Shown in pieces: positions 1 to 64,000 of a stretch of DNA of 64,000 nucleotides (the first letter of the stretch is position 1; every line of letters begins with the position of its first letter). This DNA is from an uncultured Actinomycetes bacterium. GTDB taxonomy: Bacteria > Actinomycetota > Thermoleophilia > Gaiellales > Gaiellaceae. Under the pieces are notes generated by a model. It ran no database searches, had not been told where the DNA came from, and saw only the letters and a program-made list of their open reading frames with translations. Both the position numbers and the translations under genes were made by a program. The DNA is taken from contig CAVXZL010000001.1 of the NCBI GenBank assembly GCA_963766345.1, positions 1,911 through 65,910 of the forward strand. The letters are read 5' to 3'.

Positions 1-665
1 TGCTCTGGCACAACGCGATCGACCAGGTCGGCGCAGGGCTCGCGACCGTGCTCGGCAACACGCAGGTCGTGCTCGTCGGCCTCATCGCCTGGCTCATCTG
101 GCGCGAGCGGCCGACGACGTCTTCGCTGATCGCGATCCCGGTCGTGCTGTTCGGCGTGATCCTCATCTCCGGCGTGCTCGAGCACGGCGCCTACGGCAAG
201 AATCCGGCGCTCGGCGCGGTCTTCGGCGTCCTCACCGGGCTCGCGTACACCGCGTTCCTGCTCGCGCTGCGACAGGGCGGACGAGGGGTCGTCGGCCCTG
301 CGGGTCCGTTGTTCGACGCGACGCTCGCCTCCGCGATCGGGTGCGCGATCATCGGGCTCGCCGTGGGCGATCTCGACTTGACGCCCTCGCTCGCTGCGCA
401 GGGCTGGCTCGTCCTGCTCGCGCTCAGCTCGCAGGTGCTCGGCTGGCTGCTGATCACGATCTCGCTGCCGCGGCTGCCCGCGGTCGTGACGTCGGTCTCG
501 CTCACGCTGCAGCCCGTCTGCTCGGTGATCTTCGCGGCGCTCATCCTGAGCGAGGCGCCGACCGCGTTGCAGCTTGCAGGCGCGGCCGGGATCCTGTGCG
601 GGCTCGTGATCTCCTCGCTCGGCCGCCGCGCCGCGCCCGCCGCGGAGCCCGAGCTCGCGGGTTGA
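1..665 (+). CDS. EamA/DMT-family transporter, C-terminal part (5' end lies outside the window)
   Basis: The frame is open from base 3. The sequence is strongly hydrophobic and multi-TM (LVGLIAWLIWRERPT, LLITISLPRLPAVVTSVSLTLQPV), typical of EamA repeats. Stop at 663-665. Confidence 0.7.
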   Translation, partial: LWHNAIDQVGAGLATVLGNTQVVLVGLIAWLIWRERPTTSSLIAIPVVLFGVILISGVLEHGAYGKNPALGAVFGVLTGLAYTAFLLALRQGGRGVVGPAGPLFDATLASAIGCAIIGLAVGDLDLTPSLAAQGWLVLLALSSQVLGWLLITISLPRLPAVVTSVSLTLQPVCSVIFAALILSEAPTALQLAGAAGILCGLVISSLGRRAAPAAEPELAG

Positions 666-720
666 GATTCGGCACAGAGTCGGGACGAAGAGCGTCCGCA
701 TCGCGGCGTAACCTGGCCCG

Positions 721-2064
721 GTGGCGAAGACGGCGGTCAAGTACGCGTGCGCGGAATGCGGCTACACCGCCGGGCGGTGGTTCGGCAAGTGCCCGGGCTG
801 CAACGCCTTCGGCACGCTGATCGAGGAGGGGCCGCCTGACGTGCCCGGCGGCGTCGTGGCGCCGAAGCCGCTCCTCCGCCTGGTCGACGTCGACGCCGCC
901 GAAGCCGAGCGCATTCACACCGGCGTCGCCGAGCTCGACCGCGTGCTCGGCGGTGGTCTGGTCCCGGCGTCGCTCGTGCTCGTAGGAGGCGAGCCCGGTG
1001 TAGGCAAGTCGACGCTCTTGCTGATGGCGCTGCGCGCGATGAGCGAGACGCGCCGTGTCGTGCTAGTCACCGGCGAGGAGTCCGTCGCCCAGGTGAAGCT
1101 CCGCGCCGCGCGGCTCGGCGGTGCCGCGAACGTGGAGATCCTCGCCGAGACCGAGCTCGAGACCGTCTGCGCGACGCTCGAGCGCGAGCTGCCTGACGTC
1201 TGCGTGATCGATTCCGTCCAGACGCTGTACGCGTCGGAGCTCGGCTCCGCGCCTGGCTCGGTGGGACAGGTGCGGGAGGCGGCCACGCGCCTGCTGCGCG
1301 TCGCGAAGGAGAACGGCGTCGCGACGATCCTCGTCGGCCACGTGACGAAGGACGGCGCAGTCGCAGGGCCACGCGTCCTCGAGCACCTCGTCGACTGCGT
1401 GCTCCAGTTCGAGGGCGACCGCTACCACGCCCATCGCATCCTCCGCGCCGCGAAGAACCGCTTCGGCTCGACGAACGAGCTCGGCGTCTTCGAGATGACC
1501 GGCGCCGGCCTCGTGGGCGTTCCCGACCCGTCCGCGCTCTTCGGCAAGACCGAGGAAGGCGAGGTCGGAGCAGCCGTCGCATGCGCGCTCGAAGGGACGC
1601 GCCCGCTGCTGCTCGAGATCCAGGCGCTCGTCTCGCCGACCGACCTGGCGATGCCGAGACGAGTCGGCACCGGAGTCGATCCGAAGCGCCTGGCGATGAT
1701 CGTCGCCGTGCTCGGCCGGCATGCCGGCGTCAAGCTGGGCGCAGCGGACGTATTCGTCAACGTAGCCGGCGGCGTTCGCATGGACGAGCCCGGCGGAGAC
1801 CTTGCCGTCGCGCTCGCAATCGCCTCGGCCGCGAAGGGAACGCCTGTACGAAGCGGGCTCGCCGCGTTCGGCGAGATCGGCCTCACCGGCAGGCTCCGCC
1901 CCGCGGCGCAGGCCGAGCGGCGCCTGGAGGAATGCGCGAAGCTCGGGCTCTCGGTCGCGATCGTCCCGGCGGGAACCGCCGCGCGTGGCAAACTCAACGT
2001 GCTGGAGCAGAAGACGCTGGGACACGCGATGAAGGCGGGGCTCGATGCCGGACAGAGCGGATAA
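721..2064 (+). CDS. radA: DNA repair protein RadA/Sms
   Basis: N-terminal zinc ribbon CAECGYTAGRWFGKCPGC, Walker A GEPGVGKST, KNRFG motif, and a Lon-like C-terminal domain. Confidence 0.95.
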   Translation: MAKTAVKYACAECGYTAGRWFGKCPGCNAFGTLIEEGPPDVPGGVVAPKPLLRLVDVDAAEAERIHTGVAELDRVLGGGLVPASLVLVGGEPGVGKSTLLLMALRAMSETRRVVLVTGEESVAQVKLRAARLGGAANVEILAETELETVCATLERELPDVCVIDSVQTLYASELGSAPGSVGQVREAATRLLRVAKENGVATILVGHVTKDGAVAGPRVLEHLVDCVLQFEGDRYHAHRILRAAKNRFGSTNELGVFEMTGAGLVGVPDPSALFGKTEEGEVGAAVACALEGTRPLLLEIQALVSPTDLAMPRRVGTGVDPKRLAMIVAVLGRHAGVKLGAADVFVNVAGGVRMDEPGGDLAVALAIASAAKGTPVRSGLAAFGEIGLTGRLRPAAQAERRLEECAKLGLSVAIVPAGTAARGKLNVLEQKTLGHAMKAGLDAGQSG

Positions 2065-3187
2065 GCAGCAGGTCGGCGCCCTCGGGTTCACGCGCTCGCC
2101 TTCGGAAGACGACCCGCGCCGCGATCCGCGGCTGCTCGCCTCGATCGCCCGCGTCGCGCCCGGCACCGAGCTGAGGCAGGGAATCGAGGACATCATCCGC
2201 TCCCACGAGGGCGCGCTGATCGTGATCGGCGACCCGGAGGCGCTCGCGTTCCTCTATTCGGGCGGCATGCGCCTCGACATCAACTTCACCGCTCAGCAGC
2301 TCTACGAGCTGTCGAAGATGGACGGCGCGATCATCGTCAAGGACAACCTCACGAAGCTCGCGTACGCGAACGTCCAGCTGATGCCCGACCCGACGATCTC
2401 CTCCAACGAGACGGGCACGCGCCACCGAACCGCCGAGCGCGTGGCGAAGCAGACCGGCGCGCTCGTCGTTTCGATCTCCCAGCAGCGGGAGACTGTGACG
2501 ATCTTCCAGGGACGCCAGCGCTACCAGCTCGATCCCGTGCCGATCGTTCTCGCCAAGACGAACCAGGCGCTCGCGACGCTGGACACGTACCGCACGCGCC
2601 TCGAGCAGGTGCTCACGCGGCTGACGGCACTCGAGTTCCAGAACGCAGTCGTTCTCGACGACGTCCTCGTCGTACTGCAGCGCGCCGAGCTGACGACGCG
2701 CATGGCCGAGGAGATCGAGCGCAACTGCGTCGAGCTCGGCTCGGAGGGCCGCCTGATCAGGATGCGCCTCACCGAGCTGCTCGGCGACGTCCCCGGCCAG
2801 AAGGCAGCCGTGGTCAACGACTATCACGCCGCAGGCGCCGGGCCCGAGGCGGTGCTGGCGCAGGAAGGCGTCGCGGCGCTCAGCTACCACGAGCTGCTCG
2901 AGTTCGAGCGGCTCGCGGAAATCCTCGGCTACCCGCGCACGATCAACCCGCTCGACCACAGCGTGTCGCCCCGCGGTTACCGGGTGCTGTCGAACATCCC
3001 GCGCCTTCCGCCGAGCGTGGTCCAGAAGGTCGTGGCCGATATGGACGGCCTCGACGCGATCGTCCGCGCCTCCCAGCGCGACCTCGAAGCTGTGCAGGGC
3101 GTGGGCACCGCGCGGGCTCGAGACATCCGCGAGGGGCTCCGTCGGCTCCAGGAACACAACCTCGTCGACCGCTACCTGCAGCTCTAG
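2045..3187 (+). CDS. disA: DNA integrity scanning protein DisA (diadenylate cyclase)
   Basis: DAC-domain motifs (HEGALIVIGD, DGAIIV, TGTRHRTAERV) and a C-terminal HhH (VQGVGTARARDIREGL). It follows radA with a 20-nt overlap, which is the classical radA-disA pairing. Confidence 0.9.
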   Translation: MPDRADKQQVGALGFTRSPSEDDPRRDPRLLASIARVAPGTELRQGIEDIIRSHEGALIVIGDPEALAFLYSGGMRLDINFTAQQLYELSKMDGAIIVKDNLTKLAYANVQLMPDPTISSNETGTRHRTAERVAKQTGALVVSISQQRETVTIFQGRQRYQLDPVPIVLAKTNQALATLDTYRTRLEQVLTRLTALEFQNAVVLDDVLVVLQRAELTTRMAEEIERNCVELGSEGRLIRMRLTELLGDVPGQKAAVVNDYHAAGAGPEAVLAQEGVAALSYHELLEFERLAEILGYPRTINPLDHSVSPRGYRVLSNIPRLPPSVVQKVVADMDGLDAIVRASQRDLEAVQGVGTARARDIREGLRRLQEHNLVDRYLQL

Positions 3188-3200
3188 CTCGCTACGAGCA

Positions 3201-3246
3201 GGGACTTTGCAGAAAAGTAGCCGATTTGCGGGACTTTTGATACACT
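3201..3246 (+). promoter_or_regulatory. Putative carD promoter region: direct repeat GGGACTTT (3201-3208, 3230-3237) and an extended -10 TGaTACACT (3238-3246)
   Basis: This is the only clearly AT-richer intergenic tract in the area. The TG-n-TACACT element lies about 75 nt upstream of the carD TTG start. No good -35 was found. Confidence 0.3.
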
Positions 3247-3322
3247 CTTAACCACTGCGCCGGGGGCGTCTTCGCCGTCGGCGTCTTGCCGAGTAGACCC
3301 ACGACCCGTAGGGGAGGAAGGC

Positions 3323-3892
3323 TTGTTCAAGGTCGGCGACAAGGTGGTGTATCCGCACCACGGAGCAGGCACGATCGTCAAGAAGGAAAAGCGCGTCGTC
3401 CTGGGGGAGAAGCGCGAGTACCTGACGATCAAGATCCTGCACAACGACATGACCGTCAACGTTCCGTGCGAGAACGCCGAGGCCGTCGGCCTCAGGCAGG
3501 TCATCGACGAAGAGATGGTCAAGAAAGTCACCAAGGCACTGACCGGCGGCGGCACTGCGATGCCCAAGAACTGGAACCGCCGCTTCAAGCACAACCGCGA
3601 CAAGATGAAGACCGGCGACATCTTCGAGCTTGCCGAGGTCGTCCGGAACCTGTCGCTCCGCGATCACGAGAAGGGCCTCTCCACGGGTGAGAAGCAGATG
3701 TTCGTGAAGGCCAAGAAGATCCTCGCGTCCGAGCTCATGTACGCGAAGAGCCTCGACGAGGAGGCCGCCGCCGACTGGCTCGACGACGTGCTCTCCACGA
3801 ACGGCACGAACGGAACGAACGGCACGAAGAAGACGACGGCGACGGCGAAGACGGCGTCGACCACCAAGACGAAGGCCGGCGCGGCCGCATAG
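3323..3892 (+). CDS. carD: CarD-family RNA-polymerase-binding transcription regulator
   Basis: TTG start preceded by the SD GGGGAGGAAGG. The N-terminus FKVGDKVVYPHHGAGTI...REYLTIKI matches the CarD/TRCF RID fold. The tail is low-complexity and rich in NGT/T/K. Confidence 0.9.
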   Translation: MFKVGDKVVYPHHGAGTIVKKEKRVVLGEKREYLTIKILHNDMTVNVPCENAEAVGLRQVIDEEMVKKVTKALTGGGTAMPKNWNRRFKHNRDKMKTGDIFELAEVVRNLSLRDHEKGLSTGEKQMFVKAKKILASELMYAKSLDEEAAADWLDDVLSTNGTNGTNGTKKTTATAKTASTTKTKAGAAA

Positions 3893-3893
3893 C

Positions 3894-4550
3894 GTGAGCG
3901 TGTGGGCCGTTCTCGCCGCGGCTGGACGGGGCGAGCGGCTCGGCGACGACCGTCCGAAGGCGTTTGCGCGGCTCGGCAACCTCCCGCTGGTTGCGGAGCC
4001 GCTGCGGCGCCTGGACGACTCCGACTGGATCGACGGCATCATCGTCGCCGCTCCGCCGGGCTGGGAGGAGCCCGTCATCGTGCTCGCGGAGGAGCTCGCC
4101 GCCGGAAAGGTGCGGTCGGTGGTGACGGGTGCCGACACGCGCGCGGGCTCGGTCCGGAGCGCGCTCGCGGAGATTCCCGACGAGGCGGCCGTGATCGTCG
4201 TGCACGACGCGGCTCGACCGCTCGTGAGCGACGAGGTGCTCGGCCGGGTGATCGCGCCGTTGTCCGAGGGGTACGACGGTGCGGTGCCGGTGCTTCCCGT
4301 GGCGGACACCGTGAAGCGCGTCGAGCGGGACGAGGTGGTGGAGACACTCGACCGCAACGGGCTCGTCGTGTCGCAGACGCCGCAAGCCTTCCTCGCGGAC
4401 GCGCTCCGCCGCGCTGCTTCGGGCGAGGGAACCGACTGCGCCGCCCTCGTCGAGGCCCAGGGCGGCCGGATCAAGGCCGTCGAGGGCGACCCGCGGCTCG
4501 TCAAGGTCACTTCGCCGGCGGATCTCGAGCTGGTGGCGTCATGGCTGTGA
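3894..4550 (+). CDS. ispD: 2-C-methyl-D-erythritol 4-phosphate cytidylyltransferase
   Basis: Motifs AVLAAAGRGERLG, VHDAARPL and ADTVKRV. The length is typical for IspD. Confidence 0.9.
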   Translation: MSVWAVLAAAGRGERLGDDRPKAFARLGNLPLVAEPLRRLDDSDWIDGIIVAAPPGWEEPVIVLAEELAAGKVRSVVTGADTRAGSVRSALAEIPDEAAVIVVHDAARPLVSDEVLGRVIAPLSEGYDGAVPVLPVADTVKRVERDEVVETLDRNGLVVSQTPQAFLADALRRAASGEGTDCAALVEAQGGRIKAVEGDPRLVKVTSPADLELVASWL

Positions 4551-5122
4551 GGGCCGCCGTGTTCGACGTCGGCGAGACGCTGCTCGACGAGACGGCGCTC
4601 TGGGAGAGCGCCGCGGACACCGCGGGGGTTCCGCGTTTCACGCTGATGGGCCTCCTGGGCGGGCTCGCCGCCCGCGGCGAGCCGCACTCGAACGTCTGGG
4701 AGATCCTCGGCGTCGAGCGCCCGGCGACGTCGTGGCCCGGCGACGGTTTCTACCCCGACGCGCTGCCGACCCTGCGCCTGCTCCGTGCGCGCGGCGTCAT
4801 CGTCGGCGCGGTGGGCAACACGCCCGTGGAGGCCGAGGAGCTTCTGCGCGAACACGTCGACTTCGTCGGCTCGTCGGCACGATGGGGTGTCGAGAAGCCG
4901 GCGGTCGCGTTCTTCGAGCAGGTCGCCGCCGAGGCCGGCGTGCCCGCCACGGAGATCGCCTACGTCGGAGACCGCGTCGACAACGACGTCGTCCCGGCGC
5001 TCGCGGCGGGGATGGTTGCCGTGCACATCCGGCGCGGCCCGTGGGGGCACCTCCACGAGCCGCCGGCAGCCGCCCTTCGCGTCGCGAGCCTCGCCGAGCT
5101 ACCCCGGGTACTCGGTGTCTGA
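4541..5122 (+). CDS. HAD-superfamily hydrolase
   Basis: Motif I FDVGETL, a K in VEKP, and motif IV VGDRVDNDV. The ATG at 4541 overlaps the ispD stop by 10 nt, and the 3' end overlaps the ispF start by 8 nt. Confidence 0.75.
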   Translation: MAVRAAVFDVGETLLDETALWESAADTAGVPRFTLMGLLGGLAARGEPHSNVWEILGVERPATSWPGDGFYPDALPTLRLLRARGVIVGAVGNTPVEAEELLREHVDFVGSSARWGVEKPAVAFFEQVAAEAGVPATEIAYVGDRVDNDVVPALAAGMVAVHIRRGPWGHLHEPPAAALRVASLAELPRVLGV

Positions 5123-5603
5123 GCTCCGGATCGGCACCGGCGTCGATGCGCATGCCCTCGAGCCGGGTGTGCCGCTCGTGCTCGGCGGGGTCTCGTTCGA
5201 CTCGCCGCGCGGGCTCGCCGGCCACTCCGACGGCGACGTGATCACGCACGCGCTGATCGACGCGTTGCTCGGCGCGGCCGCGCTCGGCGATATCGGAGCG
5301 ATGTTCCCGCCGGACGATCCCGAGCTCAAGGGCGTCTCGTCCGTGAAGCTGCTGCGCGAGGCCTACGGGCAGGTGCGCCGCGCGGGCTACGAGCTCGTGA
5401 ACGCGGACGTCGTCTTCATCGGCCAGGAGCCGCGGCTCGCGCCGGTTCGCGCGCAGATGCAGGAGACGCTCGCCGCGGCGCTCGACCTCGACGACCAGGC
5501 GAGGATCTCCGTGCGCGCCACGACGACGGACGGCTTGGGCTTCACCGGCCGGGGCGAGGGCCTTGCGGCGCAGGCCGTCGCGCTGCTCGAGCGGACTACC
5601 TAG
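5115..5603 (+). CDS. ispF: 2-C-methyl-D-erythritol 2,4-cyclodiphosphate synthase
   Basis: GTG start. Motifs IGTGVDAHAL, GHSDGDVITHALIDALLGA and TTTDGLGFTGRGEG. Confidence 0.9.
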   Translation: MSELRIGTGVDAHALEPGVPLVLGGVSFDSPRGLAGHSDGDVITHALIDALLGAAALGDIGAMFPPDDPELKGVSSVKLLREAYGQVRRAGYELVNADVVFIGQEPRLAPVRAQMQETLAAALDLDDQARISVRATTTDGLGFTGRGEGLAAQAVALLERTT

Positions 5604-6003
5604 CGCGCCGCTTCGCGCGCTCGAGCCGCCGCCGCTGCTCGCGGCTGAGCCCTTCGGGCACGATCCCCTGCTGCTCCTGCATGTCGAGCACGGCCTTCCG
5701 CTCCTTCGCCGACAGCTGGGACATCGCCTGCTGCGCCTTCAGCGGATCGTTGGTCGCGCCGCCGTATCGCTTCAGCTTCTTCATCGCGCTCGCGAGCTCC
5801 GGGTTCGACCGCTCCATAGCCGCCTCGGAGGCCTTCTCCAGCAGGCCGCGGAGGAACGGCACCTTCGCCATCGTCGTGAACAGCGGCCGGAGGTAGCGAC
5901 CGCCCTTGATCCGCGAGAGGACGAACAGGATCCCGAAGACGAGCGCGACCCCGAGCAGGATCCAGACTGGGAGCAGGATGAGCCAGGGCACGGCGAGCAG
6001 CAC
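5596..6003 (-). CDS. Hypothetical membrane-anchored protein
   Basis: An N-terminal TM helix (LLAVPWLILLPVWILLGVALVFGILFVL) is followed by a charged helical region. It begins 11 nt downstream of the AhpD-like ORF on the same strand. Confidence 0.5.
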   Translation of the reverse strand: MLLAVPWLILLPVWILLGVALVFGILFVLSRIKGGRYLRPLFTTMAKVPFLRGLLEKASEAAMERSNPELASAMKKLKRYGGATNDPLKAQQAMSQLSAKERKAVLDMQEQQGIVPEGLSREQRRRLERAKRRAR

Positions 6004-6014
6004 GGGTGCCCAGA

Positions 6015-6563
6015 TTAGCCGCTCTCGAGCGCATATCCGCTCGCGAGCATCGCGTCGGCCCGCTCGAAGAACGACTCGAAGGACGGGATGTCCCAGCCGA
6101 GCGAGTCGGCGAGGCGGACGATCATGCTGAAGAGCGCGCAGATGTGGATCGCGTCCACGAGCGCCTCGTCGGAGACGCCAGCCGCGCGCACGGCGTCCGC
6201 ATCGGCGCGGGTCACCTCATCCGGCTCGAGCGTCAGCTTCTCGAGGAAGCCGAGCGTCGCAGCGAGGCGCTTCGACACCGGCGCCGTTCGCCAGTCGCGC
6301 CGAACGGCTTCCCAGACCTCCTCGCCGAGCGCGTACGACGCGACCGCGCCGTGGGCGTTCGTTCAGAACACGCACTGGTTGAGCGACGACACGAACGCGG
6401 CGAACAGCTCCCGCTCGCCGTCGCTCCAGTCCGACGGCCCGCGCAACGCGAGCTCCAGCGCGTCCGAGTACGGCCGCCCGAAGAGCTCGGGCCGGTAATG
6501 GAGCGTCTTCAGCACACCGAGGGGCCTCGGCGCGGGAGCGGCATCGACGACGGCGAGCCTCAC
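6015..6563 (-). CDS. AhpD/carboxymuconolactone-decarboxylase-family peroxidase-related protein, predicted selenoprotein (UGA at 6363-6365 decoded as Sec)
   Basis: The tail of track ORF 6363..6824 and track ORF 6015..6278 share one frame and are separated only by a TGA. Read-through gives ERELFAAFVSSLNQCVF-U-TNAHGAVASY, which is the family N-x-C-x-x-C-x-x-x-H motif with Sec at the second Cys. The GTG start at 6563 overlaps the upstream stop (GTGA). Confidence 0.7.
6335..6352 (-). promoter_or_regulatory. SECIS-like hairpin downstream of the UGA in the AhpD-like gene
   Basis: The RNA ACGGCGC-GGUC-GCGUCGU forms a 7-bp stem including one G-U pair. It starts 11 nt after the UGA and has GGU in the apical loop. 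Confidence 0.5.
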
Positions 6564-6802
6564 AGTGCCCCCAGCCCCGCTTCGAGCCGAACCAGTCCCG
6601 CCGCGACCGCCGTCGAGACCGTGTGCTCGAAGATCTGATCCTCGGAGAAGCCCGCGTCCTTCAGGGACTGCACGTCGGCGTCCGTGACGCGGTACGCGTG
6701 GAGGCGTACCTTCTCGAGATACGACGCGAGCTCCGGCGGCGCCGGCCGCTCGGGGCGCGCGGCGCGCCGCAGCTCCTCGATGAGCGGGTCGTAACGCGTC
6801 AC
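6560..6802 (-). CDS. Small CMD/AhpD-like domain protein (C-terminal-half-like, no CxxC)
   Basis: 80 aa. The segment YRVTDADVQSLKDAGFSEDQIFEHTVSTAV resembles the distal helices of CMD-family proteins. There are GTGA overlaps at both ends. Confidence 0.5.
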   Translation of the reverse strand: MTRYDPLIEELRRAARPERPAPPELASYLEKVRLHAYRVTDADVQSLKDAGFSEDQIFEHTVSTAVAAGLVRLEAGLGAL

Positions 6803-7506
6803 GCGGGCACCGTGACGCTCTCACCCTCGACGCGCACGAGACCGTCGCGCGCGAGCGCGGCGATCGCCTCCGCGTCGTCCGAAGACCCTCCGGCGAGGAC
6901 CGCGCGCAACGCGTGCGCCCGCCGCTGCCGAAACGAGCCCTCGAACGGCGACTGCTTGCGGAGCGGCTCGTAGCGGCGACCGACGGACGGACACCGCTCT
7001 GCCAACGGGCACACGCCGCAGCGAGGCACGCGTGCGAGGCAAACGGTCGCTCCGAGATCCATCAGCGCGTGTGCGTTGCCGGCGGCGAACGTGTGGCCCG
7101 TGCGTTCCTCGACGCGGCGCACGTTCGTGTCGCGCGGAAGCTCGTCGTCGCCGAACGCGAAGTTGCGCACGGCCGCAGCCGTGTACTCGCCGACGCCGGG
7201 CAGGCTCGCAAGGTCATCCGGCCAGCCGCCGGCGGCGACGGCTCGCGCCGCTCGCTGGAGGTTCAGCGCCCGACGGTTGTAACCGAGCCCCTGCCACTCG
7301 CACAGGACGTCTGCCGTCTCGGCAGCGGCGAGAGCCTCGATCGTCGGCCAGCGCTCGAGCCAGCGCAGGTATCGCGGCACGACGCGTGCCACCTGCGTCT
7401 GTTGCAGCATCACCTCGCTCACCAGGATCGAGTACGGATCACGGGTCCTGCGCCACGGCAGATCTCGCCCGTTTTCGCTGAACCAGTCCGAAAGCAGCTC
7501 GTCCAC
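6799..7506 (-). CDS. mutY: HhH-GPD adenine DNA glycosylase, MutY-like short form with a 4Fe-4S loop
   Basis: Motifs LPWRRTRDPYSILVSEVMLQQTQV, WQGLGYNRRA, LPGVGEYTAAAV and the Fe-S loop CLARVPRCGVCPLAERC. The GTG at 7506 is preferred as the start. The track ORF extends to 7641 through an Arg/Pro-rich, non-homologous N-terminus. Confidence 0.8.
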   Translation of the reverse strand: MDELLSDWFSENGRDLPWRRTRDPYSILVSEVMLQQTQVARVVPRYLRWLERWPTIEALAAAETADVLCEWQGLGYNRRALNLQRAARAVAAGGWPDDLASLPGVGEYTAAAVRNFAFGDDELPRDTNVRRVEERTGHTFAAGNAHALMDLGATVCLARVPRCGVCPLAERCPSVGRRYEPLRKQSPFEGSFRQRRAHALRAVLAGGSSDDAEAIAALARDGLVRVEGESVTVPA

Positions 7507-7643
7507 AGGATCGAGCCTACTTCGGCGCCCGGTCGCACACGACGGCTTCTTGCCCGACGCGTTAGCTTTCGGATCTCTACCCGGTCGAGGCGGCGGTGTG
7601 GGAATCCGCCTGATCGCCATCGCCGGGGGAAAGGGGTTCACGG

Positions 7644-8357
7644 GTGTCCGCGGATCAGAAGAGGGCGCGCTGGTTCGGCGTGCTCTACCTCATCACGTTC
7701 GCCACGTCGATCCCGGCGCTGGTGCTGTACGAGCCTGCGCTGCGTCATCCGGTGGGCTTCGTGGCAGGCGGGGGGACCGTCAACAAGATCTACCTGGGCG
7801 CGCTGCTGGAGCTGCTGCTGATCGTCGCGAACATCGGCACCGCTGTCGTGATCGTCCCCATCATGAGGCGGCAGTTCGAGGAGCTGTCGATCGGTTACGT
7901 GACGGCGAGGATCGTCGAGTGCACGTTCATTCTCGTCGGCATCGTCTGCATGCTGGGGATCGCCACCTTGCAGCAAGAGGCTGCGGGCGCGTCCGAAGGG
8001 ACGGTTGCGTACACCCTCGCCGCGCTCAAGGACTGGACGTTCCTGCTCGGGCCCGGCTGGGTCGTCGGCTTGGGGAACGGGTTGATCCTCGGATACATGA
8101 TGTACCGGTCACGGCTCGTGCCCAGAGCGGCGACGTGGCTCGGGCTCGTCGGTGGGCCGCTGATCATCATCTCCGGGACGGTCGTGATGTTCGGAGGAGA
8201 TCACGGGGCGGGCTCCTTCCAGGGCCTCGCGACGATCCCGGAGGGCCTGTGGGAGCTTTTCCTCGGCGTCTACTGCACGATCTGGGGTTTCAGGCGCGAT
8301 GCCCCGATCCTTTCCGGGGCCGCAGGGAAGGAGCGTGCCGGCCGGGGCCGAAAGTAG
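7644..8357 (+). CDS. DUF4386-like integral membrane protein
   Basis: GTG start after the SD GGGAAAGGGG. It has about 6 TM helices, and the N-terminal segment ARWFGVLYLITF and overall layout resemble DUF4386. Confidence 0.6.
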   Translation: MSADQKRARWFGVLYLITFATSIPALVLYEPALRHPVGFVAGGGTVNKIYLGALLELLLIVANIGTAVVIVPIMRRQFEELSIGYVTARIVECTFILVGIVCMLGIATLQQEAAGASEGTVAYTLAALKDWTFLLGPGWVVGLGNGLILGYMMYRSRLVPRAATWLGLVGGPLIIISGTVVMFGGDHGAGSFQGLATIPEGLWELFLGVYCTIWGFRRDAPILSGAAGKERAGRGRK

Positions 8358-8364
8358 TTCGGCC

Positions 8365-9456
8365 TTGAGGTTACGCGTGTTTTTCGTCGTAGGGGTCGCG
8401 GCGATGGTGTTCGCATCGCCGGCCGGCGCCTACGTGAATGCCCAGCACGCCGGGCTTCAGGTGGCGCTGCGCGCGCTCGGTCTCTACCACGGGCCGATCG
8501 ACGGCCTCGTCGGGCCGCAGACGGTTGCCGCCGTACGCGCTGCGCAGCAGCGCGCGCACCTGCGCGTGACCGGTCTTGCGGACAAGCGCACGCGCTGGTC
8601 GCTCGGGCCGCTCGGCCGCCCGCTCTTCGGCTCGCGGGTGATGCGGCCCGGGCTGTTCGGCTACGACGTCTCTGTCCTGCAGTTCCTCCTCACGCGGCGC
8701 GGCATGTACGACGGCCCGCTCGACGGCTACCTGAGCACCGCGACCGACAAGGCTCTTCGTCGCTACCAGCGACAGGTCCATCTCGTCTCGGACGGCGTCG
8801 TCGGGCCGAAGACCGTGGCCGCGCTCGTTCTCCAGAACCGGCTGCCCGTGCGGCCGCAGCGCGTTTCCGTCTCGCTTTCGGCCTCGCGCACGTACGTCGT
8901 CAAGCCCGGCGACTCGCTCACCGCGATCGCGCAGCGCTTCCACGTGTCGTTGCGGACGCTCGCGCGTGCGAACCGCCTGAGCTCGAGACACGTCCTGCTG
9001 ATCGGCACGAAGCTGCGGATCCCCGGCTACACGCTCGCCTCTTCGACGTCGTCCGCGCTCGCCGCAACGCCGACCGAGGTGCGCGAGCGACTCGACTACT
9101 GGGCGGGTCACTACGGCATCTCGCCGCACCTGCTGCGCGCGCTCGCGTGGATGGAGTCGGGCTACCAGCCGAACGTCGTCTCGAAGGCCGGCGCGCGCGG
9201 GGTGCTGCAGACGCTGCCGGTCACGCGTGACTTCGTCGAGGAAGTTCTGGTCGGCCACTCGCTGCCCAAGAGCCTCGACGGCGATATCGAGACCGGCGTC
9301 CTGTACCTGCGGCATCTCCTCGGAAACTTCAACGGCAGGGAGCGGCTCGCGCTGGCTGCGTGGTATCAGGGCGAGAAGGCTGTGCGCGAGCACGGCATCT
9401 TCAAGGTGACGAAGCCGTTCGTCTCGGGCGTGCTCGCGCTCAAGGCGCGGATGTAG
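8365..9456 (+). CDS. Secreted peptidoglycan-binding lytic transglycosylase (2x PG_binding_1, LysM, SLT domain)
   Basis: A TTG start gives the signal peptide MRLRVFFVVGVAAMVFASPAGA. There are two LxxLGxYxGPxDGxxGPxT repeats, a LysM domain (YVVKPGDSLTAIAQRF) and an SLT catalytic region (LAWMESGYQPNVVSKAGARGVLQ). Confidence 0.85.
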   Translation: MRLRVFFVVGVAAMVFASPAGAYVNAQHAGLQVALRALGLYHGPIDGLVGPQTVAAVRAAQQRAHLRVTGLADKRTRWSLGPLGRPLFGSRVMRPGLFGYDVSVLQFLLTRRGMYDGPLDGYLSTATDKALRRYQRQVHLVSDGVVGPKTVAALVLQNRLPVRPQRVSVSLSASRTYVVKPGDSLTAIAQRFHVSLRTLARANRLSSRHVLLIGTKLRIPGYTLASSTSSALAATPTEVRERLDYWAGHYGISPHLLRALAWMESGYQPNVVSKAGARGVLQTLPVTRDFVEEVLVGHSLPKSLDGDIETGVLYLRHLLGNFNGRERLALAAWYQGEKAVREHGIFKVTKPFVSGVLALKARM

Positions 9457-10834
9457 CCGGAAGCTCGAAGGCTCCCAGCTCGAGCAGTTCCCGGCAAGCC
9501 GCGACCGCCGCATCGTTGGGCCTGAGCTCGCGCAACGGACGCCCGTCGAGCTTTTTGAGCAGCGCGGCGACGCCAAGCGGTACGTCGAGCTGCGACCAGA
9601 TCCCTTCCTCGAGCGTGACACGTGCGCTCCGCGACCGCTTCTTCACGCGCAGCGTCTCGACCGGCTCGAGCTTCGCGTCGAGCATGTCGTACCCGTTGAG
9701 CGCCGCCCGTGCGGCGAACGCGCGCCTGATCTGAGCGTCCGCGGGATCGAGCTGTTCCTCGTCGACCTCGTCGATGCGCGACGTGTTGTTCCCGTCGCGG
9801 CGGTGGAGCAGGATCGCGCCCTCCGTCACGACACCCGCGTCGAGATCCTTGAGGTATGCGACCCACCGCCCGACGGCGTCGCGGTGTGCGGCATCGTCGT
9901 TCGCGAGGTGCGCATTCCAGCGCTCCGCGTGCTCGCGTGGCGACGCCTCGTCCACGGGCAGGATCCACGCGTCGCAGCCGATGCCCTGCACCCAGTCCCA
10001 GGCGCGCTCGTCAGGAGCGTCGGCATTGCCTCCGAGCCAGCTCGCGAGGATCGTCGCGAAGCCGCCGTCCGCGAGGTGCTCGGCCGTCTCGCGAACGACC
10101 TGCGCCGACAGCTCGTCCCCCTCGAGCCAGCCGTCGCGATACGTCCAGCGCCGCTCGGGCGAGACGACGAACGGCGGGTTGCAGACGATCAGGTCGAAGC
10201 GCTCGCCGGCCACCGGCTCGAAGAGGCTGCCGCGTCGAGTCTCGACGTTATCGATGCCGCTGAGCGCGGCGTTGAGCTCGGTGAAGGCCAGCGCGCGCGG
10301 GTTGACGTCGGTGGCGACGACGTGCTCGCTGTGGCCTGCTGCGAGGAGCGCCTGGACGCCGTTACCGGTGCCGACGTCGAGCGCCCGCGCCACCCACGGG
10401 CGCGGTGTGAGCAGGTCGCAGAGCCGAGCGGTCGGCGAGTAGGTGGAGACGTAGTCGGGCGGGTCGCTCGTCGGGTCGGTCGACAGCCGGTCGGACGCGA
10501 GCAGGATCGGCCCGACAGGCGCGATGCGTGCAAGCGGCTCGACGGTGTCCTCGTCGATGCGTGCGAGCTTCGTGCGCTCGAGGGCCTTGACAGCCGGTCC
10601 CCCGAGCGCCCGCTCGGCCTCTTGTCGCGCGACGGGCCGCTCGAGGAAGAAGAGGCGGATCGCCGCCGCGACGGCGGTCTCCGGCAAACGCCGCTCGTGC
10701 GCCTCCGCGTCGTCGATCGCAGTCGACCACGAGTCCTCTCCGAGCAGGCGCTCGATCGCGCTCTCGTCATAGGAGACGCGGCGCAACGCGGCGCCGACGA
10801 TCCCCGCAGCAGCCGTATCGACTGTCGTAGACAC
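9440..10834 (-). CDS. Class I SAM-dependent methyltransferase (N5-glutamine/N6-adenine type, NPPF motif)
   Basis: SAM-binding motif DVGTGNGVQALLAA and catalytic IVCNPPF, with long flanking N- and C-terminal domains. Confidence 0.8.
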   Translation of the reverse strand: MSTTVDTAAAGIVGAALRRVSYDESAIERLLGEDSWSTAIDDAEAHERRLPETAVAAAIRLFFLERPVARQEAERALGGPAVKALERTKLARIDEDTVEPLARIAPVGPILLASDRLSTDPTSDPPDYVSTYSPTARLCDLLTPRPWVARALDVGTGNGVQALLAAGHSEHVVATDVNPRALAFTELNAALSGIDNVETRRGSLFEPVAGERFDLIVCNPPFVVSPERRWTYRDGWLEGDELSAQVVRETAEHLADGGFATILASWLGGNADAPDERAWDWVQGIGCDAWILPVDEASPREHAERWNAHLANDDAAHRDAVGRWVAYLKDLDAGVVTEGAILLHRRDGNNTSRIDEVDEEQLDPADAQIRRAFAARAALNGYDMLDAKLEPVETLRVKKRSRSARVTLEEGIWSQLDVPLGVAALLKKLDGRPLRELRPNDAAVAACRELLELGAFELPATSAP

Positions 10835-10852
10835 AGCGCAACTCTAGGAGGG

Positions 10853-10881
10853 GACGGGCGCCGCCCGCTTCGGCGCCCGTC
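10853..10881 (-). other. Perfect 10-bp GC hairpin (GACGGGCGCC-n9-GGCGCCCGTC), either a leader structure or a terminator
   Basis: An inverted repeat is visible between the stop of gene 10959..11654 and the start of the methyltransferase gene, 19 nt upstream of the start at 10834. Confidence 0.35.
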
Positions 10882-10916
10882 TGTGTGAGGGTCTGCTCTC
10901 TTCGCAACAACCTTTC

Positions 10917-10937
10917 AGCCTCGCCTAAGCGGAGGCT
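10917..10937 (-). terminator. Putative intrinsic terminator hairpin after gene 10959..11654
   Basis: AGCCTCGC-CTAA-GCG(G)AGGCT stem-loop 21 nt beyond the stop. Only a weak U-rich tail follows it on the minus strand (GAAAGGUUGUUG). Confidence 0.35.
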
Positions 10938-10958
10938 AAGAAGAGTGCTGCGTGCCTG

Positions 10959-11654
10959 TTAAGCGGGCCTTCCCGCTGGCGGCGGTCCGAAGAACGCTCC
11001 GCCGCGGAAGCCGTGGTGATCCCCGTCGTGCTCGCCGAACGGCGGCGCCGGGAATCGGCCGTTGACGAAGTCCGTGATGCGCTGCTTCAGATCCGAGAGC
11101 ATCTGGTCCGCCTGGGCCTGCGTGAGCCGGCCGGCCTTGACCGCTGCGTCGACGTTCGTCTTCGCCTCGTCGACGACCGCATTGACGAGGCCGTCGGCGG
11201 TCTTGCCGTGCGCCTTCGCGACGTCCGCGAGGCTCTTGCCGTTCTGGAGCTCGGTTCGGAGTTGAGCCTCGGTGATGCCGAGGTACTTCGCCGCCGCGTC
11301 GAGGCCGGCGCCGTGGTGATGGCCGAACCCGTCGCCGGGACCGCCGTGGCGGAACCCGCCGCCGAAGAGCGGCGCGTCTCCCGCCGCGATGCGGGCCTTG
11401 AGCGCCTCGCCCTGGGCCTTCGTGATGCGGCCGTCCGCGACCGCAGCGTCGACCCGATTCTGGAGCGCCTTCGTCAGCGCGGCGCTCAGCTTCGCCGGCT
11501 CGATGCCGAGTTGCTTCGCGGCGTCGTTGATGACCGCCTGACGCTCCTCCTTCGGCGACGACAGCCTGCCGGCCGCGAATGCGCCGCCCGCTCCGACGAG
11601 GAGCAGCCCGGCCGCAACGCCGATGACGACCTTTCTCTTCGCGTTCATGTCCAT
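10959..11654 (-). CDS. Secreted His/Gly-rich repeat protein, function unknown
   Basis: Signal/anchor KRKVVIGVAAGLLLVGAGGAFA. There is an internal duplication of a helical module (LGIEPAKL...GRITKAQGEAL and LGITEAQL...GRLTQAQADQM), each followed by GFGHHHG or DGDHHGFRGG tracts. Confidence 0.6.
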   Translation of the reverse strand: MDMNAKRKVVIGVAAGLLLVGAGGAFAAGRLSSPKEERQAVINDAAKQLGIEPAKLSAALTKALQNRVDAAVADGRITKAQGEALKARIAAGDAPLFGGGFRHGGPGDGFGHHHGAGLDAAAKYLGITEAQLRTELQNGKSLADVAKAHGKTADGLVNAVVDEAKTNVDAAVKAGRLTQAQADQMLSDLKQRITDFVNGRFPAPPFGEHDGDHHGFRGGAFFGPPPAGRPA

Positions 11655-11727
11655 GCTCGAAGCGAATCAGATTCCCCTAAGAGCGGCATAAGAGGTTGCT
11701 GAGAGTCGCGGTCTAGACTCAGCGTCC

Positions 11728-13021
11728 ATGAATCGCGTCCGTCTCTACGACACGCTCACGCGCACCAAGCAGGAGCTCCCGGACGCGCCCGGTCCGATCC
11801 GCATGTACTTCTGCGGGCCGACGGTGTACGCGCGCGCGCACATCGGCAATGCGCGGCCGTTCGTGCTCGGCATGTTCCTCCGCCGCTGGCTCGTCGCGCG
11901 CGGCTACGACGCGACGCTCGTGCACAACATCACCGACATCAACGATAAGATCTACGACGCTGCGCCGGGCGCGAGCGCCGAGCTCGCCGCCCGAGCCTCG
12001 GAGTGGTACCTCGAGGACACCCGCGACTTCGGCCTCGGCATGCCCGACCACCAGCCGAAGGCGACCGAAGTGATCCCGCAGATGATCGCCGCGATCGAAG
12101 AGCTGATCGCGCGCGCGTACGCGTACGAGGTCGACGGCGACGTCTACTACCGCGTGGCGAAGTTCGACGAGTACGGGCGCCTCTCGGGGCAGCGGCCCGA
12201 TCAGGTCGAAGACCAGGAGCCGAACTCGCGCAAGGAGGACCCGCGCGACTTCGCGCTCTGGAAGGCGAACAAGCCGGGAGAGGACACGTGGTGGGACTCA
12301 CCGTGGGGCCGCGGTCGTCCCGGCTGGCACATCGAGTGCTCCGTGATGGCCGAGGAGTTGCTCGGGCCCGCGTTCGAGATCCACGGCGGCGGGCTGGACC
12401 TCGTGTTCCCACACCACGAGAACGAGATCGCGCAGTCGAACGCGCTCGGCCATCCGTTCGCGAAGGTCTGGATGCACAACGGCATGCTGCGGCCGGTCGG
12501 CCACGCGAAGATGTCCAAGTCCGAGGGCAACTTCGAGACGATCCGCGACGCGATCGATCGCTGGGGGCGCGAGACGCTGCTCGTCTTCTTCCTCACCGCT
12601 CACTGGTCGAAGCCGATCGACTACTCCGAGGAGACGCTGCGCGCCGCGCAGGCGAGGAAGGAGAGCCTGCGCGAGGTCTTCCGCAATCCCTCCGAGCCCG
12701 CGGCGGAGGGCGACTGGGAGCGGTTCGTCGAGGCGGTCGACGACGACTTCAACACGCCGGAGGCGCTCGCGATCATGCATTCCTGGCGCGACCACGACCT
12801 GCTGCGCCGCGCGCTCGACGTCTTCGGCCTCGCATCGCTCGCCGAGGAGGAAGCGGCGCCGCCCGAGATCGTCGAGCTGGCGAGCGAAGAGGCAGGAGGC
12901 ACGGGCGTCCGGAGACTTCGCCGAGGCCGACCGCCTGCGCGGCGAGATCGCCGGCCTCGGGTGGACGGTGCGGGACGTCGCCGACGGCTTCCAGCTCGTT
13001 CGCACGACACGTGCAGCGTGA
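11728..13021 (+). CDS. cysS: Cysteine--tRNA ligase with an apparent +1 frameshift near 12883 (sequence error or pseudogene)
   Basis: Class I motifs (CGPTVYARAHIGNARPFV, KMSKSEGN). The homologous C-terminus AKRQEARASGDFAEADRLRGEIAGLGWTVRDVADGFQLVR continues in the +1 frame and ends at TGA 13019-13021. The total length is 3n+1. Confidence 0.88.
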
Positions 13022-13715
13022 TCAGGTCTACGGACGCCGCCCGGTAAGGGAGGCGCTCCGCGGCAGGCGGCAGATCCTCGAGCTGTGGGCGAGCGAGCGC
13101 GCGCTCTCGGCCGAGCCGTGGCTGGGCGACGCGCCGCTCCGCGTGCAGGTGAAGCAGGAGCGCGCGTTGTCCGAGGCCGCGGGCACGCGCGACCACCAGG
13201 GTGTGCTCGCGTGGACGGAGCCGTACCGCTACGCCGATGCGTGGGAGCTAGCGGCCCAGGAGCGGCCGCTGCTCGTCTGCCTCGACCGCGTCACCGACCC
13301 GCGCAACCTCGGCGCCGTCTGCCGCGCGGCAGACGGCGCGGGGGCGACCGGCGTCGTCTTTCCATCGCATGGGTCGGCGGCGGTGACGCCCGCGGTCGCG
13401 AAGGCGTCGGCAGGCGCCATCGAGCACCTGCCGGTCGGTGTCGTCACGAACCTCGCGCGTTACCTGCAGGAGATCAAGCGCGACGACCTCTGGATCTACG
13501 CAGCGGCCGGCGACGCAGAGCAGACGCTGTGGCAGACGGACTTCACCGGCGGCACCGTCCTCGTCCTCGGCGCCGAGGGGAGGGGCCTGCGGCCGCTCGT
13601 GCGGCGCTCGTGCGACGCCGCGGTCTCGATCCCGCTCGCAGGTGGCGTGGAGTCGTTGAACGTGAGCGTGGCGGCGGCACTCCTGCTGTACGAGGCACGC
13701 CGGCAGCGAGGTTAG
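13011..13715 (+). CDS. rlmB: 23S rRNA (guanosine-2'-O)-methyltransferase, SpoU/TrmH family
   Basis: GTG start overlapping the corrected cysS stop. Motifs YGRRPVREAL, LDRVTDPRNLGAVCRAADGAGA, LGAEGRGLR and IPLAGGVESLNVSVAAALLLYE. Confidence 0.85.
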   Translation: MQRDQVYGRRPVREALRGRRQILELWASERALSAEPWLGDAPLRVQVKQERALSEAAGTRDHQGVLAWTEPYRYADAWELAAQERPLLVCLDRVTDPRNLGAVCRAADGAGATGVVFPSHGSAAVTPAVAKASAGAIEHLPVGVVTNLARYLQEIKRDDLWIYAAAGDAEQTLWQTDFTGGTVLVLGAEGRGLRPLVRRSCDAAVSIPLAGGVESLNVSVAAALLLYEARRQRG

Positions 13716-14641
13716 CCCGCGTACGGCGGCCCCGTCATGTACTTGAAACCGCTGTCGACGGCGAGCGTCACGATCACGTCGCCCGCTTCGAGCTGCTCCG
13801 CGAGCCTGAGCGCGCCGACGACATTCGCACCCGAGGACGTGCCGGCGAAGATGCCCTCCTCCGTCGAGAGCCGGCGCGTCATCTCGATCGCCTCCTCGTC
13901 GGCGATCGTCCAGACGTCGTCCACGGCGGACGCATCCCAGTGCGGAGGCACGCCGCCCGACCAGCCCTGCATCGCGAACGAGCCTCTCGTCTCGCCGCCG
14001 GTGATCGCCGGCGAGCCCGCGGGCTCGAGCGCGACGACGCGGACGTTGCCCTCGGCGTTCAGCGCCTGGGATACGCCGATCACCGAGCTCGCGGTCCCCA
14101 CGCCCTGCACGAACGCGGCGACGCGTCCGCGTGTCTGCTGCCGGATCTCGCGCCCGAGCGAGTCGCGCATGCCCGCGATCGTGTACGGGTTGTTGAACTG
14201 ATCCGTCGCGTAGTGCCCCGGCTGCGCGGCGAGCTCGGCGGCGCGAACGGTCATGAGCCGGATGTCCTCGGCCGTCACGCGCCCCTTCGCCTCGACGGCG
14301 GGAATGACGTCCAGCTCGGCGCCGAGCGCGCGCATGAGCTGGATCCGCTCGTCGCTGAAGCAGTCGGAGATGACGATCTTCACGCGGTACCCCTTAGCGC
14401 GGCAGACGAGCGCGAGCGCAGGCCCGGTGCTGCCGCCCGTGTACTCGACGACGGTCGTATTCGGCCCGAGGAGCCCGTCTCGCTCGGCGCCCTCGACCAT
14501 CGCGAGCGCCATGCGGTCCTTCATGGAGCCGCTCGGGTTCAGGTGCTCGAGCTTGACCCAGACCTCGACTCCGTTCGCCGGCGCGAGGCGGCGCAGCCGC
14601 ACGAGGGGCGTGTTGCCGATCGCTTCGAGAACCGAGGACAT
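13712..14641 (-). CDS. cysK: Cysteine synthase (O-acetylserine sulfhydrylase family, PLP-dependent)
   Basis: Motifs IGNTPLVRL, LEHLNPSGSMKDRMA (PLP lysine) and GTSSGAN. The start is ATG 14641, or GTG 14644. Confidence 0.9.
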   Translation of the reverse strand: MSSVLEAIGNTPLVRLRRLAPANGVEVWVKLEHLNPSGSMKDRMALAMVEGAERDGLLGPNTTVVEYTGGSTGPALALVCRAKGYRVKIVISDCFSDERIQLMRALGAELDVIPAVEAKGRVTAEDIRLMTVRAAELAAQPGHYATDQFNNPYTIAGMRDSLGREIRQQTRGRVAAFVQGVGTASSVIGVSQALNAEGNVRVVALEPAGSPAITGGETRGSFAMQGWSGGVPPHWDASAVDDVWTIADEEAIEMTRRLSTEEGIFAGTSSGANVVGALRLAEQLEAGDVIVTLAVDSGFKYMTGPPYAG

Positions 14642-14652
14642 CACGGCGTAGT

Positions 14653-15108
14653 CTGCTGAACATCGCCGACCCGACGCTGTACCTCTTCGACGGGCACAAC
14701 CTCTTCCACGCCGGCGGCTTCACCGAGCTGCGCGAGCTCCGCGACGCGCTCGCGAGCTGGGTCGCGACCCGCGGCGCGAGAGGCGTGCTCGTCTTCGACG
14801 GAAGCGGACGCGACGAGACGCACGGCAAGCTCGAGGTGCGCTTCGCCGAGCACGCGGACTCGGTGATCGAGCGGCTCGCGAGCGAGAACCGCGGTCGCGA
14901 GCGCGTGTGCGTCGTCTCGACGGACTCGACGCTGCGAGCGACGGCCGGCCGGATGGTGAAGACGGTCACGTCGCAGGCCTTCCTCGCCGACTTCGAGCCG
15001 GCGTCGCACGTGGAGGAGAAGCGAGCCGAGTTGGCGGATCGTCTCGACGACGAGACACGCGCGCGCCTCGAACGCCTGCGTCGAGGACAAGATCCGCAGC
15101 AGGGCTGA
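14653..15108 (+). CDS. YacP/Rae1-like NYN-domain protein (start codon uncertain, probably CTG)
   Basis: The homologous N-terminus LYLFDGHNLFHAGGF lies upstream of the first ATG/GTG/TTG (14785). The frame is open from 14557. The position between rlmB and sigH matches Bacillus yacP. Confidence 0.6.
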   Translation: MLNIADPTLYLFDGHNLFHAGGFTELRELRDALASWVATRGARGVLVFDGSGRDETHGKLEVRFAEHADSVIERLASENRGRERVCVVSTDSTLRATAGRMVKTVTSQAFLADFEPASHVEEKRAELADRLDDETRARLERLRRGQDPQQG

Positions 15109-15110
15109 AG

Positions 15111-15124
15111 CGAACATATGTTCC
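15111..15124. promoter_or_regulatory. Cheo-box / LexA-type SOS operator CGAACATATGTTCC
   Basis: The 12-bp perfect palindrome GAACATATGTTC matches the Gram-positive LexA consensus CGAAC-N4-GTTCG in 13 of 14 positions. It lies 2 nt after the yacP-like stop and 115 nt upstream of the sigH-like start. Confidence 0.5.
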
Positions 15125-15151
15125 TATCAAACGAGGTCCACCGCAAGGTCC

Positions 15152-15180
15152 TTGTACAAGCGTGGACCGTCTGCTATGTT
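15152..15180 (+). promoter_or_regulatory. Putative sigma-70-type promoter TTGTAC-N17-TATGTT for the sigH-like gene
   Basis: The hexamers have canonical 17-nt spacing, about 60 nt upstream of the ATG at 15239. Confidence 0.4.
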
Positions 15181-15238
15181 CTGCCTCAACCTGAGGGTGA
15201 GACTTCGTCTCGCCAACCCACGAGCTGGGGGTTGAGAA

Positions 15239-15904
15239 ATGGCTGCCAAAACCGCAACGGCCACCCAGACCGCAAACCGGGCGCAGCGAGAACTCGAGGA
15301 TCTGCAGCTCGTCCTCAGGGCTCGGAACGGCGACGCGGCGGCCCTCGACGGACTGATGCGCCGCTACACCGGCTTCGTCCGGCTGAAGGCGAGCTCCTAT
15401 TTCCTCGCAGGCGGCGACTCCGAGGACCTGATCCAGGAGGGCCTGATCGGTCTGTACAAGGCCGTGCGGGACTTCCGCACCGACAAGGAGACGTCCTTCC
15501 GCAGCTTCGCCGAGCTCTGCGTCACGCGCCAGATCATCACTGCGATCAAGACGGCGACGCGCTTCAAGCACCAGCCGCTCAACCAGTACGTCTCGTTCAG
15601 CCATACGCCGGCCGGCCAGGACGGCGACGGAGAATGCACCCTCGGCGACGCGCTGCCGGGCTCGGCCGTGGAGGAGCCTTCGGTGGTCGTGATCTCGACC
15701 GAGGAGCTGCAGAGCCTCGTGTTCACGCTCGGCACCGGGCTGTCCACGCTCGAGTCGGATGCCCTTCGCCTCTACCTCGAGGGCTCGAGCTACGAGGAGA
15801 TGGCGGAGGAGCTGGGCTGCGACACCAAGACGATCGACAACGCGCTGCAGCGCGTGAAGCGGAAGATCATCACGCACCAGCAGGGCCGCGAAGTCCTGCA
15901 ATAG
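15239..15904 (+). CDS. sigH: Sigma-70-family sigma factor, SigH (Spo0H)-like
   Basis: Region 2 (EDLIQEGLIGLYKAVRDFR, SFRSFAELCVTRQIITAIK) and a region 4 HTH (SYEEMAEELGCDTKTIDNALQRVKRK). The synteny cysS-rlmB-yacP-sigH matches Bacillus. Confidence 0.85.
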   Translation: MAAKTATATQTANRAQRELEDLQLVLRARNGDAAALDGLMRRYTGFVRLKASSYFLAGGDSEDLIQEGLIGLYKAVRDFRTDKETSFRSFAELCVTRQIITAIKTATRFKHQPLNQYVSFSHTPAGQDGDGECTLGDALPGSAVEEPSVVVISTEELQSLVFTLGTGLSTLESDALRLYLEGSSYEEMAEELGCDTKTIDNALQRVKRKIITHQQGREVLQ

Positions 15905-15927
15905 GCGTCGCTACTCTGCGCTGAAGC

Positions 15928-16000
15928 GCCGGAGTAGCTCAGCTGGTAGAGCACCCGCCTTGTAAGCGGGCGGTCGTGGGTTCGAGTCCCACCTCCGGCT
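15928..16000 (+). tRNA. tRNA-Thr (anticodon UGU)
   Basis: The cloverleaf was folded by hand. Acceptor GCCGGAG/CTCCGGC, D arm GCTC-AGCTGGTA-GAGC, anticodon arm CCCGC-CTTGTAA-GCGGG, T arm GTGGG-TTCGAGT-CCCAC. Confidence 0.9.
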
Positions 16001-16058
16001 TCGTTCTCTGCGGAACGGGAAGGGTCGTCTCGTCGTCCAGCAACAAGGGGGGATAACG

Positions 16059-17507
16059 ATGACTCTCCGCCACGCAATGGCGGCACTCGCCGGTGCGGCG
16101 ATCGCTCTGGTCGGCGCCGCGACCCACGACGCGCACGCGAGTGGCGGCCTGACGCCCGCTCAACGCGCCGACCTTCGTTCGATCGCGGCCAGGACGTGGA
16201 CGTTCTACGACGTCGACGTCGATCCGAACACGAGCCTGCCTCGCGACTACGTTTCCGACGTAGCGGGTCCGCCGTCCGGCAACTACACCTCGCCGACCGA
16301 CATCGCGATGTACCTGTGGAGCATCGTCGCGGCACGCGACCTGCATCTGATCGCGGACATGGAGGCGAGGCAGCGGCTCGACGCCACGCTCACGGCGATC
16401 GAGCACCTGCGCAAGTGGAACGGGTTCCTGCTCAGCTGGTACGACACGACGAACGGCGCCGTGCTCACCGGCCCGGGGGGCAGCGACCTCGGGCCCGACG
16501 ACTCGCTCGACGGCCAGTTGATCTCCACCGTCGACAGCGGCTGGTACGCGTCGGCGCTCGTCGTCGTTCGGCGGGCGTTTCCGCAGTTCCGCGATCGCGC
16601 GACGAGTCTGCTCGACGCGATGAACTTCGGGATCTTCTACGACGGCCGCGACCAGTCGACCGACATCACCGCAGGGCAGATGTACGGCGGCTGGATCGTC
16701 GGCAGCGGCCCGGCCGGCTTCCACTACGGGCTTCTCAACGCCGAGACGCGCATCGCCGCCTACATCGGGATCGGAACGCACCAGATGCCCGGCGACGTCT
16801 GGTGGCGGACGTGGCGCACGCTTCCGGCGAGCTTCGACTGGCAGACGCAGCTGCCGCAGGGACCGACCGTGACGATTCACGACCCGCAGTCGGGCAAGGC
16901 GTTCGACGTCGTCGAGGGTCACTACTCCTACGGCGGCATCGACTACGTCCCCAGCTGGGGCGGGAGCGAGTTCGAAGGGCTCATGCCGAGCCTCGTCGTC
17001 CCGGAGACGAAGTGGGGGCAAGCGAGCTTCGGCGCGAACGACCGCAACTACGCGCTGGCGTCGACTGCCTACGTGCAGAACGCGCTCCACTACCCGATCT
17101 GGGGACTGTCCCCGGCGAGCACGCCCGACGACAGCGGCGGCTACGACGCATACGGCGCGCACCAGCTCGGCTCGAATCTCGGCTGCTGTCCGTACAGCGA
17201 GGACGCGGTGACGCCGCATGCGTCGTTCCTCGCCCTCACCGTCACAGCCGAGGCGGCATACGCGAACATCGCGGCGCTCCGCAGCGGCTACGACGTGTAC
17301 GGCCCGCACGGGTTCTACGACTCCGTCGATCCGATCACGCATTCCGTCGCGCATCGCTACCTCGTGCTCGACCAGTCGATGATCATGGCCGCGCTCGACG
17401 AGGTCCTGGAGCAGGGGGGCCTGTTGCGCTACTACGCAGCCGATCCCGTCGGCAAGGTCGCGCGACCGTATCTGGCCGGGGAGACCTTCAGCATCGGGCG
17501 GGGGTGA
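16059..17507 (+). CDS. Secreted DUF3131/glucoamylase-like (six-hairpin glycosidase-like) protein
   Basis: Signal peptide ending AHA. Conserved segments (TSPTDIAMYLWS, STVDSGWYA, GLLNAETRIAAYIGIG, SWGGSEFEGLMP, GLSPAS...GYDAYG) resemble the DUF3131 / beta-glucan hydrolase family. Confidence 0.7.
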   Translation: MTLRHAMAALAGAAIALVGAATHDAHASGGLTPAQRADLRSIAARTWTFYDVDVDPNTSLPRDYVSDVAGPPSGNYTSPTDIAMYLWSIVAARDLHLIADMEARQRLDATLTAIEHLRKWNGFLLSWYDTTNGAVLTGPGGSDLGPDDSLDGQLISTVDSGWYASALVVVRRAFPQFRDRATSLLDAMNFGIFYDGRDQSTDITAGQMYGGWIVGSGPAGFHYGLLNAETRIAAYIGIGTHQMPGDVWWRTWRTLPASFDWQTQLPQGPTVTIHDPQSGKAFDVVEGHYSYGGIDYVPSWGGSEFEGLMPSLVVPETKWGQASFGANDRNYALASTAYVQNALHYPIWGLSPASTPDDSGGYDAYGAHQLGSNLGCCPYSEDAVTPHASFLALTVTAEAAYANIAALRSGYDVYGPHGFYDSVDPITHSVAHRYLVLDQSMIMAALDEVLEQGGLLRYYAADPVGKVARPYLAGETFSIGRG

Positions 17508-17526
17508 GCCCCGGCCAGTGCGATAG

Positions 17527-18114
17527 TCAGGCCGGGTTGCGCGCTCGCGTCTCGAGCAGCAGGCCGCGGAGGAAGAGGCCGATCTCGCCGAGCGGGAGCA
17601 CGACGTCCGCGTCGGTCGCGGCGATCGCCGCCGAGGGCATCTCGTGCCGCTCGGCCGACTCGGGGTCCTGGACGATCGCGACGCCGCCCAGCTCCTTGAT
17701 CCGCCGGAGGCCGTCGGCGCCGTCGTCGTTGGCCCCGGTGAGCACGATGCCGATGCATCGCTCGCGATACGCCTCGGCTGCGGTGCGGAACAGGACGTCG
17801 ATCGACGGGCGCGCAAAGCGCACGCGCTCCTCCGTCGAGAGGCCGATCGTGCCGTCGGACTCGATCAGCGTGTGGTAGTCCGACGGCGCGAGGTACACGG
17901 TGCCCGGCCGCAGCTCGTCCTTGTCCTCGACCTCACGCACGGGCAGCGTCGTATAGCGCTGAAGCAGCCCGGGGAGACGGGCCCCGCCTTCGGTGCCGCG
18001 GTGCAGCGCGACGACGACCGCTGCCGGGCAATCCTTGCCGAGCCCGTCCAGCAACACCTCGACCGCACGCATACCGCCCCACGAGCCGCCGATCACCACG
18101 ACGTCGTAATTCAC
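17527..18114 (-). CDS. cheB: CheB-type protein-glutamate methylesterase, catalytic domain only (no receiver domain)
   Basis: Motifs VVVIGGSWGG, RPSIDVLFRTAA and IVLTGANDDGADGLRRIKELGG. The ATGA overlaps the cheR stop. Confidence 0.85.
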   Translation of the reverse strand: MNYDVVVIGGSWGGMRAVEVLLDGLGKDCPAAVVVALHRGTEGGARLPGLLQRYTTLPVREVEDKDELRPGTVYLAPSDYHTLIESDGTIGLSTEERVRFARPSIDVLFRTAAEAYRERCIGIVLTGANDDGADGLRRIKELGGVAIVQDPESAERHEMPSAAIAATDADVVLPLGEIGLFLRGLLLETRARNPA

Positions 18115-18992
18115 GCCTTCACCTTGCGGTAGAGCCGCTCGATCGCGTCGAGCTCCTCGTACTTGGCGGCGCTGTCGCTCATCCGCAGCGACTCCTTGTG
18201 TCCGAGCGCGAGGATCCCGAGCCGCATGAGGCTCGCGTCGAAGAGCTCGAAGACGCGCTCCTGCAGGCTGCGTTCGAAGTAGATCATCACGTTGCGGCAG
18301 ACGACCATGTGGAACTCGTTGAACGACCGGTCCGAAGCGAGGTTGTGCTGTGCGAACACGACGTTGCGCAGCAGCGAGCGGTCGAACGCGGCGCCGTCGT
18401 ACGCCGACGTGTAGTAGTCGGCGAACGCGCCTTTGCCTCCGGCCGCGATGTAGTTGCGCGTGTAGTCCTGCATCTTCGCGAGCGGGAAAACGCCGAGCCG
18501 CGCGCGCTCGAGCACGCCCTCGTTGATGTCGGTCGCATAGATCCGCGCGCGGTCGTACACCCGCTCCTCGTCGAGCAGGATCGCGAGCGAATACACCTCC
18601 TCGCCGGTCGAGCAGCCGGCGACCCAGATGCGCGTGAACGGATACGTCTTGAGCAGCGGCACGACTTTCTCGCGCAGCGCGACGTAGAACGTCGGGTCGC
18701 GGAACATCGCCGTGACGTTGATCGAGAGGTCGAGCAACAACCGCTCCATGACCTCCGGATCGCGAAGCAGCCGTTCCTGCAGAGACGAGATCGTCGGCAG
18801 CCCCTCGAGCTGCAGGCGCCGGTGCACACGCCGTCGCAGCGAGGCGGGCGCGTATTCGCGGAAGTCGAAGCCGTAGCGCCTGAAGACGGCTTCGAGCAGG
18901 CAGTCGAGCTCGATTTTCTCGAGGTCGAGCGCGTCGCCGCCGCTGGCCGAGGCGGCCGTCAGGCCTGCACTGCGCTGCGGTCGTACAGCCAT
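18111..18992 (-). CDS. cheR: CheR-type protein-glutamate O-methyltransferase
   Basis: Motifs [40 protein letters not shown] and [10 protein letters not shown]. It overlaps the 3' end of the kinase gene by 34 nt. Confidence 0.9.
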
Positions 18993-21900
18993 ACGCGGAG
19001 CAACGAGACGAGCTTGTCGGTGTCGACGGGCTTGGTGATGTAGTCCGAGGCGCCCGCGGCGATCGACTTCTCGCGGTCGCCCTTCATGGCCTTCGCGGTC
19101 AACGAGATGATCGGCAGCGCCTCGAACTGCGGCATCGCCCGGATCCGGCGGATCGTCTCGTAGCCGTCGAGCTCCGGCATCATGATGTCCATCAGGACGA
19201 CGTCGACGTCCGCGTCCTCGCCGAGCAGCTTGAGCGCATCGAGCCCGTTCTCGGCGTAGCGGACGTGCATGCGGCGAGCCTCGAGAACGTTGCTCAGCGC
19301 AAACACGTTGCGCACGTCGTCGTCGACGATCAGCACCTTCTTGCCTTCGAAGACGGCGTCTGCGCTGTGCAGCTGCTGCAACAGCTTCCGCTTCTCCGCC
19401 GGAAGTCGCGACTCGACGCGATGCAGGAAGAGGGTCGTCTCGTCCAGCAGCCGCTCGGGTGAGTTCACGTCCTTGACGACGATCGTCTCTGCGTAGCGGC
19501 GCAGCGCGGTTTCCTCCTTGCGCGTGAGCTGTTTCGCCGTGTAGATGATCACCGGCACCTTCGAGAACCGGTCGTCGGACTTGACGCGCTCCAGCAGCTG
19601 AAAGCCCTGCATATCGGGCAGCTTGAGGTCGAGCACCATGCAGTCGTACGGCCCCCGCTCGAGCTCTGCGAGCGCTTCCTCGCTCGAGCCGACCGCGGTG
19701 ACGTTGATGTCCTCGCCGTCTCCGAGGAGCTCGGTCAGGGCCTGGCGCTGGGCGCTCTCGTCGTCGACGACGAGGAGGTTCCTCACCCTCCGGTCGAGGA
19801 AGCCGGAGATCTGGGAGAACGCCTCGTCGAGCAGCGACTTCTCGACGGGCTTCTCGAGGAAGGCAACCGCTCCGGCGCGCAGGGCGTCCTGCTTGCCGTT
19901 CTCGGCGCCGGTGACGACGTGCACCGGGATGTGACGCGTGTCGGGATGGCGCTTCAGGTGATCGAGCACCGCCCAGCCGTCCATGCCGGGAAGCGCCATG
20001 TCGAGGACGATCGCGTCGGGCTTGGACTCGTGCGCGAGGGCGAGCCCTGCATCGCCGCGCAGCGCGACGATTCCCTTGAAGCCACGCTCGCGCGCAACCT
20101 CGAGCACCGTTCTCGCGAAGGTCTCGTCGTCCTCGACGATGAGCACGACGCGGTCGCCGACGTCGATCGAGCCGCGATCGTCGTCGACGCCGCTCGAGAG
20201 GATCAGCGCGGGGTCGATAACGGGACCGGGCACGGCGTCGCCACCGATCGCGGAGCGCTCACGCGTCAGCGGTGCATCGCTGGCCGCGCCGCGGGACGCG
20301 CTGTAGCGCACGGGCAGGTAGAGCGTGAACGTCGATCCCTCGCCGGGCGACGACGTGACGTGGATCTCGCCGCCGAGGAGGCGCGCGATCTCGCGGCTGA
20401 TCGACAGGCCGAGGCCCGTCCCGCCGTAGCGCCTGCTCGTCGTCCCGTCGGCCTGCTGGAACGCCTCGAAGATGAGCTTCAGCTTGTCCGAGGGGATGCC
20501 GACGCCGGTGTCGGTGACGGCGAAGGAGAGCACGGTGTCGGCGTCGAGGAGCGTCCGCTCCCGCAGCTTCGCGCCTTCGCCGGCGCGGGAGACGCGAAGC
20601 GAGACCGTGCCGCTCTCCGTGAACTTGCACGCGTTCGAGATCAGGTTCTTGAGCACCTGCTGCAGTCGCTGCTCGTCGGTCGCGATCTTCGGCGGCACGT
20701 CGGCCGCGATGTCGACGTCGAAGCCGAGCCCCTTCTCCTCCGCGACCGGGCGGAACGTGCGGTTGACGTAGTCGCGGACCTCGTCGAGGCCGAGGTCGGT
20801 GACGTGGACGTCCATCTTGCCGGCTTCGACCTTGGAGAGATCGAGGATGTCGTTGATCAGGTTCAGCAGGTCGCTGCCCGCGGTGTAGATCGTCTTCGCG
20901 AACTCGATCTGCTTCGGAGTCAGGTTCTGCTCCGGGTTCTCCGAGAACAGCCGCGCGAGGATCAGCATCGAGTTGAGGGGCGTGCGCAGCTCGTGCGACA
21001 TGTTCGCGAGGAACTCGCTCTTGTACTTCGACGAGAGCGCGAGCTGCTCCGCCTTGTCCTCGATCGCCGAGCGAGCGTCCTCGATCTCGCGGTTCTTGAT
21101 CTCGATGCGCGCGTTCTGCTCCTCGAGCAGCTGCGCCTTCTCCTCGAGCTCCTCGTTCGTCTGCTGCAGCTCCTCCTGCTGCTGCTGGAGCAGCTCCTCG
21201 GAGGTCTTCAGCGACGCGGCCTGCATCTCGAGCTCGGTGTTCGACCGCTTGAGCTCCTCCTGCTGCGACTGCAGCTCCTCCGAGCGCTCCTGCAGATCCT
21301 CGGTCAGCTTCTGCGACTGCGTGAGCAGCTCCTCGGTGCGCATGTTCTGCTGGATGACGTTGATGACGATCCCGAGCGACTCCATCAGCGCCTCGAGGAA
21401 CGCCTGGTGCGTCTCGCTGAACGGATGGAACGACGCGAGCTCGACGACCGCCATCGTCTGCCCCTCGAACAGCGCCGGCAGCACGAAGACGTTGTGCGGC
21501 GATGCCTCGCCGAGCCCGGACGCGATGCGGATGTAGTCGTCCGGCGCCTCGGTGAGCAGGATTGGCGCCTTCTCGAGCGCCGCCTGGCCGACGAGCCCCT
21601 CGCCGAGCCCGAAGCGGTTCGCGACCGTCTTGCGCTGCTTGTACGCGTAGCTCGAGATCAGGCGCAGCTCGAGCTCCTCGCCCTCGCCGTGCGCGAGGAA
21701 GAACGCGCCGTGGTGCGCGCCGACGAGCGGCGTCAGCTCCGACATGATCATGCGGCTCACGGTCTCGAGGTCGCGCTGGCCCTGCATCATTCCGGTGAAC
21801 CGCGCGAGGTTCGAGTTGAGCCAGTCCTGCTCGGCGTTCCGTCGCGTCGTCTCCGCGAGGTTGCGGATCATCTCGTTGATGTTGTCCTTGAGCTCGCCGA

Positions 21901-24364
21901 CCTCGCCCTTCGCCTCGACGGCAACCGTCCGCGTGAGGTCGCCCTGCGTCACCGCGGTTGAGACGTCGGCGATCGCGCGCACCTGAGTCGTCAGCGACGC
22001 GGCCATCGTGTTCACGTTCTCCGTGAGGTCGCGCCACACGCCCGAGACGCCCCGCACCTGAGCCTGACCGCCGAGCTTCCCCTCGGTGCCGACCTCCTTC
22101 GCGACGCGCGTGACCTCCGCTGCGAACGAGGAGAGCTGGTCGACCATCGTGTTGATCGTGTTCTTGAGCTTGAGCACCTCGCCGCGCGCGTCCACGGTGA
22201 TCTTCTGCGAGAGGTCGCCCTGTGCGACTGCGGTCGTCACCTCGGCGATGTTGCGCACCTGCCCCGTGAGGTTGTCGGCGAGCGTGTTGACGGAGTCGGT
22301 GAGGTCCTTCCAGGTGCCGCTGACGCCCTTGACGCGTGCCTGGCCGCCGAGCTTGCCCTCGGTGCCGACCTCGCGCGCCACGCGCGTGACCTCGTCGGCG
22401 AACGAGGAGAGCTGGTCGACCATCGTGTTGATCGTGTTCTTGAGCTGGAGGATCTCGCCCTTGACGTCGACGGTGATCTTCCGGCCGAGGTCGCCCTGGG
22501 CGACCGCCGTCGTGACCTCGGCGATGTTCCGCACCTGGCCGGTCAGGTTCGACGCCATGAAGTTGACGTTGTCGGTCAGGTCCTTCCAGACGCCCGACAC
22601 GCCCTCGACGCGGGCCTGGCCGCCGAGGATGCCCTCGGTGCCGACCTCGCGCGCCACCCGCGTGACCTCCGCTGCGAACGAGCGGAGCTGGTCGACCATC
22701 GTGTTGATGGTCTCCTTGAGCTCGAGGATCTCGCCGCGCGCGGTCACGGTGATCTTGCGAGAGAGGTCGCCCTGCGCGACCGCGGTCGTGACGTCCGCGA
22801 TGTTCCGCACCTGGCCGGTCAGGTTGTCGGCGAGCGTGTTGACGTTGTCCGTGAGGTCCTTCCACGTACCGGAGACACCCTCGACCTTCGCCTGGCCGCC
22901 GAGCTTGCCCTCGGTGCCGACCTCCTTGGCGACGCGCGTGACCTCGTCGGCGAACGAGGAGAGCTGGTCGACCATCGTGTTGATCGTGTTCTTGAGCTCG
23001 AGGACCTCGCCCTTGACGTCGACGGTGATCTTCTTCGAGAGGTCGCCCGTCGCGACGGCGGTCGTGACGTCCGCGATGTTCCGCACCTGCGCGGTCAGGT
23101 TCGCCGCGAGCGTGTTGACGTTGTCGGTGAGATCCTTCCAGACGCCCGAGACGCCCTTCACGTCGGCCTGGCCGCCGAGGATGCCCTCGTTGCCGACCTC
23201 GCGCGCGACGCGCGTCACCTCGCCGGCGAACGCGCGCAGCGTGTCGATCATCGAGTTGATCGTGTCCGCGAGCTGTGCGACCTCGCCCTGCGCCTCGATC
23301 GTGAACTTCCGGTCGAGGTCGCCGTTCGCGACGGCGGTGACGACGCGCGCGATCCCGCGGACCTGCGTCGTCAGGTTCGTCGCCATGAAGTTCACGTTGT
23401 CGGTGAGGTCCTTCCAGGTGCCGCTGACGCCCTTGACGCGTGCCTGGCCGCCGAGCTTGCCCTCCGTGCCGACCTCGCGGGCGACGCGTGTGACCTCGTC
23501 GGCGAACGAGGAGAGCTGGTCGACCATCGTGTTGATCGTGTTCTTCAGCACCAGGATCTCGCCCTTGACGTCGACGCTGATCTTCCGACTCAGATCGCCT
23601 GCGGCGACCGCCTTCGTGACGTCTGCGATGTCGCGCACCTGTGCGGTCAGGTTCGACGCCATGAGGTTGACGTTGTCCGTGAGGTCCTTCCAGACCCCGG
23701 ACGTTCCCTTGACCTTCGCCTGCCCGCCGAGCTTGCCCTCGGTGCCGACCTCGCGCGCCACGCGCGTCACCTCGTCGGCGAAGCTCGAGAGCTGGTCGAC
23801 CATTGCGTTGACCGTCGTGCCGATGCGGCGGAACTCCCCTCGTAGGGGCCTCCCGTCGATCCGCAGGTCCATCCGCTGCGAGAGATCGCCGTCGGCGACC
23901 GCGTCGATCACGCGGGCGATCTCGTTCGTCGGCCTGACGAGATCGTCGATCATGCCGTTGATCGCGTCCGTGGTCTCGCGCCAGGCGCCGCGGTAGCGCG
24001 GCAACGCCACGCGCTCGTTGAGGCGCCCGTCCCGGACGACGCGTGCGACGCGCTGCAACTCGTCTGCGAGGTTCGAGCGCCTGTCCGCGAGGTCGTTGTA
24101 GGCACGCGCGAGCTCTCCGCCGAGGCCGCTCTGCTCTCCGCTCAGCCGAAAGTCGAAGTCACCGGCGCTGGCCGCGCGCAGAGCAGCGAGCAACTCGCGC
24201 AGCGGCGCCTCGTCGACCGCGCCGTTTCCGTTCGTCCCTTCGGTCGCGACTTCGGCGCGAGTTGTCTTCGCTCGTGACGTTCTGCTCGCAGCCACCGTTG
24301 CTCCTTCCGCAGTAGGAGTGCTCCGGGCGGGGTTGTCGGGGGTCACCAACTCGAGCCCTCGCAC
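18959..24364 (-). CDS. Soluble hybrid sensor histidine kinase: poly-HAMP array, GAF, E/Q-rich coiled coil, HisKA, HATPase_c, three receiver domains
   Basis: No TM segment was found. There are 8 tandem 92-aa HAMP-pair units, a GAF domain (aa ~860-1000), H-box [10 protein letters not shown] (His ~1124), N/G boxes, and three REC domains (LIVEDDE...[15 protein letters not shown]...[15 protein letters not shown]...DIMMPELDG). An alternative start, GTG 24295, has the strong SD GGAAGGAG. Confidence 0.9.
21851..24064 (-). repeat. Coding tandem repeat: 8 x 276 bp (92-aa HAMP-pair units; first copy degenerate)
   Basis: The unit FA[DAG]EVTRVA[RK]EVGxEGxLGGQAxVxGxSGxWxDLTxNVNxxAxxLTxQVRxIAxVxxAVxxGDLxxKxxVxxxGExxxLKxTINxMVDQLxS starts at aa 195, 287, 379, 471, 563, 655 and 747. 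Stretches of about 80 nt are near-identical between copies (for example around 22100, 22380, 22930, 23480). Confidence 0.9.
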
Positions 24365-24407
24365 GTCTCTGCCCAGAACGCGATCCTTGAAACCACTCCT
24401 GATGGTT

Positions 24408-25451
24408 CTAAACCTGGTCGAGGGTCCTTTCGAGGTCGCTCCAGAGGGCTTCGACGTCCTCGAGGCCGACCGACAGACGGAGCAATCCTTCGGGGACGCG
24501 GTCGCCTTCCCAGCGGTGGCGCGTCTCCATCAGCGAGTGGACGCCACCCAGGCTCGTCGCGTTCGTGATCAGTCGCGTCGAAGTCTCGACGCGTCGCGCG
24601 GCCGCTCCGTCGGCGACGTCGAAGGACATCAGGCCGCCGAACCCGGGATAGCGCACGATCGTCACGCGCGGGTGCGTTCCGAGCCGGCGCGCGAGCTCGC
24701 GTGCGGTCTCCGTCTGCCGCTCGACGCGGAAGCGGAGCGTCGGGAGGCTGCGGAGCAGGAGCCAGCACGCGTCCGGCGCCGCCACGATGCCGGTCTTCGT
24801 GCGGAGCTCGTGCAGGCGCGCGGCGTCCTCTTCGCGCTTGCACACGACGGCGCCGAGGAGCACGTCGTCGTGCCCGCCGAGGTACTTCGTCGCGCTGTGA
24901 AGGACGAAGTCCGCGCCGTGCTCGAGCGGACGGAGATGGATGGGCGTGGCCGCGGTCGAATCGACGACGACCGGAGCCGGATGCGCGGCTGCGGCGTCGA
25001 GGTCGGGCATCGTCAGCAACGGGTTGGACGGCGCCTCGAGCCAGAGGATCTGCACGCCGTCCGGCGGTGCGCCCGTCTGGTCGAACTCGACGAGCTTCAG
25101 CCCCCAGCGGGCGAGCTCGCCGAAGAGGCGGCCCGTGCCGTAGTACGCGCCTTCGGCGAGCGCGATCGTCGCGCCGGGCTCGAGCAGCGCGAGCGCGAGC
25201 GCCGTAGCCGCGCCCGTCCCGGACGGAAACAGCAAGGCGTGACCACCCTCGAGCTCGCCGAGCGCCTGCTCCGCCGCGACGCCGGCCGGGTGGGAGTCGC
25301 GCTGGTAGTAGAAGTCGCGCGGCTCACCACGCTCGTCGTACGGCCAGGTTGTCGAGCGGTCGAGCGTGTCCACCGGCCGATCGTACGCGGCAGAATCCGG
25401 CGTGTGCGCCGCGGGGTCGCGGTTTCTCGCGCTCGTGCTCGCCGCGCTCAC
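24408..25451 (-). CDS. Cys/Met-metabolism PLP-dependent enzyme (cystathionine gamma-synthase/lyase family)
   Basis: Motifs [22 protein letters not shown] and [15 protein letters not shown] (PLP lysine), plus a C-terminal ETRHRWEG...LRLSVGLED. The start is uncertain: GTG 25451 is preferred, and the track ORF runs to 25559. Confidence 0.8.
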
Positions 25452-25670
25452 CTGCGCGACTCTGTTCGCCGCAGCGAAAAATCGGTGTCGGACGCCATTT
25501 CTCTGCTGTGACGATTTCTCCACAGGAACGGAACAGCATGGATAGAGCGATCGCAGCAAGAACGTGGCTTGTCGGGCGATGTCGTTTGGAGCCGTACCAT
25601 CGTCGCGAACGGACGTCGGTGGGTGTCAGACACAGGATGGTCCGAATCGGACGACGGTTAGGCTCCGCGC

Positions 25671-27251
25671 GTGGCGAGGGCCGAGGAAGAGCGGACACAC
25701 GACTCCACCGAGGAGAAGCTCGCCTGGCTCGAGCAGCTGCGCGAAGACGCGCTTCACGCGGGCAGCGAGCGCGCCGTGGAGCGCCATCGCTCGGAGGGCA
25801 AGCTGCTCGCGCGGGAACGCGTCGAGCGCCTCTGCGATCCCGGCTCGTTCGTCGAGCTCGACCGGTACGTCCGCCACCGCGAGTCGAACTTCGGGATGCT
25901 CTCGCGGCGCCCGTACGGCGACGCCGTCGTCACCGGCTACGGGACGATCTTCGGCCGCAAGGTCTTCGTCTTCTCGCAGGACTTCACCGTCTTCGGCGGC
26001 TCGCTGAGCGAGGTGTTCGCCGAGAAGATCTGCAAGGTCATGGACCTCGCCGCGAAGCTCGGCTGTCCCGTGATCGGCATCAACGACTCGGGCGGCGCGC
26101 GCATCCAGGAGGGCGTGGTCTCGCTCGCCGGCTACGCGGAGATCTTCTGGCGCAACGTGCAGTGCTCGGGCGTGATCCCGCAGATCTCGCTCGTGATGGG
26201 CCCGTGTGCCGGCGGCGCCGTCTATTCGCCTGCGATGACCGACTTCGTCTTCATGGTCGAAGGCTCGTCGTACATGTTCATCACCGGGCCCGACGTCGTG
26301 AAGACGGTCACCGGGGAGGAGGTCACGTTCGAGGAGCTCGGCGGCGCTGCGACGCACGCATCGCGCAGCGGCGTCGCGCATTTCGTCGCGCCCGACGAGG
26401 CCGCTTGCCTGGACGACGTGCGCTACCTCCTCTCGTACCTGCCGCAGAACAACCTCGACCCGCCGCCGTACGCGGAGCCGTCCGATCCACGCGACCGCGA
26501 GAGCCCGGAGCTCGACACGTTCGTCCCCGACAACCCGAACAAGCCGTACGACATGACGCAGGTCATCGCGGCGGTCGTCGACGACGGCGAGTTCCTCGAG
26601 GTGCACGAGCGGTACGCGGAGAACATCGTCTGCGGCTTCGCGCGTCTCGGCGGCCACTCAATCGGGATCGTCGGCAACCAGCCGCGCTCGCTCGCGGGCG
26701 TGCTCGACATCGACTCGTCGACGAAGGCCGGCCGCTTCGTCCGCACGTGCGACGCGTTCAACATCCCGCTCGTCACGTTCGTCGACGTGCCGGGCTTCCT
26801 GCCGGGAGCCGAACAGGAGTGGGGCGGGATCATCCGCCACGGCGCAAAGCTGCTGTACGCGTACGCGGAGGCGACGGTGCCGAAGATCGCCGTGATCACG
26901 CGCAAGGCCTACGGCGGGGCCTACGACGTCATGAGCTCGAAGCACATCCGCGCGGACTTCAACTTCGCGTGGCCCACGGCCGAGGTCGCCGTGATGGGGC
27001 CCGAAGGCGCAGTGAACATCATCTTCCGCAAGGAGCTCGAGGACGCGGACGATCCCGAGGCGCGCCGCGAGGAGCTGATCGCGGACTACAAGGAACGGTT
27101 CGCCAACCCGTGGTCGGCCGCCGAGCGAGGCTACGTCGACGACGTGATCGAGCCCCGGCGCACGCGGCCCGTCCTCATCGACGCCCTCGAGACGACGCTC
27201 ACGAAGCGCGAGCCTCGTCCGCGGCGCAAGCACGGCAACATCCCGCTGTAG
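25671..27251 (+). CDS. pccB: Acyl-CoA (propionyl-CoA) carboxylase carboxyltransferase beta subunit
   Basis: Full-length match to the PccB/AccD5 pattern ([54 protein letters not shown]). Confidence 0.92.
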
Positions 27252-27254
27252 CGC

Positions 27255-28055
27255 CTACCGCACGCCGACGCGAACGCGATAGCCGAAGACGAACGGCACG
27301 GTGCGGTCGCCGAGGACGCGTTGTGCGACGGCTTCGAGTTCTTTCACGCCGAGCTCGTCGTCGGCGTCCTCGTACGTCATGTCGACGACCGGCAGGCCGA
27401 GGCTTCGCGTGAAGCCGACGACGCGCTCGGCATCGCCCTCCTCGACGGAGTGCAGCAGGATCTCGCGGCAGTACGTGAAGCGGCCGCTCTCGCGCATGCG
27501 TTCGAGATGCTCGTGCTTCGGCCAGCGGTCGCCGCCTCGCTCGATGCCGTGCCTGCGGCGGAAGCCGGCGCGGCGCCGCTGATACTCCTCGTACGCCGCG
27601 TCGAGCTCGGGCTCCACGACCGGCGGCCAGTCGTAGTCGTAGGCGGCGAACACGCCGCCCGACCGCAGGATGCGCGCGGCCTCCGCGAACGTTTGCGCGG
27701 GCTCCATCCAGTGCAGCGACTGCGAGCACGTCACGATGTCCGCGCAGCCGTCGTCGAGGCCGGTCTCCTGCGCGAACGCCTCGCGATACTCGACGCCGGG
27801 CGCGGCGGGCGCGGCGGCAAGCATCGCGGCGTTCGGCTCGACGCCGATCGCCCGCTCGGCCACTCCCGACCACGCGCGCGTCGAAAGCCCGGTGCCGCAG
27901 CCGAGGTCGACGACGAGCGCCGGCCGCTCGACGCGCGCGTACCGGCAGAGGACGTCGAGCAGCGCGCGCGGGGGCCGCGGCCGGTAGCGGTCGTAGCGGG
28001 ACGCGAATCCTTCGCGGTCGTAGCCCGACGCGTCGATCAGGTCGCGTGAGGACAC
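27255..28055 (-). CDS. Class I SAM-dependent methyltransferase (Methyltransf_11-like)
   Basis: Motif VVDLGCGTGLST and the acidic loop DIVTCSQSLHW. Confidence 0.8.
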   Translation of the reverse strand: MSSRDLIDASGYDREGFASRYDRYRPRPPRALLDVLCRYARVERPALVVDLGCGTGLSTRAWSGVAERAIGVEPNAAMLAAAPAAPGVEYREAFAQETGLDDGCADIVTCSQSLHWMEPAQTFAEAARILRSGGVFAAYDYDWPPVVEPELDAAYEEYQRRRAGFRRRHGIERGGDRWPKHEHLERMRESGRFTYCREILLHSVEEGDAERVVGFTRSLGLPVVDMTYEDADDELGVKELEAVAQRVLGDRTVPFVFGYRVRVGVR

Positions 28056-28059
28056 GGCA

Positions 28060-28076
28060 GCGAGGTTAGACCTCGC
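28060..28076 (-). terminator. Small hairpin GCGAGGT-TAG-ACCTCGC after the GGDEF/HD-GYP gene
   Basis: 7-bp stem 10 nt beyond the stop at 28087. There is no U-tract. Confidence 0.3.
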
Positions 28077-28086
28077 CGCGGACTGC

Positions 28087-29880
28087 CTAGGAGACGAGGC
28101 CTGCCGGGACCGGGCTCACGACGGCCGTCAGCGCGGCGACCGCTTGCGGATCGAACTGCTTCCCGGCCGACTCCTCGAGCTCGGCGAGCGCAGCGTCGAC
28201 GGTCAGTTTCTTGCGATACGCGCAGTCGCTCGTCAGCGCGTCGAACGCCTCCGCCACGGCGACGATCCGCGAGCCGAGAGGGATGTCGTCGCCGTGGAGG
28301 CCGTCCGGATAGCCGGCGCCGTCCCAGTGCTCGTGGTGGTGGAGCACGCAATCGGCGATCGGATCGGCGCCGAGGCTCTCGAGCATCCGGTAGCCCACCT
28401 GCGGATGCCGCTCGAGCGTCAGCCGCTCCGCGTCCGTCAGCGGCTCCGGCTTGCGGAGGATCTCGTCCGGCACGGCGAGCTTGCCCACGTCGTGAAGGCC
28501 GCCGGCGATGCGCACGAGCTCGACGTCGTTCGCATCGAGGTCGAGCCGCGTGGCGATCCGCTCCGCCAGCTCGGCGACGCGCGCGGCATGACCGTCGGCG
28601 TACGCGTCCCGCGCGTCGACAGCTTTCGCGAGGCTCTCCGCCGCCTCGATCCGCGCCGCGCGGTCGCCACCGCGCGTGAGCTTCTTCAGGTCGGCGAGGT
28701 CGACGACCTCCGGCCGGTACGCGTGCACGCGGTTCTTGCCGTGCTCCTTCGCCCAGTAGAGAGCGCTGTCGGCCAGCCGGATCAGCTCGTCGCGGCCGAC
28801 GCCCTGCACCGGGTACGTCGCGACACCTGCGCTCACCGTCACGGGCTCAGTGAACTCGAGCTGCATGCCGCGCAGGCGATCGACGATGGATGCGGCCGTG
28901 TCGAGCGCGGCTGCCTCGGCCTGCTCCGGGAGCAGCACGGCGAACTCGTCGCCGCCGAGTCGGAAGGCCTCGCCGCCCTGCCGCAGCCGCCCGGCGACCT
29001 CCGACAGAACGCGGTCGCCCACCGGATGGCCGTACACGTCGTTGATGTGCTTGAAGTCGTCGAGGTCGACGAGGCAGAGGCTCAGGAACCCGCGCGCTTC
29101 TTCCGCCGCGACGAGCTCGCGCTGGAGCCGCTCGTGGAAGTGGCGGTGGTTGCCGAGACCCGTCAACGGGTCGGTGAGCGCGAGCCGCATCGCGCGCAGC
29201 GCGCGATACGTCGAACGTTGGTACAGCGAGATCGCGAGCAGCGGCCCGACGAGGGCGGCCGCGAGGATCGCCGAGCGCTGCCAGAGAACGACGAGGATGA
29301 GCGACGCCGACGCCATCAGCGCGAAGGGGATGACCGTGCCGACGGTGTTCGTCCGCACGAGCGAGGTGAACGAGCGCTTCGAGTGGACGGCGACGACGAG
29401 CGTGATCAGGAGCAGGTTGATCCAGTAGTCCACGAACGCCGCGATGCCGACCGCGAGCACCAGCCCGCCGACGGTCTGCGTGTCGAGCCACTGGATCGAG
29501 AGGCCCGCGAGCGCCGCCGCGCCGCCGAAGACGGACGCGTTGTAGACGACGCGGATCGCGGGGCGGTGCTGAAGAAGCTGCGTGAACGTCCCGATCGCCG
29601 CGAGCAGCGCGCCCGCTTCCCAGCCGTAGATGACCGTCGTCGAGACGACGAAGACGTAGAGCAGCGAGACGCCGCCGGCGTCGGCTCCCTCGACCGGAAC
29701 CGGGAAGCGCTCCGCGAACATCGACGCCGCGAGCAGCGCGGCGAGCCCGAGGAGCGTGCCCGTCGAATGATCCTGGCGCGCGAACGAGATCGCCGCCCAG
29801 GCAAGCGTGAGGGCGCCCGCCGTGCAGACGGGCACCAGCACGGCGAGCAGCCGTGGCGGGAGGCCCGCCCGCGCGCTCAC
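28087..29880 (-). CDS. Membrane-bound GGDEF + HD-GYP domain protein (c-di-GMP synthesis/hydrolysis)
   Basis: About 6-7 N-terminal TM helices. GGDEF domain (RLGGDEFAVLL, I-site-like RVHA) and HD-GYP domain (GGLHDVGKLAVP, HHEHWDGAGYPDGL). The GTG at 29880 is preferred. The track ORF extends to 29958. Confidence 0.85.
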   Translation of the reverse strand: MSARAGLPPRLLAVLVPVCTAGALTLAWAAISFARQDHSTGTLLGLAALLAASMFAERFPVPVEGADAGGVSLLYVFVVSTTVIYGWEAGALLAAIGTFTQLLQHRPAIRVVYNASVFGGAAALAGLSIQWLDTQTVGGLVLAVGIAAFVDYWINLLLITLVVAVHSKRSFTSLVRTNTVGTVIPFALMASASLILVVLWQRSAILAAALVGPLLAISLYQRSTYRALRAMRLALTDPLTGLGNHRHFHERLQRELVAAEEARGFLSLCLVDLDDFKHINDVYGHPVGDRVLSEVAGRLRQGGEAFRLGGDEFAVLLPEQAEAAALDTAASIVDRLRGMQLEFTEPVTVSAGVATYPVQGVGRDELIRLADSALYWAKEHGKNRVHAYRPEVVDLADLKKLTRGGDRAARIEAAESLAKAVDARDAYADGHAARVAELAERIATRLDLDANDVELVRIAGGLHDVGKLAVPDEILRKPEPLTDAERLTLERHPQVGYRMLESLGADPIADCVLHHHEHWDGAGYPDGLHGDDIPLGSRIVAVAEAFDALTSDCAYRKKLTVDAALAELEESAGKQFDPQAVAALTAVVSPVPAGLVS

Positions 29881-29890
29881 GTCGCGTTTT

Positions 29891-30007
29891 CTACCAGCCG
29901 AACTGCCGGAGCGTGTCGCCGGCGTCACCCGCGTAACCGCCGAACGCTGCGACCGCAAGCGCCGCGAGGGTGAGGACTGCGTAGAAGCGTGGTTTCCACT
30001 GAAGCAT
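29891..30007 (-). CDS. Possible 38-aa single-TM small protein
   Basis: ATG preceded by GGAAAGG. The sequence is MLQWKPRFYAVLTLAALAVAAFGGYAGDAGDTLRQFGW. It is below the ORF-track size cutoff and sits between the NlpC/P60 and GGDEF genes. Confidence 0.3.
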   Translation of the reverse strand: MLQWKPRFYAVLTLAALAVAAFGGYAGDAGDTLRQFGW

Positions 30008-30029
30008 CGTTGGGGCCTTTCCGCAGAGG

Positions 30030-30067
30030 ACGAGGAAGAATCGAGACGTGCCGATTGTCTTCCTCGT
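30030..30067 (-). terminator. 10-bp inverted repeat ACGAGGAAGA-n18-TCTTCCTCGT downstream of the NlpC/P60 gene
   Basis: Perfect 10-bp stem seen in the sequence, about 40 nt after the stop at 30106. No U-tract. Confidence 0.35.
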
Positions 30068-30105
30068 TGCCGTTGCGGACATCACCACAACGGGGGATCT
30101 GGTGT

Positions 30106-31119
30106 CTACGAGAGCCTTGCCTCGTTCAAGGGACGTCGCGCCCAGGCGAAGCTCGACGCGTACCAGCCGTCGAGCCGGGCCAGCGCGACGCCGTATCCCG
30201 ACGAGTGGATGAACCAGCCGTTGCCGAGGTAGATGGCCGTGTGATCGACCTGCGCCGGCTTCGACTTCGGGCCGCGCGAGCCGAAGAAGATGACGTCGGC
30301 CGGCTCGAGGCCGGCGATGCCGATGCGGGCGGACTTCGCGACCTCGCCGCTCATCGCCATCGTCGTGCGTCCGTGCAGCACGCCGCTCAGCTGCGGTGCG
30401 CCCGAGTAGGACTGCAGCTTGAAGACGCGCCACACGAACCCCGAGCAGTCGAAGCCTCCGGGAGTCGCGAGGCCGAGCGGCGTCTGCGCGTTCTCGCTCG
30501 TGCCTCCCCAGACGTACGGGTAGCCGATGAACGACACGGCGACGCGCAGGATGCGGCGCTGCCACGTCGTCAGATCGGGGAGCTCGAAGCTCTGCGCAGC
30601 GTCGTCGACGCTCTGGAGCTCCCAGTCGCCGAAGCCGAGGATCTGCGCGGCCGAGAACGCGGCCTCGGCGCGGGTCGCCGTGTCGTTCGGGAGCAGTTCG
30701 AGCGCGTCCTGCCCGGTTGGATGGTTCGTCCGGAGCGCGAGCAGCCGGGCGACGGCCTCGGTGCCGAACCGGCTCGGAGGCGCAAGGCCGGCGGCTTTCG
30801 CGGCGGCGGCGAAGGCTGCCGAGTCGGCACGAAGACCGAGTGCCGTCACGAGCGCCGAGTCGAGCTTCGCCATCGTGACGGGCGCAGTCGGCTCTGCGGG
30901 CGAAGCGGCCGGGCGCTCCGTGAGGCCGGCGACGAGGTCGGCGAGCGCGGCCTGCGTGAGCGGCGCGTCCGGCTGGAAGGACGCTGCCTTGCCGCCCATG
31001 AGGCCTCGCGACGTGACGGCGCGGATCTCACGTTGTGCCCACGACGTCGTGCCGGCCGCCGCGAAAGCGGGGGCCGCGAGGGTCAGACAAAGGACTGTCA
31101 GGAGCGCGTACCGCCGCAT
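30106..31119 (-). CDS. Secreted NlpC/P60-family peptidoglycan endopeptidase with SLH-like N-terminal repeats
   Basis: Signal peptide LCLTLAAPAFA. The catalytic Cys is in FDCSGFVWRVF and the catalytic His in HTAIYLGNGWFIHSS. Confidence 0.85.
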   Translation of the reverse strand: MRRYALLTVLCLTLAAPAFAAAGTTSWAQREIRAVTSRGLMGGKAASFQPDAPLTQAALADLVAGLTERPAASPAEPTAPVTMAKLDSALVTALGLRADSAAFAAAAKAAGLAPPSRFGTEAVARLLALRTNHPTGQDALELLPNDTATRAEAAFSAAQILGFGDWELQSVDDAAQSFELPDLTTWQRRILRVAVSFIGYPYVWGGTSENAQTPLGLATPGGFDCSGFVWRVFKLQSYSGAPQLSGVLHGRTTMAMSGEVAKSARIGIAGLEPADVIFFGSRGPKSKPAQVDHTAIYLGNGWFIHSSGYGVALARLDGWYASSFAWARRPLNEARLS

Positions 31120-31166
31120 CTCCAGGCCAATCGGCTTGCGCGGGCGAAGTCTTAAGCTCTTGCCGC

Positions 31167-31352
31167 ATGGCGATCGAGATCACGCCGGAGCCGAACGAGG
31201 ACGAGCGCCGCGCGATTTTGGCCGCGCTCGCGGCTGCGGAGACGATGCCCGCGGCGTACGCGAGCCGCTGGCGCGCCTCGGCGCTCGACGATCTACGCGA
31301 CGGCGCGCTTGCGGAGCAGAGCAGGAGCGACGCGCGCGTAGTCGAGCCCTGA
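31167..31352 (+). CDS. Possible acyl-CoA carboxylase epsilon-subunit-like small protein (61 aa)
   Basis: MAIEITPEPNEDERRAILAALAAAE...SRWRASAL resembles the short AccE/PccE pattern (xxPxxEELAAxxAxL ... W). No clear SD was found. The last 60 nt overlap the pgsA 3' end on the opposite strand. Confidence 0.35.
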   Translation: MAIEITPEPNEDERRAILAALAAAETMPAAYASRWRASALDDLRDGALAEQSRSDARVVEP

Positions 31353-31835
31353 CACCCACGTCAGGACGACCGCGACGAGCAGCGCCCACCAGGCGACGCG
31401 ATCCGACCAGAGACCGGCGGCGGCGAAGCCGCCGACAGCCGCCGCGACCGCCTGCGACCAGGTCTTGAGCTTGCCGAGGTCGCGGGCTGCGATGACGACG
31501 CCGCGCTCGAGCGCGGCGAGGCGGAGGCCCGACACGAGGAACTCGCGCGCGACGATCGCGACGACCATCCACGCGGGAAAGGCGTCCTGGTCGATCAACG
31601 TGATGAGCACCGAGAGGACGAGCAGCTTGTCGGCGACGGGATCGAGCAGCGTTCCGAGCGACGACGAGTGGCCGCGGCGGCGCGCGATCCGTCCGTCGAG
31701 CCAGTCGGTCGCCATCGCGACGATGAACAAGCCCGTCGCCCAGTAGTCGTGGTTCGGGAAGTTCCACTCGTACAGGAGGACGACGACGGGGACCGAGAGC
31801 GCCCGTGCGACGGTGAGCTGATCCGGGAGAGTCAC
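31293..31835 (-). CDS. pgsA: CDP-diacylglycerol--glycerol-3-phosphate 3-phosphatidyltransferase
   Basis: CDP-alcohol phosphatidyltransferase motif DWLDGRIARRRGHSSSLGTLLDPVADK, with TM helices. GTG start at 31835. The rest of track ORF 31293..33524 is antisense to accA. Confidence 0.85.
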   Translation of the reverse strand: MTLPDQLTVARALSVPVVVLLYEWNFPNHDYWATGLFIVAMATDWLDGRIARRRGHSSSLGTLLDPVADKLLVLSVLITLIDQDAFPAWMVVAIVAREFLVSGLRLAALERGVVIAARDLGKLKTWSQAVAAAVGGFAAAGLWSDRVAWWALLVAVVLTWVSGLDYARVAPALLRKRAVA

Positions 31836-31856
31836 CTGCTCGGAGAGAATACGGCC

Positions 31857-33608
31857 GTGCCGTTCTCCAAGGTTCTGGTCGCCAACCGCGGCGAGATCGC
31901 CGTCCGCATCTTCCGAACGCTCCGCGAGCTCGGCGTCGGCGCGGTTGCGATCTATTCGGACGGCGACCGCGGCTCGCCGCACGTCACGTACGCGGACGAG
32001 GCGTACGCGCTCGGCGGCGGCTCGCCTGCGGAGACGTACCTCGCCGCCGAGCGGATCGTCGAGATCGCGGGCCGAGCCGGCGCGGAGGCGATCCATCCGG
32101 GCTACGGCTTCCTCGCCGAGAACGCACGGTTCGCTTCGCTCGTCGAGGAGGCGGGGCTCGTCTGGGTCGGGCCGCCCGCGGCGGCGATCGAGGCGATGGG
32201 CTCGAAGATCGCCGCGCGCGAGCGGATGCGCGAGGCCGGCGTGCCGATCGTGCCCGGCACGACCGAGCCGCTGGAGTCGGCCGAGCAGCTCGCGCACCTC
32301 GGGGAGGAGCTCGGCTGGCCGCTCGCGATCAAGGCGTCGGCCGGCGGCGGCGGCAAGGGCCTCAAGGTCGTCCGCAATGCGGACGAGGCGGCGCGCGCGT
32401 TCGAGTCTGCCCGTCGAGAGGGCGAGGCGTACTTCTCGGACGACACGGTCTACATCGAGCGCTACCTCGAGGATCCGCGGCACGTCGAGGCTCAGGTCCT
32501 CGCCGACGGCCACGGCGACGTCCTCTTTCTCGGCGAGCGCGACTGCACGATCCAGCGGAGGCACCAGAAGCTCGTCGAGGAGACGCCGTCGCCCGCCGTC
32601 GGCCCGGAGCTGCGCGAGCGCATCGGCGAGATCGCAGTTGCGGCAGCGCGCGCGGTCGACTATCGCAGCGCGGGCACGATCGAGGGACTGCTGTCGCCCG
32701 AAGGCGAGTGGTTCTTCCTCGAGATGAACACCCGCATCCAGGTGGAGCACACCGTCACCGAGATGGTGACGGGCCTCGACCTCGTGCGCGAGCAGCTGCT
32801 CATCGCGGCCGGAGAGCCGCTGTCGCTGAAGCAGGAGGACGTGCGCTTCAACGGCCACTCGATCGAGTGCCGCATCAACGCCGAGGATGTCGCGCATGCC
32901 TTCCGTCCGTCCCCCGGGCGGATCGCGGCCTACCGGGAGCCGGCCGGTCCGGGCGTCCGCGTCGACTCGGGCGTCGTCGCCGGCTCGGAGATCTCGGCGT
33001 CGTACGACCCGATGATCGCGAAGCTCGTCGTGCACGGGCAGGATCGCGAGCACGCACGCCGGCGGATGCTGCGTGCACTCGACGAGTTCGTGATCGAAGG
33101 TCCGACGACGCTGCTCGGATTTCACAAGGCGCTCCTCTCTCATCCCTGCTTCGTCGAAGGCGCGACGTGCCACGGCGTCGTCGAGTCGGAGCTGCTGGCC
33201 GAACGCGCGCTCGCGCTGTCGGGGACGCAAGCGGCCGTGGCCGCGTCGGCGGACGGCGCAGTTCGCGCGCGCGTGCGCGCCGTGGAAGTCGAAGGACGGC
33301 GCTTCGCGGTGACGGTGCTCCAGCCGGAGCCGCCCTGGGCGGAGCTGGCGCGACAGCGACGGCGGCGCAGCGACGAGTCGGCAGGAGGCGGCCGCGAGGC
33401 GCTCACGAGCCCGATGCAGGGGACGGTGCTCGCGGTGCACGTCGCCGAGGGCGACGGCGTCTCGGCCGGTCAGCTCATCTGCATCATCGAGGCGATGAAG
33501 ATGGAGAACGAAGTCCACGCGCATCGCGCGGGCACCGTGCGTCAGCTCTCCGTCGCAGCCGGCGAGCCCGTGACGACAGGGCAGGTCATCTGCGTCGTGG
33601 AGGCGTGA
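31857..33608 (+). CDS. accA: Acetyl/propionyl-CoA carboxylase alpha subunit (biotin carboxylase + BCCP domain)
   Basis: GTG start after the SD GGAGAG. Motifs KVLVANRGEIAVRI, GGGGKG, EMNTRIQVEH and a C-terminal biotinyl motif EAMKMENEV. Confidence 0.92.
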   Translation: MPFSKVLVANRGEIAVRIFRTLRELGVGAVAIYSDGDRGSPHVTYADEAYALGGGSPAETYLAAERIVEIAGRAGAEAIHPGYGFLAENARFASLVEEAGLVWVGPPAAAIEAMGSKIAARERMREAGVPIVPGTTEPLESAEQLAHLGEELGWPLAIKASAGGGGKGLKVVRNADEAARAFESARREGEAYFSDDTVYIERYLEDPRHVEAQVLADGHGDVLFLGERDCTIQRRHQKLVEETPSPAVGPELRERIGEIAVAAARAVDYRSAGTIEGLLSPEGEWFFLEMNTRIQVEHTVTEMVTGLDLVREQLLIAAGEPLSLKQEDVRFNGHSIECRINAEDVAHAFRPSPGRIAAYREPAGPGVRVDSGVVAGSEISASYDPMIAKLVVHGQDREHARRRMLRALDEFVIEGPTTLLGFHKALLSHPCFVEGATCHGVVESELLAERALALSGTQAAVAASADGAVRARVRAVEVEGRRFAVTVLQPEPPWAELARQRRRRSDESAGGGREALTSPMQGTVLAVHVAEGDGVSAGQLICIIEAMKMENEVHAHRAGTVRQLSVAAGEPVTTGQVICVVEA

Positions 33609-33630
33609 GCGCCCACTAGAGTCGCTGCCG

Positions 33631-34773
33631 GTGGATCTCTACGAGTACCAGGGGAAGCAGCTCTTCCGCCGTTTCGGCATCCCCGTCTCCGACGGCCGGC
33701 TCGCGACCTCGCCGGAGGAGGCGCGGGCCGCGGCGGTGGAGCTCGGCGGCCCGGTCGTCGTCAAGGCCCAGGTGCTCACCGGCGGGCGAGGCAAGGCCGG
33801 CGGCGTGAAGCTCGCGGACGACCCCGCGGACGCCGAGCAGAAGGCGCGCGCGATTCTCGGGCTCGACATCCGCGGCCACGTCGTGCGCAAGCTCTGGATC
33901 GAGCGCGCGTCCGACATCGCGAAGGAGTACTACCTCTCCGTCACGTTCGACCGCTCGGAGAAGGCACCGCTCTTCATGCTCACGACCGAGGGCGGAGTCG
34001 AGATCGAGGAGGTCGCCGCGACGAAGCCCGAGGCACTCGCGCGGCTGCATGCGAACGTCCTCGAGGGCTTCCAGCCGTACCAGGGCAGGCGCCTCATCTA
34101 CGGCTCCGGCATCGACGACCCGGGCGAGCAGAAGCAGGTGCTCGACATAGTCGGGAAGCTCTACCGCTGCTTCGAGGAGTCCGACGCGATGCTGTGCGAG
34201 ATCAACCCGCTCGTCGTCACGCCCGACGGCACGGTGAAGGCGCTCGACGCGAAGGTCACGATCGACGACAGCGCGCTCTACCGGCACGCAGACATCGCCG
34301 AGATGCGCGACATCTCCGCCGCTGACCCGCTCGAGGCGTTCGCCCGCGAGAAGGGCGTCACGTACGTGAAGCTCGACGGCTCGGTCGGGATCCTCGGCAA
34401 CGGCGCGGGGCTCTCGATGTCGACCGTGGACGTGGTCGTCGTCGCGGGCGGCAAGCCGGCGAACTTCTGCGACCTCGGCGGCGGCGGCGACGCGCAGGGC
34501 GTGGTCGACGCGCTCGAGGTGATCGTCCGCGACAACGACGTCCGCTCGATCTTCTTCAACATCTTCGGCGGCATCACGCGCTGCGACGAGGTCGCGCGCG
34601 GCATCCTCGCGGCGCTCGAGCAGATGTCGATCACGCTGCCGCTCGTCGTGCGGCTCGACGGGACGAACGCGGACGAGGGACGGCAGATCCTCCGGGACGC
34701 CGCGCCGCCGAACCTCTACGTCGAGCCGACGATGCTCGACGCGGCACGCCGCGCGGTGGAGCTCGCAGGATGA
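33631..34773 (+). CDS. sucC: Succinate--CoA ligase beta subunit
   Basis: Motifs MDLYEYQGKQLF and KAQVLTGGRGKAGGVK, with NIFGGITRCDEVA near the C-terminus. Confidence 0.95.
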   Translation: MDLYEYQGKQLFRRFGIPVSDGRLATSPEEARAAAVELGGPVVVKAQVLTGGRGKAGGVKLADDPADAEQKARAILGLDIRGHVVRKLWIERASDIAKEYYLSVTFDRSEKAPLFMLTTEGGVEIEEVAATKPEALARLHANVLEGFQPYQGRRLIYGSGIDDPGEQKQVLDIVGKLYRCFEESDAMLCEINPLVVTPDGTVKALDAKVTIDDSALYRHADIAEMRDISAADPLEAFAREKGVTYVKLDGSVGILGNGAGLSMSTVDVVVVAGGKPANFCDLGGGGDAQGVVDALEVIVRDNDVRSIFFNIFGGITRCDEVARGILAALEQMSITLPLVVRLDGTNADEGRQILRDAAPPNLYVEPTMLDAARRAVELAG

Positions 34774-35426
34774 GCGACCTCTGGAGCGGCCGCGCCGAGG
34801 CGTATCGCACGTCGACGACGCACATGCAGGGCGACGATCTCGAAGCAGTGGTCGCGATGTGCGAGCCCGGGGAGGGCGTCAAGGCGCTCGACGTCGCGAC
34901 GGGCGGCGGTCACGTCGCGCGGCGCCTCCGCGAGGAAGGCTGCGAGGTGGTCACCGTCGACAGCTCGCCCGGCATGCGGCCGGACGTGCTCTCGCGTGCG
35001 GAGGATCTGCCTTTCGCCGACGGCTCGTTCGACGTCGTCGTGTGCCGGATCGCCGCACATCACTTCGCCGATCTCGAGAAGGCCGTCGCCGAGATGGCGC
35101 GCGTCTCGAACCGGCTCGTCGTGATCGAGGACACGCTGTACATCTCCGACCAGCAGGAGGAGGCCGAGCGGCTGCGCGACCCCTCGCACGTCCGCTCGCG
35201 CTCCGAGGACGAGTGGAAGGAGCTGCTCACCGAGGCGGGGCTCGAGGTCGAGCAGGTGGAGTTCTTCGAGAAGGTGCACAAACTCGACGACTGGCTCGCG
35301 CGCACCTGCTGCGAGGGCGAAGAGGCCGCGCGTGTGACCGAGCTTCTCGCGCCCCGGTTGCTCGAGGACGGCACTGCCTGGCGCGACACGAAGATCCTGC
35401 TGAAGTCGCGGAAGTCACAAAGCTGA
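34770..35426 (+). CDS. Class I SAM-dependent methyltransferase inserted between sucC and sucD
   Basis: Motifs LDVATGGGHVA and FDVVVCRIAAHHF. There is an ATGA overlap with the sucC stop and a TGATG overlap with the sucD start. Confidence 0.8.
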   Translation: MSDLWSGRAEAYRTSTTHMQGDDLEAVVAMCEPGEGVKALDVATGGGHVARRLREEGCEVVTVDSSPGMRPDVLSRAEDLPFADGSFDVVVCRIAAHHFADLEKAVAEMARVSNRLVVIEDTLYISDQQEEAERLRDPSHVRSRSEDEWKELLTEAGLEVEQVEFFEKVHKLDDWLARTCCEGEEAARVTELLAPRLLEDGTAWRDTKILLKSRKSQS

Positions 35427-36304
35427 TGGCCATCGTCGTCGACAACGACACGCGCCTCGTCGTGCAGGGGCTGACCGGGAGCGAGGGCCGGTTCCACGGC
35501 CTGCGCAACCGCACCTACGGCACGAACCTCGTCGCGGGCGTCACTCCCGGCAAGGGCGGCCAGGACGTCGAAGGAGTTCCCGTCTTCAATACCGTCGCCG
35601 AGGCGGTCGCCGAGGCCGGCGCGAACACGACGCTCATCTTCGTCCCCGCGCGGTTCGCCGTCGACGCGATCTACGAGGCCGTCGACGCCGGAATCGGCAC
35701 GGTCGTCTGCATCACGGAGCACATCCCCGCGCACGACATGCTGCGTGTCTACACGTACGTTCGCGGGCTCGGCGTGACGCTCATCGGCCCGAACTGCCCG
35801 GGCGTGCTCTCGCCGGGCAAGGCGAACGTGGGGATCATCCCCGCGGAGATCTTCGCCGAGGGGAAGATCGGGCTCGTCTCGCGCTCCGGCACGCTCACGT
35901 ACCAGATCGGCCACGAGCTCGCGCAGCTCGGGCTCGGCAACTCGACGATCGTCGGGATCGGCGGCGATCCCGTCGTCGGCTCGTCGTTCATCGACGTCCT
36001 CGAGAAGTTCGAGGCCGATCCCGAGACCGAGTACGTCGTGCTCGTCGGCGAGATCGGCGGCAACGAGGAGGAGAAGGCCGCGTCCTTCATCGAGGAGCGG
36101 ATGACGAAGCCGGTGCTCGCCTACATCGCCGGCTTCTCGGCGCCGCCCGGCAAGACGATGGGACACGCCGGGGCGATCATCTCGGGGACGTCCGGAACCG
36201 CGCAGGCGAAGAAGGAAGCGCTCGAGGCGGTCGGCATCTCGGTCGGCACGACGCCGACGGAGGTCGCCCAGCTCGTGGCAGATCGCGTGGGAGCGCGGGC
36301 GTGA
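35426..36304 (+). CDS. sucD: Succinate--CoA ligase alpha subunit
   Basis: Motifs [28 protein letters not shown] and MGHAGAII (phosphohistidine loop). Confidence 0.95.
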
Positions 36305-37380
36305 TCTCTTTCTCGCGCGGCGTGCCGGCGCCGGAGTGCCTGCCGGTCGAGGAGCTCGCGGAGTGCGCGCGCTCTGCGCTGCTCGCCGACGGCCGCACCA
36401 TTCTCTCCTACGGATCGCCGAGCGGCTACGAGCCGCTGCGCACGTGGATCGCCGAGCGGCACGGCGTCTCGGTCGACCGCGTGTTCGTGACGAACGGCGG
36501 CCTCCAGGGCTTCGTCTTCTTCGCGCACCGGCTCGCGTCGGGCGGTGAGCGCGTGCTCGTCGAGCAGCCGACGTACGACCGGCCGCTCAAGATCCTGCGC
36601 GAGGCCGGCGCGGAGATCGTGCCGCTGCCGATGGACGACGAAGGTCTCCAGCCGGAGGCGCTCGAGCAGGCGCTCGGCTCCGGTTCCAAACCCGCGTTCC
36701 TCTATACGATCCCGACCTTCCAGAACCCGAGCGGACGGACGCTGTCGCTCGAACGCCGTAAACGGATCGTCGAGCTCGCGGAGCAGCACGACCTGCTCGT
36801 GCTCGAGGACGATCCGTACGGCCTCGTCCGCTTCGAGGGAACCGCTCAGCCGTCGCTGCTCGACCTCGACGAGGGAGACCGCGTCGTCTACGCCTCGTCG
36901 TTCTCGAAGACCGTGGCGCCGGGCGTCCGCGTCGGCTACTTCATCCTGCCCGCCGCCCTGCGCGCGGAGCTCGAGGCGACGTCGACTTCTACCTACATCA
37001 CGCCCGGCCTCGTCGGCGAGGCAATCGTCTACGAGTTCATCCGCAGCGGCCGCTTCGAGTCGAACCTCGAGCGCGTGCGTGGGCTCCTCGGCGCCCGCCG
37101 CGATGCCATGCTCGAGTCGCTCGAGGCCGAGCTCGGCGGTACGGGGGCGACCTGGTCGCGACCCGAGGGCGGCTACTTCGTCTGGCTCGACGTTCCGGGG
37201 ACGGACACCGTCGAGCTGCTCGGCCGCTCGACGGACGTCGGCGTCTCGTTCGTCGCAGGCGCCGACTTCGGCGGCGCTCCGTCGACCGCGCGCCTCGCCT
37301 ACAGCTTCGTCTCGCCGGACGAGATCCGCGAGGGCGTGCCGAAGCTAGCCGCGCTGCTTCCGTCCGCGGCGGCGCACTAG
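36301..37380 (+). CDS. PLP-dependent aminotransferase (class I/II fold)
   Basis: GTGA overlap with sucD. Motifs YGSPSGYEPLR, NPSGRTLS and SSFSKTVAPGVRVGY (PLP lysine). Confidence 0.85.
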   Translation: MISFSRGVPAPECLPVEELAECARSALLADGRTILSYGSPSGYEPLRTWIAERHGVSVDRVFVTNGGLQGFVFFAHRLASGGERVLVEQPTYDRPLKILREAGAEIVPLPMDDEGLQPEALEQALGSGSKPAFLYTIPTFQNPSGRTLSLERRKRIVELAEQHDLLVLEDDPYGLVRFEGTAQPSLLDLDEGDRVVYASSFSKTVAPGVRVGYFILPAALRAELEATSTSTYITPGLVGEAIVYEFIRSGRFESNLERVRGLLGARRDAMLESLEAELGGTGATWSRPEGGYFVWLDVPGTDTVELLGRSTDVGVSFVAGADFGGAPSTARLAYSFVSPDEIREGVPKLAALLPSAAAH

Positions 37381-37614
37381 CTGCGACAGCAGCAGCCCGC
37401 CGACGAGCCCGATCGTGAGGGTGAGCAGGATCACCCAGATGACGGACGTGTGCGCCGAGAAGAGCACGAAGTGCACGGTCACGCGCTTGTTGTTCTCGGC
37501 GATGAACGCGACGATGAAGGCGCCGATCAGGACGAGCGCGACCACCGTGAGCCAGAGCTGCGGCTGGAAGGTCTCGCGCGTCTCCGCGTCGATCCCCTTG
37601 CGGCCCAGGTTCAT
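37345..37614 (-). CDS. LapA-domain (DUF1049-like) small membrane protein
   Basis: Two TM helices flanking NNKRVTVHFVLF, with a basic tail. Its 3' end converges on and overlaps the aminotransferase gene by 36 nt. Confidence 0.55.
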   Translation of the reverse strand: MNLGRKGIDAETRETFQPQLWLTVVALVLIGAFIVAFIAENNKRVTVHFVLFSAHTSVIWVILLTLTIGLVGGLLLSQLVRRRGRKQRG

Positions 37615-37624
37615 GGGCGCGAAT

Positions 37625-37813
37625 CTACGCGGCTGCGTGTTGCGCTGCGAGCGAGAGCGGGCGCCGCGGGATGAGCGGAGCCTGCAACGAGGGCGCGAGC
37701 GAGCCCTGCGCGTAGGCGCGGAAGGTCGGGCACGGCACGTCCGTCCGCAAAGCGCAGAGGCCTGCCCGCCGGAAGTAGCAATCTGCGCACGTCATTTGCG
37801 ACCGCTTGGCCAT
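37625..37813 (-). CDS. Small Cys-rich protein (62 aa, C-x2-C-x8-C-x8-C)
   Basis: The ATG has an excellent SD (CTGAAGGAGATC-ATG). The sequence is MAKRSQMTCADCYFRRAGLCALRTDVPCPTF... A promoter-like element lies 57 nt upstream. Confidence 0.55.
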   Translation of the reverse strand: MAKRSQMTCADCYFRRAGLCALRTDVPCPTFRAYAQGSLAPSLQAPLIPRRPLSLAAQHAAA

Positions 37814-37869
37814 GATCTCCTTCAGCTCGCCTGCTCGCACCCCCGTGGACCTGCCGTCCTCGGTGGTGG

Positions 37870-37897
37870 ATCTTAGGGCCGCGTCCGTTCGATTCAA
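37870..37897 (-). promoter_or_regulatory. Putative promoter TTGAAT-N16-TAAGAT for the small Cys-rich gene
   Basis: The hexamers were read on the minus strand in the AT-richer gap between 37814 and 37958. GGGAC precedes it, as in the carD upstream repeats. Confidence 0.4.
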
Positions 37898-37958
37898 GTC
37901 CCTACCGACACGAAAACGCAGCAATTTCCTGGAGATTCGACGGCGTAGAAATCCGCCT

Positions 37959-38972
37959 TTAAGCAGCAGATTTTGACAGCGTTGCCAGGCTCCGCAACGC
38001 CTGTCGAAAACTCTTCACAGGGACAATCCGCATCCCGTCGGCATAACGGCGAGCCTCGGCGGCGTTATCCCCAGCGGGCACGAGGAAGACGCGGATGCCG
38101 GAGTTGCGGACGCCGATCGTCTTCTGCGCGATGCCACCGACCGGTCCGACGCTTCCGTCGAGGTTGATCTCCCCGGTCGCGGCGATCCTGCGGCCGTGGT
38201 CGACGTCCTTGCCGAGTCGCTCGAGCAGGTCGAGGGCGAAGGCGAGGCCCGCCGAGGGCCCGCCGATGTCGCCGGCGTCGATCGTCACCTTGAGCGGCAG
38301 CTTGATCGAGGCCGCGGGCGCGACGAAGATGCCGATGATCGCGTGCTTCGGGTTGTGCGGGTCGGCGATCGTGTGCACGGTCAGGGGCGTGAGTTCCTTG
38401 CCGCGCCGGACCGTGAGCCGCACGGGCGAGCCCGGCTTGACCCGGCCGATCGCGCGGCGCAGGTCGGCCGGCGATTGCACGCGCTGACCCGCTGCGGAGA
38501 CGATGACATCCGTCGGCAGCAGCGTCCCCGCCGCGGGCGCGTCACTCGCGACCTGCTCCACGAGCGCGCCTGTCGGGTTCGCGCGCACCCGGTAGCCGGC
38601 TGCGCGCAGGGCCACTGCGGCGGCGATGTTCTGTGATCGCGTCATCTCCCGCGCTGCCGCCGCCACACGGTTCTTCTCGGTCCCTCCGGGCCCGAGCAGC
38701 GCCGCCTTCGGCACGATCTCCGCGCCTTCGTGAAGGCCCGGCCACAACCGCTCGATCAGCGACGCCTTGCGGACGAAGATGTCGACGAAGTAGATCCCGC
38801 CGCCTTTCGGCTTCTTGCCGCCCTGAACGTGCACGAGCGGGTCGACGGGATGCGCGCGGTCCGGCAGGAAGATGTACGAGTTCGACGGGACGAGCCAGAG
38901 CACGAACGCCGCGACCAGGAGCGTCAAGACGCCCCCGAGGGCGAGCCGGAGCGGCGTGAGGCGCCGGCGCAT
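37959..38972 (-). CDS. PDZ + Lon-protease-C-terminal-domain membrane-anchored protein (YlbL/SdrC-like)
   Basis: ATG at 38972. N-terminal TM helix, PDZ domain (GTLLPTDVIVSAAGQRV...GSPVRLTVRRG), and a Lon-like domain (IGGPSAGLAFALDLL, ATGEINLDGSVGPVGG). The remainder of track ORF 37959..39914 is an alternative frame of the SDR gene. Confidence 0.85.
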   Translation of the reverse strand: MRRRLTPLRLALGGVLTLLVAAFVLWLVPSNSYIFLPDRAHPVDPLVHVQGGKKPKGGGIYFVDIFVRKASLIERLWPGLHEGAEIVPKAALLGPGGTEKNRVAAAAREMTRSQNIAAAVALRAAGYRVRANPTGALVEQVASDAPAAGTLLPTDVIVSAAGQRVQSPADLRRAIGRVKPGSPVRLTVRRGKELTPLTVHTIADPHNPKHAIIGIFVAPAASIKLPLKVTIDAGDIGGPSAGLAFALDLLERLGKDVDHGRRIAATGEINLDGSVGPVGGIAQKTIGVRNSGIRVFLVPAGDNAAEARRYADGMRIVPVKSFRQALRSLATLSKSAA

Positions 38973-38974
38973 CG

Positions 38975-39721
38975 TCAGAGCAACCCGCGGTACATGCCCC
39001 CGTCGACCGGGATGTGCGTACCGCTGATGTACGAGGCGCGCGTCGAGCAGAGAAACGCGACGAGGTCGCCGAGCTCGCGCGGCTCGCCGAGGCGCCGGGC
39101 GGGGATTCTCGCGAGATCCTCGGCCGGCGGCCCGTCGGGCCCGTAGAGCTCGGTCAAACGCGGCGTCGCGAGGCGTCCCGGGCCGACGGAGTTGACGGTG
39201 ATGCCGTTTGGCCCGAGCTCGTTCGCGAGCGACTTCATGTACCCGACGACGCCGGGGCGTACGGAGTTGGTGAGAACCAGGTGGGGCGAGGGCTCGCGCA
39301 CCGCGAGCGAGCTGATCAGGACGATCCGGCCCTGGTCGCTCTTCAGCAGGTGCGCCAGCGACAGCTGGACGAGCCGCACGACCGGAAGCAGGAGCAGGTC
39401 GACCGCTTCCTGCACCTGCTGCGCGTCGATCTCCACGGCCTTCGCGCCGGGCGGGCCGCCGCTGTTCGGGACGAGGATGTCGATCCCGCCGCCGGCCTCG
39501 ACCGCCGTATCGACCGCGCGCGCGAGGTCGTCCGGCTCGCGGACGTCGCCGACGACCGCGATGCCCCCGATGCGCTCGGCCTCGCGCTCGAGCACGTCGC
39601 CGCGGCGGGCGAACATGACGACGCGGGCCCCTTCCTCGGCAAGCGCCTCGGCGCTCGCGAGGCCGAGCCCCGAGGAAGCTCCACAGACGATCGCCGTCCG
39701 GCCGCCGAGGCCGAGATCCAT
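38975..39721 (-). CDS. Short-chain dehydrogenase/reductase (FabG-like)
   Basis: Cofactor motif CGASSGLGLASAEAL, plus NSGGPP and a YMKSLANEL-type catalytic Y/K region. Confidence 0.85.
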   Translation of the reverse strand: MDLGLGGRTAIVCGASSGLGLASAEALAEEGARVVMFARRGDVLEREAERIGGIAVVGDVREPDDLARAVDTAVEAGGGIDILVPNSGGPPGAKAVEIDAQQVQEAVDLLLLPVVRLVQLSLAHLLKSDQGRIVLISSLAVREPSPHLVLTNSVRPGVVGYMKSLANELGPNGITVNSVGPGRLATPRLTELYGPDGPPAEDLARIPARRLGEPRELGDLVAFLCSTRASYISGTHIPVDGGMYRGLL

Positions 39722-39733
39722 TTAGTGCACTCC

Positions 39734-40663
39734 CTACGCGCTCAGGACGCCGACCACGTCGCGCACCGCGTCGGCGGATTCCTGCAGCCACGTGCGTTCC
39801 TGGTCGCTCAGGTCGAGCTCGACGATCTCCTCGACCCCGCCGGCGCCGAGCTTCACCGGCACGCCCATGTAGAGGTCGTCGATGCCGTACTCGCCCTCGA
39901 GCAGCGCCGTGCACGGCAGCACCCGCTTCTCGTCGAGCGCGATCGCGTCGACGATCTGCGCGGCGGCCGCGCCGGGCGCGTACCAGGCTGAGGTGCCGAG
40001 CAGGTTCACGATCTCGCCGCCGCCCTTGCGCGTCCGCTCGACCATCGCGTCGATCCTGTCCTGCGCGACGAGCTTCGTGAGGGGCACGCCGCCGACCGCC
40101 GTCGCGCTCACGACGGGAACCATCTGGTCACCGTGGCCGCCGAGCACCATCGCCGTCACGTCCTTGACGGAGGCGCCTGTCTCCCACGCGATGAAGGTGC
40201 GGAAGCGCGCCGTGTCGAGGATCCCCGCCATGCCGAAGACGCGCTGCTTCGGGAAATCGGCGACGCGGTGCGCGACGTGGCACATCGCGTCGAGCGGGTT
40301 CGAGACGACGACGATCACCGCATCCGGGCTCGCGCCGACGACCTCCTGCGTGACCGAGCCGACGATCTTCTCGTTCGTCGTCACCAGGTCGTCGCGGCTC
40401 ATTCCGGGCGACCGCGGTAGTCCGGCGGTGATGACGACGATCTCCGAGCCGGCCGTCTCCTCGTAGCCGTTCGAGCCGACCACCGACGGCTCGTAGCCGA
40501 GCACCGGCCCCATCTGGTTGATGTCGAGCGCCTTGCCCTGGGGCAGGTTCTCCTTGATGTCGACGAGGACGACGTTCGCGTAGTCGCGCGTCGCGAGCAC
40601 CTGCGCGCACGTGGCGCCGACGTTTCCCGCGCCGACGACGGTGATCTTGCGTCTTTCGGCCAT
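39734..40663 (-). CDS. mdh: Malate dehydrogenase (LDH-like family)
   Basis: Motifs KITVVGAGNVGATCA, ITAGLPRSPGMSRDDL and VLGGHGDQMVP. Confidence 0.93.
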   Translation of the reverse strand: MAERRKITVVGAGNVGATCAQVLATRDYANVVLVDIKENLPQGKALDINQMGPVLGYEPSVVGSNGYEETAGSEIVVITAGLPRSPGMSRDDLVTTNEKIVGSVTQEVVGASPDAVIVVVSNPLDAMCHVAHRVADFPKQRVFGMAGILDTARFRTFIAWETGASVKDVTAMVLGGHGDQMVPVVSATAVGGVPLTKLVAQDRIDAMVERTRKGGGEIVNLLGTSAWYAPGAAAAQIVDAIALDEKRVLPCTALLEGEYGIDDLYMGVPVKLGAGGVEEIVELDLSDQERTWLQESADAVRDVVGVLSA

Positions 40664-40698
40664 CGGAGGATCGTAGCGGCCGCTAACGTAAGGGCGGC

Positions 40699-41820
40699 TT
40701 GCCTCCGAAGAAGTCCGTTCAGCTCTCAGGAGTCGTCGTCGCGCAGACGTCCATTTGCTCGATCGACGCCGAGCGCGGCGTTCTCATGTACCGCGGTTAC
40801 GACATCGCCGATCTGGCGGAGCACGCGACGTACGAGGATGTCGCGTACCTGCTGCTCGAGGGCGAGCTTCCCTCCGGCGAGGCGTCGGCCGCTTTCCGCG
40901 AGGAGCTCTCGGCGCGCGAGTTGCCGCCGCCGGCCGCAGCGATCGTCGACGGCCGTGCACGGGAGTCGGCGCCGATGGAGATGCTGCGGACGGCCGTATC
41001 GTCCCTGTCGTTCACGGATCCGGCCGAAGCCGCGATCGACCGCGAGAACGAGCGCCGCAAGGCCGCGCAGCTGATCGCGCAGCTGCCCACGATCGTCGCG
41101 CGCTACCAGCGACTCCGCGAGGGGCTCGACGCGATCGCGCCCGATCCCTCGCTCTCGTATTCCGAGAACTTTCTCACGATGCTGCGCGGTGAGTCGCCGA
41201 CGGAGCAGGAGGTGCGGGCCTTCGACGTCGCCATGATCCTGCACGCCGAGCACGAGATGAACGCGTCGACGTTCACGGCGCGCGTCGTCGCCGGGACGCT
41301 GTCGGACATCCACTCGGCCGTCGTCGCGGCGATCTGCGCGCTCAAGGGCCCGATCCACGGCGGCGCGAACGAGAAGGCGATGGCGTTCTTCGAGGAGATC
41401 GGCACGCCCGAGGCCGCTGCCGAGGCCGTGCGCGACCGGTTCGCGCGCAAGGAGACCATCTACGGCTTCGGCCATCCGCTCTACACGACGATGGATCCGC
41501 GTGCGGTGATCCTGAAGCGCTGGTCCCGCGAGCTCTCCGCAGACGTCGACGGGCCGAACTGGTTTGCGATCACCGACGCGGTGGAGCGCGCCGTCATGGA
41601 GCAGAAGGGCCTGTGGCCCAACGTCGACCTCTACTCGGGCTCGGTCTACCGCTACCTCGGGATCCCGACCGACCTCTTCACGCCGCTGTTCGAATGCAGC
41701 CGAGTCGCCGGCCAGGCCGCTCACGTGCTCGAGCAGCACGCGGACAACAAGATCATCCGGCCGGGCGCGGAGTACGTCGGCCCGGAGCCGCGCGAATACC
41801 CCATCGCCTCGCCGCATTGA
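40699..41820 (+). CDS. gltA: Citrate synthase / 2-methylcitrate synthase family
   Basis: Motifs YRGYDIADLA, MILHAEHEMNASTF, LKGPIHGGANE, FGHPLYT and NVDLYSG. TTG start. Confidence 0.9.
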   Translation: MPPKKSVQLSGVVVAQTSICSIDAERGVLMYRGYDIADLAEHATYEDVAYLLLEGELPSGEASAAFREELSARELPPPAAAIVDGRARESAPMEMLRTAVSSLSFTDPAEAAIDRENERRKAAQLIAQLPTIVARYQRLREGLDAIAPDPSLSYSENFLTMLRGESPTEQEVRAFDVAMILHAEHEMNASTFTARVVAGTLSDIHSAVVAAICALKGPIHGGANEKAMAFFEEIGTPEAAAEAVRDRFARKETIYGFGHPLYTTMDPRAVILKRWSRELSADVDGPNWFAITDAVERAVMEQKGLWPNVDLYSGSVYRYLGIPTDLFTPLFECSRVAGQAAHVLEQHADNKIIRPGAEYVGPEPREYPIASPH

Positions 41821-42341
41821 ACCTCGCTGAAGCGGCGGCAGAAGCGCAGGCACTCGCCGACGCGGGCGACGAGCGCGAGCTCGCGAACCTTCGTCGCCAC
41901 TGGGAGGACGAGGTCGAGGGCGCCGCGCGCAACGGCGACTATCGCGTCCGCGCCGTCGCGTACCGCGCGATCGGACAGTTCCGCTACCGGCAGAAGCTGG
42001 AGCTGCTGGAGCGTGGGCTCGAGGACGAAAGTCCCGCCTGCCGAGGGTCGGCGCTCGTCTCGATCGAGCTGCTCTCGCGAGACAGCCCCGGCGTCATCAA
42101 CACGACGCGCCGGACGCTTCACGAGCTCGTGGGCGGCGACCCGAACGGTGCAGTGCGGAGGCTCGCGATCGTCTGCCTGAAGAACGGACCGGCGGCGCGG
42201 GAGACGATCGCCCTCCTGCGCGGGCTCGCCGAGAGCGACGACGAGGACACGCAGCTTCGCGAGACGGCCGAGAAGATCGCGGCGTCACTGACGAAGAAGG
42301 CGAACGTCGGCGCTAATGCGCGTCGCAGCGGCGGCCGCTGA
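41817..42341 (+). CDS. HEAT-repeat protein
   Basis: TTGA overlap with the citrate synthase stop. Repeated D-x-x-VR-x-x-A motifs (NGDYRVRAVAYRAIG, DESPACRGSALVSI, DPNGAVRRLAIVCL). Confidence 0.6.
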   Translation: MNLAEAAAEAQALADAGDERELANLRRHWEDEVEGAARNGDYRVRAVAYRAIGQFRYRQKLELLERGLEDESPACRGSALVSIELLSRDSPGVINTTRRTLHELVGGDPNGAVRRLAIVCLKNGPAARETIALLRGLAESDDEDTQLRETAEKIAASLTKKANVGANARRSGGR

Positions 42342-42474
42342 TCACGCGGCCGCACGAGGGGCAGATGCGACGCCGATGCTTCGGCTCGAGTGCGTTCTTA
42401 CCCAGTCCCGCCTTCACCATCAGGTAGCCCACGCCGGCTGCGGAGAGGACGAGGGAGAGGGAGTGCGTCATCAT
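42313..42474 (-). CDS. Possible 53-aa TM + zinc-ribbon-like small protein
   Basis: The sequence is MMTHSLSLVLSAAGVGYLMVKAGLG...ICPSCGRVISGRRCDAH (C-x2-C-x9-C-x2-H). It overlaps the non-conserved tail of the xerD-like ORF in another frame and the HEAT gene 3' end by 29 nt. Confidence 0.35.
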   Translation of the reverse strand: MMTHSLSLVLSAAGVGYLMVKAGLGKNALEPKHRRRICPSCGRVISGRRCDAH

Positions 42475-43363
42475 CGGCTTGGGTCCGGCGCCGCCGCGCG
42501 TGCGGGTGCGCTTGGAAGTACAACTCTCGCCGTCTCCGATCGGATACGTGTGTGTACAGCTCCGTCGTCGAGAGATCGGCATGTCCGAGCATCTCCTGAA
42601 CCGAGCGGAGGTCGGCGCCGCCCTCGAGGAGGTGCGTCGCAAACGAGTGTCGGAGCAGATGCGGGTGCACGCGCGTGGGGTCGAGGCCGGCCTTCTCCGC
42701 TCGGCGCTTGAGGATGAGGAACGCACCCGCGCGCGTGAGCGCGCCGCCCTGTGCGTTGAGGAAGAGCTCCGGGCGATGGCGACGGTCGAGATGCGGCCGG
42801 CCGCGTGAGAGGTAGCGCCGAAGCGCTTCGACGGCCCGGCGTCCGATCGGCACGATCCGCTCCTTGTCGCCCTTGCCGACGCACCGGACGAGGCGGTCGT
42901 CGAGCGAGATCGACGCTTTCTCGAGTGAGACGGCCTCCGACACGCGGAGGCCGGCGCCGTAGAGGAGCTCGACGAGGGCGCGGTCGCGGAGGTCGCGCGG
43001 CTGCGTGCCGGCCGCGGCCTCGATCAGGCGCTCGGCCTCGCCGGGCGAGAGCGTGCGCGGCAACTTCGGACGGCGTCGCGGCAGGTCGAGCTCCGCCGCT
43101 GGATTGTCGTCTCGCTCCCCGAGCAATTGCTGGTGCCGGTAGAAGCTGCGCAGCGCCGCCGTGCGTCGCGCGAGCGTCGACGGCGCAAGGCCACCGGCGC
43201 GAAGCTCGGCGAGGTACCGCTCGAGGTCGTCCGTCGTCGCTGTCGCCGGAGACGCCTCGAGAAACGCGGACACGTGCTCGAGGTCGCGCCGATACGCCTC
43301 GACGGTGCGCGCCGCGCGACGCGTCGCGAGGAGGGCGAGGAAGCCTTCGACGGGCGGATCCAC
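42398..43363 (-). CDS. xerD: Tyrosine recombinase, XerD-like
   Basis: Motifs ELLYGAGLRVSEAVSL, HLLRHSFATHLLEGGADLRSVQEMLGHADLSTTELYTHV and AHPHA, followed by a ~36-aa non-homologous extension. Confidence 0.85.
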   Translation of the reverse strand: MDPPVEGFLALLATRRAARTVEAYRRDLEHVSAFLEASPATATTDDLERYLAELRAGGLAPSTLARRTAALRSFYRHQQLLGERDDNPAAELDLPRRRPKLPRTLSPGEAERLIEAAAGTQPRDLRDRALVELLYGAGLRVSEAVSLEKASISLDDRLVRCVGKGDKERIVPIGRRAVEALRRYLSRGRPHLDRRHRPELFLNAQGGALTRAGAFLILKRRAEKAGLDPTRVHPHLLRHSFATHLLEGGADLRSVQEMLGHADLSTTELYTHVSDRRRRELYFQAHPHARRRRTQADDDALPLPRPLRSRRGLPDGEGGTG

Positions 43364-43473
43364 GTCTCGCTTCTTCGTTGTGCTGCCGGGCTCGTCCTGC
43401 GCAGGCGCTTGCCTTTAGGCTCTTCGCGGCCGTGAGGCTGCTCGCGATCGAACCCGGGACCGCTTGGTCGATC

Positions 43474-43713
43474 ATGACGCTTCTGTTCGTCTGCACCCTG
43501 GCAATTCCGTTCGCGATCGGGTTGCGCTGGGGCTGGCGCGCAGGCTTCTTTGCCGTCCTGGCCTGGGCGATCCTCGGGTTCGCGATCTTCTCCTCGAGCG
43601 GCGACCTCGGATTGGGCGATGCGCTCGGCGTCGCTCTCGTCGTGTTCGCCGCTCCGTGGATCATGGCGCTCGCAGGCGGCGTGACGGTCCGCCGCAAGAG
43701 ACTTTCGGGGTGA
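43474..43713 (+). CDS. Small 3-TM membrane protein (79 aa), hypothetical
   Basis: The ORF is strongly hydrophobic with GC3-rich codons and lies between the two recombinase genes on the opposite strand. Confidence 0.45.
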   Translation: MTLLFVCTLAIPFAIGLRWGWRAGFFAVLAWAILGFAIFSSSGDLGLGDALGVALVVFAAPWIMALAGGVTVRRKRLSG

Positions 43714-43716
43714 TCG

Positions 43717-44550
43717 TCAGGACCGCGGATGCGCGCGGTCGTAGACTCGGCGCAGGCGCTTGCCGTCCACGTGGCTGTAGATCTGCGTCGTCGAGAGCGA
43801 GGAATGTCCGAGGAGCTCCTGGATCGTGCGCAGGTCGGCTCCGCCCTCGAGCAGGTGCGTTGCGAAGGCGTGGCGCAGCCGGTGCGGGTGCGGCGAGATC
43901 CGGCGCAGGGTGCTCGTGTCGAGCCGACGTCCGCGGACGGAGACGAAGAGCGCAGGCTCGGCACGCGCGACGAGTTCCGGGCGCGCGTGCTCGAGGTAGC
44001 GCGCGAGCCAGAACCCGGCCTCCTCGCCGAGCGGCACGACGCGTTCCTTGCCGCCCTTGCCGCGCACGCGGACGAGCTCCTGCTCGAAGTCCACGTCGTC
44101 GACGTCGAGCCCGACGGCCTCCGCGCTTCGCAACCCGGCCGAGTAGACGAGCTCCACGAGCGCACGGTTTCGCAAAGCGAGCGGGCCGTCGCCTTCGAGA
44201 GCCTCGAGCAGCTGCTCGATCTCGGCGGATCGCGGCGGGTCCGGCAGCCGCCTCGCACGGCGCGGACCGAGCGCGACGTCGGGCACGCGCGCCGGGCCGA
44301 GCGTGAAGCGCAGGAACGACCGAACGGCTGCGAGGCGCCGCGCCACGCTCGAGGGTGCGAGCCGCGAGCGCGCTCGTCCGAGCTCTGAAGCGTAATCGGC
44401 GAGCTCGCGCACTCCGATGCCGTCGAGACTCAGCTTGCGCGCGTCGAGCCAGCGCGCGAAGTGCTCGAGGTCGACGCGGTACGTGCGCCGCGTGGCGTCC
44501 GCGAACGAGGGGCTCGCCAGGAAGCGGTCGATCTCTCGCTCGAAGGCCAC
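43717..44550 (-). CDS. xerC: Tyrosine recombinase, XerC-like
   Basis: Motifs ELVYSAGLRSAEAVGL and HRLRHAFATHLLEGGADLRTIQELLGHSSLSTTQIYSHV, ending in AHPRS. Confidence 0.85.
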   Translation of the reverse strand: MAFEREIDRFLASPSFADATRRTYRVDLEHFARWLDARKLSLDGIGVRELADYASELGRARSRLAPSSVARRLAAVRSFLRFTLGPARVPDVALGPRRARRLPDPPRSAEIEQLLEALEGDGPLALRNRALVELVYSAGLRSAEAVGLDVDDVDFEQELVRVRGKGGKERVVPLGEEAGFWLARYLEHARPELVARAEPALFVSVRGRRLDTSTLRRISPHPHRLRHAFATHLLEGGADLRTIQELLGHSSLSTTQIYSHVDGKRLRRVYDRAHPRS

Positions 44551-44572
44551 ACGCGTCGATTCGCCCCGCCGC

Positions 44573-45133
44573 TCATAGCTCCTCGCGGAGTAGCGACCAC
44601 ATCACGAAATCCGACCGCCTCCCGAGGCGAGCGTTGTAGCGCTGCGCGCGAAGCACGCCCTCTCGCGTGAAGCCGGCTTTCTCCGCGACGCGATTCGACG
44701 CGACGTTCTCCGCGTCTGCGCGGAGCTGGATGCGCGCGAGCTCGGGCACGACGCCGAAAGCCCAGCGCGCCGCCGCACGCGTCGCCGCCGTCGCGACGCC
44801 GCGGCCTCGCGCTTCGGCGGCGACCCAGTAGCCGACCTCGGCGCAGCCGTCGTCGAGGTCCGAGAGGAAGCGCACGCCGATGCCGCCGACGACGCCGTCG
44901 ATCCTGTCGATGTGGATCCCGAAGGTCGCGTTCGTCCCGCTGCGCCAGCCCTCGGCCGTCATCGCGAACCAGTTGTAGGCGTCAGATGGGGCATATGGAT
45001 GCGGCACGAGGTCGAGGTACGTGGCGATCTGCGGGTCGTTGATGCGGCGCACGAGGGCGTCGGCGTCGTCCGCGCTCCAGGGGTGGAGCGCGACCGTTCC
45101 ATCGACGACGGCTGTCGGTGTCAAATGCGGCAT
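44573..45133 (-). CDS. GNAT-family N-acetyltransferase (RimJ/RimL-like)
   Basis: Motifs EVGYWVAAEARGRGVATAA and NVASNRVAEKAGFTREG. ATG at 45133. Confidence 0.8.
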   Translation of the reverse strand: MPHLTPTAVVDGTVALHPWSADDADALVRRINDPQIATYLDLVPHPYAPSDAYNWFAMTAEGWRSGTNATFGIHIDRIDGVVGGIGVRFLSDLDDGCAEVGYWVAAEARGRGVATAATRAAARWAFGVVPELARIQLRADAENVASNRVAEKAGFTREGVLRAQRYNARLGRRSDFVMWSLLREEL

Positions 45134-45164
45134 GGGCAGCGACCTCTCACTACGATAGGGCGCG

Positions 45165-46766
45165 ATGGCCGCGACGGTTGAGCGCAGCGAAGCTCTGCTG
45201 CTTTCGGAATACGGGCTCAAGCCGAAAGGCCGCATTCACCGCAATCCGAGCACCGCCATGCTCTACACGCACGCGCTCGCGGGCAAGGAGGGCGTGCTCG
45301 CCGAGGGCGGGCCGCTCGTCGTCGACACCGGCGTCCACACGGGGCGCTCGCCGAAGGACAAGTTCATCGTCCGGGAGCGGGGCTCCGAGGACCGCATCTG
45401 GTGGGGAGACGTCAACAAGCCGCTCGAAGAGGAGAACTTCTTCGGGCTCCGCGACAAGGTCGTGGCGTACCTGAACGTGCAGCCGGTGCTGTACGTCGTC
45501 GACGCGTTCGCCGGCGCAGATCCCGCGCAGCGGATCGGGGTGCGTGTGATCACCGACCGCGCCTATCACGCGCTCTTCGCGAAGACGATGTTCATCGAGC
45601 CGAGCGACGACGACCTCGACACGTTCGAGGCAGACGCGCTCGTTCTGCACGCGCCGGCGCTCGAGGCGGAGCCGGACGAGGACGGCACGCGCAGCGGCAC
45701 GTTCGTCGCGGTGCATCCGGCACGCACGGAGGTGCTGATCGGGGGCACCGAGTATGCGGGCGAGATCAAGAAGTCGATCTTCACCGTGATGAACGACCGC
45801 CTGCCGCTCGAGGGCATCCTCCCGATGCACTGTTCCGCCAACGTGGACGACGACGGCCGCGTCGCCGTGTTCTTCGGCCTCTCCGGAACGGGCAAGACGA
45901 CGCTCTCCGCGGATCCCGAGCGGTGGCTGATCGGCGACGACGAGCACGGCTGGAGCGACAGCGGCGTCTTCAACATCGAAGGCGGCTGCTACGCGAAGGT
46001 GATCAGGCTCTCGGAGGAGGCCGAGCCGGAGATCTTCGAGACCACGCGCACGTTCGGCACGATCCTCGAGAACGTCGCCGTCGACGAGCGCGGCGTGCTC
46101 GACCTCGACGACGCGTCCAAGACCGAGAACACGCGGGCCGCGTACAAGCTCGAGCGCATCTCGCACGCGCTCCCCGAGAAGCGCGCCGGCCATCCGAGCT
46201 CCGTCGTGATGCTCACCGCGGACGCATTCGGCGTGCTGCCGCCGATCGCGCGGCTCACGCACGAGCAGGCGCTCTTCTACTTCCTGTCGGGCTTCACCGC
46301 GAAGCTCGCCGGTACCGAGATCGGCGTCACCGAGCCGCAGCCGACGTTCTCGACCTGCTTCGGCGCACCGTTCCTGCCCCAGCCGCCGAGCGTGTATGCG
46401 CGGATGCTCGGCGAGAAGCTCGCGGAGCACGACGTCACCGTCTGGCTCGTCAACACGGGCTGGACGGGCGGCCCGTTCGGCGAGGGCTCGCGGATGCCGA
46501 TCGCGGCGACGCGCGGCCTCCTGCATGCGGCGCTCTCGGGATCGCTCGACGACGTGGAGTATCGGGTCGACGAGCTCTTCGGTCTCGAGGTGCCGAAGGA
46601 GGTTCCGGCTGTCGACTCGGCACTGCTCGATCCTCGTGCGACGTGGCGCGATCCCGAGGCGTACGACCGGCACGCCCGCGAGCTGGCGCAGATGTTCAAG
46701 GCGAACTTCGAGAAGTTCGAGGCCGACGCGCCGCCCGAGGTCACGGCGGCAGGCCCGCGCGTCTAG
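45165..46766 (+). CDS. pckA: Phosphoenolpyruvate carboxykinase (ATP)
   Basis: Motifs GRSPKDKF, the kinase-1a loop FFGLSGTGKTTLS, IGDDEHGW and NTGWTGG. Confidence 0.93.
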   Translation: MAATVERSEALLLSEYGLKPKGRIHRNPSTAMLYTHALAGKEGVLAEGGPLVVDTGVHTGRSPKDKFIVRERGSEDRIWWGDVNKPLEEENFFGLRDKVVAYLNVQPVLYVVDAFAGADPAQRIGVRVITDRAYHALFAKTMFIEPSDDDLDTFEADALVLHAPALEAEPDEDGTRSGTFVAVHPARTEVLIGGTEYAGEIKKSIFTVMNDRLPLEGILPMHCSANVDDDGRVAVFFGLSGTGKTTLSADPERWLIGDDEHGWSDSGVFNIEGGCYAKVIRLSEEAEPEIFETTRTFGTILENVAVDERGVLDLDDASKTENTRAAYKLERISHALPEKRAGHPSSVVMLTADAFGVLPPIARLTHEQALFYFLSGFTAKLAGTEIGVTEPQPTFSTCFGAPFLPQPPSVYARMLGEKLAEHDVTVWLVNTGWTGGPFGEGSRMPIAATRGLLHAALSGSLDDVEYRVDELFGLEVPKEVPAVDSALLDPRATWRDPEAYDRHARELAQMFKANFEKFEADAPPEVTAAGPRV

Positions 46767-46780
46767 TCCACGGCCGCGCG

Positions 46781-47200
46781 ATGTTGACGCTCGGTGCCGC
46801 GGGAGTCATCCGCGACGCCGAAGGCCGCGTGCTGCTCGTGCGCGAGTCGCATCCCGAATGGGAGCCCGAACAGGAGCCGTTCGTGACTCCGGGCGGCAAG
46901 ATAGAGGACGGGGAGACGCCACGCGACGCCGCCGAGCGCGAGATCTTCGAGGAGACGGGCATCGTCGCGAAGGTCGGCCCGCTCGTCGGTGTGTACGTCT
47001 CGCGTGCGGACGACGTCCTCCTCGCGTTCGTGTTCCTCGCCGAGGTGACGGCGGGCGTCGCGACGGTGCCCGCGGGCGATGAGATCATCGAGGTCGGCTG
47101 GTTCGATCCGGCGCACCTGCCGACGCCGTGTCCGAGCATCTCGACCGCGGCGATCGCCGATGCCGTGGAGGGCCGACTCGGCGTCTACCGGGAGGTGTGA
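46781..47200 (+). CDS. NUDIX hydrolase
   Basis: Nudix box GGKIEDGETPRDAAEREIFEETG. Confidence 0.8.
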   Translation: MLTLGAAGVIRDAEGRVLLVRESHPEWEPEQEPFVTPGGKIEDGETPRDAAEREIFEETGIVAKVGPLVGVYVSRADDVLLAFVFLAEVTAGVATVPAGDEIIEVGWFDPAHLPTPCPSISTAAIADAVEGRLGVYREV

Positions 47201-47263
47201 GGGAGGACACCGCTCCTTCGACCACCGGCACGAACTCATGGTCCCATCCGTAAGCTTGAGGAC

Positions 47264-48946
47264 GTGGAAGCGAAGCACGACGTGCTGGTCGTCGGCGCGG
47301 GTTGCGCGGGCATGCGGGCAGCGATCGAGGCGTTCGACGCCGGTGCAGACGTGGGTGTCATCTCGAAGCTCCACCCGACGCGCAGCCACTCCGGCGCGGC
47401 CGAGGGCGGCATCAACGCGGCGCTCGGCAACGCGGGGGAGGACGACCCGGAGAAGCACACGTTCGACACCGTCAAGGGCTCGGACTACATCGGCGACCAG
47501 GACGCGATCGAGATCCTGTGCCGTGAGGCGCCGGGCGACATCTACCAGCTCGAGCACTGGGGCGCGTTCTTCTCGCGACGCGACGACGGCAAGCTCGCGC
47601 AGCGCCCGTTCGGCGCGGCCGGCTCGCCGCGCACCGTGTATGCGGCCGACATCACCGGCCACGTCCTGATCCAGGTTCTCTACGAGCAGCTGTGCCGGCG
47701 CAACATCACGGTGTACGAGGAGTTCTTCGCGTGGCGCCTCGTCATCAACGACGACCGCTGCCAGGGCGTCATCTGCTGGGACCTGCTCGACGGCGGCCTG
47801 CGGACGATCGGCGGCAAGACGGTGGTGCTCGCCACCGGCGGCGCCGGGCGCCTCTATCGCGCGACGACGAACGCGTATGCGTGCACCGGCGACGGCATGG
47901 CGATGGCGCTGCGTTCGGGGCTGCCGCTGAAGGACATGGAGTTCATGCAGTTCCACCCGACGACGCTGTTCCCGTCGGGAATCCTCATCACCGAGGGCTG
48001 CCGCGGCGAGGGCGGGTACCTGATCAACAAGGACGGCGAGCGCTTCATGAAGCACTACGCGCCGAACGCGATGGAGCTCGCGTCGCGCGACGTCGTCTCG
48101 CGCTCGGAGACGACCGAGATCGAGGAAGGGCGCGGCGTCAACGGCTCCATCTACCTCGACCTGCGGCATCTCGGGGCCGAGCGGATCATCGACCGGCTTC
48201 CCGGCTCCCGCGAGCTCGCGATGACCTACGCGGGAGTCGACCCGATCTACGACCCCATCCCCGTCAGGCCCGGAGCGCACTACCACATGGGCGGCGTCGA
48301 CACCAACAACGACGGCCTCACGGAGCTGACCGGCCTCTACGCGTCCGGAGAGGCGGCGTGCGTCTCCGTGCACGGCGCGAACCGCCTCGGAGGCAACTCG
48401 CTGATGGAGACGATCACGTTCGGCCGGCGCTCCGGACGTGCCGCGGCCGAATGGGCGCTGTCGCATACGACGGTCGAGGTGCCGGAGTCGCAGGAGCGTG
48501 ACGCCGAGCACGACCTCCAGGAGCTGCTCGACCGGCCCGGCGGTGAGCGCCCGTGGAAGATCCGCGACGAGCTCGGCGCGTCGATGCTCGAGAACTTCGG
48601 CGTCTTCCGGCGCGAAGAGAAGATGGTGCGCCAGGTGGAAATCATCGACGAGCTGCGCGAGCGCTATGAAAACGTCTACGTCGAGGACAAGGGCGAGGTC
48701 TTCAACAGCGATCTCACGCAGGCGATCGAGCTCGGGTACATGCTCGACCTCGCCGCGTGCATGCTCCAGGCCGGCATCGCGCGCAAGGAGAGCCGCGGAG
48801 CGCACTCGCGACCGTACGACTATCCCAAGCGCGACGACGCTCGCTTCATGAAGCACTCGATCACGCGCTGGGTCGACGGGCAGCCGGAGCTGTCGTACAA
48901 GGACGTGCGCTTCACGAAGTACGAGCCGACGGAAAGGAAGTACTGA
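47264..48946 (+). CDS. sdhA: Succinate dehydrogenase/fumarate reductase flavoprotein subunit
   Basis: Motifs [15 protein letters not shown], the covalent-FAD site [17 protein letters not shown] and [10 protein letters not shown]. Confidence 0.93.
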
Positions 48947-49674
48947 TGCAGCGGATCGCCCTCGTGTTCATGGTTCTGCCGCTCGCTCTCGCGGCGTGCA
49001 GCGGCACCGAGTCGCGCGTCGCGCGCCAGCTGACACCGACGGCGTCGGTGCGGCAGGCCGCGAACAAGACGACGGCGGCGACGAGCGCGCACCTGACGTT
49101 CAACGCCTCCGGCGCGTTCGGCGGGCAGAACGGCTCTCTGACCGGCAGCGCCGATTTCGACAATGCCAACCATCGCGGCTCGTTCCATCTCGACGTGCCG
49201 GAGTACGGCGCATTCGACCTGATCCTCGACGGCAATACGGCATACGTGGGAGCTCCCTTCCTGAAGGCGTTCCTGCCCGCGGGGAAGACGTGGCTCAAGC
49301 TCGACGGAAAGACGCGCAGCAGTGCGCTGCCGAAGTCGATTCCGCAGGATCCGAAGGAGGCGCTGGCGCGCTTGAAGAAGCTCGCCGACGTACGCAAGGT
49401 CGGCGAGGAGACGATCGACGGAGTGACCACGACTCACTACCACGGCGTCGGCCGCCTCGACCACGGCGCGTTCGACGTGTGGATCGGCAACGACGACGGG
49501 TACGTCCGTCGCGTGCGCGCGGGAGCGAACGGCAAGCAGGGGCACGGCGAGCTCGTCGTCACGCTCTCGGACTTCGGCGAGTCCGTTTCCGTGACTCCGC
49601 CGCCGGCGTCCGAGACCGCGGACGCGGCGGCCCTCATGAGCTCCTTCAAGACCAACCTCTTCAAGCGCGGATGA
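48946..49674 (+). CDS. Lipoprotein (LolA/LprG-like fold suspected) inserted between sdhA and sdhB
   Basis: Lipobox LALAAC after [12 protein letters not shown]. The body is beta-rich and includes GEETIDGVTTTHYHG. Both ends are overlap-coupled to the neighbours (TGATG, ATGA). Confidence 0.7.
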   Translation: MQRIALVFMVLPLALAACSGTESRVARQLTPTASVRQAANKTTAATSAHLTFNASGAFGGQNGSLTGSADFDNANHRGSFHLDVPEYGAFDLILDGNTAYVGAPFLKAFLPAGKTWLKLDGKTRSSALPKSIPQDPKEALARLKKLADVRKVGEETIDGVTTTHYHGVGRLDHGAFDVWIGNDDGYVRRVRAGANGKQGHGELVVTLSDFGESVSVTPPPASETADAAALMSSFKTNLFKRG

Positions 49675-50855
49675 AGGTCGGCCTCAAGATCTGGCGGTAC
49701 GACTCGTCGACGGGCGACCGCGCGCTGAAGGAGTACGAGCTCGACGCGCCGGAGGAGGCGACCCTCCTCGACTGCCTCGATCTCATCAAGGACCAGCAAG
49801 ACGGCACGCTCGCGTACCGCAAGAGCTGCCGGATGATGATCTGCGGCTCGTGCGGCATGCGCATGGACGGCGCCGCGGTGCTCGCGTGCAAGACGCGCAT
49901 GTACGAGATCGCGGAGAGCGGCCACGTGCCGGTCGTCTCGGCGATGGGCAACCTGCCGATCGTCAAGGACCTCGTCGTCGACATGACGCCGTTCTGGTCG
50001 AAGTTCCGCGCGGTCGGGCCGTGGCTGAATCCCGGCTACGACCAGCCGGCCGACGGCAAGGAGTACCGGATCTCGCAGGAGCGCATGAACGTCATCCACA
50101 AGGAGTCGCTCTGCATCAACTGCGGCTGCTGCGTGTCCGAGTGCAACGCCATGGAGGCGGACCCGGAGTTCCTCGGCCCGCAGGCGCTCGCGAAGGGGAT
50201 GCGCTTCGTCGGCGATCCGCGCGAGGCGAAGGCCGTCGAGCGGCTCGAGGACTACAACTCGGAGCACGGGATCTGGGACTGCACGCGGTGCTACTTCTGC
50301 AACGAGCGCTGCCCGAAGGGCGTCGACCCGCGCGACGCGATCGCGAAGCTCGGCGCCGAGTCGATCAAGCACGGCATCGACCGCGACATGGGCGCGAAGC
50401 ACGCGAAGTGGTTCGTCACGTCCGCGAAGACGACGGGCTGGCTGCGCGAGACCGAGCTCGTGCCGAAGACGCAGGGGATCAAGGCGGCGATCCAGCAGAC
50501 GGGCTTCGCGCTCGGCCTGCTGAAGCACGGCAAGGTGCCGCTGCCCGTGCCGCCGCACGTCGCAAAGGACGTGCCGCAGGCGCGCGCGCTCCACGACATC
50601 GTGAACTCGCAGGACCGGCTGGGCGCGCTCGGGATCGTGCAGGGCGAGCGCGCGCTGTCGCGCCTCGAGCACGGCACCCACGCCGGGGGCAACGCGGAGC
50701 GCGGGCCCTACGGCGAGGGCTCGTTCCCGCGGCCGTTCCTCCCCGGCGAGGACGGCGCTCCGCCGGCCGGCGGGGACGAGGGCATGGGCAGCCGCACGCA
50801 GGCCGACGTGACGCCCGGCGCGGAACCGACGAAGAAGCCCGGCGGCGGCGCCTGA
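49671..50855 (+). CDS. sdhB: Succinate dehydrogenase iron-sulfur subunit with a long C-terminal extension
   Basis: 2Fe-2S Cys cluster (CRMMICGSCGM...C), CINCGCCVSEC and CTRCYFCNERCP, followed by ~150 extra residues ending in a Gly/Pro-rich tail. Confidence 0.88.
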   Translation: MKVGLKIWRYDSSTGDRALKEYELDAPEEATLLDCLDLIKDQQDGTLAYRKSCRMMICGSCGMRMDGAAVLACKTRMYEIAESGHVPVVSAMGNLPIVKDLVVDMTPFWSKFRAVGPWLNPGYDQPADGKEYRISQERMNVIHKESLCINCGCCVSECNAMEADPEFLGPQALAKGMRFVGDPREAKAVERLEDYNSEHGIWDCTRCYFCNERCPKGVDPRDAIAKLGAESIKHGIDRDMGAKHAKWFVTSAKTTGWLRETELVPKTQGIKAAIQQTGFALGLLKHGKVPLPVPPHVAKDVPQARALHDIVNSQDRLGALGIVQGERALSRLEHGTHAGGNAERGPYGEGSFPRPFLPGEDGAPPAGGDEGMGSRTQADVTPGAEPTKKPGGGA

Positions 50856-51739
50856 TGGCCAGGGTCGCGTACTACAAGGGCTGTCTCGCCTCCCTCTCGG
50901 CGAAGGAGCTCGACATCTCGACTCAGGCGCTGGCGCCGATGCTCGATCTCGAGCTCGAGGAGCTGGAATCGGTCACGTGCTGCGGCGCCGGGGACATTCA
51001 CGAGGCCGAGCCGGACTACTACCTGCACCTGAACGCGCGCATCCTCGCGTACGCGGAGGCGACCGGCGCCGACACGCTCATGACGATCTGCAACGTCTGC
51101 ACGCTCAACCTGCGACAGGCGAACTGGCAGCTCAAGGGCGACGAAGCACTCCGCGAACGCGTGAACGCGAACCTCGCCGCGGTTGGCGTGCCCGCGTACT
51201 CCGGAAGCGTCGACGTGAAGCACTTCCTCTGGCTCGTCGCGGAGGGCGAGGGCTACGAGCTGCTGAAGCAGGCTGCCCACAAGGGGCTGAAGGGCCTGAA
51301 GGTCGCGCCGTTCTACGGGTGCCAGATCCTGCGGCCGTCGAAGATCATGGGCTTCGAGGATCCGGACCGGCCGTGGTCGCTCGAGAAGATCATCGAGGCG
51401 TGCGGGGGCGAGCCGATCGACTATCCGGCGAAGATCAAGTGCTGCGGCTTCCCGATCATCCAGGCACGCGAGGAGACCGCACTTCAAGAGCTGATCCAGC
51501 CCATCGAGCAGGCGATGGAGCGCGGGGCGGACGCGATGGTCACGCCGTGCCCGCTCTGCCACCTGTCGCTCGACGCGTGGCAGTCGAAGCTGCGCGCTTC
51601 GACCGGCCGTGACTTCCGCATGCCGATCCTGCACCTCTCCCAGTTGATCGGCGTCGCCGCCGGCTTCGAGGAGTCCGCACTGCGGTTCAAGCGGCACGTC
51701 GTGTCGGTCGAGCCGGTCGTCGCGAAACTGCAAGCCTGA
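50855..51739 (+). CDS. HdrB-like CCG-domain protein (type-E succinate:quinone oxidoreductase SdhE/SdhC-like subunit)
   Basis: Two Cys-rich CCG motifs (VTCCGAG...CNVC; IKCCGFP...PCPLCH). It follows sdhB directly with a TGATG overlap. Confidence 0.85.
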   Translation: MARVAYYKGCLASLSAKELDISTQALAPMLDLELEELESVTCCGAGDIHEAEPDYYLHLNARILAYAEATGADTLMTICNVCTLNLRQANWQLKGDEALRERVNANLAAVGVPAYSGSVDVKHFLWLVAEGEGYELLKQAAHKGLKGLKVAPFYGCQILRPSKIMGFEDPDRPWSLEKIIEACGGEPIDYPAKIKCCGFPIIQAREETALQELIQPIEQAMERGADAMVTPCPLCHLSLDAWQSKLRASTGRDFRMPILHLSQLIGVAAGFEESALRFKRHVVSVEPVVAKLQA

Positions 51740-52548
51740 AACCGCTCGCGGCAGTCGCGGCGGCGGCGCTCGGCTGGGCGTGGTTCGAGGCGGGCTGGGT
51801 GCGGCTCGACACGCTCGAGGTCCCGCTGCCGGGCCTTGCGCCCGAGCTCGACGGCCTCCGGATCGCGCACCTGTCGGACTTCCACCTCGGCATGCGCGGG
51901 CGCTCCACGAATGCCGTCGAGAAAGCGGTCGAGTGGGTCGACGAGCGGCAACCCGACCTGACGCTTCTCACCGGCGACCTTCTGACGCGCGCGTCGGGAG
52001 AAGCCACGCTCCGCGCGCTGCTGCCGCGGCTGCCACGTGCCTATGCGATCCTCGGCAACCACGACCTCGCGATCAGCCGCGACCCGTTCGTCGAGCGAAC
52101 GTTCGTGACCGACCTCTCGCCGGTCCGGCTGCTGTCGGACGAGGCAGTGACGCTCGACGTCCGCGGCCGGCGGGTGTACATGGCCGGCGCCGATCCACGC
52201 TCGCGCTGGGTGAAGTCCCGGCCGCAACCGCGCGATCTCGCGGTTCCACGCGAAGAGGCCGACCTCCGGATCCTGCTCGTGCATTACCCGGAGCTCGTCG
52301 ACGACCTGCGGCCCGGCGCGTTCGACCTCGTCGTCTCGGGTCACATGCACGACGGGCAGATCTGCCTGCCGTACCCGGGCGGCAAGCTGCGGTTCGCGCA
52401 CCTCAGCGCGCGTTACACGCACGGGCTCTACCGGACGCGCGGCGGCTCGATGCACGTGTCCGCCGGGCTCGGCACGACGTTCGTTCCGTTCCGTTTCGCG
52501 GCGCGACCCGAAGCCACGGAACTAGTGCTACAAGGTGAAGCGCGATGA
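51736..52548 (+). CDS. Calcineurin-like metallophosphoesterase (probable CTG start)
   Basis: Motifs HLSDFHLG, LLTGDL, GNHD and SGHMHDGQ. The first GTG is at 51799, but an in-frame hydrophobic N-terminus starts at CTG 51736, which overlaps the upstream stop (CTGA). Confidence 0.75.
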   Translation: MKPLAAVAAAALGWAWFEAGWVRLDTLEVPLPGLAPELDGLRIAHLSDFHLGMRGRSTNAVEKAVEWVDERQPDLTLLTGDLLTRASGEATLRALLPRLPRAYAILGNHDLAISRDPFVERTFVTDLSPVRLLSDEAVTLDVRGRRVYMAGADPRSRWVKSRPQPRDLAVPREEADLRILLVHYPELVDDLRPGAFDLVVSGHMHDGQICLPYPGGKLRFAHLSARYTHGLYRTRGGSMHVSAGLGTTFVPFRFAARPEATELVLQGEAR

Positions 52549-53168
52549 GCACCCGGGTCGTGGGCCTCACGGGCGCGACGCTCGAGACGACGCCGAGCGT
52601 CTGCCACACGTGCGTCTGGTGGCAGTCGCGGCTCGGGCGCGAGACGGAGAAGCGGCGCTGGATCGAGCGGATCGAAGACGACTCGGGCTCCTGGGGCGCC
52701 GTCTACCACGACGACGACGGGCGGCTCCTCGGCTCGATGCAGTTCGGGCCGGCGAGCTTCTTCCCGCGCGCGCAGGAGCTGCCGGCCGGGCCCGCGAGCG
52801 ACGACGCGTTCCTCGTCACGTGCGCGTACCTCTCCGAGCCGACGACGCCCTGGGTGATGCAGTCGCTCTTTCTCACCGCGATCGGGGAAGCACGAGAACG
52901 GCACGCGCCGGCGCTCGAGGCGTTCGCATACCGCTATCGCGAGGGCGAGTCGGCGTACGAGCGCTTCGAGGTGCACCGCACCGTGTTCCCGCGCGACTTC
53001 CTGGCCGACTTCGGCTTTCGCACGCTGCGCGCGCAGGGCCGCGTCGAGCTGTGCCGCCTCGAGCTCGGCGGCCTGCAGCCCGTGCTGGAGGGCAAGCGCG
53101 TGGAAGTGCTCCGCAAGCTGCGCGAGGTCTTCGCGCCACCTTCGCCGGTGCCGCAGCGCATCCCGTAA
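52545..53168 (+). CDS. Conserved hypothetical protein (possibly GNAT-like fold), N-terminal CxxC-WW motif
   Basis: ATGA overlap with the previous gene. The composition is protein-like (SVCHTCVWWQ..., FLVTCAYL...). No confident family assignment could be made from sequence alone. Confidence 0.55.
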   Translation: MSTRVVGLTGATLETTPSVCHTCVWWQSRLGRETEKRRWIERIEDDSGSWGAVYHDDDGRLLGSMQFGPASFFPRAQELPAGPASDDAFLVTCAYLSEPTTPWVMQSLFLTAIGEARERHAPALEAFAYRYREGESAYERFEVHRTVFPRDFLADFGFRTLRAQGRVELCRLELGGLQPVLEGKRVEVLRKLREVFAPPSPVPQRIP

Positions 53169-53184
53169 GCAGGCGTAAAGCCGC

Positions 53185-54108
53185 TCAGGCAGCGAGCGCG
53201 CTGCGCTCGACGAGCAGCTGCGCGATCTGCACGGCGTTCAGCGCTGCGCCCTTGCGCAGGTTGTCGCCTGCGACCATCAGCGCGAGGCCGTTCTTCGTCG
53301 TCGGGTCGTGGCGCAGCCTGCCGACGAGCACCTCGTCGACACCCGCGGCCTGCTTCGGGCTCGGGAAGTCGACGAGTCGCAGGCCCGGCGCGTTCGCGAG
53401 CACGTCGCGAGCCTGCTCGGGCGAGAGCGCGTCTTCGGTCTCGATCCACACGGCCTCGAGGTGACCGACGAGGACCGGGACGCGCACGCACGTCGCGTGC
53501 ACCGGCAGGTCCGGCAGCTCGAGGATCTTGCGCGTCTCCTCGTGGATCTTCGCCTCCTCCTCGAAGAGCTCGCCGTCGAATTCCCAGTCGCCGCGCAAGT
53601 CGTGATCCTCGACGGGCTCCGCGCGCAGCCGCTCCATCGACTGCTTGCCGGCGCCGGAGACGGACTGATACGTCGCGAGCCGGACGCTCCTCAGGCCGAC
53701 AGAATCATGCAGCGGCTTGAGCGCGACCACGAGCTGGATCGTCGAGCAGTTCGGCACGGCGATCACGCCGTTGTGCTCGAGCGCGCGGTCGCCGTTGACC
53801 TCCGGCACGACGAGCGGCACGTCGGGTTCCATGCGCCACGCGGAAGACTTGTCGATCGCGACCGCGCCGCCGCGCACGACGTGCGGCACGAGCTCGCGGG
53901 ACGCCGACGCGCCGACCGCCGAGAAGCAGACGTCGAGGCCGCCGGCCTCGAGCGCCTCCGGTGTCGCCTCTTCGACGATGCGGCCGTCCAACTCGCTGCC
54001 GGCCGACCGCGCCGACGCGAAGTAGCGCACGTCGTCCCAGTCGCGCAGCAGCTCGCGCAGGACGCCGCCGACGGCGCCGGTCGCTCCGAGGACGCCGATC
54101 CTAGGCAA
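53185..54108 (-). CDS. asd: Aspartate-semialdehyde dehydrogenase (short form)
   Basis: Motifs [11 protein letters not shown], the active-site Cys in [18 protein letters not shown] and [15 protein letters not shown]. Confidence 0.9.
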
Positions 54109-55339
54109 GCTCGAACGCCTCGTGGAGCGCGCGGACGGACTTCTCGACGTCGTCCGTCGGAACGTGGCACGCGATCTTGATCGCCGACGTGGTCACGACT
54201 ACGGGCTCGACTCCTTGTTCGCGTAGCGTCGCGAAGGTCTTCGCGGCGACGCCGGGGTGGCTCTTCATTCCGGCTCCCACGACGCTGACCTTCCCGAGGT
54301 CGTCGCGCAGCGACCACGCGGCGCCGATTCGAGCGAGCGTCCGCTCGACGTCGAATCGGTCCTCGCTCGGCGCGGAGAAGAGGATCTCGCCGGCGCTCAC
54401 CTGCACGATCGTGTCGACGTTCACCGACGCGTGCGCGAGCGCGTCGAAGAGGTCCGCGGCGCCGATACCGGTCGCGCGGTAGACGAGCTCCTCACGCGTG
54501 TGCACGACGCCGGAGATGATCGCTTTTTCGAGCATCGGATCCTCCTCCTCGGTGATCCATGTCCCGTCCGCATCGGCGAACGTCGAGCGGACGTGAAGCC
54601 TCACATTGTGATTTCGCGCGAACTCGACCGAGCGTAGCTGGAGGACGCGCGCGCCGGAAGCCGCCATCTCGAGCATCTCGTCGTAGCTGAGCGCGTGGAG
54701 CTTCTGCGCGTTCGGCGCGATGCGCGGATCCGCCGTGAAGACGCCCTCGACATCCGTGTAGATCTCGCACGTCTCGGCGCCGAGAGCCGCTGCGAGGGCG
54801 ACTGCGGTGAGATCGGTGCCGCCGCGGCCGAGCGTGGTGATGTCGAGCGACTCGCTCGACACGCCCTGGAACCCCGCGACGAGCACGATGCGTCCCGCGT
54901 CGAGCGCGTCGTGAATGCGCTTCGCGCGCACCTCGACGATCTTCGCCTTGCCGTGGACGGTGTCCGTGACGATGCCCGCCTGCGAGCCCGTGAGCGAGAT
55001 CGCCTGGTGGCCGAGGTCGACGATCGCCATCGCCGCGAGCGCGCACGAGATGCGCTCGCCGACGGAGATGAGCATGTCGAGCTCGCGCGGATCGGGATGC
55101 TCGGAGACCTCACGCGCGAGGTCGAGCAGCTCGTCCGTCGTGTCGCCCATCGCCGAGAGGACTCCGACGACACGGTTGCCCGCCTCTCGCGCCTCGACGA
55201 GCCGCCGCGCGACGCCCTTCAGGCGCTCGGGCCCCGACACCGAGGTGCCGCCGAACTTCATCACGACGGTGCCCGCGTGCAGTTGGCGCTCGTCCGCTGC
55301 GATCTCGGGGATCGCCTGGTACGTCGCCTCCTGCGTCAC
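54101..55339 (-). CDS. lysC: Aspartate kinase
   Basis: GTG start after the strong SD GGAGGGAG, overlapping the recR stop (GTGA). Motifs [20 protein letters not shown] and [14 protein letters not shown], plus two ACT domains. Confidence 0.92.
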
Positions 55340-55929
55340 GACATCTCCCTCCGGCCGGAGAGCGCGCGGCCGAGCGTCACCTCGTCCGCGTACTCGAGGT
55401 CGCCGCCGACCGGCAGGCCGCTTGCGAGCCGAGTGACCCTGACGTGGCCGCGGAGCCGGTCTGCGAGGAAGGCGGCCGTCGCCTCGCCCGTCATGTTCGG
55501 GTTCGTCGCGAGCACGACCTCCTGCACGCCGTTCCGCTCGACGCGGCGGATCAGCTCGTCGATGCGCAGGTGCTCGGGCTCGACGCCGTCCAGGGGCGAG
55601 AGCGAGCCGCCGAGCACGTGGTACAGGCCGCGGTACTCGTGCGTTCGCTCGAGCGAGAGCAGGTCGACCGGTTGCTCGACGACGCAGATCGTCGTCTGGT
55701 CGCGGCGCGCGTCCTCGCAGATGCCGCAGAGCTCGGTCTCGGTGAGGTTGCCGCATTGCGAGCAGAAACGAACGCGCTCCTTGACGTCCTCGATCGCGCC
55801 GGCGAGGGCGAGCGCCTCGTCCTTCGGCCGCGAGAGCAGGTGGAACGCAAGGCGCTGCGCCGTGCGCTGGCCGACGCCGGGAAGCTTCGTGAGCTGGGCG
55901 ACGAGGTTGTCCACCGCGGGCGAGAGCAC
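55336..55929 (-). CDS. recR: Recombination protein RecR
   Basis: Motifs [17 protein letters not shown], the zinc finger [16 protein letters not shown], and a Toprim region ([14 protein letters not shown]). Confidence 0.9.
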
Positions 55930-55977
55930 CCGGCCATTGTGCCGTTTGGTCCCGGCCGTCACGGGCAGGGGAGGGCG

Positions 55978-57024
55978 ATGCGGATCGTCGTCACCGGAGC
56001 CACGGGCAACGTCGGAACGAGCCTCCTCGACGCACTCGAGCGCGACGAGCGGGTGGATTCCGTGCTCGGCGTCGCGCGGAGACCGCCGGCCGCGCGGGAC
56101 GACGGGAAGACGGAGTGGGCACGCGCGGACGTCACGACCGACGAGCTCGCGCCGCTCGTACGGGGCGCCGATGCCGTCGTCCACCTGGCGTGGGCGATCC
56201 AGCCTTCGCGTGACCTGGCCAAGCTGCGTCGCACGAACGTCGACGGCTCGGCGCGCGTCTTCCGCGCGGTTGCCGACGCGGGCGTGCCGGCGCTCGTCCA
56301 CGCGTCGTCGGTGGGCGCCTACTCGCCCGGGCCGAAGGACAGGTTCGTGGACGAGTCGTGGCCGTCCGGCGGGATCCCGACGAGCTTCTACTCCCGCCAC
56401 AAGGCGGAGGTCGAGCGGCTGCTCGATCGCTTCGAGCAGGAGCACCCGTCGGTGCGGAGCGTTCGCCTCCGGCCGGCGCTGATCTTCAAGCGCGAGTCCG
56501 CCGAGGAGCAGCGCCGCCTCTTTGCCGGGCCGTTCCTGCCGAGTGCGCTCGTGCGGCGCGGTCTGATCCCGTTCGTGCCGGACGTGCCGCGCCTGCGCTT
56601 CCAGGTCGTGCACTCGTACGACGTCGGCGAGGCCTACCGGCTCGCGGCGACCGGCGACGCGCACGGCGCCTACAACGTCGCGGCCGATCCAGTCGTCGAC
56701 CCGGACGCGCTCGCGCGCCTCCTGCACGCACGCAAGGTGCCGGTCCCGGAGAGCGTGCTCCGCGGCGCGACGTCGCTGACCTGGAAGCTTCGCCTGCAGC
56801 CTTCGCCGCCCGGCTGGATCGACCTCGCGCTGCAGACGCCGCTGCTCGACGCGTCGCGTGCACGGGACGAGCTCGGCTGGTCGCCGCGGTTCACCGGCCT
56901 GCAGGCGCTGGAGGACGTGCTGCGAGGCATTCGCGAGCACGCCGGCTCGGACACGCCGCCGCTCGAGCCGTCCGACTCACGCGTGCACGAGGTGGTGCAG
57001 ACGCGGATCGGCGGCGACGAGTGA
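55978..57024 (+). CDS. NAD-dependent epimerase/dehydratase-family protein
   Basis: ATG after the SD GGGGAGGG. Motifs [13 protein letters not shown] and a YSRHK catalytic Y-x3-K. Confidence 0.85.
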
Positions 57025-57028
57025 TGGA

Positions 57029-57048
57029 GCTGTACAGCGATGTACAGC
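57029..57048. terminator. Bidirectional hairpin GCTGTACA-GCGA-TGTACAGC between convergent genes
   Basis: Perfect 8-bp stem located between stops at 57024 (+) and 57053 (-). Confidence 0.45.
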
Positions 57049-57052
57049 CACA

Positions 57053-57709
57053 TCACTTTGCGCACTCGAGCAGCACCTCGGTCACTTCGCGCGGCGCGGT
57101 GAGCATCGCCATGTGCTTCGTGTCGATCTCCCGGTAGTCCCAGCCGGTCTCGCAGCGGACGCGCTCCGCGACCGGCTTGAACCCGGACTGCGCGCACAGG
57201 ACGTACGTGCGAGGCACCGACGCGCCGGCGCCCGTCAGCGCGACCGGCTCGGCCATGCAGCGGAGCGGCGTCGTCGTCAGGCGCTCGCGCAGGAGCTCGT
57301 AGTGCTCCGGGTCGGCGCCGACGTACTCCGGCGGGATCGGAGGGATGAGCCCGTCCTTCGCGTGCGAGGTCATGAAGCGTTCGAGGTCGGGCCGCTCCGT
57401 CCAGGCGGTGTCGCCGTCGCGCGGCGCCAACGCGTCCAGGTACACGAGGCGTGCGATCCGCTCCGGTACGCGATCGGCCGCCAGGGTGATCGGCATGCCG
57501 CCGTACGAGTGGCCGACGAGGACGACGTCGCTCAGATCGCCGATCGCGTCGACGATCTGCTGCGCGTGATGCTCGACCGTCGTCTCGGCGTCGTGCAGCT
57601 CGAGGTCGAGCGCGCGCACCTCGTGACCCGCCTCGCGCAGCGCCGGCGCGACCGGATCCCAGTTCCAGCCGCCTCCGCCGGCGCCGTGCACGAGGACGAA
57701 CGGCTTCAG
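57053..57709 (-). CDS. Alpha/beta hydrolase (esterase-like), probable CTG start
   Basis: Nucleophile elbow VGHSYGG. The conserved beta-strand [10 protein letters not shown] needs residues upstream of the first GTG (57691). An in-frame CTG at 57709 lies 9 nt after the ybaB stop. Confidence 0.75.
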
Positions 57710-57718
57710 GGCCGGTGC

Positions 57719-58040
57719 CTAGAGACCGAGGCCGAGCGAGCCGAGGTCGCCGAGCGCGCCGAGGTTCATCTTCGATTTGGCGAGCTCCTCGGCGGCCGAC
57801 AAGGCGGAGTTCACCGCCGCGAGCACCAGGTCCTCGAGCGTCTCGGGATCCTCGGGGTCGATCGCCTCCTTCTTGATCTTGATCTCGAGGAGTCGTCCCG
57901 GTGCCCGTGGCCTTGACGGTGACGGCGCCGCCGCCGGCGCTGCCCTCGACCGTCTCGTTCGCCATCTCCTCCTGCGCCTTCTGCATGTCCTCCTGCATCT
58001 GCTGCGCCTGCTGCATCAGCTTGTTCAGATCCATGTTCAT
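57719..58040 (-). CDS. ybaB: Nucleoid-associated protein YbaB/EbfC with an apparent +1 frameshift near 57896 (sequence error or pseudogene)
   Basis: The N-terminus [48 protein letters not shown] is in one frame. The homologous remainder [32 protein letters not shown]...LGLGL is in the next frame and ends at TAG 57719-57721. The length is 3n+1. Confidence 0.85.
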
Positions 58041-59614
58041 GACTCGGTGATCTCCTTCGCGTCGAAGGTTTCCTTGACGAGCTGGTAGATCTCCTCTTCC
58101 CCCGCCGGCGTGTCGTCATCCTCCTCGGCGGGCGCGCCGCCCTCGCCGAGCACGAACTCGAGCGCGACCTTGCGCCCGGTCAGCTCGTAGAGAACGTCAC
58201 GGAGGAGCGTCGAGTTCTTCGGCTCCTCGGCGAGCTTGCGGTGGAACGACGCGGTCGGCGGAAACTCGATGGTCAGCGTGTCTTCGACGAGGCCGACCGG
58301 CCGCGCCTCGGTGAGCATCGATGCCGTCGGAATCGACTTCTCGCTCAGGGCGGGAAGCACCGTGCGCTGCCACGCCTCCTGGAGCTGCTCCAGCTCGACG
58401 GACGGCGGCTCGGCTGCCGGAGCGGGGCTCGTCTCCACGGGCGCTGTCTCGGGGACTGTCCCTGTGACAACGCTGCCGCGGCCTCGTTCGAGCTGGTCTA
58501 GGCGAAACGCCAGTGCCTCTCGCGACATGTCCGCGGCGGGACGCGTGACCTTCACGAGCGCGAGCTCGAGCGGCAGGCGCGGGTCGCCGCCCTGGCGCAT
58601 GTCGTCCACGGCCACGGCGAGCAGGTCGATCAGCCGCACGACGACCGGCGCGCCGAGCTGGTTCGCCTGCGCCGCGAGCCGGTCGCGCGTCTCCTCGGTC
58701 AGCGGCAGCGAGTCGGGCACCTCGCCCATGTGCTGGACGAGCATGAGCGCGCGCAGGTGCTCGAGCAGGTCGAGCACGAGACGGCCGATGTCCTGTCCCT
58801 GCGCCGCAAGCTGCTCGACGAACGTCAGCGCTCCGGCGGTGTCGCCGTCGACGACGAGGTCGCAGAGCCGGAAGAGTGCCTCCTCCTCGACCGCGCCGAG
58901 GAGCTGCAGGACGTCCTGCACGGTGATGCGGCTCTCGGTCGCGGCAGCGAGCTGGTCGAGCGTCGACTCGGCGTCGCGGTACGCGCCGCGCGCGCCGCGT
59001 GCGACGAGCGCGAGAGCCTGATCCGGCACGTCGATCTTCTCCGCGTCCGCGATCAGGCGGAGTTTCTGCACGAGCTCCGCGAACCGGGGGCGCTGGAAGA
59101 CGAACGTCTGGCAGCGCGAGCGCACCGTCGGCAAGACCTTGGCGAGATCCGTGGTGCAAAAGACGAACACGAGGTGCGGCGGCGGCTCCTCGATCAGCTT
59201 CAGCAGCGCGTTCCAGGCGGCGTCGGTGAGCTGGTGCGCCTCGTCGAGGATGTAGACCTTGTAGCGCCCTTCCGCCGGCTGGAGGACGACGCGCTCGCGG
59301 ATCTCGCGGATGTCGTCGATGCCGCGCTGCGATGCGGCGTCCATCTCGATCACGTCGAGTGACGAGCCGTTCGCGATCGCGAGGCACGCGTGGCACGTCT
59401 TGTCCGGATTCGGGGTCGGCCCCTGCGCGCAGTTGAGCCCCTTCGCGAGGATGCGCGCGAGCGACGTCTTCCCCGTGCCGCGTGGGCCGGCGAAGATGTA
59501 CGCCTGCCGCACCTGCCCGGCCGAGATCGCGTTCTTGAGCGTGCGGACGACCGGCTCCTGACCGACGACCTCGTCGAAGTCCTGCGGGCGGTACTTCCGA
59601 TAGAGCGCCGTCAC
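58037..59614 (-). CDS. dnaX: DNA polymerase III subunit gamma/tau
   Basis: Motifs [25 protein letters not shown], CxxC (CHAC) and DEAHQLT. ATGA overlap with ybaB. Confidence 0.93.
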
Positions 59615-59645
59615 CGGACCGATTCAACCAGAGTAGGGTTAGCCG

Positions 59646-61527
59646 GTGCGCGCGCCCGCTCCTGAAGCCGTCAGGGTCACGCCGGAGCTGCTCCTGCAGG
59701 TGCGCCGCCCCACCGATCTGGCGCTGGCGCCGGACGGAAGGCGGCTCGCGTACATCGTCTCGCCGTCATTCCGAGAGAAGGGCAAGCCGTTCGAGTCGCG
59801 CCTCTGGATCGACGACGCGCCCGCCACCGAGGAGGGCGCAGCCGATGCACTGCCGCGCTACTCAACGGACGGAGCGCTCGGGTATGCCTCTGACCGCGGG
59901 CACGCCGGCCGCCTATCGCTCTGGATCCACGGCCGCGGCGAGCTCGGCGAGATCCCCGGCTCCGTGGAGGACATCGCGTGGTCGCCCGAGGGCACGACGC
60001 TGCTCGTGCTCGCTGCCGATCTCGGGTCCGACCGGGCCGGCGCGCAGGCGGCGACGAAGATCAGGGAAGCCGGCGGGGACGAGCAGGATCCGAAGGTGCT
60101 CAGGCCTGCGACGTTCTGGCGCCGCCTCTACCTCGTCGATGCCGAGTCGGGCGCAACGCGCGAGGTGCAGCCCGACGGCGTGAACGTGTTCGAGTTCGGC
60201 TGGGCGGGCGGCAAGGTCGCGGCCGTGTGCACCGACGATCCGTCCGAGAGCGCGTGGTACGACGCGTGGATCGGGCTGATCGACATCGAGACTCGTAGCG
60301 TCGAGCGGATCCACGAGCCCGAGTGGCAGCTGCAGTGCCCGGTCGTCTCGCCGGGCGGACGCGTCGCCTGGATCGAGGGCTTCGCGTCCGACCGCGGAGT
60401 CGTCACCGGCACGGTCAACGTGCACGGCGTCGGCCCGCTCGCGCCCGAGCTCGACGTGACGTGGATCGACTTCGCGGACGAGGAGACGCTCTGGTACGCG
60501 GGTTGGCGCGGCGCCGGCTCGATGTACGGGCAGCTGGCGGTCGACGGGTCGCACTCGCTCGACGTCTCGGGCGACTTTCTCCTCGGCGCGCGCTTTCAGC
60601 CGCGCGTCATGCCGTACCCGGACGGCTCGAGCGTCGCAGCGGTGTTCGAGTCCCCGCTCGCACCTCCCGAGATCGCGCGCTTCGAGCCGGGCGCGGAGGC
60701 CGAAGAGCTGACGTCGCTCAACAGCGAGCTCGCTGCGGAGCTTCCGGGCGCGGAATGGCGCCCGTACGCGTGGGACTCGTTCGACGGCCTGCGCATCGAA
60801 GGGCTGCTCGCGCTGCCGCGCGGGCACGAGAACGGCGCGCTGCCGCTCGTCGTGTACGTGCACGGCGGCCCGACCTCGACGTGGGCGTGGAGCTTCGCGC
60901 CGCTGCTGATGCAGATGATGCTCCGCGAGGGGTACGCGCTCCTGCTGCCGAACCCGCGCGGCTCGAGCGGCCGCGGGCAGGAGTTCGCCCGCGCGAACCT
61001 CGGCGAGATGGGCGGCGGCGACCTGCAGGACATCCTCGCCGGCGTCGATGCGCTCGTCGCCGACGGCATCGTCGACACCGAACGCGTCGCGATCACCGGC
61101 GGCAGCTACGGCGGCTTCATGTCGTCCTGGGCGATCACGCAGACGGACCGCTTCGCGGCGGCGATCCCCTTCGCGGTCGTCACCGACTGGACGAGCTTCC
61201 ACTACACGACGAACATCGGCCACTTCGACGCGCTCTTCCTGCAGGGAGAGCCGACCGATACCGATGGGCCTTACCCGAAGTGGTCGCCGGTCTTCCACGC
61301 GCGCAACGTGAAGACGCCGACGCTGATCATCCACGGCGAGGACGACCTGTGCACGCCGCTGCCGCAGGCGACCGAGTTCTACAACGCGCTCGTCGAGGCC
61401 GGGTGCGAGGTCGAGCTCGTGATCTATCCCGCGCGAGGGCCACGGTTGGACGGAGCGCGAGCACCAGATCGACGCGTGGAACCGCGCGCATGCGTGGCTC
61501 GACAGACACGTCAAGAGGGACGAATGA
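59646..61527 (+). CDS. S9-family prolyl oligopeptidase/dipeptidyl aminopeptidase-like serine peptidase with an apparent +1 frameshift near 61431
   Basis: Beta-propeller N-terminal region and catalytic Ser in GGSYGG. The C-terminal catalytic-His segment REGHGWTEREHQIDAWNRAHAWLDRHV is only in the +1 frame, ending at TGA 61525-61527. The length is 3n+1. Confidence 0.82.
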
Positions 61528-61766
61528 GCCACGTCCGCATCGAGTACTGCGTCCCCTGAGGGGCGCTCCCGAACGCCGTCGGTTTGACGGCGCAGATTCT
61601 CGAGGAGTTCGAGGAGACCGTCGACGGCGTCGAGGTCGTGACCGGCGTCGGCGGCGTCTTCGACGTGCACGTCGACGGCGAGCTCGTCTTCGAGAAGAAG
61701 ATGCTCGGGCGCTATCCCGATCCCGAAGACGTGATGCCGCTCCTGCGTCCGCGTCTGGCGGGTTAG
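61524..61766 (+). CDS. SelW/Rdx-family protein, predicted selenoprotein (UGA at 61557-61559 decoded as Sec)
   Basis: ATG after AGAGGGA. MSHVRIEYCVP-U-GALPNAVGLTAQILEEF...GGVFDVHVDGELVFEKKMLGRYP matches the Rdx pattern IEYCxxC/U...G.FEV.VDG.L..SK...GRFP. Track ORF 61584..61766 is in frame with the UGA. Confidence 0.78.
61574..61592 (+). promoter_or_regulatory. SECIS-like hairpin downstream of the UGA in the SelW-like gene
   Basis: CGCCGUC-GGUUU-GACGGCG forms a perfect 7-bp stem. It starts 15 nt after the UGA and has GGU in the loop. Confidence 0.55.
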
Positions 61767-61770
61767 GTTC

Positions 61771-62235
61771 TTGGCCGTCGAGCCAACGGAGGCGATCGTG
61801 ACTGACGCGAAGAAGGTCCTCGAACAGGCGATCAAGCTTTGGAACGCCAGTGAGCGGGAGCCGTGGGCTGACCTCTATGCCGACGATGTCGTCTACGAGG
61901 CGCCTGGTGGGGCCCGAATTTCCGGTCTGGCGAACCTGAAGGCGGAGTACTTCGATGCGCTAGTGACGGCAGCCCCTGACCGGAGCAGCCGCGACGTGAT
62001 GCTGATCGCGGAGGGCGACCATGTCGTGGAACAGGCGAGGTATACCGGTACGCACACGGGCCCTCTGCGAAACCCAGACGGTGTCGAGGTTCCGGCCACC
62101 GGAAGAAGCTTCGACTTTCCGTTCGTCGGCGTCTTCCGGGTCGAGAACGGCAAGATCAGCTCGATCCGCATCTATTACGACCAGGTCGAACTCTTCACAC
62201 AACTGGGACTGATGCCGGCAGCAACGCCGAGTTGA
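61771..62235 (+). CDS. SnoaL-like / NTF2-fold (ester-cyclase-like) protein
   Basis: The pattern W...D.VYEAP.G...G......YF..L..A.PD......I.EGD.VV...YTGTHTGPL......PATG..F....V.VFR.ENGKI....IYYD is typical of SnoaL_2/ester cyclases. The start is TTG 61771, or GTG 61799. Confidence 0.7.
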   Translation: MAVEPTEAIVTDAKKVLEQAIKLWNASEREPWADLYADDVVYEAPGGARISGLANLKAEYFDALVTAAPDRSSRDVMLIAEGDHVVEQARYTGTHTGPLRNPDGVEVPATGRSFDFPFVGVFRVENGKISSIRIYYDQVELFTQLGLMPAATPS

Positions 62236-62391
62236 CGGCACAACGTGACGAGCAAGCAAGACAGGCCGTTGAGCGTGCTCCGATTTCTGGGCGTCGCAGG
62301 GGCGATCGTCGTGGCGCCGATCCTGGCGTTCGCCGTCTGGCTTCTCGCCACGCACGCTCTGAGTTCCGGAGTGACACCGTAGGATTGCGCC

Positions 62392-62793
62392 GTGTCGTTC
62401 ACGCTCAGGAACATCAAGGAGGACCTGGAGGACATCGGCTCGAGGTTCGACGGCGCGCCGGACCTCGAGTTCCGTGCTGCGACGAAGCCGCTCAAGCTCG
62501 AGGAATCCGCCCTGAGCTACCAGCGCGTCCCGCCGGGCTATCGCTTTCCGTACGGCCACTCGCACGTGAAACAAGAGGAGGTGTACGTGGTCGTGCGCGG
62601 CAGCGGGCGGATGAAAGTCGACGACGAGATCGTCGAGCTCAAGGAATGGGACGCGGTGCGCGTCCCGCCCGGTATGTGGCGAGGCTACGAGGCCGGGCCA
62701 GAGGGCCTCGAGATCATCGTCATCGGCGCGCCGAACCTCGGCGACGATCCGCGCGGAGACGTCGACGGCCGCCGCGGCTGGTGGGCTGAGTAG
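62392..62793 (+). CDS. Cupin-domain protein
   Basis: Cupin motifs (GHSHVKQEEVYVVVRGSG, DAVRVPPG). Confidence 0.75.
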   Translation: MSFTLRNIKEDLEDIGSRFDGAPDLEFRAATKPLKLEESALSYQRVPPGYRFPYGHSHVKQEEVYVVVRGSGRMKVDDEIVELKEWDAVRVPPGMWRGYEAGPEGLEIIVIGAPNLGDDPRGDVDGRRGWWAE

Positions 62794-62826
62794 CCGCTCG
62801 CGTCGCGGTCGAGATCCCGGCCTGCC

Positions 62827-63015
62827 TCAGTGGGACGGGATGTGCTGACGGCGCCGCCTGCTCTGTGCGACGACCGTGAGCGCGATCCCGACTGCGATGA
62901 GCGGGATTGCGATTCCTGGGCTGACGAGCTCCGCGAGCATCAGCGCCGCACCGCCGAGCATCAGCACGATCGCCACGACGAGCACGAGAAACTCGGTCGG
63001 AGGCATGTGCATCAC
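62827..63015 (-). CDS. Small 2-TM membrane protein (62 aa), hypothetical
   Basis: Hydrophobic ORF MMHMPPTEFLVLVVAIVLMLGGAALMLAELVSPGIAIPLIAVGIALTVVA with a basic tail. Confidence 0.4.
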   Translation of the reverse strand: MMHMPPTEFLVLVVAIVLMLGGAALMLAELVSPGIAIPLIAVGIALTVVAQSRRRRQHIPSH

Positions 63016-63120
63016 GAGGTCTCATCTCCCTTCGTCTGCGGTCAGCTTCGCCTCGAGCACGACGGGACGCATCGGTGAAGTCGCGGAAAGCCTTGCGCTT
63101 CCTACCGATGCCACGCCGGG

Positions 63121-63166
63121 TTGCGGCGGGAAGGAGTGGCTGCTATAGTTAACCATCATGTTAAGT
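63121..63166 (+). promoter_or_regulatory. Putative arsR promoter TTGCGG-N17-TATAGT with an inverted repeat AGTTAAC-N6-GTTAAGT spanning the ATG (leaderless layout)
   Basis: The -10 hexamer ends 8 nt before ATG 63158. The imperfect palindrome (6 of 7 matches per arm) lies at 63147..63166. Confidence 0.45.
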
Positions 63167-63541
63167 GTTGTCCCGGAACCGACGAGCGAGGATCTCGATC
63201 TGCTCTTCGGTGCGCTCGCCGACGCCACCCGCCGGGGCATCGTCGAGCGACTCGCCGTCGGTGAGGCGACGGTCACGGAGCTCGCGGCTCCCTTCTCGAT
63301 CAGCCTCCCGGCGATCTCCCGACACCTCAAGGTGCTCGAGCGCGCGTCGCTCATCACCCGAAGCCACCAAGGCAGGTGGCGGCACGCGCGACTCTCCCCG
63401 ACGTCGCTTGCCGGCGCGGCTGCGTGGCTCTCGCTGCAGGAACGGCTCTGGGCCGAGAGATTCGACCGGCTCGACGACCACCTCGCGCGACTGCAGCCGA
63501 CGTCCCAGACCCAGACCACGACCAAGAGAGGGAGGCCATGA
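63158..63541 (+). CDS. ArsR/SmtB-family transcriptional regulator
   Basis: Winged-helix motif LADATRRGIVERLAVGEATVTELAAPFSISLPAISRHLKVLERASLI. Confidence 0.85.
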   Translation: MLSVVPEPTSEDLDLLFGALADATRRGIVERLAVGEATVTELAAPFSISLPAISRHLKVLERASLITRSHQGRWRHARLSPTSLAGAAAWLSLQERLWAERFDRLDDHLARLQPTSQTQTTTKRGRP

Positions 63542-64000
63542 CCACGACAACCCCACAGCTCGCCCTGACGCACATCGTCGACGCACCGCGCGCGCTCGTC
63601 TACCAGGCGTTCACGGACCCCGATCACTTCGCGGCATGGTGGGGCCCGTTCGGCAACTCACTGCCCCGCGACGAGATCGAATTCGACGTGCGGCCGGGCG
63701 GCCATCAGCGGTGGTCGGAGGTCTTTCCAGGCAAACCCGGCGTTTGGACCCACGGCCGCATCGACCTCACGGACGTGGTCGACGGCGAGCTGCTCGACGG
63801 CCTCATGCACATCACCGGCAACCTGCCAGGGGGCTTCGAGCCGTTCGAGACGAGGATGCGAGTCGAGTTCTACGACGAGACAGACGGACGGACGCGACTC
63901 GAGATCCGCCAGTGGCTCCCCGAGCGGTACGTGTCCCCCAGCAAGGGAGGTTGGGGCGAGGCGCTCACCAAGCTGGACACCGTGCTCGCCGCGCATCCAA
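63538..64000 (+). CDS. SRPBCC/AHSA1-domain protein (3' end outside the window)
   Basis: ATGA overlap with arsR. The segment HIVDAPRALVYQAFTDPDHFAAWWGP is typical of Aha1/START-like proteins paired with ArsR regulators. The frame is open to the window end. Confidence 0.8.
   Translation, partial: MTTTTPQLALTHIVDAPRALVYQAFTDPDHFAAWWGPFGNSLPRDEIEFDVRPGGHQRWSEVFPGKPGVWTHGRIDLTDVVDGELLDGLMHITGNLPGGFEPFETRMRVEFYDETDGRTRLEIRQWLPERYVSPSKGGWGEALTKLDTVLAAHP

Follow-up and report, generated by a model that had tools for sequence, protein, structure and literature searches.

The TGA-interrupted gene and its surroundings

Within the window, by which we mean the whole stretch of 64,000 nucleotides that was analysed, the minus-strand frame 6563..6015 comprises 182 codons plus TAA and, upon translation, displays a single internal stop. 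The frame starts with a GTG at 6563 and ends with the TAA at 6017..6015; it reads MRLAVVDAAPAPRPLGVLKTLHYRPELFGRPYSDALELALRGPSDWSDGERELFAAFVSSLNQCVF-stop-TNAHGAVASYALGEEVWEAVRRDW...SGYALESG, and decoding of the TGA would give 182 residues. A first-pass annotation had proposed that the listed open reading frames 6363..6824 and 6015..6278 are parts of one frame, and the translation verified that this frame is interrupted once, by TGA 6365..6363. This codon, number 67, stands in the context ...GERELFAAFVSSLNQ-C-V-F-stop-T-N-A-H-GAVASY..., and the motif of the 182-aa product would read E52-x11-C64-V-F-U67-T-N-A-H71. On both sides of the TGA the GC3 was 0.90–0.93, which is the composition of a real gene, in a window with a G+C content of 69.5%. 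In addition, the start at GTG 6563 was supported by homologues that share MRLxVV beginning at the same place. The features of the locus are listed here, with the evidence for each in brackets.

6015..6563, minus strand: predicted AhpD-like (TIGR01926 peroxidase-related) selenoprotein gene (sequence, HMM scores, 6k40_A match)
6365..6363, minus strand: in-frame UGA, candidate Sec codon 67, U67 (TGA at the homologous codon in relatives)
6353..6336, minus strand: invariant 18-nt block CACGGCGCGGTCGCGTCG, encoding H71-G-A-V-A-S76 (codon alignment)
6352..6335, minus strand: SECIS-type hairpin, stem ACGGCGC/GCGUCGU with one G.U pair, tetraloop GGUC (fold and conservation)
6326..6361, minus strand: possible extended lower stem, CGA 6361..6359 with UCG 6328..6326 (fold)
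6560..6802, minus strand: conserved partner ORF, 80 aa, unannotated, without CxxC motif or family assignment (tblastn, weak TIGR01926 match)
6799..7641, minus strand: MutY/endonuclease-III-like glycosylase (TIGR01084, 175.6 bits, below the cutoff of 286.5)
5596..6003, minus strand: predicted membrane or coiled protein, 135 aa (starts 11 nt past the stop of the predicted selenoprotein gene)

For HMM scoring of the joined product, the stop was replaced by Cys. The product reached 97.9 bits with TIGR01926, the 'peroxidase-related enzyme' family (curated cutoff 81.8), over residues 37–156 on profile positions 52–172, and it passed marginally for the carboxymuconolactone decarboxylase (CMD) family PF02627 (24.3 bits, gathering threshold 23, residues 36–75). 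Both cutoffs that were relevant to the family assignment of the first-pass annotation were therefore passed. The profile score with the canonical AhpD family TIGR00777 was 16.1 bits, below the cutoff of 191.95, and with 51.1 bits against a cutoff of 175 the window protein falls outside NF041238, the AhpD_rel_CFYUT (seleno)protein family. A sequence search against solved structures identified Deinococcus radiodurans AhpD (PDB 6k40_A, E 1.9e-25) as the best match, followed by 2OYO, 3C1L, 2PFX and 2PRR; these matches span residues ~43–161, with E values from 1.9e-25 to 1e-14. The window stop codon falls on the second Cys of the C-x-x-C-x-x-S/A-H-G-A signature of the structures, which reads CVYC in 6k40_A and 2oyo_A. 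Likewise, NQCVF-U-TNAH of the window aligns with NQCPF-C-TGSH and similar stretches of Cys homologues. The alignments to Cys homologues and to solved structures, such as 6K40, thus agree in placing the UGA where the second Cys would stand in an E-x11-C-x-x-[C/U]-x3-H motif.

Apart from codon 67, high-GC3 sequence surrounds just one in-frame TGA of the window, at 3664..3666 on the minus strand. We rejected this as a second selenoprotein, since a first-position G+C of 0.35–0.43 shows that the frame is merely the shadow of a plus-strand gene (3323..3892). The window also holds a very long minus-strand ORF at 18959..24364 (1801 aa) with a strong coding composition (GC3 0.94).

Conservation of the TGA codon among relatives

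A search of 5.8 billion proteins returned more than 1000 relatives, among which three groups were seen. The first consisted of full-length proteins with Cys at the Sec position (e.g. CPFCTGSH); the CxxC homologues include P0006, P0009, P0016, P0025 and P0031. The second was made up of 'full-length' JGI entries with W at this position, and the third of many 100–123-aa fragments that begin just past the TGA (MGSHGAVASY..., MNAHGAVASY..., VWEAV...). Trp occupied the Sec position in the JGI-derived entries P0001–P0003, P0007, P0008 and others, and the codon was verified for P0001, where the underlying DNA (L057) has TGA; the W in P0001 is therefore a translation-table artefact. Gene callers fragment this gene, as the first-pass annotation had anticipated, or drop it, and dozens of entries are either stubs of 100–120 aa or carry a false Trp. 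Public protein sets systematically misrepresent the AhpD-like selenoprotein family through such false Trp residues and post-TGA stubs, and correct annotation demands that the UGA be read as Sec.

A genome scan with one genome per species (GTDB representatives) yielded 56 loci, mostly from Gaiellaceae, Gaiellales or Thermoleophilia MAGs and with a top identity of 92%; one locus each came from Longimicrobiales, Sericytochromatia and Myxococcales. TGA was present at the homologous codon in 54 of the 56 species-representative loci, as well as in the window and in L057, and in the remaining two (L051 and L056) no motif could be recognised. Relative to the TGA, C(-3), E(-15), E(-17) and H(+4) were 100% conserved in 55 sequences. 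The Cys homologues L059–L062 have TGC or TGT at this codon, and Cys is also what the more distant homologues carry. Homologues were found to continue past the motif, with amino acids conserved on either side of the TGA and the motif contiguous in the Cys homologues. The general hallmark of a selenoprotein gene, a conserved in-frame TGA with coding conservation on both sides, was accordingly observed.

Other residues at the Sec position were encountered as well. In the metagenome homologue L058 (601..1197), AGA (Arg) replaces the Sec codon and the 18-nt SECIS block is intact; protein P0005 has Ser at the Sec position. Sec may have been lost recently in these two, the copies may be inactive, or the reads may contain errors.

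Conceivably, the TGA could be a nonsense mutation in, or a miscalled TGC/TGT of, an ordinary Cys-type AhpD-like gene, in other words a pseudogene or a sequencing error. One window by itself would be compatible with an error, and the AGA in L058 indicates that point changes do happen at this codon. However, 54 independent genomes at species level, as well as further metagenome contigs, have TGA at the same codon; downstream of it the protein is still strongly conserved and the GC3 still clearly that of coding sequence, and conservation of the hairpin block described below is specific to the TGA forms. We therefore assign this explanation a practically negligible probability.

The UGA might instead be a true stop that ends a 66-aa N-terminal peptide, perhaps followed by a separately initiated C-terminal protein. 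Gene callers do give a 50-aa or 87–118-aa fragment on either side, and since termination in bacteria competes with the insertion of Sec, some truncated product is to be expected. Nevertheless, there is no conserved start after the TGA: the first in the window is GTG 6278, 29 codons downstream, and other homologues have ATG, GTG or TTG at varying positions. Moreover, termination at this codon would part C64 from H71, members of a single catalytic motif that is unbroken in every Cys homologue and in the solved structures. A true stop is thus very unlikely, and decoding of the UGA as Sec remains the reading that we prefer.

The downstream hairpin and the Sec-decoding machinery

The first-pass annotation had drawn attention to a hairpin, ACGGCGC-GGUC-GCGUCGU, downstream of the UGA. 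We found this hairpin at 6352..6335 on the minus strand, and predictions for segments of 27 and 41 nt gave it as the dominant fold. Since 10 nt lie between the hairpin and the A of the UGA, it begins at the 11th nucleotide. Its stability was not above chance, with z-scores of -1.1 to -1.4 and 24–28 of 200 dinucleotide shuffles (12–14%) folding as well, and folding of a 76-nt segment gave z = +0.99. Because the sequence has a G+C content of ~70%, such single-sequence folding statistics are uninformative. A covariance search, which had been suggested as a check, lent the hairpin no backing: there was no Rfam match at the gathering threshold, and up to E = 10 the region 6200..6500 gave chance-level matches only.

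The comparison of homologues was decisive and lifts the hairpin above chance. The 18-nt block 6353..6336, with the codons CAC GGC GCG GTC GCG TCG for H-G-A-V-A-S, was identical in all 55 distinct TGA-containing homologues of the codon alignment, synonymous positions included. Among the 71 four- or six-fold degenerate codon columns with a conserved amino acid, the median frequency of the major codon was 0.69, and only five were codon-invariant; these five are consecutive and correspond to the G-A-V-A-S codons within the hairpin. For the run of six invariant columns, the permutation test gave p = 4e-5. At the level of the fold, six base pairs (CGGCGC/GCGUCG) and the loop were invariant in 50 of 50 distinct 54-nt sequences, and the seventh pair was A-U in 47 of them. 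No covariation is seen at the stem because the stem never varies. The four Cys homologues compared use other codons in the block (e.g. GGC GCG GTG GCA GCC), with which the hairpin cannot form, and H-G-A is kept in three of them. These patterns indicate that the hairpin is under nucleotide-level constraint and that this constraint is confined to the TGA forms. Conservation of the HGAVAS peptide and codon bias could account for part of the invariance.

The hairpin might extend into a lower stem (6326..6361). Its outer three pairs were paired in 44–50 of the 50 sequences and its middle pairs were broken in ~30 of the 50; changes in the lower stem were one-sided among these 50 sequences, and covariation was not above that of shuffle controls. 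A middle helix that was predicted for the window sequence was rejected, as it is not conserved in homologues.

A small apical loop that contains G and lies right after the UGA is stated as the hallmark of bacterial SECIS elements in the SECIS passage of PMC1088965. The window has a stem of 6–7 bp with a G-containing GGUC loop, 10 nt after the UGA.

The same 18-nt block, together with the partner ORF, was also observed around positions 3150–3250 of each of the loci L048, L049 and L050, which derive from the Longimicrobiales, Sericytochromatia and Myxococcales MAGs and show ~55% protein identity. This identity of the block suggests that the cassette has spread horizontally or that SelB and the peptide constrain the sequence very tightly.

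Within the 64-kb window, a tRNA search detected a tRNA-Thr only and no tRNA-Sec, and tblastn with the L047 genes as queries gave no match to selA or selB. Ten window ORFs of appropriate size were inspected by eye and resembled CysS, a methyltransferase, acyl-CoA carboxylase, SucC and the like, not Sec genes. As no machinery is present within these 64 kb, it is the relatives that indicate Sec decoding in the source genome. In the Actinomycetota MAG locus L047, the genes are arranged in the order selA, selB, tRNA-SeC(tca), partner ORF and TGA-containing AhpD-like gene. The selA of this locus is partial and scored 213 bits with TIGR00474 on the portion that lies inside the locus, and its selB (TIGR00475) is present in frameshifted pieces that are typical of long-read assemblies. 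The Sec machinery thus lies directly upstream of the selenoprotein cassette, to which it is physically linked, in L047 (1..3473, tRNA-SeC at 2592..2683). Furthermore, selA and selB are adjacent in L066, from the Gaiellaceae MAG GCA_036503495.1, where the SelB-specific domains are present, and likewise in the JGI contig L067.

SelA relatives (P0121–P0240) were mostly called at ~250–270 aa instead of ~460 aa, and we considered a lineage-wide split of selA on account of the many ~257-aa calls. This idea was rejected: in L067 (4..777) selA is cut by the contig end, 3 nt before a GTG, in L066 (5493..6756) its frame is shifted in the MAG, where a segment of 16 nt diverges at SRG|ELIEIGDGF, and there was no sign of a programmed event. 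Many SelA calls begin at VLARSGARL, which suggests that assemblies tend to break there.

Selenium-free read-through of the UGA, by a near-cognate Trp or Cys tRNA or under a reassigned code, would be in line with the W at this position in JGI translations. This W is, however, a translation-table artefact over TGA, and a Trp as the CxxC nucleophile would inactivate the motif. Neither the SECIS-like constraint nor the adjacency of selA, selB and tRNA-Sec in L047 would be explained by such read-through. In addition, more of the predicted genes in the window end in TGA (25 of 44) than in any other stop, and the genetic code is therefore not globally altered. We regard selenium-free read-through as extremely unlikely.

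The in-frame TGA, the protein family, the Sec/Cys alignment, the lineage-wide TGA, the constraint on the hairpin and the machinery in relatives were all shown by the analysis. On this basis, the locus is very probably a genuine AhpD-like (TIGR01926/COG2128, CxxU) selenoprotein gene of a Gaiellaceae-type actinobacterium; this confirms what the first-pass annotation observed and supports its interpretation. SelB binding, Sec insertion in the source organism, enzymatic activity and an interaction with the partner are what we infer from it.

The proposed selenoenzyme, its partner and known systems

In the mechanism that we propose for this selenoprotein gene, the ribosome would meet the UGA at codon 67, and the hairpin 10 nt downstream, with its six invariant G-C-rich pairs and GGUC loop, would recruit SelB.GTP.Sec-tRNA(Sec). 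Sec would then be inserted instead of termination, yielding the 182-aa protein. This product would have the AhpD fold and a redox centre C64-x-x-U67 (selenenylsulfide) served by the invariant E52 and H71, the catalytic role of which we assume by carrying it over from M. tuberculosis AhpD. The latter protein (TIGR00777) has the CMD fold and a Glu...Cys-x-x-Cys...His proton-relay motif, in which the second Cys is the attacking nucleophile. Because of this role of the second Cys in M. tuberculosis AhpD, Sec would be most advantageous at that very position. The product is presumably a selenol/thiol peroxidase or oxidoreductase, with a peroxide, an AhpC-type partner or another disulfide as candidate substrates, and it would probably be co-produced with the translationally coupled 80-aa partner encoded upstream.

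The TGA stop of the partner ORF overlaps the GTG start of the selenoprotein gene (GTGA), and tblastn placed the partner ORF directly upstream of the TGA gene in nearly all loci. A start-overlapping protein of 112–143 aa also precedes three of the four Cys homologues examined. The other neighbours are common to few loci, the glycosylase to ~10 close ones only and the downstream 135-aa gene to two, and the conserved unit is therefore the partner plus the enzyme. A second GTGA joins the glycosylase gene (6799..7641) to the partner ORF.

The partner ORF of the window matches TIGR01926 with E 6e-4 at profile positions 119–171, which represent the C-terminal helices, and four versions of the partner each match these helices weakly (positions ~119–172, E 4.6e-5 to 0.03). 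In two proteins, P0008 (313 aa) and P0012 (282 aa), the partner and the enzyme seem to be fused. A homologue of the partner ORF furthermore gave a very weak match (E 0.077) to positions 50–115 in the N-terminal part of NF041238, which hints that the two-gene pair may resemble a split form of the NF041238 architecture. As a tentative idea, less probable than its converse, the cassette could encode a split heteromeric selenoenzyme, in which the partner would serve as a second, obligate subunit and complete an AhpD-type enzyme of pseudo-two-domain build. The partner, of 80–140 aa and lacking cysteines in the motif positions, accompanies Sec as well as Cys forms in at least four phyla. If the idea were true, a split selenoenzyme would be standard equipment of the abundant soil Gaiellaceae, and the occurrence of one and the same 18-nt SECIS in several phyla would suggest that the cassette has spread horizontally as a whole.

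The locus leaves the current understanding of selenoproteins unchanged. It is a clean case of a SECIS inside active-site coding sequence, where six codons serve as both catalytic peptide and RNA signal. It also indicates that Gaiellaceae/Thermoleophilia, which are abundant and poorly studied soil actinobacteria, decode Sec, and that they do so routinely in an AhpD-type redox enzyme. With Sec in an AhpD-type peroxide/thiol enzyme, selenium availability may bear on the oxidative-stress physiology of these bacteria.

Among solved proteins, 6K40, 2OYO, 2PFX, 2PRR and 3C1L share the N-x-C-x-x-C-x-x-x-H-G-A signature with the window protein. Unlike it, they are Cys proteins, of 188–197 aa, and the first ~40 residues of the window protein are unmatched in them; the structural-genomics entries 2OYO, 2PFX, 2PRR and 3C1L are described as 'uncharacterized peroxidase-related proteins'. 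In M. tuberculosis AhpD the spacing from the Glu to the first Cys is 12 residues, the same as from E52 to C64, although that enzyme belongs to another subfamily, given that the window protein fails the TIGR00777 cutoff. NF041238 is also a CxxU AhpD-related selenoprotein ('hypothetical protein 1' of the Sargasso Sea), to which the window protein matches at positions 223–335 of 357. With respect to the RNA signal, the SECIS of E. coli fdhF has a GGUC apical loop, a short G-C-rich stem and a spacing of ~11 nt, a geometry that is needed for SelB delivery. The window hairpin has the GGUC loop and the short G-C-rich stem in common with the fdhF minihelix; in contrast to the latter, it lacks the bulged U, has a G.U pair instead, and follows a spacer that is 1 nt shorter.

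That AhpD-like selenoproteins form an already known family, as stated in the first-pass annotation, is borne out by the passages on them in PMC1088965, PMC2398784 and PMC13188914. According to these, the AhpD-like CxxU proteins (COG2128/TIGR01926) emerged as a new selenoprotein family, with 27 sequences, from the 2005 Sargasso Sea analysis of Zhang, Fomenko & Gladyshev (PMC1088965). In the GOS survey AhpD-like was the fourth most abundant family, with 299 sequences and 902 Cys homologues for 'AhpD-like 1' (PMC2398784). The family is also listed in a 2026 review (PMC13188914), and the corresponding entry of BSepDB catalogues it (PMC13326102). Judged by its sequence, the window gene bears every feature by which this family, known since 2005, is defined. 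As in the published descriptions of the family, it belongs to the same HMM family, carries CxxU with Sec for the second Cys, has widespread Cys homologues, and shows a SECIS with a G-containing loop after the UGA. The AhpD-like passages of PMC1088965, PMC2398784, PMC13188914 and PMC13326102 make no mention of a partner ORF, which is the only mildly new element. The published sets, as described there, consist mainly of marine metagenome reads, whereas the window member comes from a soil-type, high-G+C Gaiellaceae lineage in which Sec seems to be the usual form (54 of 56 loci). What goes slightly beyond the catalogue is hence the near-fixed Sec form in Gaiellaceae-type genomes, the SECIS that is identical in three other phyla, and the partner ORF.

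Follow-up and report, generated by a model that had tools for sequence, protein, structure and literature searches.

A CheR/CheB-linked poly-HAMP hybrid histidine kinase of the Cfc/Bms type with a candidate methyl-accepting coiled coil

The closest known counterparts of the gene cluster described here are cfcABCDE of Pseudomonas putida, the bmsA cluster of P. alkylphenolica and genes 3082-3079 of P. fluorescens. In P. putida, CfcA is the hybrid kinase PP_3761, CfcB and CfcC form a CheR/CheB pair and CfcD is a REC-kinase, with the output running through the REC-GGDEF-EAL regulator CfcR to c-di-GMP and biofilm. The kinases CfcA and BmsA have been characterised but the adjoining CheR and CheB have no known role (PMC4951495, PMC8175716), so that the initial annotation of this DNA, which called such associations functionally uncharacterised, was right for the enzyme pair and not for the kinases. 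According to an unpublished statement by the authors of the P. putida study, the CfcA-dependent phenotype is kept in mutants of the other cfc genes (PMC4951495), which implies that any effect of CheR/CheB would be modulatory or kinetic. A search of the literature turned up no sensor kinase described as methylated by CheR. By textbook, CheR and CheB are chemoreceptor-specific enzymes, yet the genes of the very large CheR subfamily treated here lie beside those of hybrid kinases, without receptor genes.

The window, by which we mean the whole 64-kb stretch of DNA that was analysed, holds a kinase gene, cheR and cheB in this order on the minus strand (Table 1), overlapping at each junction. This chained arrangement had been proposed from the start and is borne out by the open reading frames, by Pfam and by the junction sequences. 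The kinase and cheR do share 34 nt as described; an overlap of cheR and cheB had been given as ATGA and does exist over 4 nt, but it joins the cheR stop to a GTG start of cheB and reads GTGA. The kinase gene has a GC3 of 0.94, and translation may in fact begin some 30 codons after the GTG, since the orthologue in the closest relative, L001, has 1770 aa. The 3' neighbour of cheB is a convergent glucoamylase-like gene (16059-17507, plus strand), and no REC-kinase gene of the cfcD type follows cheB in the window. Terminator-like matches in a promoter/terminator scan were discarded as artefacts that the HAMP DNA repeats produce on the non-coding strand.

Table 1. Coordinates of the three genes and of the kinase regions in the window
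Feature	Position	Strand	Description
Kinase gene	18959-24364	-	ORF and translation; hybrid histidine kinase, 1801 aa from GTG start
cheR	18111-18992	-	Pfam CheR_N + CheR; 293-aa glutamate O-methyltransferase
cheB	17527-18114	-	Pfam CheB_methylest; 195 aa, receiver-less, GTG start
Poly-HAMP array	21887-24094	-	Residues about 91-826; eight 92-aa units, each HAMP + HAMP_2
GAF domain	21362-21778	-	Residues 863-1001; Pfam GAF_2 2.9e-18, GAF 4.1e-11
Glu-Glu heptad coiled coil	21041-21334	-	Residues 1011-1108; candidate methyl-accepting segment
HisKA/DHp domain	20819-21022	-	Residues 1115-1182; Pfam; phospho-acceptor His1124
HATPase_c catalytic domain	20309-20680	-	Residues 1229-1352; Pfam 3.9e-30
Three receiver domains	18998-20134	-	Residues about 1411-1535, 1541-1665 and 1677-1789; Pfam Response_reg 6.2e-70

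The window and the Pseudomonas clusters share a gene order in which a kinase with GAF, coil, HisKA, HATPase and three REC domains comes first, CheR second and a receiver-less CheB third. The CheR proteins of the Pseudomonas loci belong to the same subfamily as the window CheR, with 52-54% identity, and the kinases are nearly identical over an 18-residue stretch of the His-box region. Four Pseudomonas loci (L069, L075, L078 and L080) with the same cassette core came from the same CheR search that yielded the other relatives, and we infer from gene order and the published cluster descriptions, rather than from sequences, that they are cfc/bms orthologues. The sensory parts differ: the Pseudomonas kinases, described as CHASE3/GAF sensors, have about 1150-1190 aa and are presumably membrane-bound, whereas the window kinase is soluble, with about 16 HAMP domains in an array and no CHASE3. 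Both the window and L001 also lack the fourth (REC-kinase) and fifth (REC) genes of the cfc type. In sum, the window holds a two-component signalling cassette of the Cfc/Bms type, with a poly-HAMP sensor.

Pfam divides the kinase into eight HAMP and eight HAMP_2 stretches, GAF, HisKA, HATPase_c and three Response_reg stretches, in agreement with the three REC domains counted earlier, and detects no Hpt, PAS_10 or HWE_HK domain and no CHASE3 at the N-terminus. No membrane segment is predicted (maximum Kyte-Doolittle 19-residue mean 1.47), which makes the description of the kinase as soluble a reasonable one. Compared with itself, the HAMP array shows identity maxima at offsets of 92 and 184 aa, and its DNA is a 276-bp tandem repeat (TRF: period 276, 7 copies, 78% matches, 21875-23815). 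Tandem HAMP arrays also occur in the fungal group III hybrid kinases (Nik1/Os-1) and in Aer2-type poly-HAMP proteins, and the 92-residue length of the double-HAMP repeat is that of Nik1; we know of no association of CheR or CheB with either group. His1124 sits in a 21-residue HisKA box, of which the core YK..F....M.SHELR.PLN is invariant and the rest nearly so in an anchored alignment of 64 kinases from several phyla. All three receivers show, by inspection, the acidic pair together with the Asp that accepts the phosphate, the Thr and the Lys.

Both enzymes have the folds and catalytic residues of the canonical chemosensory system of E. coli and Salmonella. The window CheR belongs to the families PF03705 and PF01739 (CheR_N 50.8 bits, CheR 135.5 bits, with a Pfam gathering cut-off of 27 for each), aligns to the solved CheR structures 5ftw, 1af7 and 1bc5, and retains the SAM domain and the basic N-domain helix (alpha2). 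Its subfamily is a distinct one, marked in the subfamily alignment by the signature NYxxAGGxxxFxxYY in the beta-subdomain, and an exact-sequence look-up returned no match on record. CheB was said to lack the regulatory REC domain, and the methylesterase domain is indeed its only Pfam domain (PF01339, 185.7 bits, 7.7e-55, residues 6-179 of 195); it aligns only with the C-terminal half of full-length CheB models. In the alignment with T. maritima CheB (structure 3sft), the corresponding motifs identify Ser11/His38/Asp131 as the catalytic triad, which is kept in 59-60 of the 60 CheB proteins of the cassette.

The three-gene arrangement is not due to chance, as it recurs in relatives with 75-82% CheR identity and, more widely, in some 80 genomes from ten phyla or more. 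For the locus scan an alignment of 20 CheR sequences was used because one of 65 proved too diverse, and it yielded 85 related loci from at least ten phyla in which the window CheR subfamily lies almost always 3' of the same kinase core. The kinase is directly upstream of CheR in 68 loci, a receiver-less CheB comes next in 60, and a REC-kinase gene follows cheB in 48 (among them L002 and L035, not L001). Exceptions to this order are mostly contig ends or gene-order variants, and CheB is missing in about a quarter of the loci. The occurrence of such associations in other genomes, which had been asserted and proposed for a survey with lack of conservation as the refuting outcome, is therefore confirmed: the linkage is conserved across at least ten phyla, in clusters without MCP or CheW. 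At E<=1e-30 the window CheR gathers 2430 clusters (50% identity). The window is an unexceptional representative of a very large family and not a singular arrangement, and cassettes of this kind were already known.

It had been suggested that the kinase itself is the target of CheR and CheB. The candidate segment lies between GAF and the helix that bears the phospho-acceptor: a linker of roughly 100 residues made up of about 14 coiled-coil heptads without a gap. Leu occupies position d every seven residues, Asn, Gln, Ser or Ala position a, and Glu-Glu positions b and c, with in-register pairs at E1029/30, E1036/37, E1064/65 and E1071/72; the 98 residues include 25 Glu and 16 Gln, and the underlying DNA has a 21-bp periodicity. 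From its unbroken register the coil appears to be parallel and two-stranded. Acidic, Gln-rich coiled coils are common among signalling proteins. The exposed b,c glutamates are 78-91% conserved across phyla, with the register running without gaps down to the His box. At least four [EQ]EL motifs per 80 aa occur in 52 of 9244 six-frame ORFs, exclusively CheR-associated kinases and never REC-kinases or other kinases from the same loci, so that the b,c Glu-Glu motif, as a new observation, sets the CheR-linked kinases apart from every other ORF in their loci.

We propose that the kinase itself is the probable target of CheR and of CheB, which lacks a receiver and would be constitutively active, and we infer this coil to be the substrate. 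That the two enzymes reversibly methylate it and so tune the kinase is an idea to which we give an even chance. The Glu-Glu pairs on the solvent-exposed b,c face would be the methyl acceptors; SAM-dependent esterification by CheR would neutralise their charges and alter the stability or packing of the helix, which would switch the kinase between its on and off forms by analogy with the methylation helices of chemoreceptors, and CheB would reverse the modification. A phosphorelay kinase would thereby acquire a slow, covalent layer of adaptation or set-point control. As CheB lacks a receiver, any feedback would have to come from conformation-dependent availability of the substrate.

The logic proposed is that of the canonical MCPs, in which Glu pairs seven residues apart on an exposed helix face are reversibly neutralised, but the setting differs. 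The window has no MCP, CheW or CheA, its kinase is a HisKA-type hybrid and its CheB has no receiver; the MCP helix belongs to an antiparallel four-helix bundle, whereas the candidate helix is presumed to form a parallel two-stranded coil. The MCP methylation consensus, here [ASTG][ASTG]xx[EQ][EQ]xx[ASTG][ASTG], does not occur in the window kinase in a regex scan (no EExxA[ST]), and there is no C-terminal NWETF-like pentapeptide as a tether. The candidate sites hold no Gln, Glu and Gln do not alternate at b,c, and Gln content is no different in loci with and without CheB; the deamidase signature of MCPs is thus absent.

The missing consensus would fit an alternative in which the Glu-rich coil is a mere structural or signal-transmitting linker or a docking site, with CheR and CheB modifying another protein or a small molecule. 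The coil also belongs to a highly conserved kinase core, and two EE heptads persist in some homologues without CheR. We consider this alternative unlikely, on account of two sets of proteins. The first consists of 17 homologous poly-HAMP-GAF-kinases without CheR, which fall into about four separate clades. Those of Azospirillum, Rhizobium, Sphingomonad and Streptomyces replicons share the poly-HAMP, GAF, HK and REC architecture of the window kinase and are as much as 63% identical to it in the region from GAF through the coil to the His box, yet they are directly followed by a REC-kinase or SpoIIE phosphatase gene and have no CheR or CheB. In-register Glu-Glu pairs number 1.2 in the CheR-less kinases against 3.8 in the CheR-linked ones, and coils measure 80-87 aa against 108-115 aa in kinases with both CheR and CheB, in a comparison that ignores phylogeny and counts clades on a neighbour-joining HK-core tree without support values. 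The sister coils have about four heptads fewer, and in most places EK, EA, RE or EQ stands where Glu-Glu would be. A mere linker leaves unexplained why Glu-Glu pairs and four heptads were lost in about four independent CheR-less clades, although the co-variation is imperfect, with short QQEELxQTNEEL coils in both CheR-linked (Deinococcus) and CheR-less (Caballeronia, Sphingobium) kinases.

The second set comprises CheB/CheR fusion sensor kinases (KEGG K13924 type), in which the enzymes are fused in cis. In WP_085861068.1 of Rhizobium sp. TAL182 (locus L087), CheB_methylest, CheR_N, CheR, coil, PAS_10, PAS and HWE_HK follow each other in one chain. Its coil (about residues 690-745) precedes the sensor and kinase part and has Asn at a, Glu-Glu at b,c and Leu at d; the window kinase conforms to this NEEL type, with Asn or Gln at a. 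The surroundings are otherwise unlike: the fusion coil is followed by PAS_10, PAS and an HWE kinase instead of the HisKA His box, GAF, HAMP and receiver domains are lacking, the enzymes are encoded as separate genes in the window, and the fusion CheR is of another lineage (32% identical to the window CheR, no NYxxAGG signature). A linker also gives no reason why an unrelated kinase family should have such a similar coil in one chain with CheB-CheR. Of 32 annotated coil-PAS_10 matches in plasmids, 29 belong to genes that bear the name CheR or CheB. Short coil proteins named "CheB/CheR fusion protein" were rejected, as in L085 they are a fragmented coil-PAS_10-PAS-HisKA gene with no CheB/CheR nearby; names alone were hence not taken as evidence and the Rhizobium fusion was checked directly. 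Among the CheR representatives, P0135, P0157, P0160, P0162, P0173, P0212 and P0264 are CheR-CheB or CheB-CheR fusions without the coil.

The suggestion of the kinase as target is indirectly supported by a coil specific to CheR-linked kinases, by its counterpart in cis with CheB-CheR and by the shorter, Glu-Glu-poorer CheR-less coils, and weakened by the lack of an MCP consensus. More broadly, the Glu-Glu heptad coil may be a portable methyl-accepting module that confers chemotaxis-like adaptation or memory on two-component kinases independently of chemoreceptors, serving thousands of kinase-CheR-CheB operons of various bacterial phyla in trans and the CheB-CheR-PAS-kinase fusions in cis, and repeatedly gained or lost with the enzymes; we hold this wider view tentatively, with somewhat less than even confidence. 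The comparison yields a short candidate fragment with specific Glu pairs and, in the CheR-less sister kinases, a set of natural negative controls.

The modified part could instead be a receiver, either one of the three in the kinase or, in relatives, that of the downstream REC-kinase, where methyl groups on acidic residues would affect phosphotransfer. A precedent exists in Salmonella, where CheR methylates Glu/Asp pairs in the receiver domain of the response regulator PhoP (PMC8546571). Three receivers are a constant feature of CheR/CheB-linked kinases, some loci of Bacteroidota and Alcanivorax have a stand-alone REC gene beside that of CheR or CheB, and P0234 is a CheR-REC-GGDEF-EAL fusion, which, like the other coil-less fusions, shows a link to two-component and c-di-GMP signalling and not to the coil. 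However, CheR-less homologues also keep two or three receivers, so that the presence of CheR is mirrored by the Glu-Glu coil and not by receivers, and the CheB-CheR-PAS-HWE fusion has the coil and no receiver, which together make a receiver target quite improbable.

The window was claimed to hold no cheA, cheW, cheY or MCP gene, and this stands. Pfam scans of its 43 candidate ORFs contain no MCPsignal, CheW, CheA-type or Hpt domain and no stand-alone CheY, and six-frame phmmer scans found no MCP with a Tsr probe, which works since it picked up MCPs in L032, L077 and L091, and no CheW with a probe that had no positive control. Of the 85 related loci, two have MCP probe matches (opposite strand, more than 6 kb away), and none has a CheA-type or Hpt domain or, with the same uncontrolled probe, CheW. 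The cassette, with intact catalytic residues and translational coupling, is thus conserved without chemoreceptors. It is also present in Chryseobacterium and Deinococcus, neither of which is known to be flagellate or to have more than few chemotaxis genes; MCPs are numerous in some of the other hosts, for instance in Pseudomonas, Azospirillum and Nostoc. That CheR and CheB merely serve ordinary chemoreceptors encoded elsewhere, the kinase linkage being co-regulation only, is very unlikely: many MCPs in some hosts, a visible genome part of 64 kb and the standard CheR and CheB Pfam domains of the pair speak for it, but the linkage is tight and often overlapping in at least ten phyla with clusters free of MCP, CheA and CheW, the cassette occurs in Chryseobacterium and Deinococcus, the window CheR is in a separate subfamily with its own signature and scores 85.7 bits against a curated cut-off of 435 for the E. 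coli-type chemotaxis CheR equivalog (NCBIfam NF007902), and a chemotaxis role of the cfc-cluster pair has been ruled out in P. putida (PMC4951495).

If methylation of the coil by CheR is real, reversible glutamate methylation would be a general tuning layer of two-component signalling, with consequences for bacterial thresholds in biofilm and c-di-GMP decisions. In relatives, c-di-GMP enzymes are often near the cassette and the output is the REC-kinase encoded after cheB; in the window, the only candidate of the c-di-GMP type is a MASE9-GGDEF-HD-GYP protein without a receiver (28087-29958).

The hybrid kinase, cheR and cheB follow one another on the minus strand of a window of 70% G+C; in all three ORFs G+C is high at the third codon position, as is usual for coding sequence. 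This arrangement, described in the initial annotation, is real and had been read correctly apart from a single base, as the 4-nt overlap of cheR and cheB is GTGA and not ATGA; cheR shares 34 nt with the kinase gene. Pfam also bears out the claim that CheB lacks a receiver while the kinase has three: CheB consists of the methylesterase domain only (residues 6-179), and the kinase contains eight HAMP and eight HAMP_2 stretches, a GAF domain (863-1001), HisKA (1115-1182), HATPase_c (1229-1352) and the three receivers. The catalytic triad of CheB (Ser11/His38/Asp131) matches that of the solved T. maritima CheB in an alignment, and the window CheR, with the Pfam domains CheR_N and CheR, aligns with solved CheRs over its full length. 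Scanning the kinase sequence revealed no hydrophobic segments, no C-terminal pentapeptide and no canonical MCP methylation consensus. Its poly-HAMP region is built from eight double-HAMP units of 92 residues each, encoded by a tandem repeat (see the table). As the number of units ranges from about 7 to 14 across related kinases, expansion and contraction of the array by recombination is suggested.

Coordinates of the cassette and of other features in the window
Feature	Position	Strand	Remarks
Hybrid kinase gene	18959-24364	-	1801 aa
cheR	18111-18992	-	293 aa
cheB	17527-18114	-	195 aa
HAMP-array tandem repeat	21875-23815		276-bp unit, 7 copies, 78% matches
Coil of the kinase	residues 1011-1108		25 Glu and 16 Gln in 98 residues
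MASE9-GGDEF-HD-GYP protein	28087-29958	-	three genes from the cassette
S-layer homology and NlpC/P60 ORF	30106-31119	-	
Tyrosine recombinase gene	42398-43363	-	Phage_integrase and SAM-like N domain
Tyrosine recombinase gene	43717-44550	-	Phage_integrase and SAM-like N domain
Overlapping ORF	48757-49674		
Iron-sulfur-like ORF	48996-50855	+	619 aa; Fer2_3 and Fer4 only from residue 230

The CheR subfamily comprises 2430 clusters (50% identity) at E<=1e-30. The closest named relative of the window CheR is from a Gaiellaceae MAG (72% identity), many metagenomic relatives exceed this value, and the order kinase-CheR-CheB is kept in metagenome relatives, some of which have a fourth gene encoding a REC-PAS-GAF-PAS-kinase. 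Scanning one genome per species with a CheR alignment yielded 80 loci from Gemmatimonadota, Acidobacteriota, Cyanobacteria, Bacillota, Myxococcota, Actinomycetota, Deinococcota, Bacteroidota, Spirochaetota, Chloroflexota and several classes of Pseudomonadota. A six-frame phmmer search of 85 loci used the window's own domains and Tsr and CheW sequences as probes. A kinase core (GAF, coil, HK and usually three REC) lies directly upstream of CheR in 68 of the 85 loci, receiver-less CheB directly 3' of CheR in 60, and a REC-kinase next after CheB in 48. In most of the other 17 loci the contig ends within the kinase, or the genes stand in another order, as in Leptospira (CheR-CheB-kinase-REC-kinase). 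CheB is missing in about a quarter of the loci, notably in Bacillota and Deinococcus. The N-terminal sensor of the kinase varies between groups, with poly-HAMP in Actinomycetota, Gemmatimonadota, Acidobacteriota, some Cyanobacteria, Myxococcota, Deinococcus and Chloroflexota and other sensors elsewhere. Stand-alone receiver genes are found between CheR and CheB in Alcanivorax (two loci), which looks like a split CheB, and between the kinase and CheR in Bacteroidota (eight loci); the two arrangements are a hint that some lineages exert phospho-control in trans.

The Pseudomonas loci of this set match published descriptions of the cfcABCDE and bmsA clusters. In P. putida, CfcA (PP_3761) is a CHASE3/GAF hybrid kinase required for the diguanylate cyclase CfcR, cfcB/cfcC are one of three CheR/CheB pairs, and the crinkly phenotype is retained in mutants of the other cfc genes (PMC4951495). 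The order kinase, CheR, CheB, hybrid kinase is found in the bmsA cluster of P. alkylphenolica and in genes 3082-3079 of P. fluorescens (PMC8175716). The arrangement occurs widely, and as a gene cluster it has been described before; the window locus therefore joins a known type, in which it would stand as a three-gene form of the Cfc/Bms-type cassette with a poly-HAMP array.

When 64 distinct CheR-linked kinases are anchored on the phospho-acceptor His, the linker between the GAF domain and the His box aligns free of gaps. It is a coiled coil with Leu (or Ile, Val, Met) at seven-residue intervals between positions -93 and -16 counted from the His, with Asn, Gln, Ser or Ala at heptad position a and Glu-Glu at positions b and c (Glu in 78-91% at -60/-59, -53/-52, -87 and -94), and the flank of the His box is near-invariant across phyla. 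The window coil has in-register Glu-Glu pairs at E1029/30, E1036/37, E1064/65 and E1071/72 and holds 18 of the approximately 30 [EQ][EQ] pairs of the whole kinase. A density of four or more [EQ]EL motifs per 80 residues is reached by 52 of 9244 six-frame ORFs from the 85 loci, all of them CheR-linked kinases and none of them REC-kinases or other kinases of these loci. The most economical reading, to which we give an even chance of being right, has CheR and CheB adding and removing methyl groups on the exposed Glu pairs in the kinase's own input-output coil. It builds on the genes, domains, catalytic residues, linkage, coil specificity, fusion and co-variation observed here. The coil would then be the candidate substrate, its methylation would shift kinase activity, and the system would adapt. 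Glu/Gln alternation at the candidate positions is almost nil in the kinase alignment and Gln content is no different in loci that have CheB and in those that lack it; CheB, if it acts here, would work as an esterase rather than a deamidase.

Querying plasmids with the window GAF-coil-His-box region (tblastn) gave 235 records, and the CheR subfamily is present in only 86. Nineteen plasmid kinase matches were taken through the same domain-mapping pipeline, and 18 had a poly-HAMP-GAF-HK-REC architecture without CheR or CheB. These giant kinases form a CheR-less sister family on plasmids and chromids (loci L088-L103, L105 and L106), followed directly by a REC-kinase in Azospirillum, Rhizobium, Ensifer, Mesorhizobium, Sphingomonads, Methylocystis, Bosea and Caballeronia and by SpoIIE phosphatase in Streptomyces and Kitasatospora; in the actinomycetes STAS partner-switching genes accompany the phosphatase, and on rhizobial replicons the kinases often adjoin glycogen or trehalose genes. 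Their coils are degraded exactly at the Glu pairs (QQEKL...ANEAL in Azospirillum, QQREL...TNEQL in Rhizobium), with a mean of 1.2 in-register pairs (n=17 distinct) versus 3.8 in CheR-linked kinases (n=65; naive Mann-Whitney p=6e-9). Inside the poly-HAMP class alone p=4e-5; neither value is corrected for phylogeny. The CheR-less kinases, like the CheR-only ones of Deinococcus and Anaerolineae, have coils of 80-87 residues; wherever CheR and CheB are both present the coil measures 108-115 residues, the extra 28-35 residues being rich in Glu. In a neighbour-joining tree of the kinase core (coil excluded, no support values), CheR-less kinases fall into about four separate clades nested among the CheR-linked ones, so the association of coil and enzymes rests on several contrasts and not on one. 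As exceptions, two EE heptads are kept in the CheR-less kinases of Caballeronia and Sphingobium, and likewise in the CheR-linked kinases of Deinococcus. It is unlikely that the coil is merely structural and that the real target of CheR and CheB is another molecule.

CheB/CheR fusion proteins presumably carry a repeated NEELQS motif. A NEELQS-type query matched short PAS_10 ORFs, many named 'CheB/CheR fusion protein'. These names were dropped as evidence because one such example, at 6001-8277 of L085/L086, proved to be a coil-PAS_10-PAS-HisKA gene broken up into three ORFs that overlap, adjoining IS66 transposase genes and with no CheB/CheR nearby; it is probably the decayed remnant of a CheB/CheR-fusion kinase. 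A coil and PAS_10 query against plasmids (tblastn) gave 271 records, and in an evenly spread sample of these 29 of 32 annotated matches lay within genes named CheR family methyltransferase or CheB. One of these proteins, the 1323-aa WP_085861068.1 of Rhizobium sp. TAL182, comprises, by Pfam, CheB_methylest (28-171), CheR_N, CheR (293-479), the coil (...[53 protein letters not shown]...), PAS_10 (741-847), further PAS and HWE_HK. Its CheR domain shares only 32% identity with that of the window, so that two different CheR lineages are each tied to a coil of similar kind, one in cis and the other in trans.

Receiver methylation has a precedent in PhoP, whose receiver domain is methylated by Salmonella CheR (PMC8546571); we consider a receiver domain quite unlikely as the target here. 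No evidence of CheR or CheB modifying such a kinase was found in the literature searched, and the literature reached gave no answer on the role of receptor-less CheR/CheB pairs, which the present comparison makes directly testable, the window locus illustrating the question. MCP probes matched in only 2 of the 85 loci, on the opposite strand and >6 kb distant, the CheW probe had zero matches in the 85 loci, the noted absence of MCP, CheA, CheW and single-domain CheY holds across the 64 kb examined, a chemotaxis role of the cfcB/cfcC pair 'has been ruled out' (PMC4951495), and it is very unlikely that the substrate is ordinary MCPs encoded elsewhere in the genome.

On either side the cassette is flanked by housekeeping genes, arranged as is usual in Actinomycetota; among them are radA, disA, carD and ispD, followed by cysS and genes for a PLP enzyme and an ECF sigma factor. 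A glucoamylase-like gene converges on cheB, and upstream of the kinase lie a Cys/Met-metabolism PLP enzyme, a divergent carboxyltransferase and, further on, TCA-cycle genes. The MASE9-GGDEF-HD-GYP gene keeps its position in the close relatives L001 and L002, and GGDEF or REC-GGDEF genes border the cassette in Bacillota, Deinococcus and Rhodocyclales (L039, L040, L041, L048, L104). This recurrent association with c-di-GMP is consistent with CfcA-CfcR in Pseudomonas. As judged by eye from its sequence, P0234, an 895-aa representative from the CheR-subfamily search, combines a CheR of this subfamily with REC, GGDEF and EAL domains; the methyltransferase is here fused directly to a c-di-GMP response regulator.

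Between citrate synthase and PEP carboxykinase, the two tyrosine recombinase genes stand side by side; they could be of the xerC/xerD kind or mark the border of an integrated element. The combination of S-layer homology and NlpC/P60 peptidase domains in one ORF is unusual for most Actinomycetota and consistent with a deep-branching lineage such as Thermoleophilia. The ORF with succinate dehydrogenase iron-sulfur-like domains overlaps its neighbour and has either a mis-called start or a long N-terminal extension.

Follow-up and report, generated by a model that had tools for sequence, protein, structure and literature searches.

Bacterial chemotaxis owes its memory, in the textbook account, to glutamates that are methylated reversibly. 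In chemoreceptors (MCPs), the adaptation region carries pairs of Glu or Gln every seven residues along the exposed side of a long coiled coil, where CheR and CheB modify them; the resulting charge neutralisation by methylation is thought to alter helix packing. Outside chemoreceptors, glutamate methylation has to our knowledge been shown for one kinase only, RsbK of Bacillus cereus, and only in the methylating direction. The S-helix was reportedly described by Anantharaman, Balaji and Aravind in 2006 as a parallel dimeric coiled coil that leads from a sensor module to the DHp domain or to some other output.

The CheR-type RsbM of B. cereus methylates the S-helix of RsbK (PMC4574943, which cites Chen et al. 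2012 and de Been et al. 2011 for the RsbK-RsbM pair). RsbK (WP_002197482.1) has the architecture CHASE3-HAMP-GAF-S-helix-HK-REC. Its signalling is repressed by S-helix methylation and by the inhibitory REC domain, which contacts the S-helix in part; RsbM is an orphan, with no paired esterase (PMC4574943).

The kinase considered here is an RsbK-type hybrid histidine kinase. Its gene lies in a 64-kb window (the whole stretch of DNA that was analysed), on the minus strand, as does every feature of the kinase, CheR and CheB genes located below. Translation of the ORF (18959..24364) gives 1801 residues, in which the order is poly-HAMP, GAF, coiled coil, HisKA, HATPase_c and three REC, the domains being Pfam assignments. 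The poly-HAMP array (aa ~100-850; 21815..24067) gives eight HAMP and eight HAMP_2 matches in repeats of ~92 aa, and is followed by the GAF domain (aa 863-1001; 21362..21778; GAF_2, 2.9e-18). The signalling helix or coiled coil runs from M1008 (MRTEELL) to Y1114 (SSKY) (21023..21343), a call based on heptad statistics, family conservation, length in sevens and AlphaFold2. Beyond it lie HisKA, the DHp domain (aa 1115-1182; 20819..21022), with the phospho-accepting His1124 in the translated motif HELRTP (20993-20995); HATPase_c (aa 1229-1352; 20309..20680); and the receivers (aa ~1406-1513, 1529-1649 and 1676-1792; 18989..20149; Response_reg and phmmer). Pfam finds no MCPsignal (PF00015) domain in the kinase. 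The protein is soluble and cytoplasmic.

RsbK shares the HAMP-GAF-helix-HisKA-HATPase-REC order, with REC at the C terminus, and a CheR-type gene directly downstream of the kinase gene; in both proteins the methyl-accepting element, here a predicted one, falls in the helix linking GAF to the H-box. The helix/DHp junction appears to be alike as well, as far as primer-derived peptides of RsbK show: the RsbK primers (PMC4574943) translate to NLGLTIH/SIMGRM and a 12-letter peptide, which match the family junction. The exact 30-mer from these primers is absent from the metagenome contigs searched, and the hits to a partly degenerate primer pattern in such contigs are RsbK-like homologues, not B. 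cereus itself. One RsbK-like metagenomic homologue, L093, has SILGRM, a single REC, CheR alone downstream, and the same EEL coil. A further hit, P0253, is annotated at source as 'SigmaB associated two-component system sensor protein'. The present kinase differs from RsbK in its cytoplasmic poly-HAMP array, where RsbK has CHASE3 and one HAMP; in its three REC domains, where RsbK has one; and in the presence of a CheB methylesterase gene. Its window also holds no RsbY-like REC-PP2C gene and no sigma-B partner-switching genes. The RsbY/sigma-B output, however, marks the B. cereus pathway, not the kinase type. Downstream of one CheR-less relative (L015) lies a REC-SpoIIE-HATPase_c_2 gene.

An earlier note on this DNA had read 21035-21340 as residues 1009-1110 of the kinase, forming a heptad coiled coil between GAF and the H-box His. 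The translation matches exactly, the quoted sequence is correct, the placement holds with the His confirmed as H1124, and the helix defined above encloses the whole segment. The computed register puts 13 consecutive Leu/Ile residues (1024, 1031 ... 1108) in one heptad position, d; the a positions read, in order, T, S, Q, N, A, E, Q, N, A, N, N, R, A. The Glu-Glu dipeptides, mostly in the exposed b and c positions, begin at 1011, 1029, 1036, 1056, 1064, 1071, 1074 and 1081. The note gave their spacing as mostly seven; its pair at ~1057 begins at 1056, and the step from there to 1064 is eight residues. The Leu register nonetheless stays strictly heptad across that step (L1059 to L1066).

The pattern is far beyond chance. 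One heptad position takes 13 of the 21 L/I/V/M residues, a figure matched in 0 of 100,000 composition-preserving shuffles; the six EEL tripeptides were reached in 3 of 100,000, and the three EE pairs exactly seven apart in 456. The segment also holds 19 of the 30 [EQ][EQ] pairs and 8 of the 12 EE pairs of the whole protein, and [EQ][EQ] pairs are almost absent from the poly-HAMP array (aa 100-850). The pattern [EQ][EQ]xx[AST], which the note had put forward as the signature that CheR and CheB recognise in chemoreceptors, fits at 1011, 1029 and 1081 but nowhere else in the segment, and the full chemoreceptor consensus [ASTG][ASTG]xx[EQ][EQ]xx[ASTG][ASTG] has no match across the 1801 residues.

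AlphaFold2 predicts one unbroken helix from aa 987 to 1142. A helical hairpin giving an MCP-like four-helix bundle was considered and rejected: the segment has no Gly or Pro, the prediction is a single helix, and lengths vary in sevens. The distance from RTEELL to the His is 73, 80, 87, 94, 101, 108, 115 or 136 in 314 of 319 non-redundant sequences; here it is 115, against a modal 108 in the family, and alignments place an extra heptad, relative to most members, within aa ~1024-1037 (21254..21295). The coil is taken to be dimeric, parallel and in phase with DHp, with indels only in multiples of seven. A search against solved structures returned only designed or generic coiled coils.

The kinase gene is followed directly by the CheR gene and then the CheB gene, all on one strand, and each overlaps the end of the one before it. 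The first of the two downstream genes encodes a CheR-type protein-glutamate O-methyltransferase (18111..18992; 293 aa as listed; phmmer with E. coli CheR, 5e-19; Pfam CheR, 2e-39, and CheR_N, 1.3e-13). At its start this ORF shares up to 34 nt with the end of the kinase gene, and the equivalents of R53, R56, R98, D154 and Y235 are conserved. The second encodes a CheB-type methylesterase reduced to the catalytic domain (17527..18114; 195 aa, no receiver; phmmer, 8e-19; Pfam CheB_methylest, 7.7e-55); its start codon, GTG, shares bases with the CheR stop (GTGA), and the Ser-His-Asp triad is conserved as S11/H38/D131. A scan of the operon for promoters and terminators had no hits on its coding strand. 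The 64-kb window contains no MCP, CheA or CheW gene, no match to the E. coli Tar signalling domain, no other two-component gene, and no PP2C, STAS or further REC gene. A SAM methyltransferase at 27255-28115 was rejected as the modifier, being of the Methyltransf_11 rather than the CheR type and lying apart from the operon.

Together, these features favour, with a probability of roughly 0.65, a segment that does two things: as an S-helix it would pass the GAF/poly-HAMP signal to DHp, and it would also be a methyl-accepting substrate of the adjacent CheR and CheB. The earlier note had proposed such a methylation segment, and the proposal draws support from the adjacent CheR and CheB, from the recurrent gene order described below, and from the RsbK precedent, because there the CheR-type RsbM methylates the corresponding S-helix (PMC4574943). 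With Leu/Ile at d and polar N/Q/S/T/A at a, the coil would be marginally stable and sensitive to register. Within the central xEEL heptads, the second Glu would be the residue that CheR methylates; the loss of charge would alter coil packing, receiver docking on the S-helix/DHp, or both, and the altered packing or docking would reset kinase output. The receiver-less CheB would remove the methylation. For this kinase, methylation itself, its sites, the direction in which it acts and any feedback are inferences.

The predicted methyl-accepting core is formed by the central acidic heptads (aa 1056-1075; 21140..21199). Judged from the sequences, the best candidates within it are probably E1065 (21170-21172; His minus 59) and E1072 (21149-21151; His minus 52). 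The second Glu at both positions is invariant in all 42 CheR/CheB-linked loci, whereas some unlinked loci have K, R, A or Q instead; by lineage, the Glu pairs decay in about 2-4 of 8 unlinked and 0 of 6 linked, a difference based on few independent contrasts and not significant. In L093, positions His-59 and His-66 are each the second Glu of an SEEL heptad; in the present kinase His-66 is Leu, not Glu. Chen et al. (2012) are said to have identified the methylated residues of RsbK as E439 and E446, which receive no mention in the literature searched. A further lead is the RVWLY motif at the end of the last REC (aa 1790-1794; 18983..18997), retained in all CheR/CheB-linked lineages and missing from 6 of 8 unlinked ones, which makes it a possible docking site for CheR or CheB.

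Architecture and gene neighbours were read from the genome loci of relatives; 81 related loci were examined, and the gene order could be assessed in 75 relatives. The kinase-CheR-CheB order occurs in 42 of these 75, across at least five phyla, with linked loci from Gemmatimonadota, Actinomycetota, Acidobacteriota, Myxococcota (Polyangiaceae) and Fischerella; in the last, a kinase of RsbK architecture with the same coil adjoins CheR-CheB. In the 33 loci without adjacent CheR/CheB the coil is nearly unchanged (for example, Nostoc compared with Fischerella). Coil conservation therefore does not hinge on methylation, and the primary role of the coil is signal transmission. A rival account goes further: the coil only transmits the signal, its Glu/Gln-rich surface is there for helix propensity, solubility and marginal stability, and CheR and CheB have a different substrate, for instance chemoreceptors whose genes lie elsewhere, or some other protein. 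The 33 loci speak for it, as do the unmet chemoreceptor consensus and the 30 long profile matches, all 30 of which have GAF and HisKA (24 also have HAMP; CHASE3, found in RsbK, is present in 4) and keep the coil between those two domains whatever the context. We nevertheless regard it as unlikely. The window lacks MCP, CheW and CheA, and among the 81 loci the chemotaxis-type matches come down to a single MCP, lying upstream of the kinase gene in an Azospirillum locus without CheR/CheB. CheR-CheB follows the kinase gene directly, with overlapping ends, in many phyla, and the CheR homologue encoded next to the B. cereus kinase has that kinase as its substrate (PMC4574943).

The note had proposed enrichment of the motif in CheR-linked kinases as a check. 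Among distinct kinase types from an independent low-GC sample, CheR is present in the locus for 5 of 6 that carry an EEL-type coil, against 1 of 8 with the same H-box and no EEL coil, and that one by co-location only; this result favours the note's proposal. Within the family, the coil is equally present, and for the most part intact, in unlinked relatives.

The acidic, polar-core coil might instead act independently of methylation, as a sensor of ionic strength, pH or divalent cations, or as a docking platform for the receivers. This would suit the composition of the segment (25 Glu and 3 Asp against 6 Lys and 6 Arg, for a net charge of about -16 in 102 residues) and its polar a positions. 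It would also suit a surface on which nearly all positions are conserved in the family, more than a plain coiled coil requires, and the partial contact of the RsbK REC with the S-helix (PMC4574943). Taken alone it seems quite improbable, leaving the adjacent CheR and CheB unexplained; it is, however, compatible with methylation of the S-helix and does not exclude it.

Lastly, CheR might methylate the kinase outside the helix, in the poly-HAMP array, DHp or the receivers; a few [EQ][EQ] pairs do occur elsewhere (1145, 1201-1250, 1303, 1562 and 1663), and poly-HAMP arrays are found in chemoreceptors such as Aer2. This is very improbable, as the array here is nearly free of such pairs, methylation in B. 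cereus falls on the S-helix (PMC4574943), and CheB/CheR fusions couple the enzymes to an NEEL coil, not to HAMP.

If the helix is both transmitter and methylation substrate, a larger and more tentative proposal can be entertained, although the odds are against it: the locus may be a complete chemoreceptor-independent adaptation module, in which reversible methylation of the second Glu of N/Q-E-E-L, by enzymes perhaps tethered through RVWLY, would give a two-component kinase integral feedback or a memory like that of chemotaxis, while the CheB/CheR fusions would read that NEEL 'code' in cis. On this proposal, NEEL helices would be a general non-MCP class of substrate for CheR and CheB. In soil phyla, about forty relatives share with this locus the pairing of the helix with two enzymes, a methyltransferase and a methylesterase, which suggests that many ordinary two-component kinases are able to adapt in the manner of chemoreceptors. 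From the comparison come two candidate residues (E1065, E1072), one possible docking motif and a connection with the CheB/CheR-fusion kinases.

As in chemoreceptors, Glu/Gln pairs seven residues apart lie on an exposed coil face near HAMP-type modules, and CheR and CheB genes accompany the coil. Unlike MCPs, however, this protein has neither an MCPsignal domain nor an antiparallel four-helix hairpin, a single parallel helix being predicted; the methylation consensus is missing; and the kinase is on the same polypeptide, with no CheA/CheW partner. The S-helix family, as described in 2006, resembles the segment as a sensor-to-DHp linker with conserved polar residues and phase-dependent signalling, but the helix here is much longer (about 107 residues, against roughly 40-50), unusually conserved in sequence, and marked by acidic pairs.

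The CheB/CheR-fusion kinases, which we take to be KEGG K13924, are named 'two-component system CheB/CheR fusion protein' by JGI. The note had pointed to an NEELQ coil in them, and one is present, right after CheR, in all seven fusions examined. Both coils are heptad repeats with N/Q at a, EE at b and c, and L at d: the fusions read NEELQSxNEEL, and the present kinase has TNEELEE (1069-1075) and QQEEL (1062-1066) in that register. Both are tied to CheB and CheR and lie upstream of a HisKA kinase. In the fusions, however, enzymes and coil share one polypeptide and the coil stands after CheR and before PAS, whereas here the genes are separate and the coil is flanked by GAF and then DHp. A profile of the present coil matches ~1175 representatives, and none of the best 140 profile matches has a CheR or CheB domain, so the two coils are similar motifs and not one family. 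The apparent kinase-CheR fusions P0241 and P0244 were set aside as probable artefacts of a frameshift or of assembly, and no functional study of CheB/CheR-fusion kinases was found in the literature searched. RsbK-RsbM is among the closest described systems, and this kinase is read as a further member of the known RsbK kind, in whose B. cereus relative the methylation mechanism has already been shown.

The hybrid histidine kinase (18959..24364, − strand; 1801 aa) joins a long series of HAMP and HAMP_2 matches (eight of each, aa ~100-850) to the Pfam domains GAF (aa 863-1001), HisKA (aa 1115-1182), HATPase_c (aa 1229-1352), and three receivers in its C-terminal part. Similar long cytoplasmic poly-HAMP arrays are present in fungal group III hybrid kinases and in Aer2. 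(Near-identical DNA recurs in the poly-HAMP coding region, 22137-23538, at 22137, 22413, 22965, and 23517; this spacing, 276 or 552 bp, reflects HAMP/HAMP_2 repeat units of ~92 aa.) No Pfam model covers aa 1005-1114, which precede the H-box histidine, H1124. Within this interval lies the segment (21035-21340, − strand; aa 1009-1110) that an earlier note proposed to be methyl-accepting; translation returned exactly the sequence quoted there.

One heptad position of the segment is Leu or Ile 13 times consecutively (1024 to 1108), a register matched in none of 100,000 composition-preserving shuffles; the six EEL tripeptides were equalled in three of 100,000. Each Leu/Ile is preceded, three positions earlier, by a polar or small residue (T, S, Q, N, A, E, Q, N, A, N, N, R, A), and Glu-Glu pairs occupy mainly heptad positions b and c. 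Seven-residue periodicity holds for the Leu/Ile register, but the pair previously placed at ~1057 starts at 1056, making the step to 1064 eight residues. The segment holds 19 of the kinase's 30 [EQ][EQ] pairs; the poly-HAMP array holds almost none. AlphaFold2 models aa 987-1142 as a single unbroken helix that continues into DHp helix 1 (pLDDT 62-92).

The coil alignment (A1; >569 matching places in species-representative genomes, 80 of them fetched) gave a profile that matches 2564 cluster representatives at E<=1e-3 and 1175 at E<=1e-10. All 30 long matches place the coil between GAF and HisKA, with HAMP in 24 and with varied N-terminal sensors: CHASE3, 4HB_MCP, dCache, NIT, or PAS. No A1-profile match examined has CheR or CheB on the same polypeptide. 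Conservation extends past the core to almost every position of the coil. In 314 of 319 non-redundant sequences, the distance from RTEELL to the phospho-accepting histidine takes one of the values 73, 80, 87, 94, 101, 108, 115, and 136 residues, all separated by multiples of seven; the window kinase, at 115, lies one heptad above the mode. The position-wide conservation, the lengths stepping by seven, and the unbroken predicted helix together identify the segment as a signalling helix: a parallel coiled coil, continuous and phase-locked, whose core is polar and marginal.

CheR and then CheB follow 3' of the kinase gene on the same strand. The CheR ORF (18111-18992, −; Pfam CheR 2e-39, CheR_N 1.3e-13) overlaps the kinase stop, and the CheR stop is overlapped in turn by the GTG start of a CheB methylesterase that has the catalytic domain only, without a receiver (17527-18114, −; 7.7e-55). 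Equivalents of CheR residues R53, R56, R98, D154, and Y235 are conserved, as is the CheB Ser-His-Asp triad; the catalytic residues of both proteins look intact. Searches of all six-frame ORFs (phmmer, with E. coli CheR, CheB catalytic domain, CheW, Tar signalling domain, and CheA) detected no MCP, CheW, or CheA in the 64-kb window, and no further receiver, kinase, or PP2C gene is present elsewhere in it. The pattern [EQ][EQ]xx[AST], previously invoked as the CheR/CheB recognition site, does fit the helix, but only three times, and the full chemoreceptor consensus is absent from the whole protein (0 fits). Judged by its sequence, the kinase is not a chemoreceptor.

Linkage was surveyed at 82 family loci; a locus was scored as unlinked where at least 3 kb downstream was free of CheR/CheB. 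CheR and CheB lie directly downstream on the same strand at 42 (Gemmatimonadota, Actinomycetota, Acidobacteriota, Polyangiaceae, and Fischerella); 33 are unlinked (Nostocaceae, Alphaproteobacteria, Burkholderiales, Rubrivirga, one Solirubrobacteraceae, and two Acidobacteria); and seven have flanks too short to judge. CheW is absent from all family loci surveyed, and the sole MCP lies upstream of the kinase at an unlinked Azospirillum locus. At most loci the gene that comes next encodes a REC-PAS or REC-GAF kinase; it is preceded by CheB or, where there is no CheR/CheB, by the family kinase itself. In Fischerella muscicola PCC 7414 (L068), a second kinase (12489-16142, +) with the same coil sits between the poly-HAMP kinase and CheR-CheB. 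Because it adjoins the same CheR-CheB, a single pair may serve two kinases.

The earlier note held that its idea would be countered by a motif equally common in kinases lacking CheR/CheB linkage. Set against kinases in general, the motif is not equally common. In an independent sample, taken from metagenome contigs with a degenerate H-box DNA pattern, CheR was in the locus for five of six distinct types of EEL-type coil kinase, versus one of eight types with the same H-box and no such coil; the lone exception had CheR only through sitting beside a coil-bearing kinase. Within the family it partly is: the coil is present and largely alike in linked and unlinked kinases, with almost no difference between those of Fischerella (linked) and Nostoc (unlinked). 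The second Glu of pairs 1064/65 and 1071/72, however, is invariant at all 42 linked loci, whereas it is Lys, Arg, or Ala in the unlinked Azospirillum, Methylobacterium, and Microvirga lineages and the Solirubrobacteraceae locus, and Gln in two other unlinked lineages. Counted on the kinase-core tree, it was lost in 2-4 of ~8 independent unlinked lineages versus 0 of ~6 linked lineages, a difference that is suggestive of a tie between its retention and linkage but not significant.

The C-terminus, compared across the window kinase and the kinases of L002-L081 and L083-L107, provides a further correlate. Essentially every kinase linked to CheR+CheB has a last receiver ending in ...LLRVWLY[R/K], the RVWLY of the window kinase being aa 1790-1794 (18983-18997, −). 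Of ~8 unlinked lineages, six have lost WLY (alphaproteobacteria, Burkholderiales, Rubrivirga, L015, L051, and L073), whereas Nostoc and L026 keep it. Analogy with the chemoreceptor NWETF pentapeptide suggests a possible role in tethering CheR/CheB.

The 'NEELQ' coils that the earlier note ascribed to CheB/CheR-fusion kinases are real: all seven fusions retrieved with a chimeric query carry six or seven perfect N/S/K-E-E-L-x-S-x heptads directly after the CheR domain, and share the NEEL register with the window coil. Two apparent kinase-CheR fusions (P0241, P0244) were rejected: they contain long runs of Arg-rich junk or are joined abruptly within CheR, and most likely reflect frameshifts in gene calling or faulty assembly of high-GC contigs. 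(REC-CheR fusions exist: P0245, P0247, and P0302. Stand-alone ~470-530-aa proteins with Pfam CheR_N, CheR, and CheB_methylest are common, for example in Nitrospirae: P0243, P0246, P0248, and ~30 more.)

The remaining window genes are housekeeping (radA, disA, carD, cysS, TCA-cycle enzymes), and the nearest protein relative (90 % identity) carries a Gaiellaceae label, which makes a Thermoleophilia-type actinobacterium the probable source. Some 3 kb upstream of the kinase and on its strand, a gene for a generic class I SAM methyltransferase (Methyltransf_11; 27255-28115, −) overlaps a MASE9-GGDEF-HD-GYP (HD_5) gene (28087-30081, −) at the latter's end. A pair of tyrosine recombinase genes of the phage integrase family (42398-43414 and 43717-44601, both −) lie near each other among central-metabolism genes. 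Three stretches (3892-7614, 34773-38975, and 48946-52539) contain no ORF passing the GC3 filter; they are not rRNA operons, since the whole window yields a single Rfam match at gathering threshold, a tRNA (15928-16000, +).

RsbK of Bacillus cereus, made up of CHASE3, HAMP, GAF, S-helix, HK (H505), CA, and REC (PMC4574943), was reached through a close homologue annotated 'SigmaB associated two-component system sensor protein'. There rsbK and rsbM form one operon; the CheR-type RsbM, which has no paired esterase, methylates the S-helix, and this methylation together with an inhibitory REC domain represses RsbK signalling. RsbK-like kinases number 127 across 10 phyla (PMC4574943); later papers restate RsbK methylation and report RsbK-CheR genomic association. 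The published RsbK primers (PMC4574943) translate to NLGLTIH/SIMGRM at the S-helix start and to a 12-residue peptide at its end; the latter matches a 13-residue stretch of the window kinase, in a comparison by primer-derived peptides alone.

The second L068 kinase reproduces RsbK's architecture exactly (CHASE3-HAMP-GAF-coil-HisKA-HATPase-REC3). At the unlinked Solirubrobacteraceae MAG locus (L015), the kinase carries a single REC, its Glu pairs are degraded (DK, DE), and WLY is missing; the next gene (11533-13248, +) encodes REC-SpoIIE(PP2C)-HATPase_c_2, in which an RsbY-like phosphatase is joined to an RsbW-like anti-sigma kinase. The Firmicute-like metagenomic kinase L093, with one REC, a C-terminal WLAK, and only CheR downstream, has a helix that opens SILGRM and contains five consecutive SEELQxQ heptads. 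Chen et al. 2012 reportedly mapped the RsbK methyl groups to E439 and E446, which correspond to His-66 and His-59 (counting back from the phospho-accepting histidine). At each of these positions L093 has the second Glu of a SEEL heptad; the window kinase has E1065 at His-59, E1072 at His-52, and L1058 at His-66. For RsbK homologues, those of actinobacteria among them, de Been et al. 2011 reportedly predicted that the helical domain ahead of the H-box is methylated and demethylated.

The gene neighbourhood, the sequence comparisons, and an experimental precedent in a homologue support the earlier note's central proposal, a candidate methyl-accepting segment feeding the DHp domain. We put the probability that the adjacent CheR methylates the helix at about two in three; the choice of specific residues as methylation sites is tentative. 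The helix would work like the RsbK S-helix, and the kinase belongs to the RsbK type. No RsbY/sigma-B output is visible in the window, and the kinase differs from RsbK also in its poly-HAMP sensor, three receivers, and co-encoded CheB. Because the methylation mechanism and its wide distribution are already published, the window kinase adds to a known kind. Several points go further than the literature consulted: an operon that includes the esterase and recurs in several phyla; a coil length quantised in heptads; the NEEL register common with CheB/CheR fusions; the candidate methylation residues; and a possible C-terminal docking motif.

Follow-up and report, generated by a model that had tools for sequence, protein, structure and literature searches.

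Proteins of the SelW-like family that carry a CxxU motif are an established group of bacterial selenoproteins, and the earliest catalogues of them drew on the Sargasso Sea and on complete genomes (PMC1088965, PMC1794560). In these proteins the motif comes directly after the first strand, forms with selenocysteine (Sec) coexist with forms that have cysteine in its place, and the in-frame UGA is followed just downstream by a small hairpin with a G in its apical loop. The solved bacterial Cys forms include SAV_2001 of Streptomyces avermitilis (3DEX), Atu0228 (2FA8), 2OKA, 2OJL, 2OBK and 2P0G, and the same Rdx fold, with CxxU or CxxC at the same position, is found in mammalian selenoprotein W (2NPB) and MIEN1 (2LJK). 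Eukaryotic SECIS elements lie in the 3′ UTR and have another structure, while an element of the E. coli fdhF type is a stem-loop directly 3′ of the UGA with a GGU-type apical loop, and that of fdhF itself has a bulged U. The consensus model for bacterial elements (bSECIS) asks for a loop of 3-9 nt with a G in one of its first two positions, a stem of 4-16 bp, a distance from UGA to loop of 16-37 nt, and a minimum free energy of at most -7.5 kcal/mol (PMC13188914).

Here we describe a gene of this kind in 64,000 nucleotides of contiguous DNA (the window) from an uncultured bacterium of the Gaiellales, which are abundant, mostly uncultured soil Actinomycetota. We consider it very probable that the gene at 61524..61766 on the plus strand encodes an 80-residue SelW-like (Rdx) thiol-selenol oxidoreductase with the active site Cys9-Val-Pro-Sec12, in which a UGA is read as selenocysteine by means of a hairpin. 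It resembles the known bacterial SelW-like selenoproteins in its profile family, in the place of its CxxU motif after strand 1, in the coexistence of Sec and Cys forms among its relatives, and in the small hairpin with a G-containing apical loop just downstream of the UGA, and it differs from them in its host, a member of the Gaiellales (Thermoleophilia, Actinomycetota). The motif reads C-V-P-U, as against C-T-Q-C in the solved bacterial Cys forms.

The reading frame begins at ATG 61524, passes through the redox motif at 61548..61559 (plus strand; Cys9, TGC 61548-61550, then Val, Pro, and Sec12 at the UGA 61557-61559), and runs for 80 codons, Sec12 included, to a TAG stop at 61764-61766. Its conceptual translation is MSHVRIEYCVP*GALPNAVGLTAQILEEF...LRPRLAG*, and with the UGA read as Sec the product becomes MSHVRIEYCVPUGALPNAVGL...LRPRLAG. 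An initial annotation, made from the DNA letters alone, had proposed a SelW/Rdx frame from this ATG with an in-frame UGA in C-V-P-U, and had placed the mechanically listed open reading frame at 61584..61766 (TTG start, 60 amino acids) in the same frame as the UGA; coordinates and translation agree with it on both points.

That the product of 61524..61766 is a member of the Rdx/SelT-SelW-SelH family, as the initial annotation had it, follows from profile matches that lie far outside chance expectation. When U is replaced by C, the protein matches Pfam Rdx (PF10262) at 66 bits (E = 3.5e-18, cut-off 22.6) over profile positions 1-73 of 74, and NCBIfam TIGR02174 (CXXU_selWTH) at 53.6 bits (cut-off 34.2), so that both curated cut-offs are exceeded. 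The short 60-residue frame alone reaches 40 bits and covers only profile positions 20-73; since read-through of the UGA is needed for the full-length match, we count that match in favour of a UGA-decoded gene. In the Cys-form homologues, and likewise in 3DEX and 2FA8, the residue aligned with Sec12 is the second Cys of the CxxC motif, which is the site where the UGA had been said to fall. Over residues 3-79 the solved Cys forms match the sequence with E values from 1e-11 to 1e-5; they exceed it in length by about 20 residues and have Cys where the window gene would have Sec. Mammalian selenoprotein W shares the fold and the position of the motif and is a distant match (E = 0.004). For the fold, a Cys homologue 75% identical to the window protein (database entry P0003) served as a stand-in. 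Its AlphaFold model (pLDDT 91.6) has its best matches in the PDB among bacterial SelW-related proteins (TM 0.83 to 2OKA, 2FA8 and 3DEX; 0.80-0.84 over the solved Cys forms), followed by thioredoxins at TM 0.58, and places the redox motif between the strand at residues 6-12 and the helix at residues 18-32. By analogy with this homologue, the product of the window gene would adopt a thioredoxin-like β-α-β-β-β-α fold.

We compared the locus with the best 80 of 447 relatives on genome contigs, all from metagenome-assembled genomes of Gaiellales/Thermoleophilia and 60-86% identical in protein. The nearest of them, L001 and L032, are each 86% identical, and a database entry on a 917-nt contig (P0005) is 97% identical. 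Complete Gaiellales chromosomes with the orthologue include OY969889.1, OY969787.1 and OY969104.1. At the codon for Sec12, TGA is present in 80 of the 80 related loci, and in 81 of 81 when the window is counted, so the clade seems to carry the UGA form as a rule, at least among these best-matching loci. Against the nearest orthologues, dN/dS is 0.14-0.15 at a dS of about 0.5, and both flanks of the TGA are under purifying selection. Cys forms account for seven of the 120 best homologues, with TGC or TGT confirmed in the DNA of six, and these are full-length.

The hairpin lies at 61574..61592 of the plus strand, within the coding sequence, and reads CGCCGUC-GGUUU-GACGGCG (5′ arm 61574-61580, loop 61581-61585, 3′ arm 61586-61592), a perfect 7-bp stem that spans the codons N-A-V-G-L-T-A. 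Its stem begins at the 15th nucleotide after the UGA, leaving a spacer of 14 nt, and the loop begins 21 nt from the UGA. The perfect stem and GGU loop described in the initial annotation are thus borne out by the sequence, and the hairpin is also present in the minimum-free-energy fold. All limits of the bSECIS model (PMC13188914) are satisfied, with a loop of 5 nt that opens with GG, a stem of 7 bp, 21 nt from UGA to loop, and -11.9 kcal/mol for the hairpin alone. It is like the fdhF-type element in its location immediately 3′ of the UGA, its GGU-type loop and its spacing, and unlike it in that the predicted element is a short perfect stem with no bulged U; unlike the eukaryotic elements, it is embedded in the gene. 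Taken alone and in a single sequence, such a hairpin is weak evidence, because 28 of the 1163 TGA triplets in the window (2.4%), whose GC content is 69.5%, precede a hairpin of bSECIS geometry whose stem has 7 or more unbroken Watson-Crick pairs, a share that rises to 10% when G-U pairs are allowed. Regions of 60-101 nt around the hairpin fold no better than shuffled sequences (z about -1.1).

The hairpin stands at the same offset in all 80 related loci, with 98.3% of cells paired, where controls slid along the sequence pair at 27-68%. Four of the seven stem pairs show compensatory changes, and 19 cells are changed on both sides as against 3.0±1.6 in shuffles, a level of covariation reached by none of 500 shuffles. 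The Gly codon in the loop is GGT in 72 of 72 cases, compared with 41 of 563 (7%) at the other glycines of the same genes, and third positions of the hairpin codons have an entropy of 0.1-0.8 bits, whereas other four-fold sites reach 1.2-1.6 bits. Covariation and suppressed synonymous variation together indicate that the RNA structure is under selection, and with its fit to the published model (PMC13188914) they support the SECIS-like character that the initial annotation had ascribed to it. Part of the conservation could nonetheless stem from the conserved peptide N-A-A-x-L-A-A and from GC-rich codon bias, since the hairpin is also kept in four of the six Cys forms: L086 and L087 retain 7 of 7 pairs, L083 and L089 6 of 7, and L084 and L088 only 2-3 of 7. 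An argument from Cys forms lacking the hairpin was therefore dropped, as four of them keep 6-7 of the 7 pairs and two have lost it. The GGU at the start of the loop is absent from all six.

A second CxxU gene about 55 kb away, which the initial annotation had offered as an independent candidate, proved to be real, and it counts in favour of Sec decoding in the lineage. This AhpD-like, peroxidase-related gene lies at 6015..6563 on the minus strand and has the motif C-V-F-U, with its UGA at 6365-6363 and a hairpin at 6352-6335 (ACGGCGC-GGUC-GCGUCGU). The protein matches TIGR01926 at 97.9 bits (cut-off 81.8) and also Pfam CMD. A homologue (L007) has TGA at the same codon, followed by 49 identical nucleotides; of the 120 best-matching homologues, 39 have Cys and 66 are gene calls cut short, with starts just after the UGA position. 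The two hairpins had been described as matching, and they do share a 7-bp stem, a GGU loop and a UGA-to-loop distance of 17-21 nt; the likeness is a generic one. A scan of the window for further genes with an in-frame UGA and coding-like flanks returned the AhpD-like gene only.

Of the genes for Sec machinery, none (selA, selB, selC or selD) was found within the 64-kb window, and a tblastn search with E. coli SelA, SelB and SelD (NC_000913) against the window and the 80 loci gave no match at E <= 1e-3. A tRNA-Sec gene (selC), found by ARAGORN and scoring 66.5 bits with Rfam RF01852 (gathering score 47), is located on a related Gaiellaceae contig (L022) that also carries the orthologue of our gene, and is the sole sel gene across the 80 loci. 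No relevant report on selenocysteine in Gaiella or the Thermoleophilia turned up in the searchable literature. The presence of tRNA-Sec in the lineage speaks against the least unlikely alternative, in which the UGA stands for Trp, Gly or Cys, owing to code reassignment or to near-cognate read-through, and the hairpin only stimulates read-through. Database entries that show W, G or R at the site (P0001, P0014, P0019 and P0004) would agree with it, but the entry with R (P0004), checked in its DNA, has a real CGA codon, and those with W and G may be translations under an alternative code. Among ordinary stops in the window TGA is moreover the most frequent, ending 15 of 32 confident long open reading frames, and it also terminates the orthologues of the peptidase upstream. 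Homologues have a catalytic Cys at the site, the classic Sec/Cys pairing, and the hairpin agrees with SelB-binding elements in geometry and in its GGU loop. We regard non-Sec decoding as very unlikely, and from the combined sequence evidence the in-frame UGA at 61557-61559 almost certainly encodes selenocysteine, directed by the conserved hairpin.

Slightly less likely still is that the real gene is the 60-residue frame from TTG 61584 and that the 11 codons upstream of the UGA are an untranslated leader. It is how the databases have it, for 103 of the 120 best homologues are called with fewer than 70 amino acids and without a CxxX N-terminus. These calls begin at differing positions, however (LPNA.., MPNA.., MTAQ.., MRILEE..), as would be expected from an arbitrary choice of the first start after a stop, and a protein of this length would be without strand 1 and the redox motif that the full-length Cys forms possess. 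The RIEYCVP segment upstream of the UGA is invariant in protein and varies at synonymous sites (CGC 46 and CGG 30; GTC 43 and GTT 34), which implies that the frame upstream of the UGA is translated. Homologues that start at the position of TTG 61584 would have spoken against the selenoprotein; none truly does, and the entries that appear to are truncated gene calls.

Immediately upstream, on the plus strand, is a gene for an S9 (prolyl-oligopeptidase family) peptidase at 59646..61527, whose true stop, TGA 61525-61527, overlaps the ATG of the Rdx gene (ATGA). As listed, the peptidase frame extends over 59646..61559 and terminates at the Sec12 UGA, which it reaches only because a 1-nt insertion near 61427, specific to the window and visible as an extra base in the alignment, shifts it into the Rdx frame; the artificial end of the peptidase frame had been recognized correctly in the initial annotation. 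Corrected for frame, the peptidase matches Peptidase_S9 over profile positions 1-211 of 213, and tblastn splits the window peptidase into two frames where the orthologues in L001 and L032 are contiguous. The indel means that the window assembly is not error-free, but an indel cannot produce the TGA at 61557-61559. The reading of this TGA as an ordinary stop or inactivating mutation that left the fragments of a pseudogene, or as a sequencing error, could draw on the frameshifted peptidase next door and on one relative, L085, with CGA in place of TGA, yet it is effectively refuted by conservation and stands as hardly probable. In 81 of 81 sequences, whose proteins diverge by as much as 40%, the TGA keeps its exact codon position; both of its sides are under purifying selection (dN/dS 0.14-0.15), synonymous variation continues upstream of it, and a stop codon would not stay conserved across an order under decay.

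The neighbourhood gave no clue to function, as no neighbour is common to all loci compared. The S9 peptidase adjoins the gene only in the window, L001 and L032; 18 loci have an aldehyde dehydrogenase gene on the upstream side, and 14 an ABC transporter gene on the downstream side. A gene for a SnoaL protein is also among the neighbours in the window.

For the selenoprotein, then, we infer the following course of events. Translation would begin at ATG 61524, and because this codon overlaps the stop of the S9 peptidase, the two genes are probably translationally coupled. The ribosome would not terminate at UGA 61557-61559; instead the hairpin at 61574-61592, 14 nt 3′ of the UGA, would act as a bacterial SECIS, recruiting SelB-GTP-Sec-tRNA(Sec) so that Sec is inserted in a SelB-dependent manner. 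In the folded protein, the CxxU motif between strand 1 and helix 1 would cycle between the selenol/thiol and selenenylsulfide states.

The window gene adds a real, if unremarkable, member to the bacterial SelW-like selenoproteins already known, and neither the picture of Sec decoding nor that of the role of Rdx proteins is changed by it. It does matter for annotation: the catalytic N-terminus is missing from the listed frame in the window and from 103 of the 120 best public homologues, and the peptidase frame was wrongly extended into the Rdx gene. The 81 sequences also provide a bacterial SECIS embedded in coding sequence with real covariation, which can be used for selenoprotein predictors and for studies of dual RNA and protein constraint. 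With at least two predicted selenoprotein genes within 64 kb, soil Actinomycetota of the Gaiellales type would be placed among the users of selenocysteine. More tentatively, and with the balance tipped slightly against it, an Rdx gene of the UGA form whose SECIS lies within the codons N-A-A-G-L-A-A may mark nearly the whole order Gaiellales. If so, the order would be an unrecognised Sec-decoding lineage with selenoproteins that public annotation systematically cuts short, and the RNA element would dictate the protein, the Gly-Leu dipeptide and the paired Val/Thr or Ala/Ala residues being kept for base-pairing and not for protein function.

The SelW/Rdx-like gene lies at 61524-61766 on the forward strand (ATG ... 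TGC GTC CCC TGA GGG ... TAG) and translates as MSHVRIEYCVP*GALPNAVGLTAQILEEFEETVDGVEVVTGVGGVFDVHVDGELVFEKKMLGRYPDPEDVMPLLRPRLAG*, with an in-frame TGA at 61557-61559. The listed ORF 61584..61766 (TTG start, 60 amino acids) shares the frame of this TGA, and a 637-amino-acid ORF at 59646..61559 terminates at it; these features, together with the ATG and the hairpin downstream, had been described in the initial annotation, and all are correct. The assignment to the Rdx/SelW family also holds: when Cys is put in place of the UGA, the 80-amino-acid product scores 66 bits against Pfam Rdx (PF10262) over profile positions 1-73 of 74, compared to 40 bits and positions 20-73 for the 60-amino-acid ORF alone, and it reaches 53.6 bits against NCBIfam TIGR02174 'CXXU_selWTH' (cut-off 34.2). 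Judged from sequence, this is very probably a genuine selenocysteine-encoding gene, and the protein signal, which unlike the hairpin alone lies far beyond chance, is decisive.

The protein also matches by sequence the solved bacterial Rdx proteins 3DEX (E = 1.2e-11), 2FA8, 2OJL, 2OKA, 2OBK, and 2P0G, as well as MIEN1 (2LJK) and, more weakly, mouse selenoprotein W (2NPB). A structure model was built of P0003, a 75%-identical Cys-form homologue standing in for the window protein; it has a pLDDT of 91.6 and a beta-alpha-beta-beta-beta-alpha order, and the motif lies after strand 1 and ahead of helix 1. In the PDB this model comes closest to those same bacterial SelW-related structures (TM 0.80-0.84), and thioredoxins come next at about 0.58. 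In the matched solved structures, the proposed selenocysteine (U12) aligns to the second Cys of CxxC. A protein search returned 668 relatives, and among the best 120 of these, 103 are short calls (<70 amino acids) that start just past the UGA position (LPNA.., MPNA.., MTAQ..), seven are full-length IEYCVPC forms, and a few carry W, G or R; the UGA stands where homologues have Cys, as proposed. The W or G printed at the UGA in P0001, P0014, P0019 and several of P0121-P0155, which span both selenoprotein families discussed here, probably reflects alternative-genetic-code translation of contigs and not real substitutions.

When one genome per GTDB species was scanned, 447 Rdx relatives emerged; the best 80 all come from Gaiellales/Thermoleophilia metagenome-assembled genomes and are 60-86% identical to the window protein. 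Counting the window, TGA occupies the same codon in 81 of 81 sequences, directly after IEYCVP (IEYCAP in three of the 80 loci). The codons 5' of the UGA encode invariant amino acids while varying synonymously (Arg CGC 46, CGG 30; Val GTC 43, GTT 34), therefore the frame upstream of the UGA is translated; a true start at the position of TTG 61584 is very improbable. Against the nearest orthologues, L001 and L032, dS is about 0.5 and dN/dS 0.14-0.15. The conserved TGA, the synonymous pattern, and the dN/dS cannot be explained by gene decay, by an error of sequencing, or by a genuine stop followed by a downstream start. Nor is TGA reassigned, because it closes more of the confident long ORFs in the window (15 of 32) than any other stop codon and also ends the upstream peptidase in the orthologues. 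At locus L085 (3001-3249; P0004; a 158-kb ENA contig), CGA (Arg) replaces the TGA found in all others and the hairpin is still perfect (CGCGACC-GGUCU-GGUCGCG); the T-to-C difference is either a very recent mutation or a miscalled base.

The bacterial SECIS (bSECIS)-type hairpin at 61574-61592 on the forward strand, CGCCGUC-GGUUU-GACGGCG, begins after a 14-nt spacer and is present in the minimum-free-energy fold. [quoted passage not shown] The fold of the 60-101 nt around it is no more stable than that of shuffled sequence (z ~ -1.1). Against the window background of 69.5% GC, a hairpin that fits bSECIS geometry and has 7 or more perfect Watson-Crick pairs follows 28 of 1163 TGA triplets (2.4%), or 10% once G-U pairs count; by itself, in a single window sequence, the hairpin is weak evidence.

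Across an ungapped alignment of 80 sequences and 51 columns, RNAalifold predicts exactly the 7-bp helix of the window, and 98.3% of cells pair, falling to 27-68% when the 3' partner is slid by 1-3 columns. Both sides have changed at four of the seven pairs (C-G to U-A, G-C to A-U, C-G to G-C), in 19 cells versus 3.0±1.6 in shuffles, and none of 500 shuffles reached the observed covariation score. Some of the compensating changes are synonymous and sit at third codon positions (GCT...GCA in L001, L032, L033, and L006). A U-A pair in the window comes from Val GUC and Thr ACG; at these codons most relatives encode Ala, as GCC and GCG. The loop consensus is RGUCU, in which the second-position G and the fifth-position U never vary. 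Some of this conservation could nevertheless stem from a conserved peptide and codon bias, since the hairpin is kept in some Cys forms: among six such genes whose DNA was read, it is perfect with an AGUCU loop in L086 and L087, retains 6 of 7 pairs in L083 and L089, and is lost in L084 and L088. Synonymous change is suppressed in the hairpin: all 72 of 72 loop glycine codons are GGT, versus 41 of 563 (7%) for other Gly codons of the same genes, and third-position entropy is 0.1-0.8 bits in hairpin codons versus 1.2-1.6 at other four-fold sites. None of the six Cys-form loops starts with GG; L086, L087, L083, and L089 (P0003, P0009, P0008, and P0039) have a TGC/TGT Cys codon and a loop beginning AGU or GCU instead of GGU. 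These hairpins resemble relic SECIS elements, which would be consistent with recent Sec-to-Cys conversions followed by decay.

The initial annotation had paired this gene with a second, independent CxxU candidate, and that pairing is supported. The AhpD-like/peroxidase-related gene runs on the minus strand from GTG 6563 to 6015 (...SLNQCVF-UGA(6365-6363)-TNAHG..., motif C-V-F-U), and its product matches TIGR01926 (97.9 bits, cut-off 81.8) and Pfam CMD. Its hairpin, ACGGCGC-GGUC-GCGUCGU at 6352-6335 on the minus strand, lies 10 nt past the UGA; its 7-bp stem contains one G-U pair, it scores -9.8 kcal/mol, and the UGA-to-loop distance is 17 nt. A 69%-identical homologue at locus L007 (15098-14595, minus strand) shares the TGA codon; the 49 nt after the TGA are identical and the codons before it differ. 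Among the 120 best database homologues of the window's AhpD-like protein, 66 are calls cut short to begin 1-16 residues past the UGA position, 39 have Cys, and 13 have W written. AhpD-like CxxU proteins are a known bacterial selenoprotein family (PMC1088965).

In the 64-kb window there is one tRNA (Thr) and no Rfam match to tRNA-Sec, and tblastn with E. coli SelA, SelB, and SelD gave no hit in either the window or the 80 loci. A tRNA-Sec gene with anticodon TCA (ARAGORN) lies at 975-1067 (minus strand) of L022, a contig of a Gaiellaceae metagenome-assembled genome, scoring 66.5 bits against Rfam RF01852 (gathering score 47), 9 kb from a UGA-containing Rdx orthologue and without flanking selA or selB; the lineage therefore has selC.

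The gene 5' of the Rdx gene is an S9 peptidase (59646-61527). Relative to L001 and L032, the window copy has a single extra base near 61427, just before the catalytic His (EGHGW), which shifts the peptidase into the Rdx frame and so makes its ORF run on artificially to the UGA; the extra base is either a genuine, recent frameshift or a mistake of assembly. Once frame-corrected, the peptidase (...VIYPREGHGWTEREHQIDAWNRAHAWLDRHVKRDE*) follows the Peptidase_S9 profile as far as position 211 of 213, and its stop TGA 61525-61527 overlaps the Rdx ATG 61524, with an equivalent overlap (GTGA) in L001. Among the 81 loci compared, only the window and its two nearest relatives show this arrangement and no neighbour is universal, therefore gene context gives no functional clue. 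A tRNA starts about 25-125 nt past the Rdx stop in 19 of 80 loci, either Gly-GCC (L002, L004, L008, L010-L012, L014, L016, L017, L031, L037, L039, L042, L046, L061, and L075) or Thr-TGT (L003, L005, and L015); the sole window tRNA, Thr-TGT at 15928-16000, is 45 kb from the Rdx gene.

SelW-like CxxU proteins were the most abundant selenoprotein family in Sargasso Sea data. They are found across several bacterial phyla, and the small apical loop of their SECIS hairpins contains a G (PMC1088965, PMC1794560). The Rdx gene is a straightforward member of this known family. Our literature search found no report of a SelW-like selenoprotein in Gaiellales/Thermoleophilia, and what seems to be new is its occurrence in this group, the apparent predominance there of the UGA form, and the systematic truncation of these genes in public annotations.
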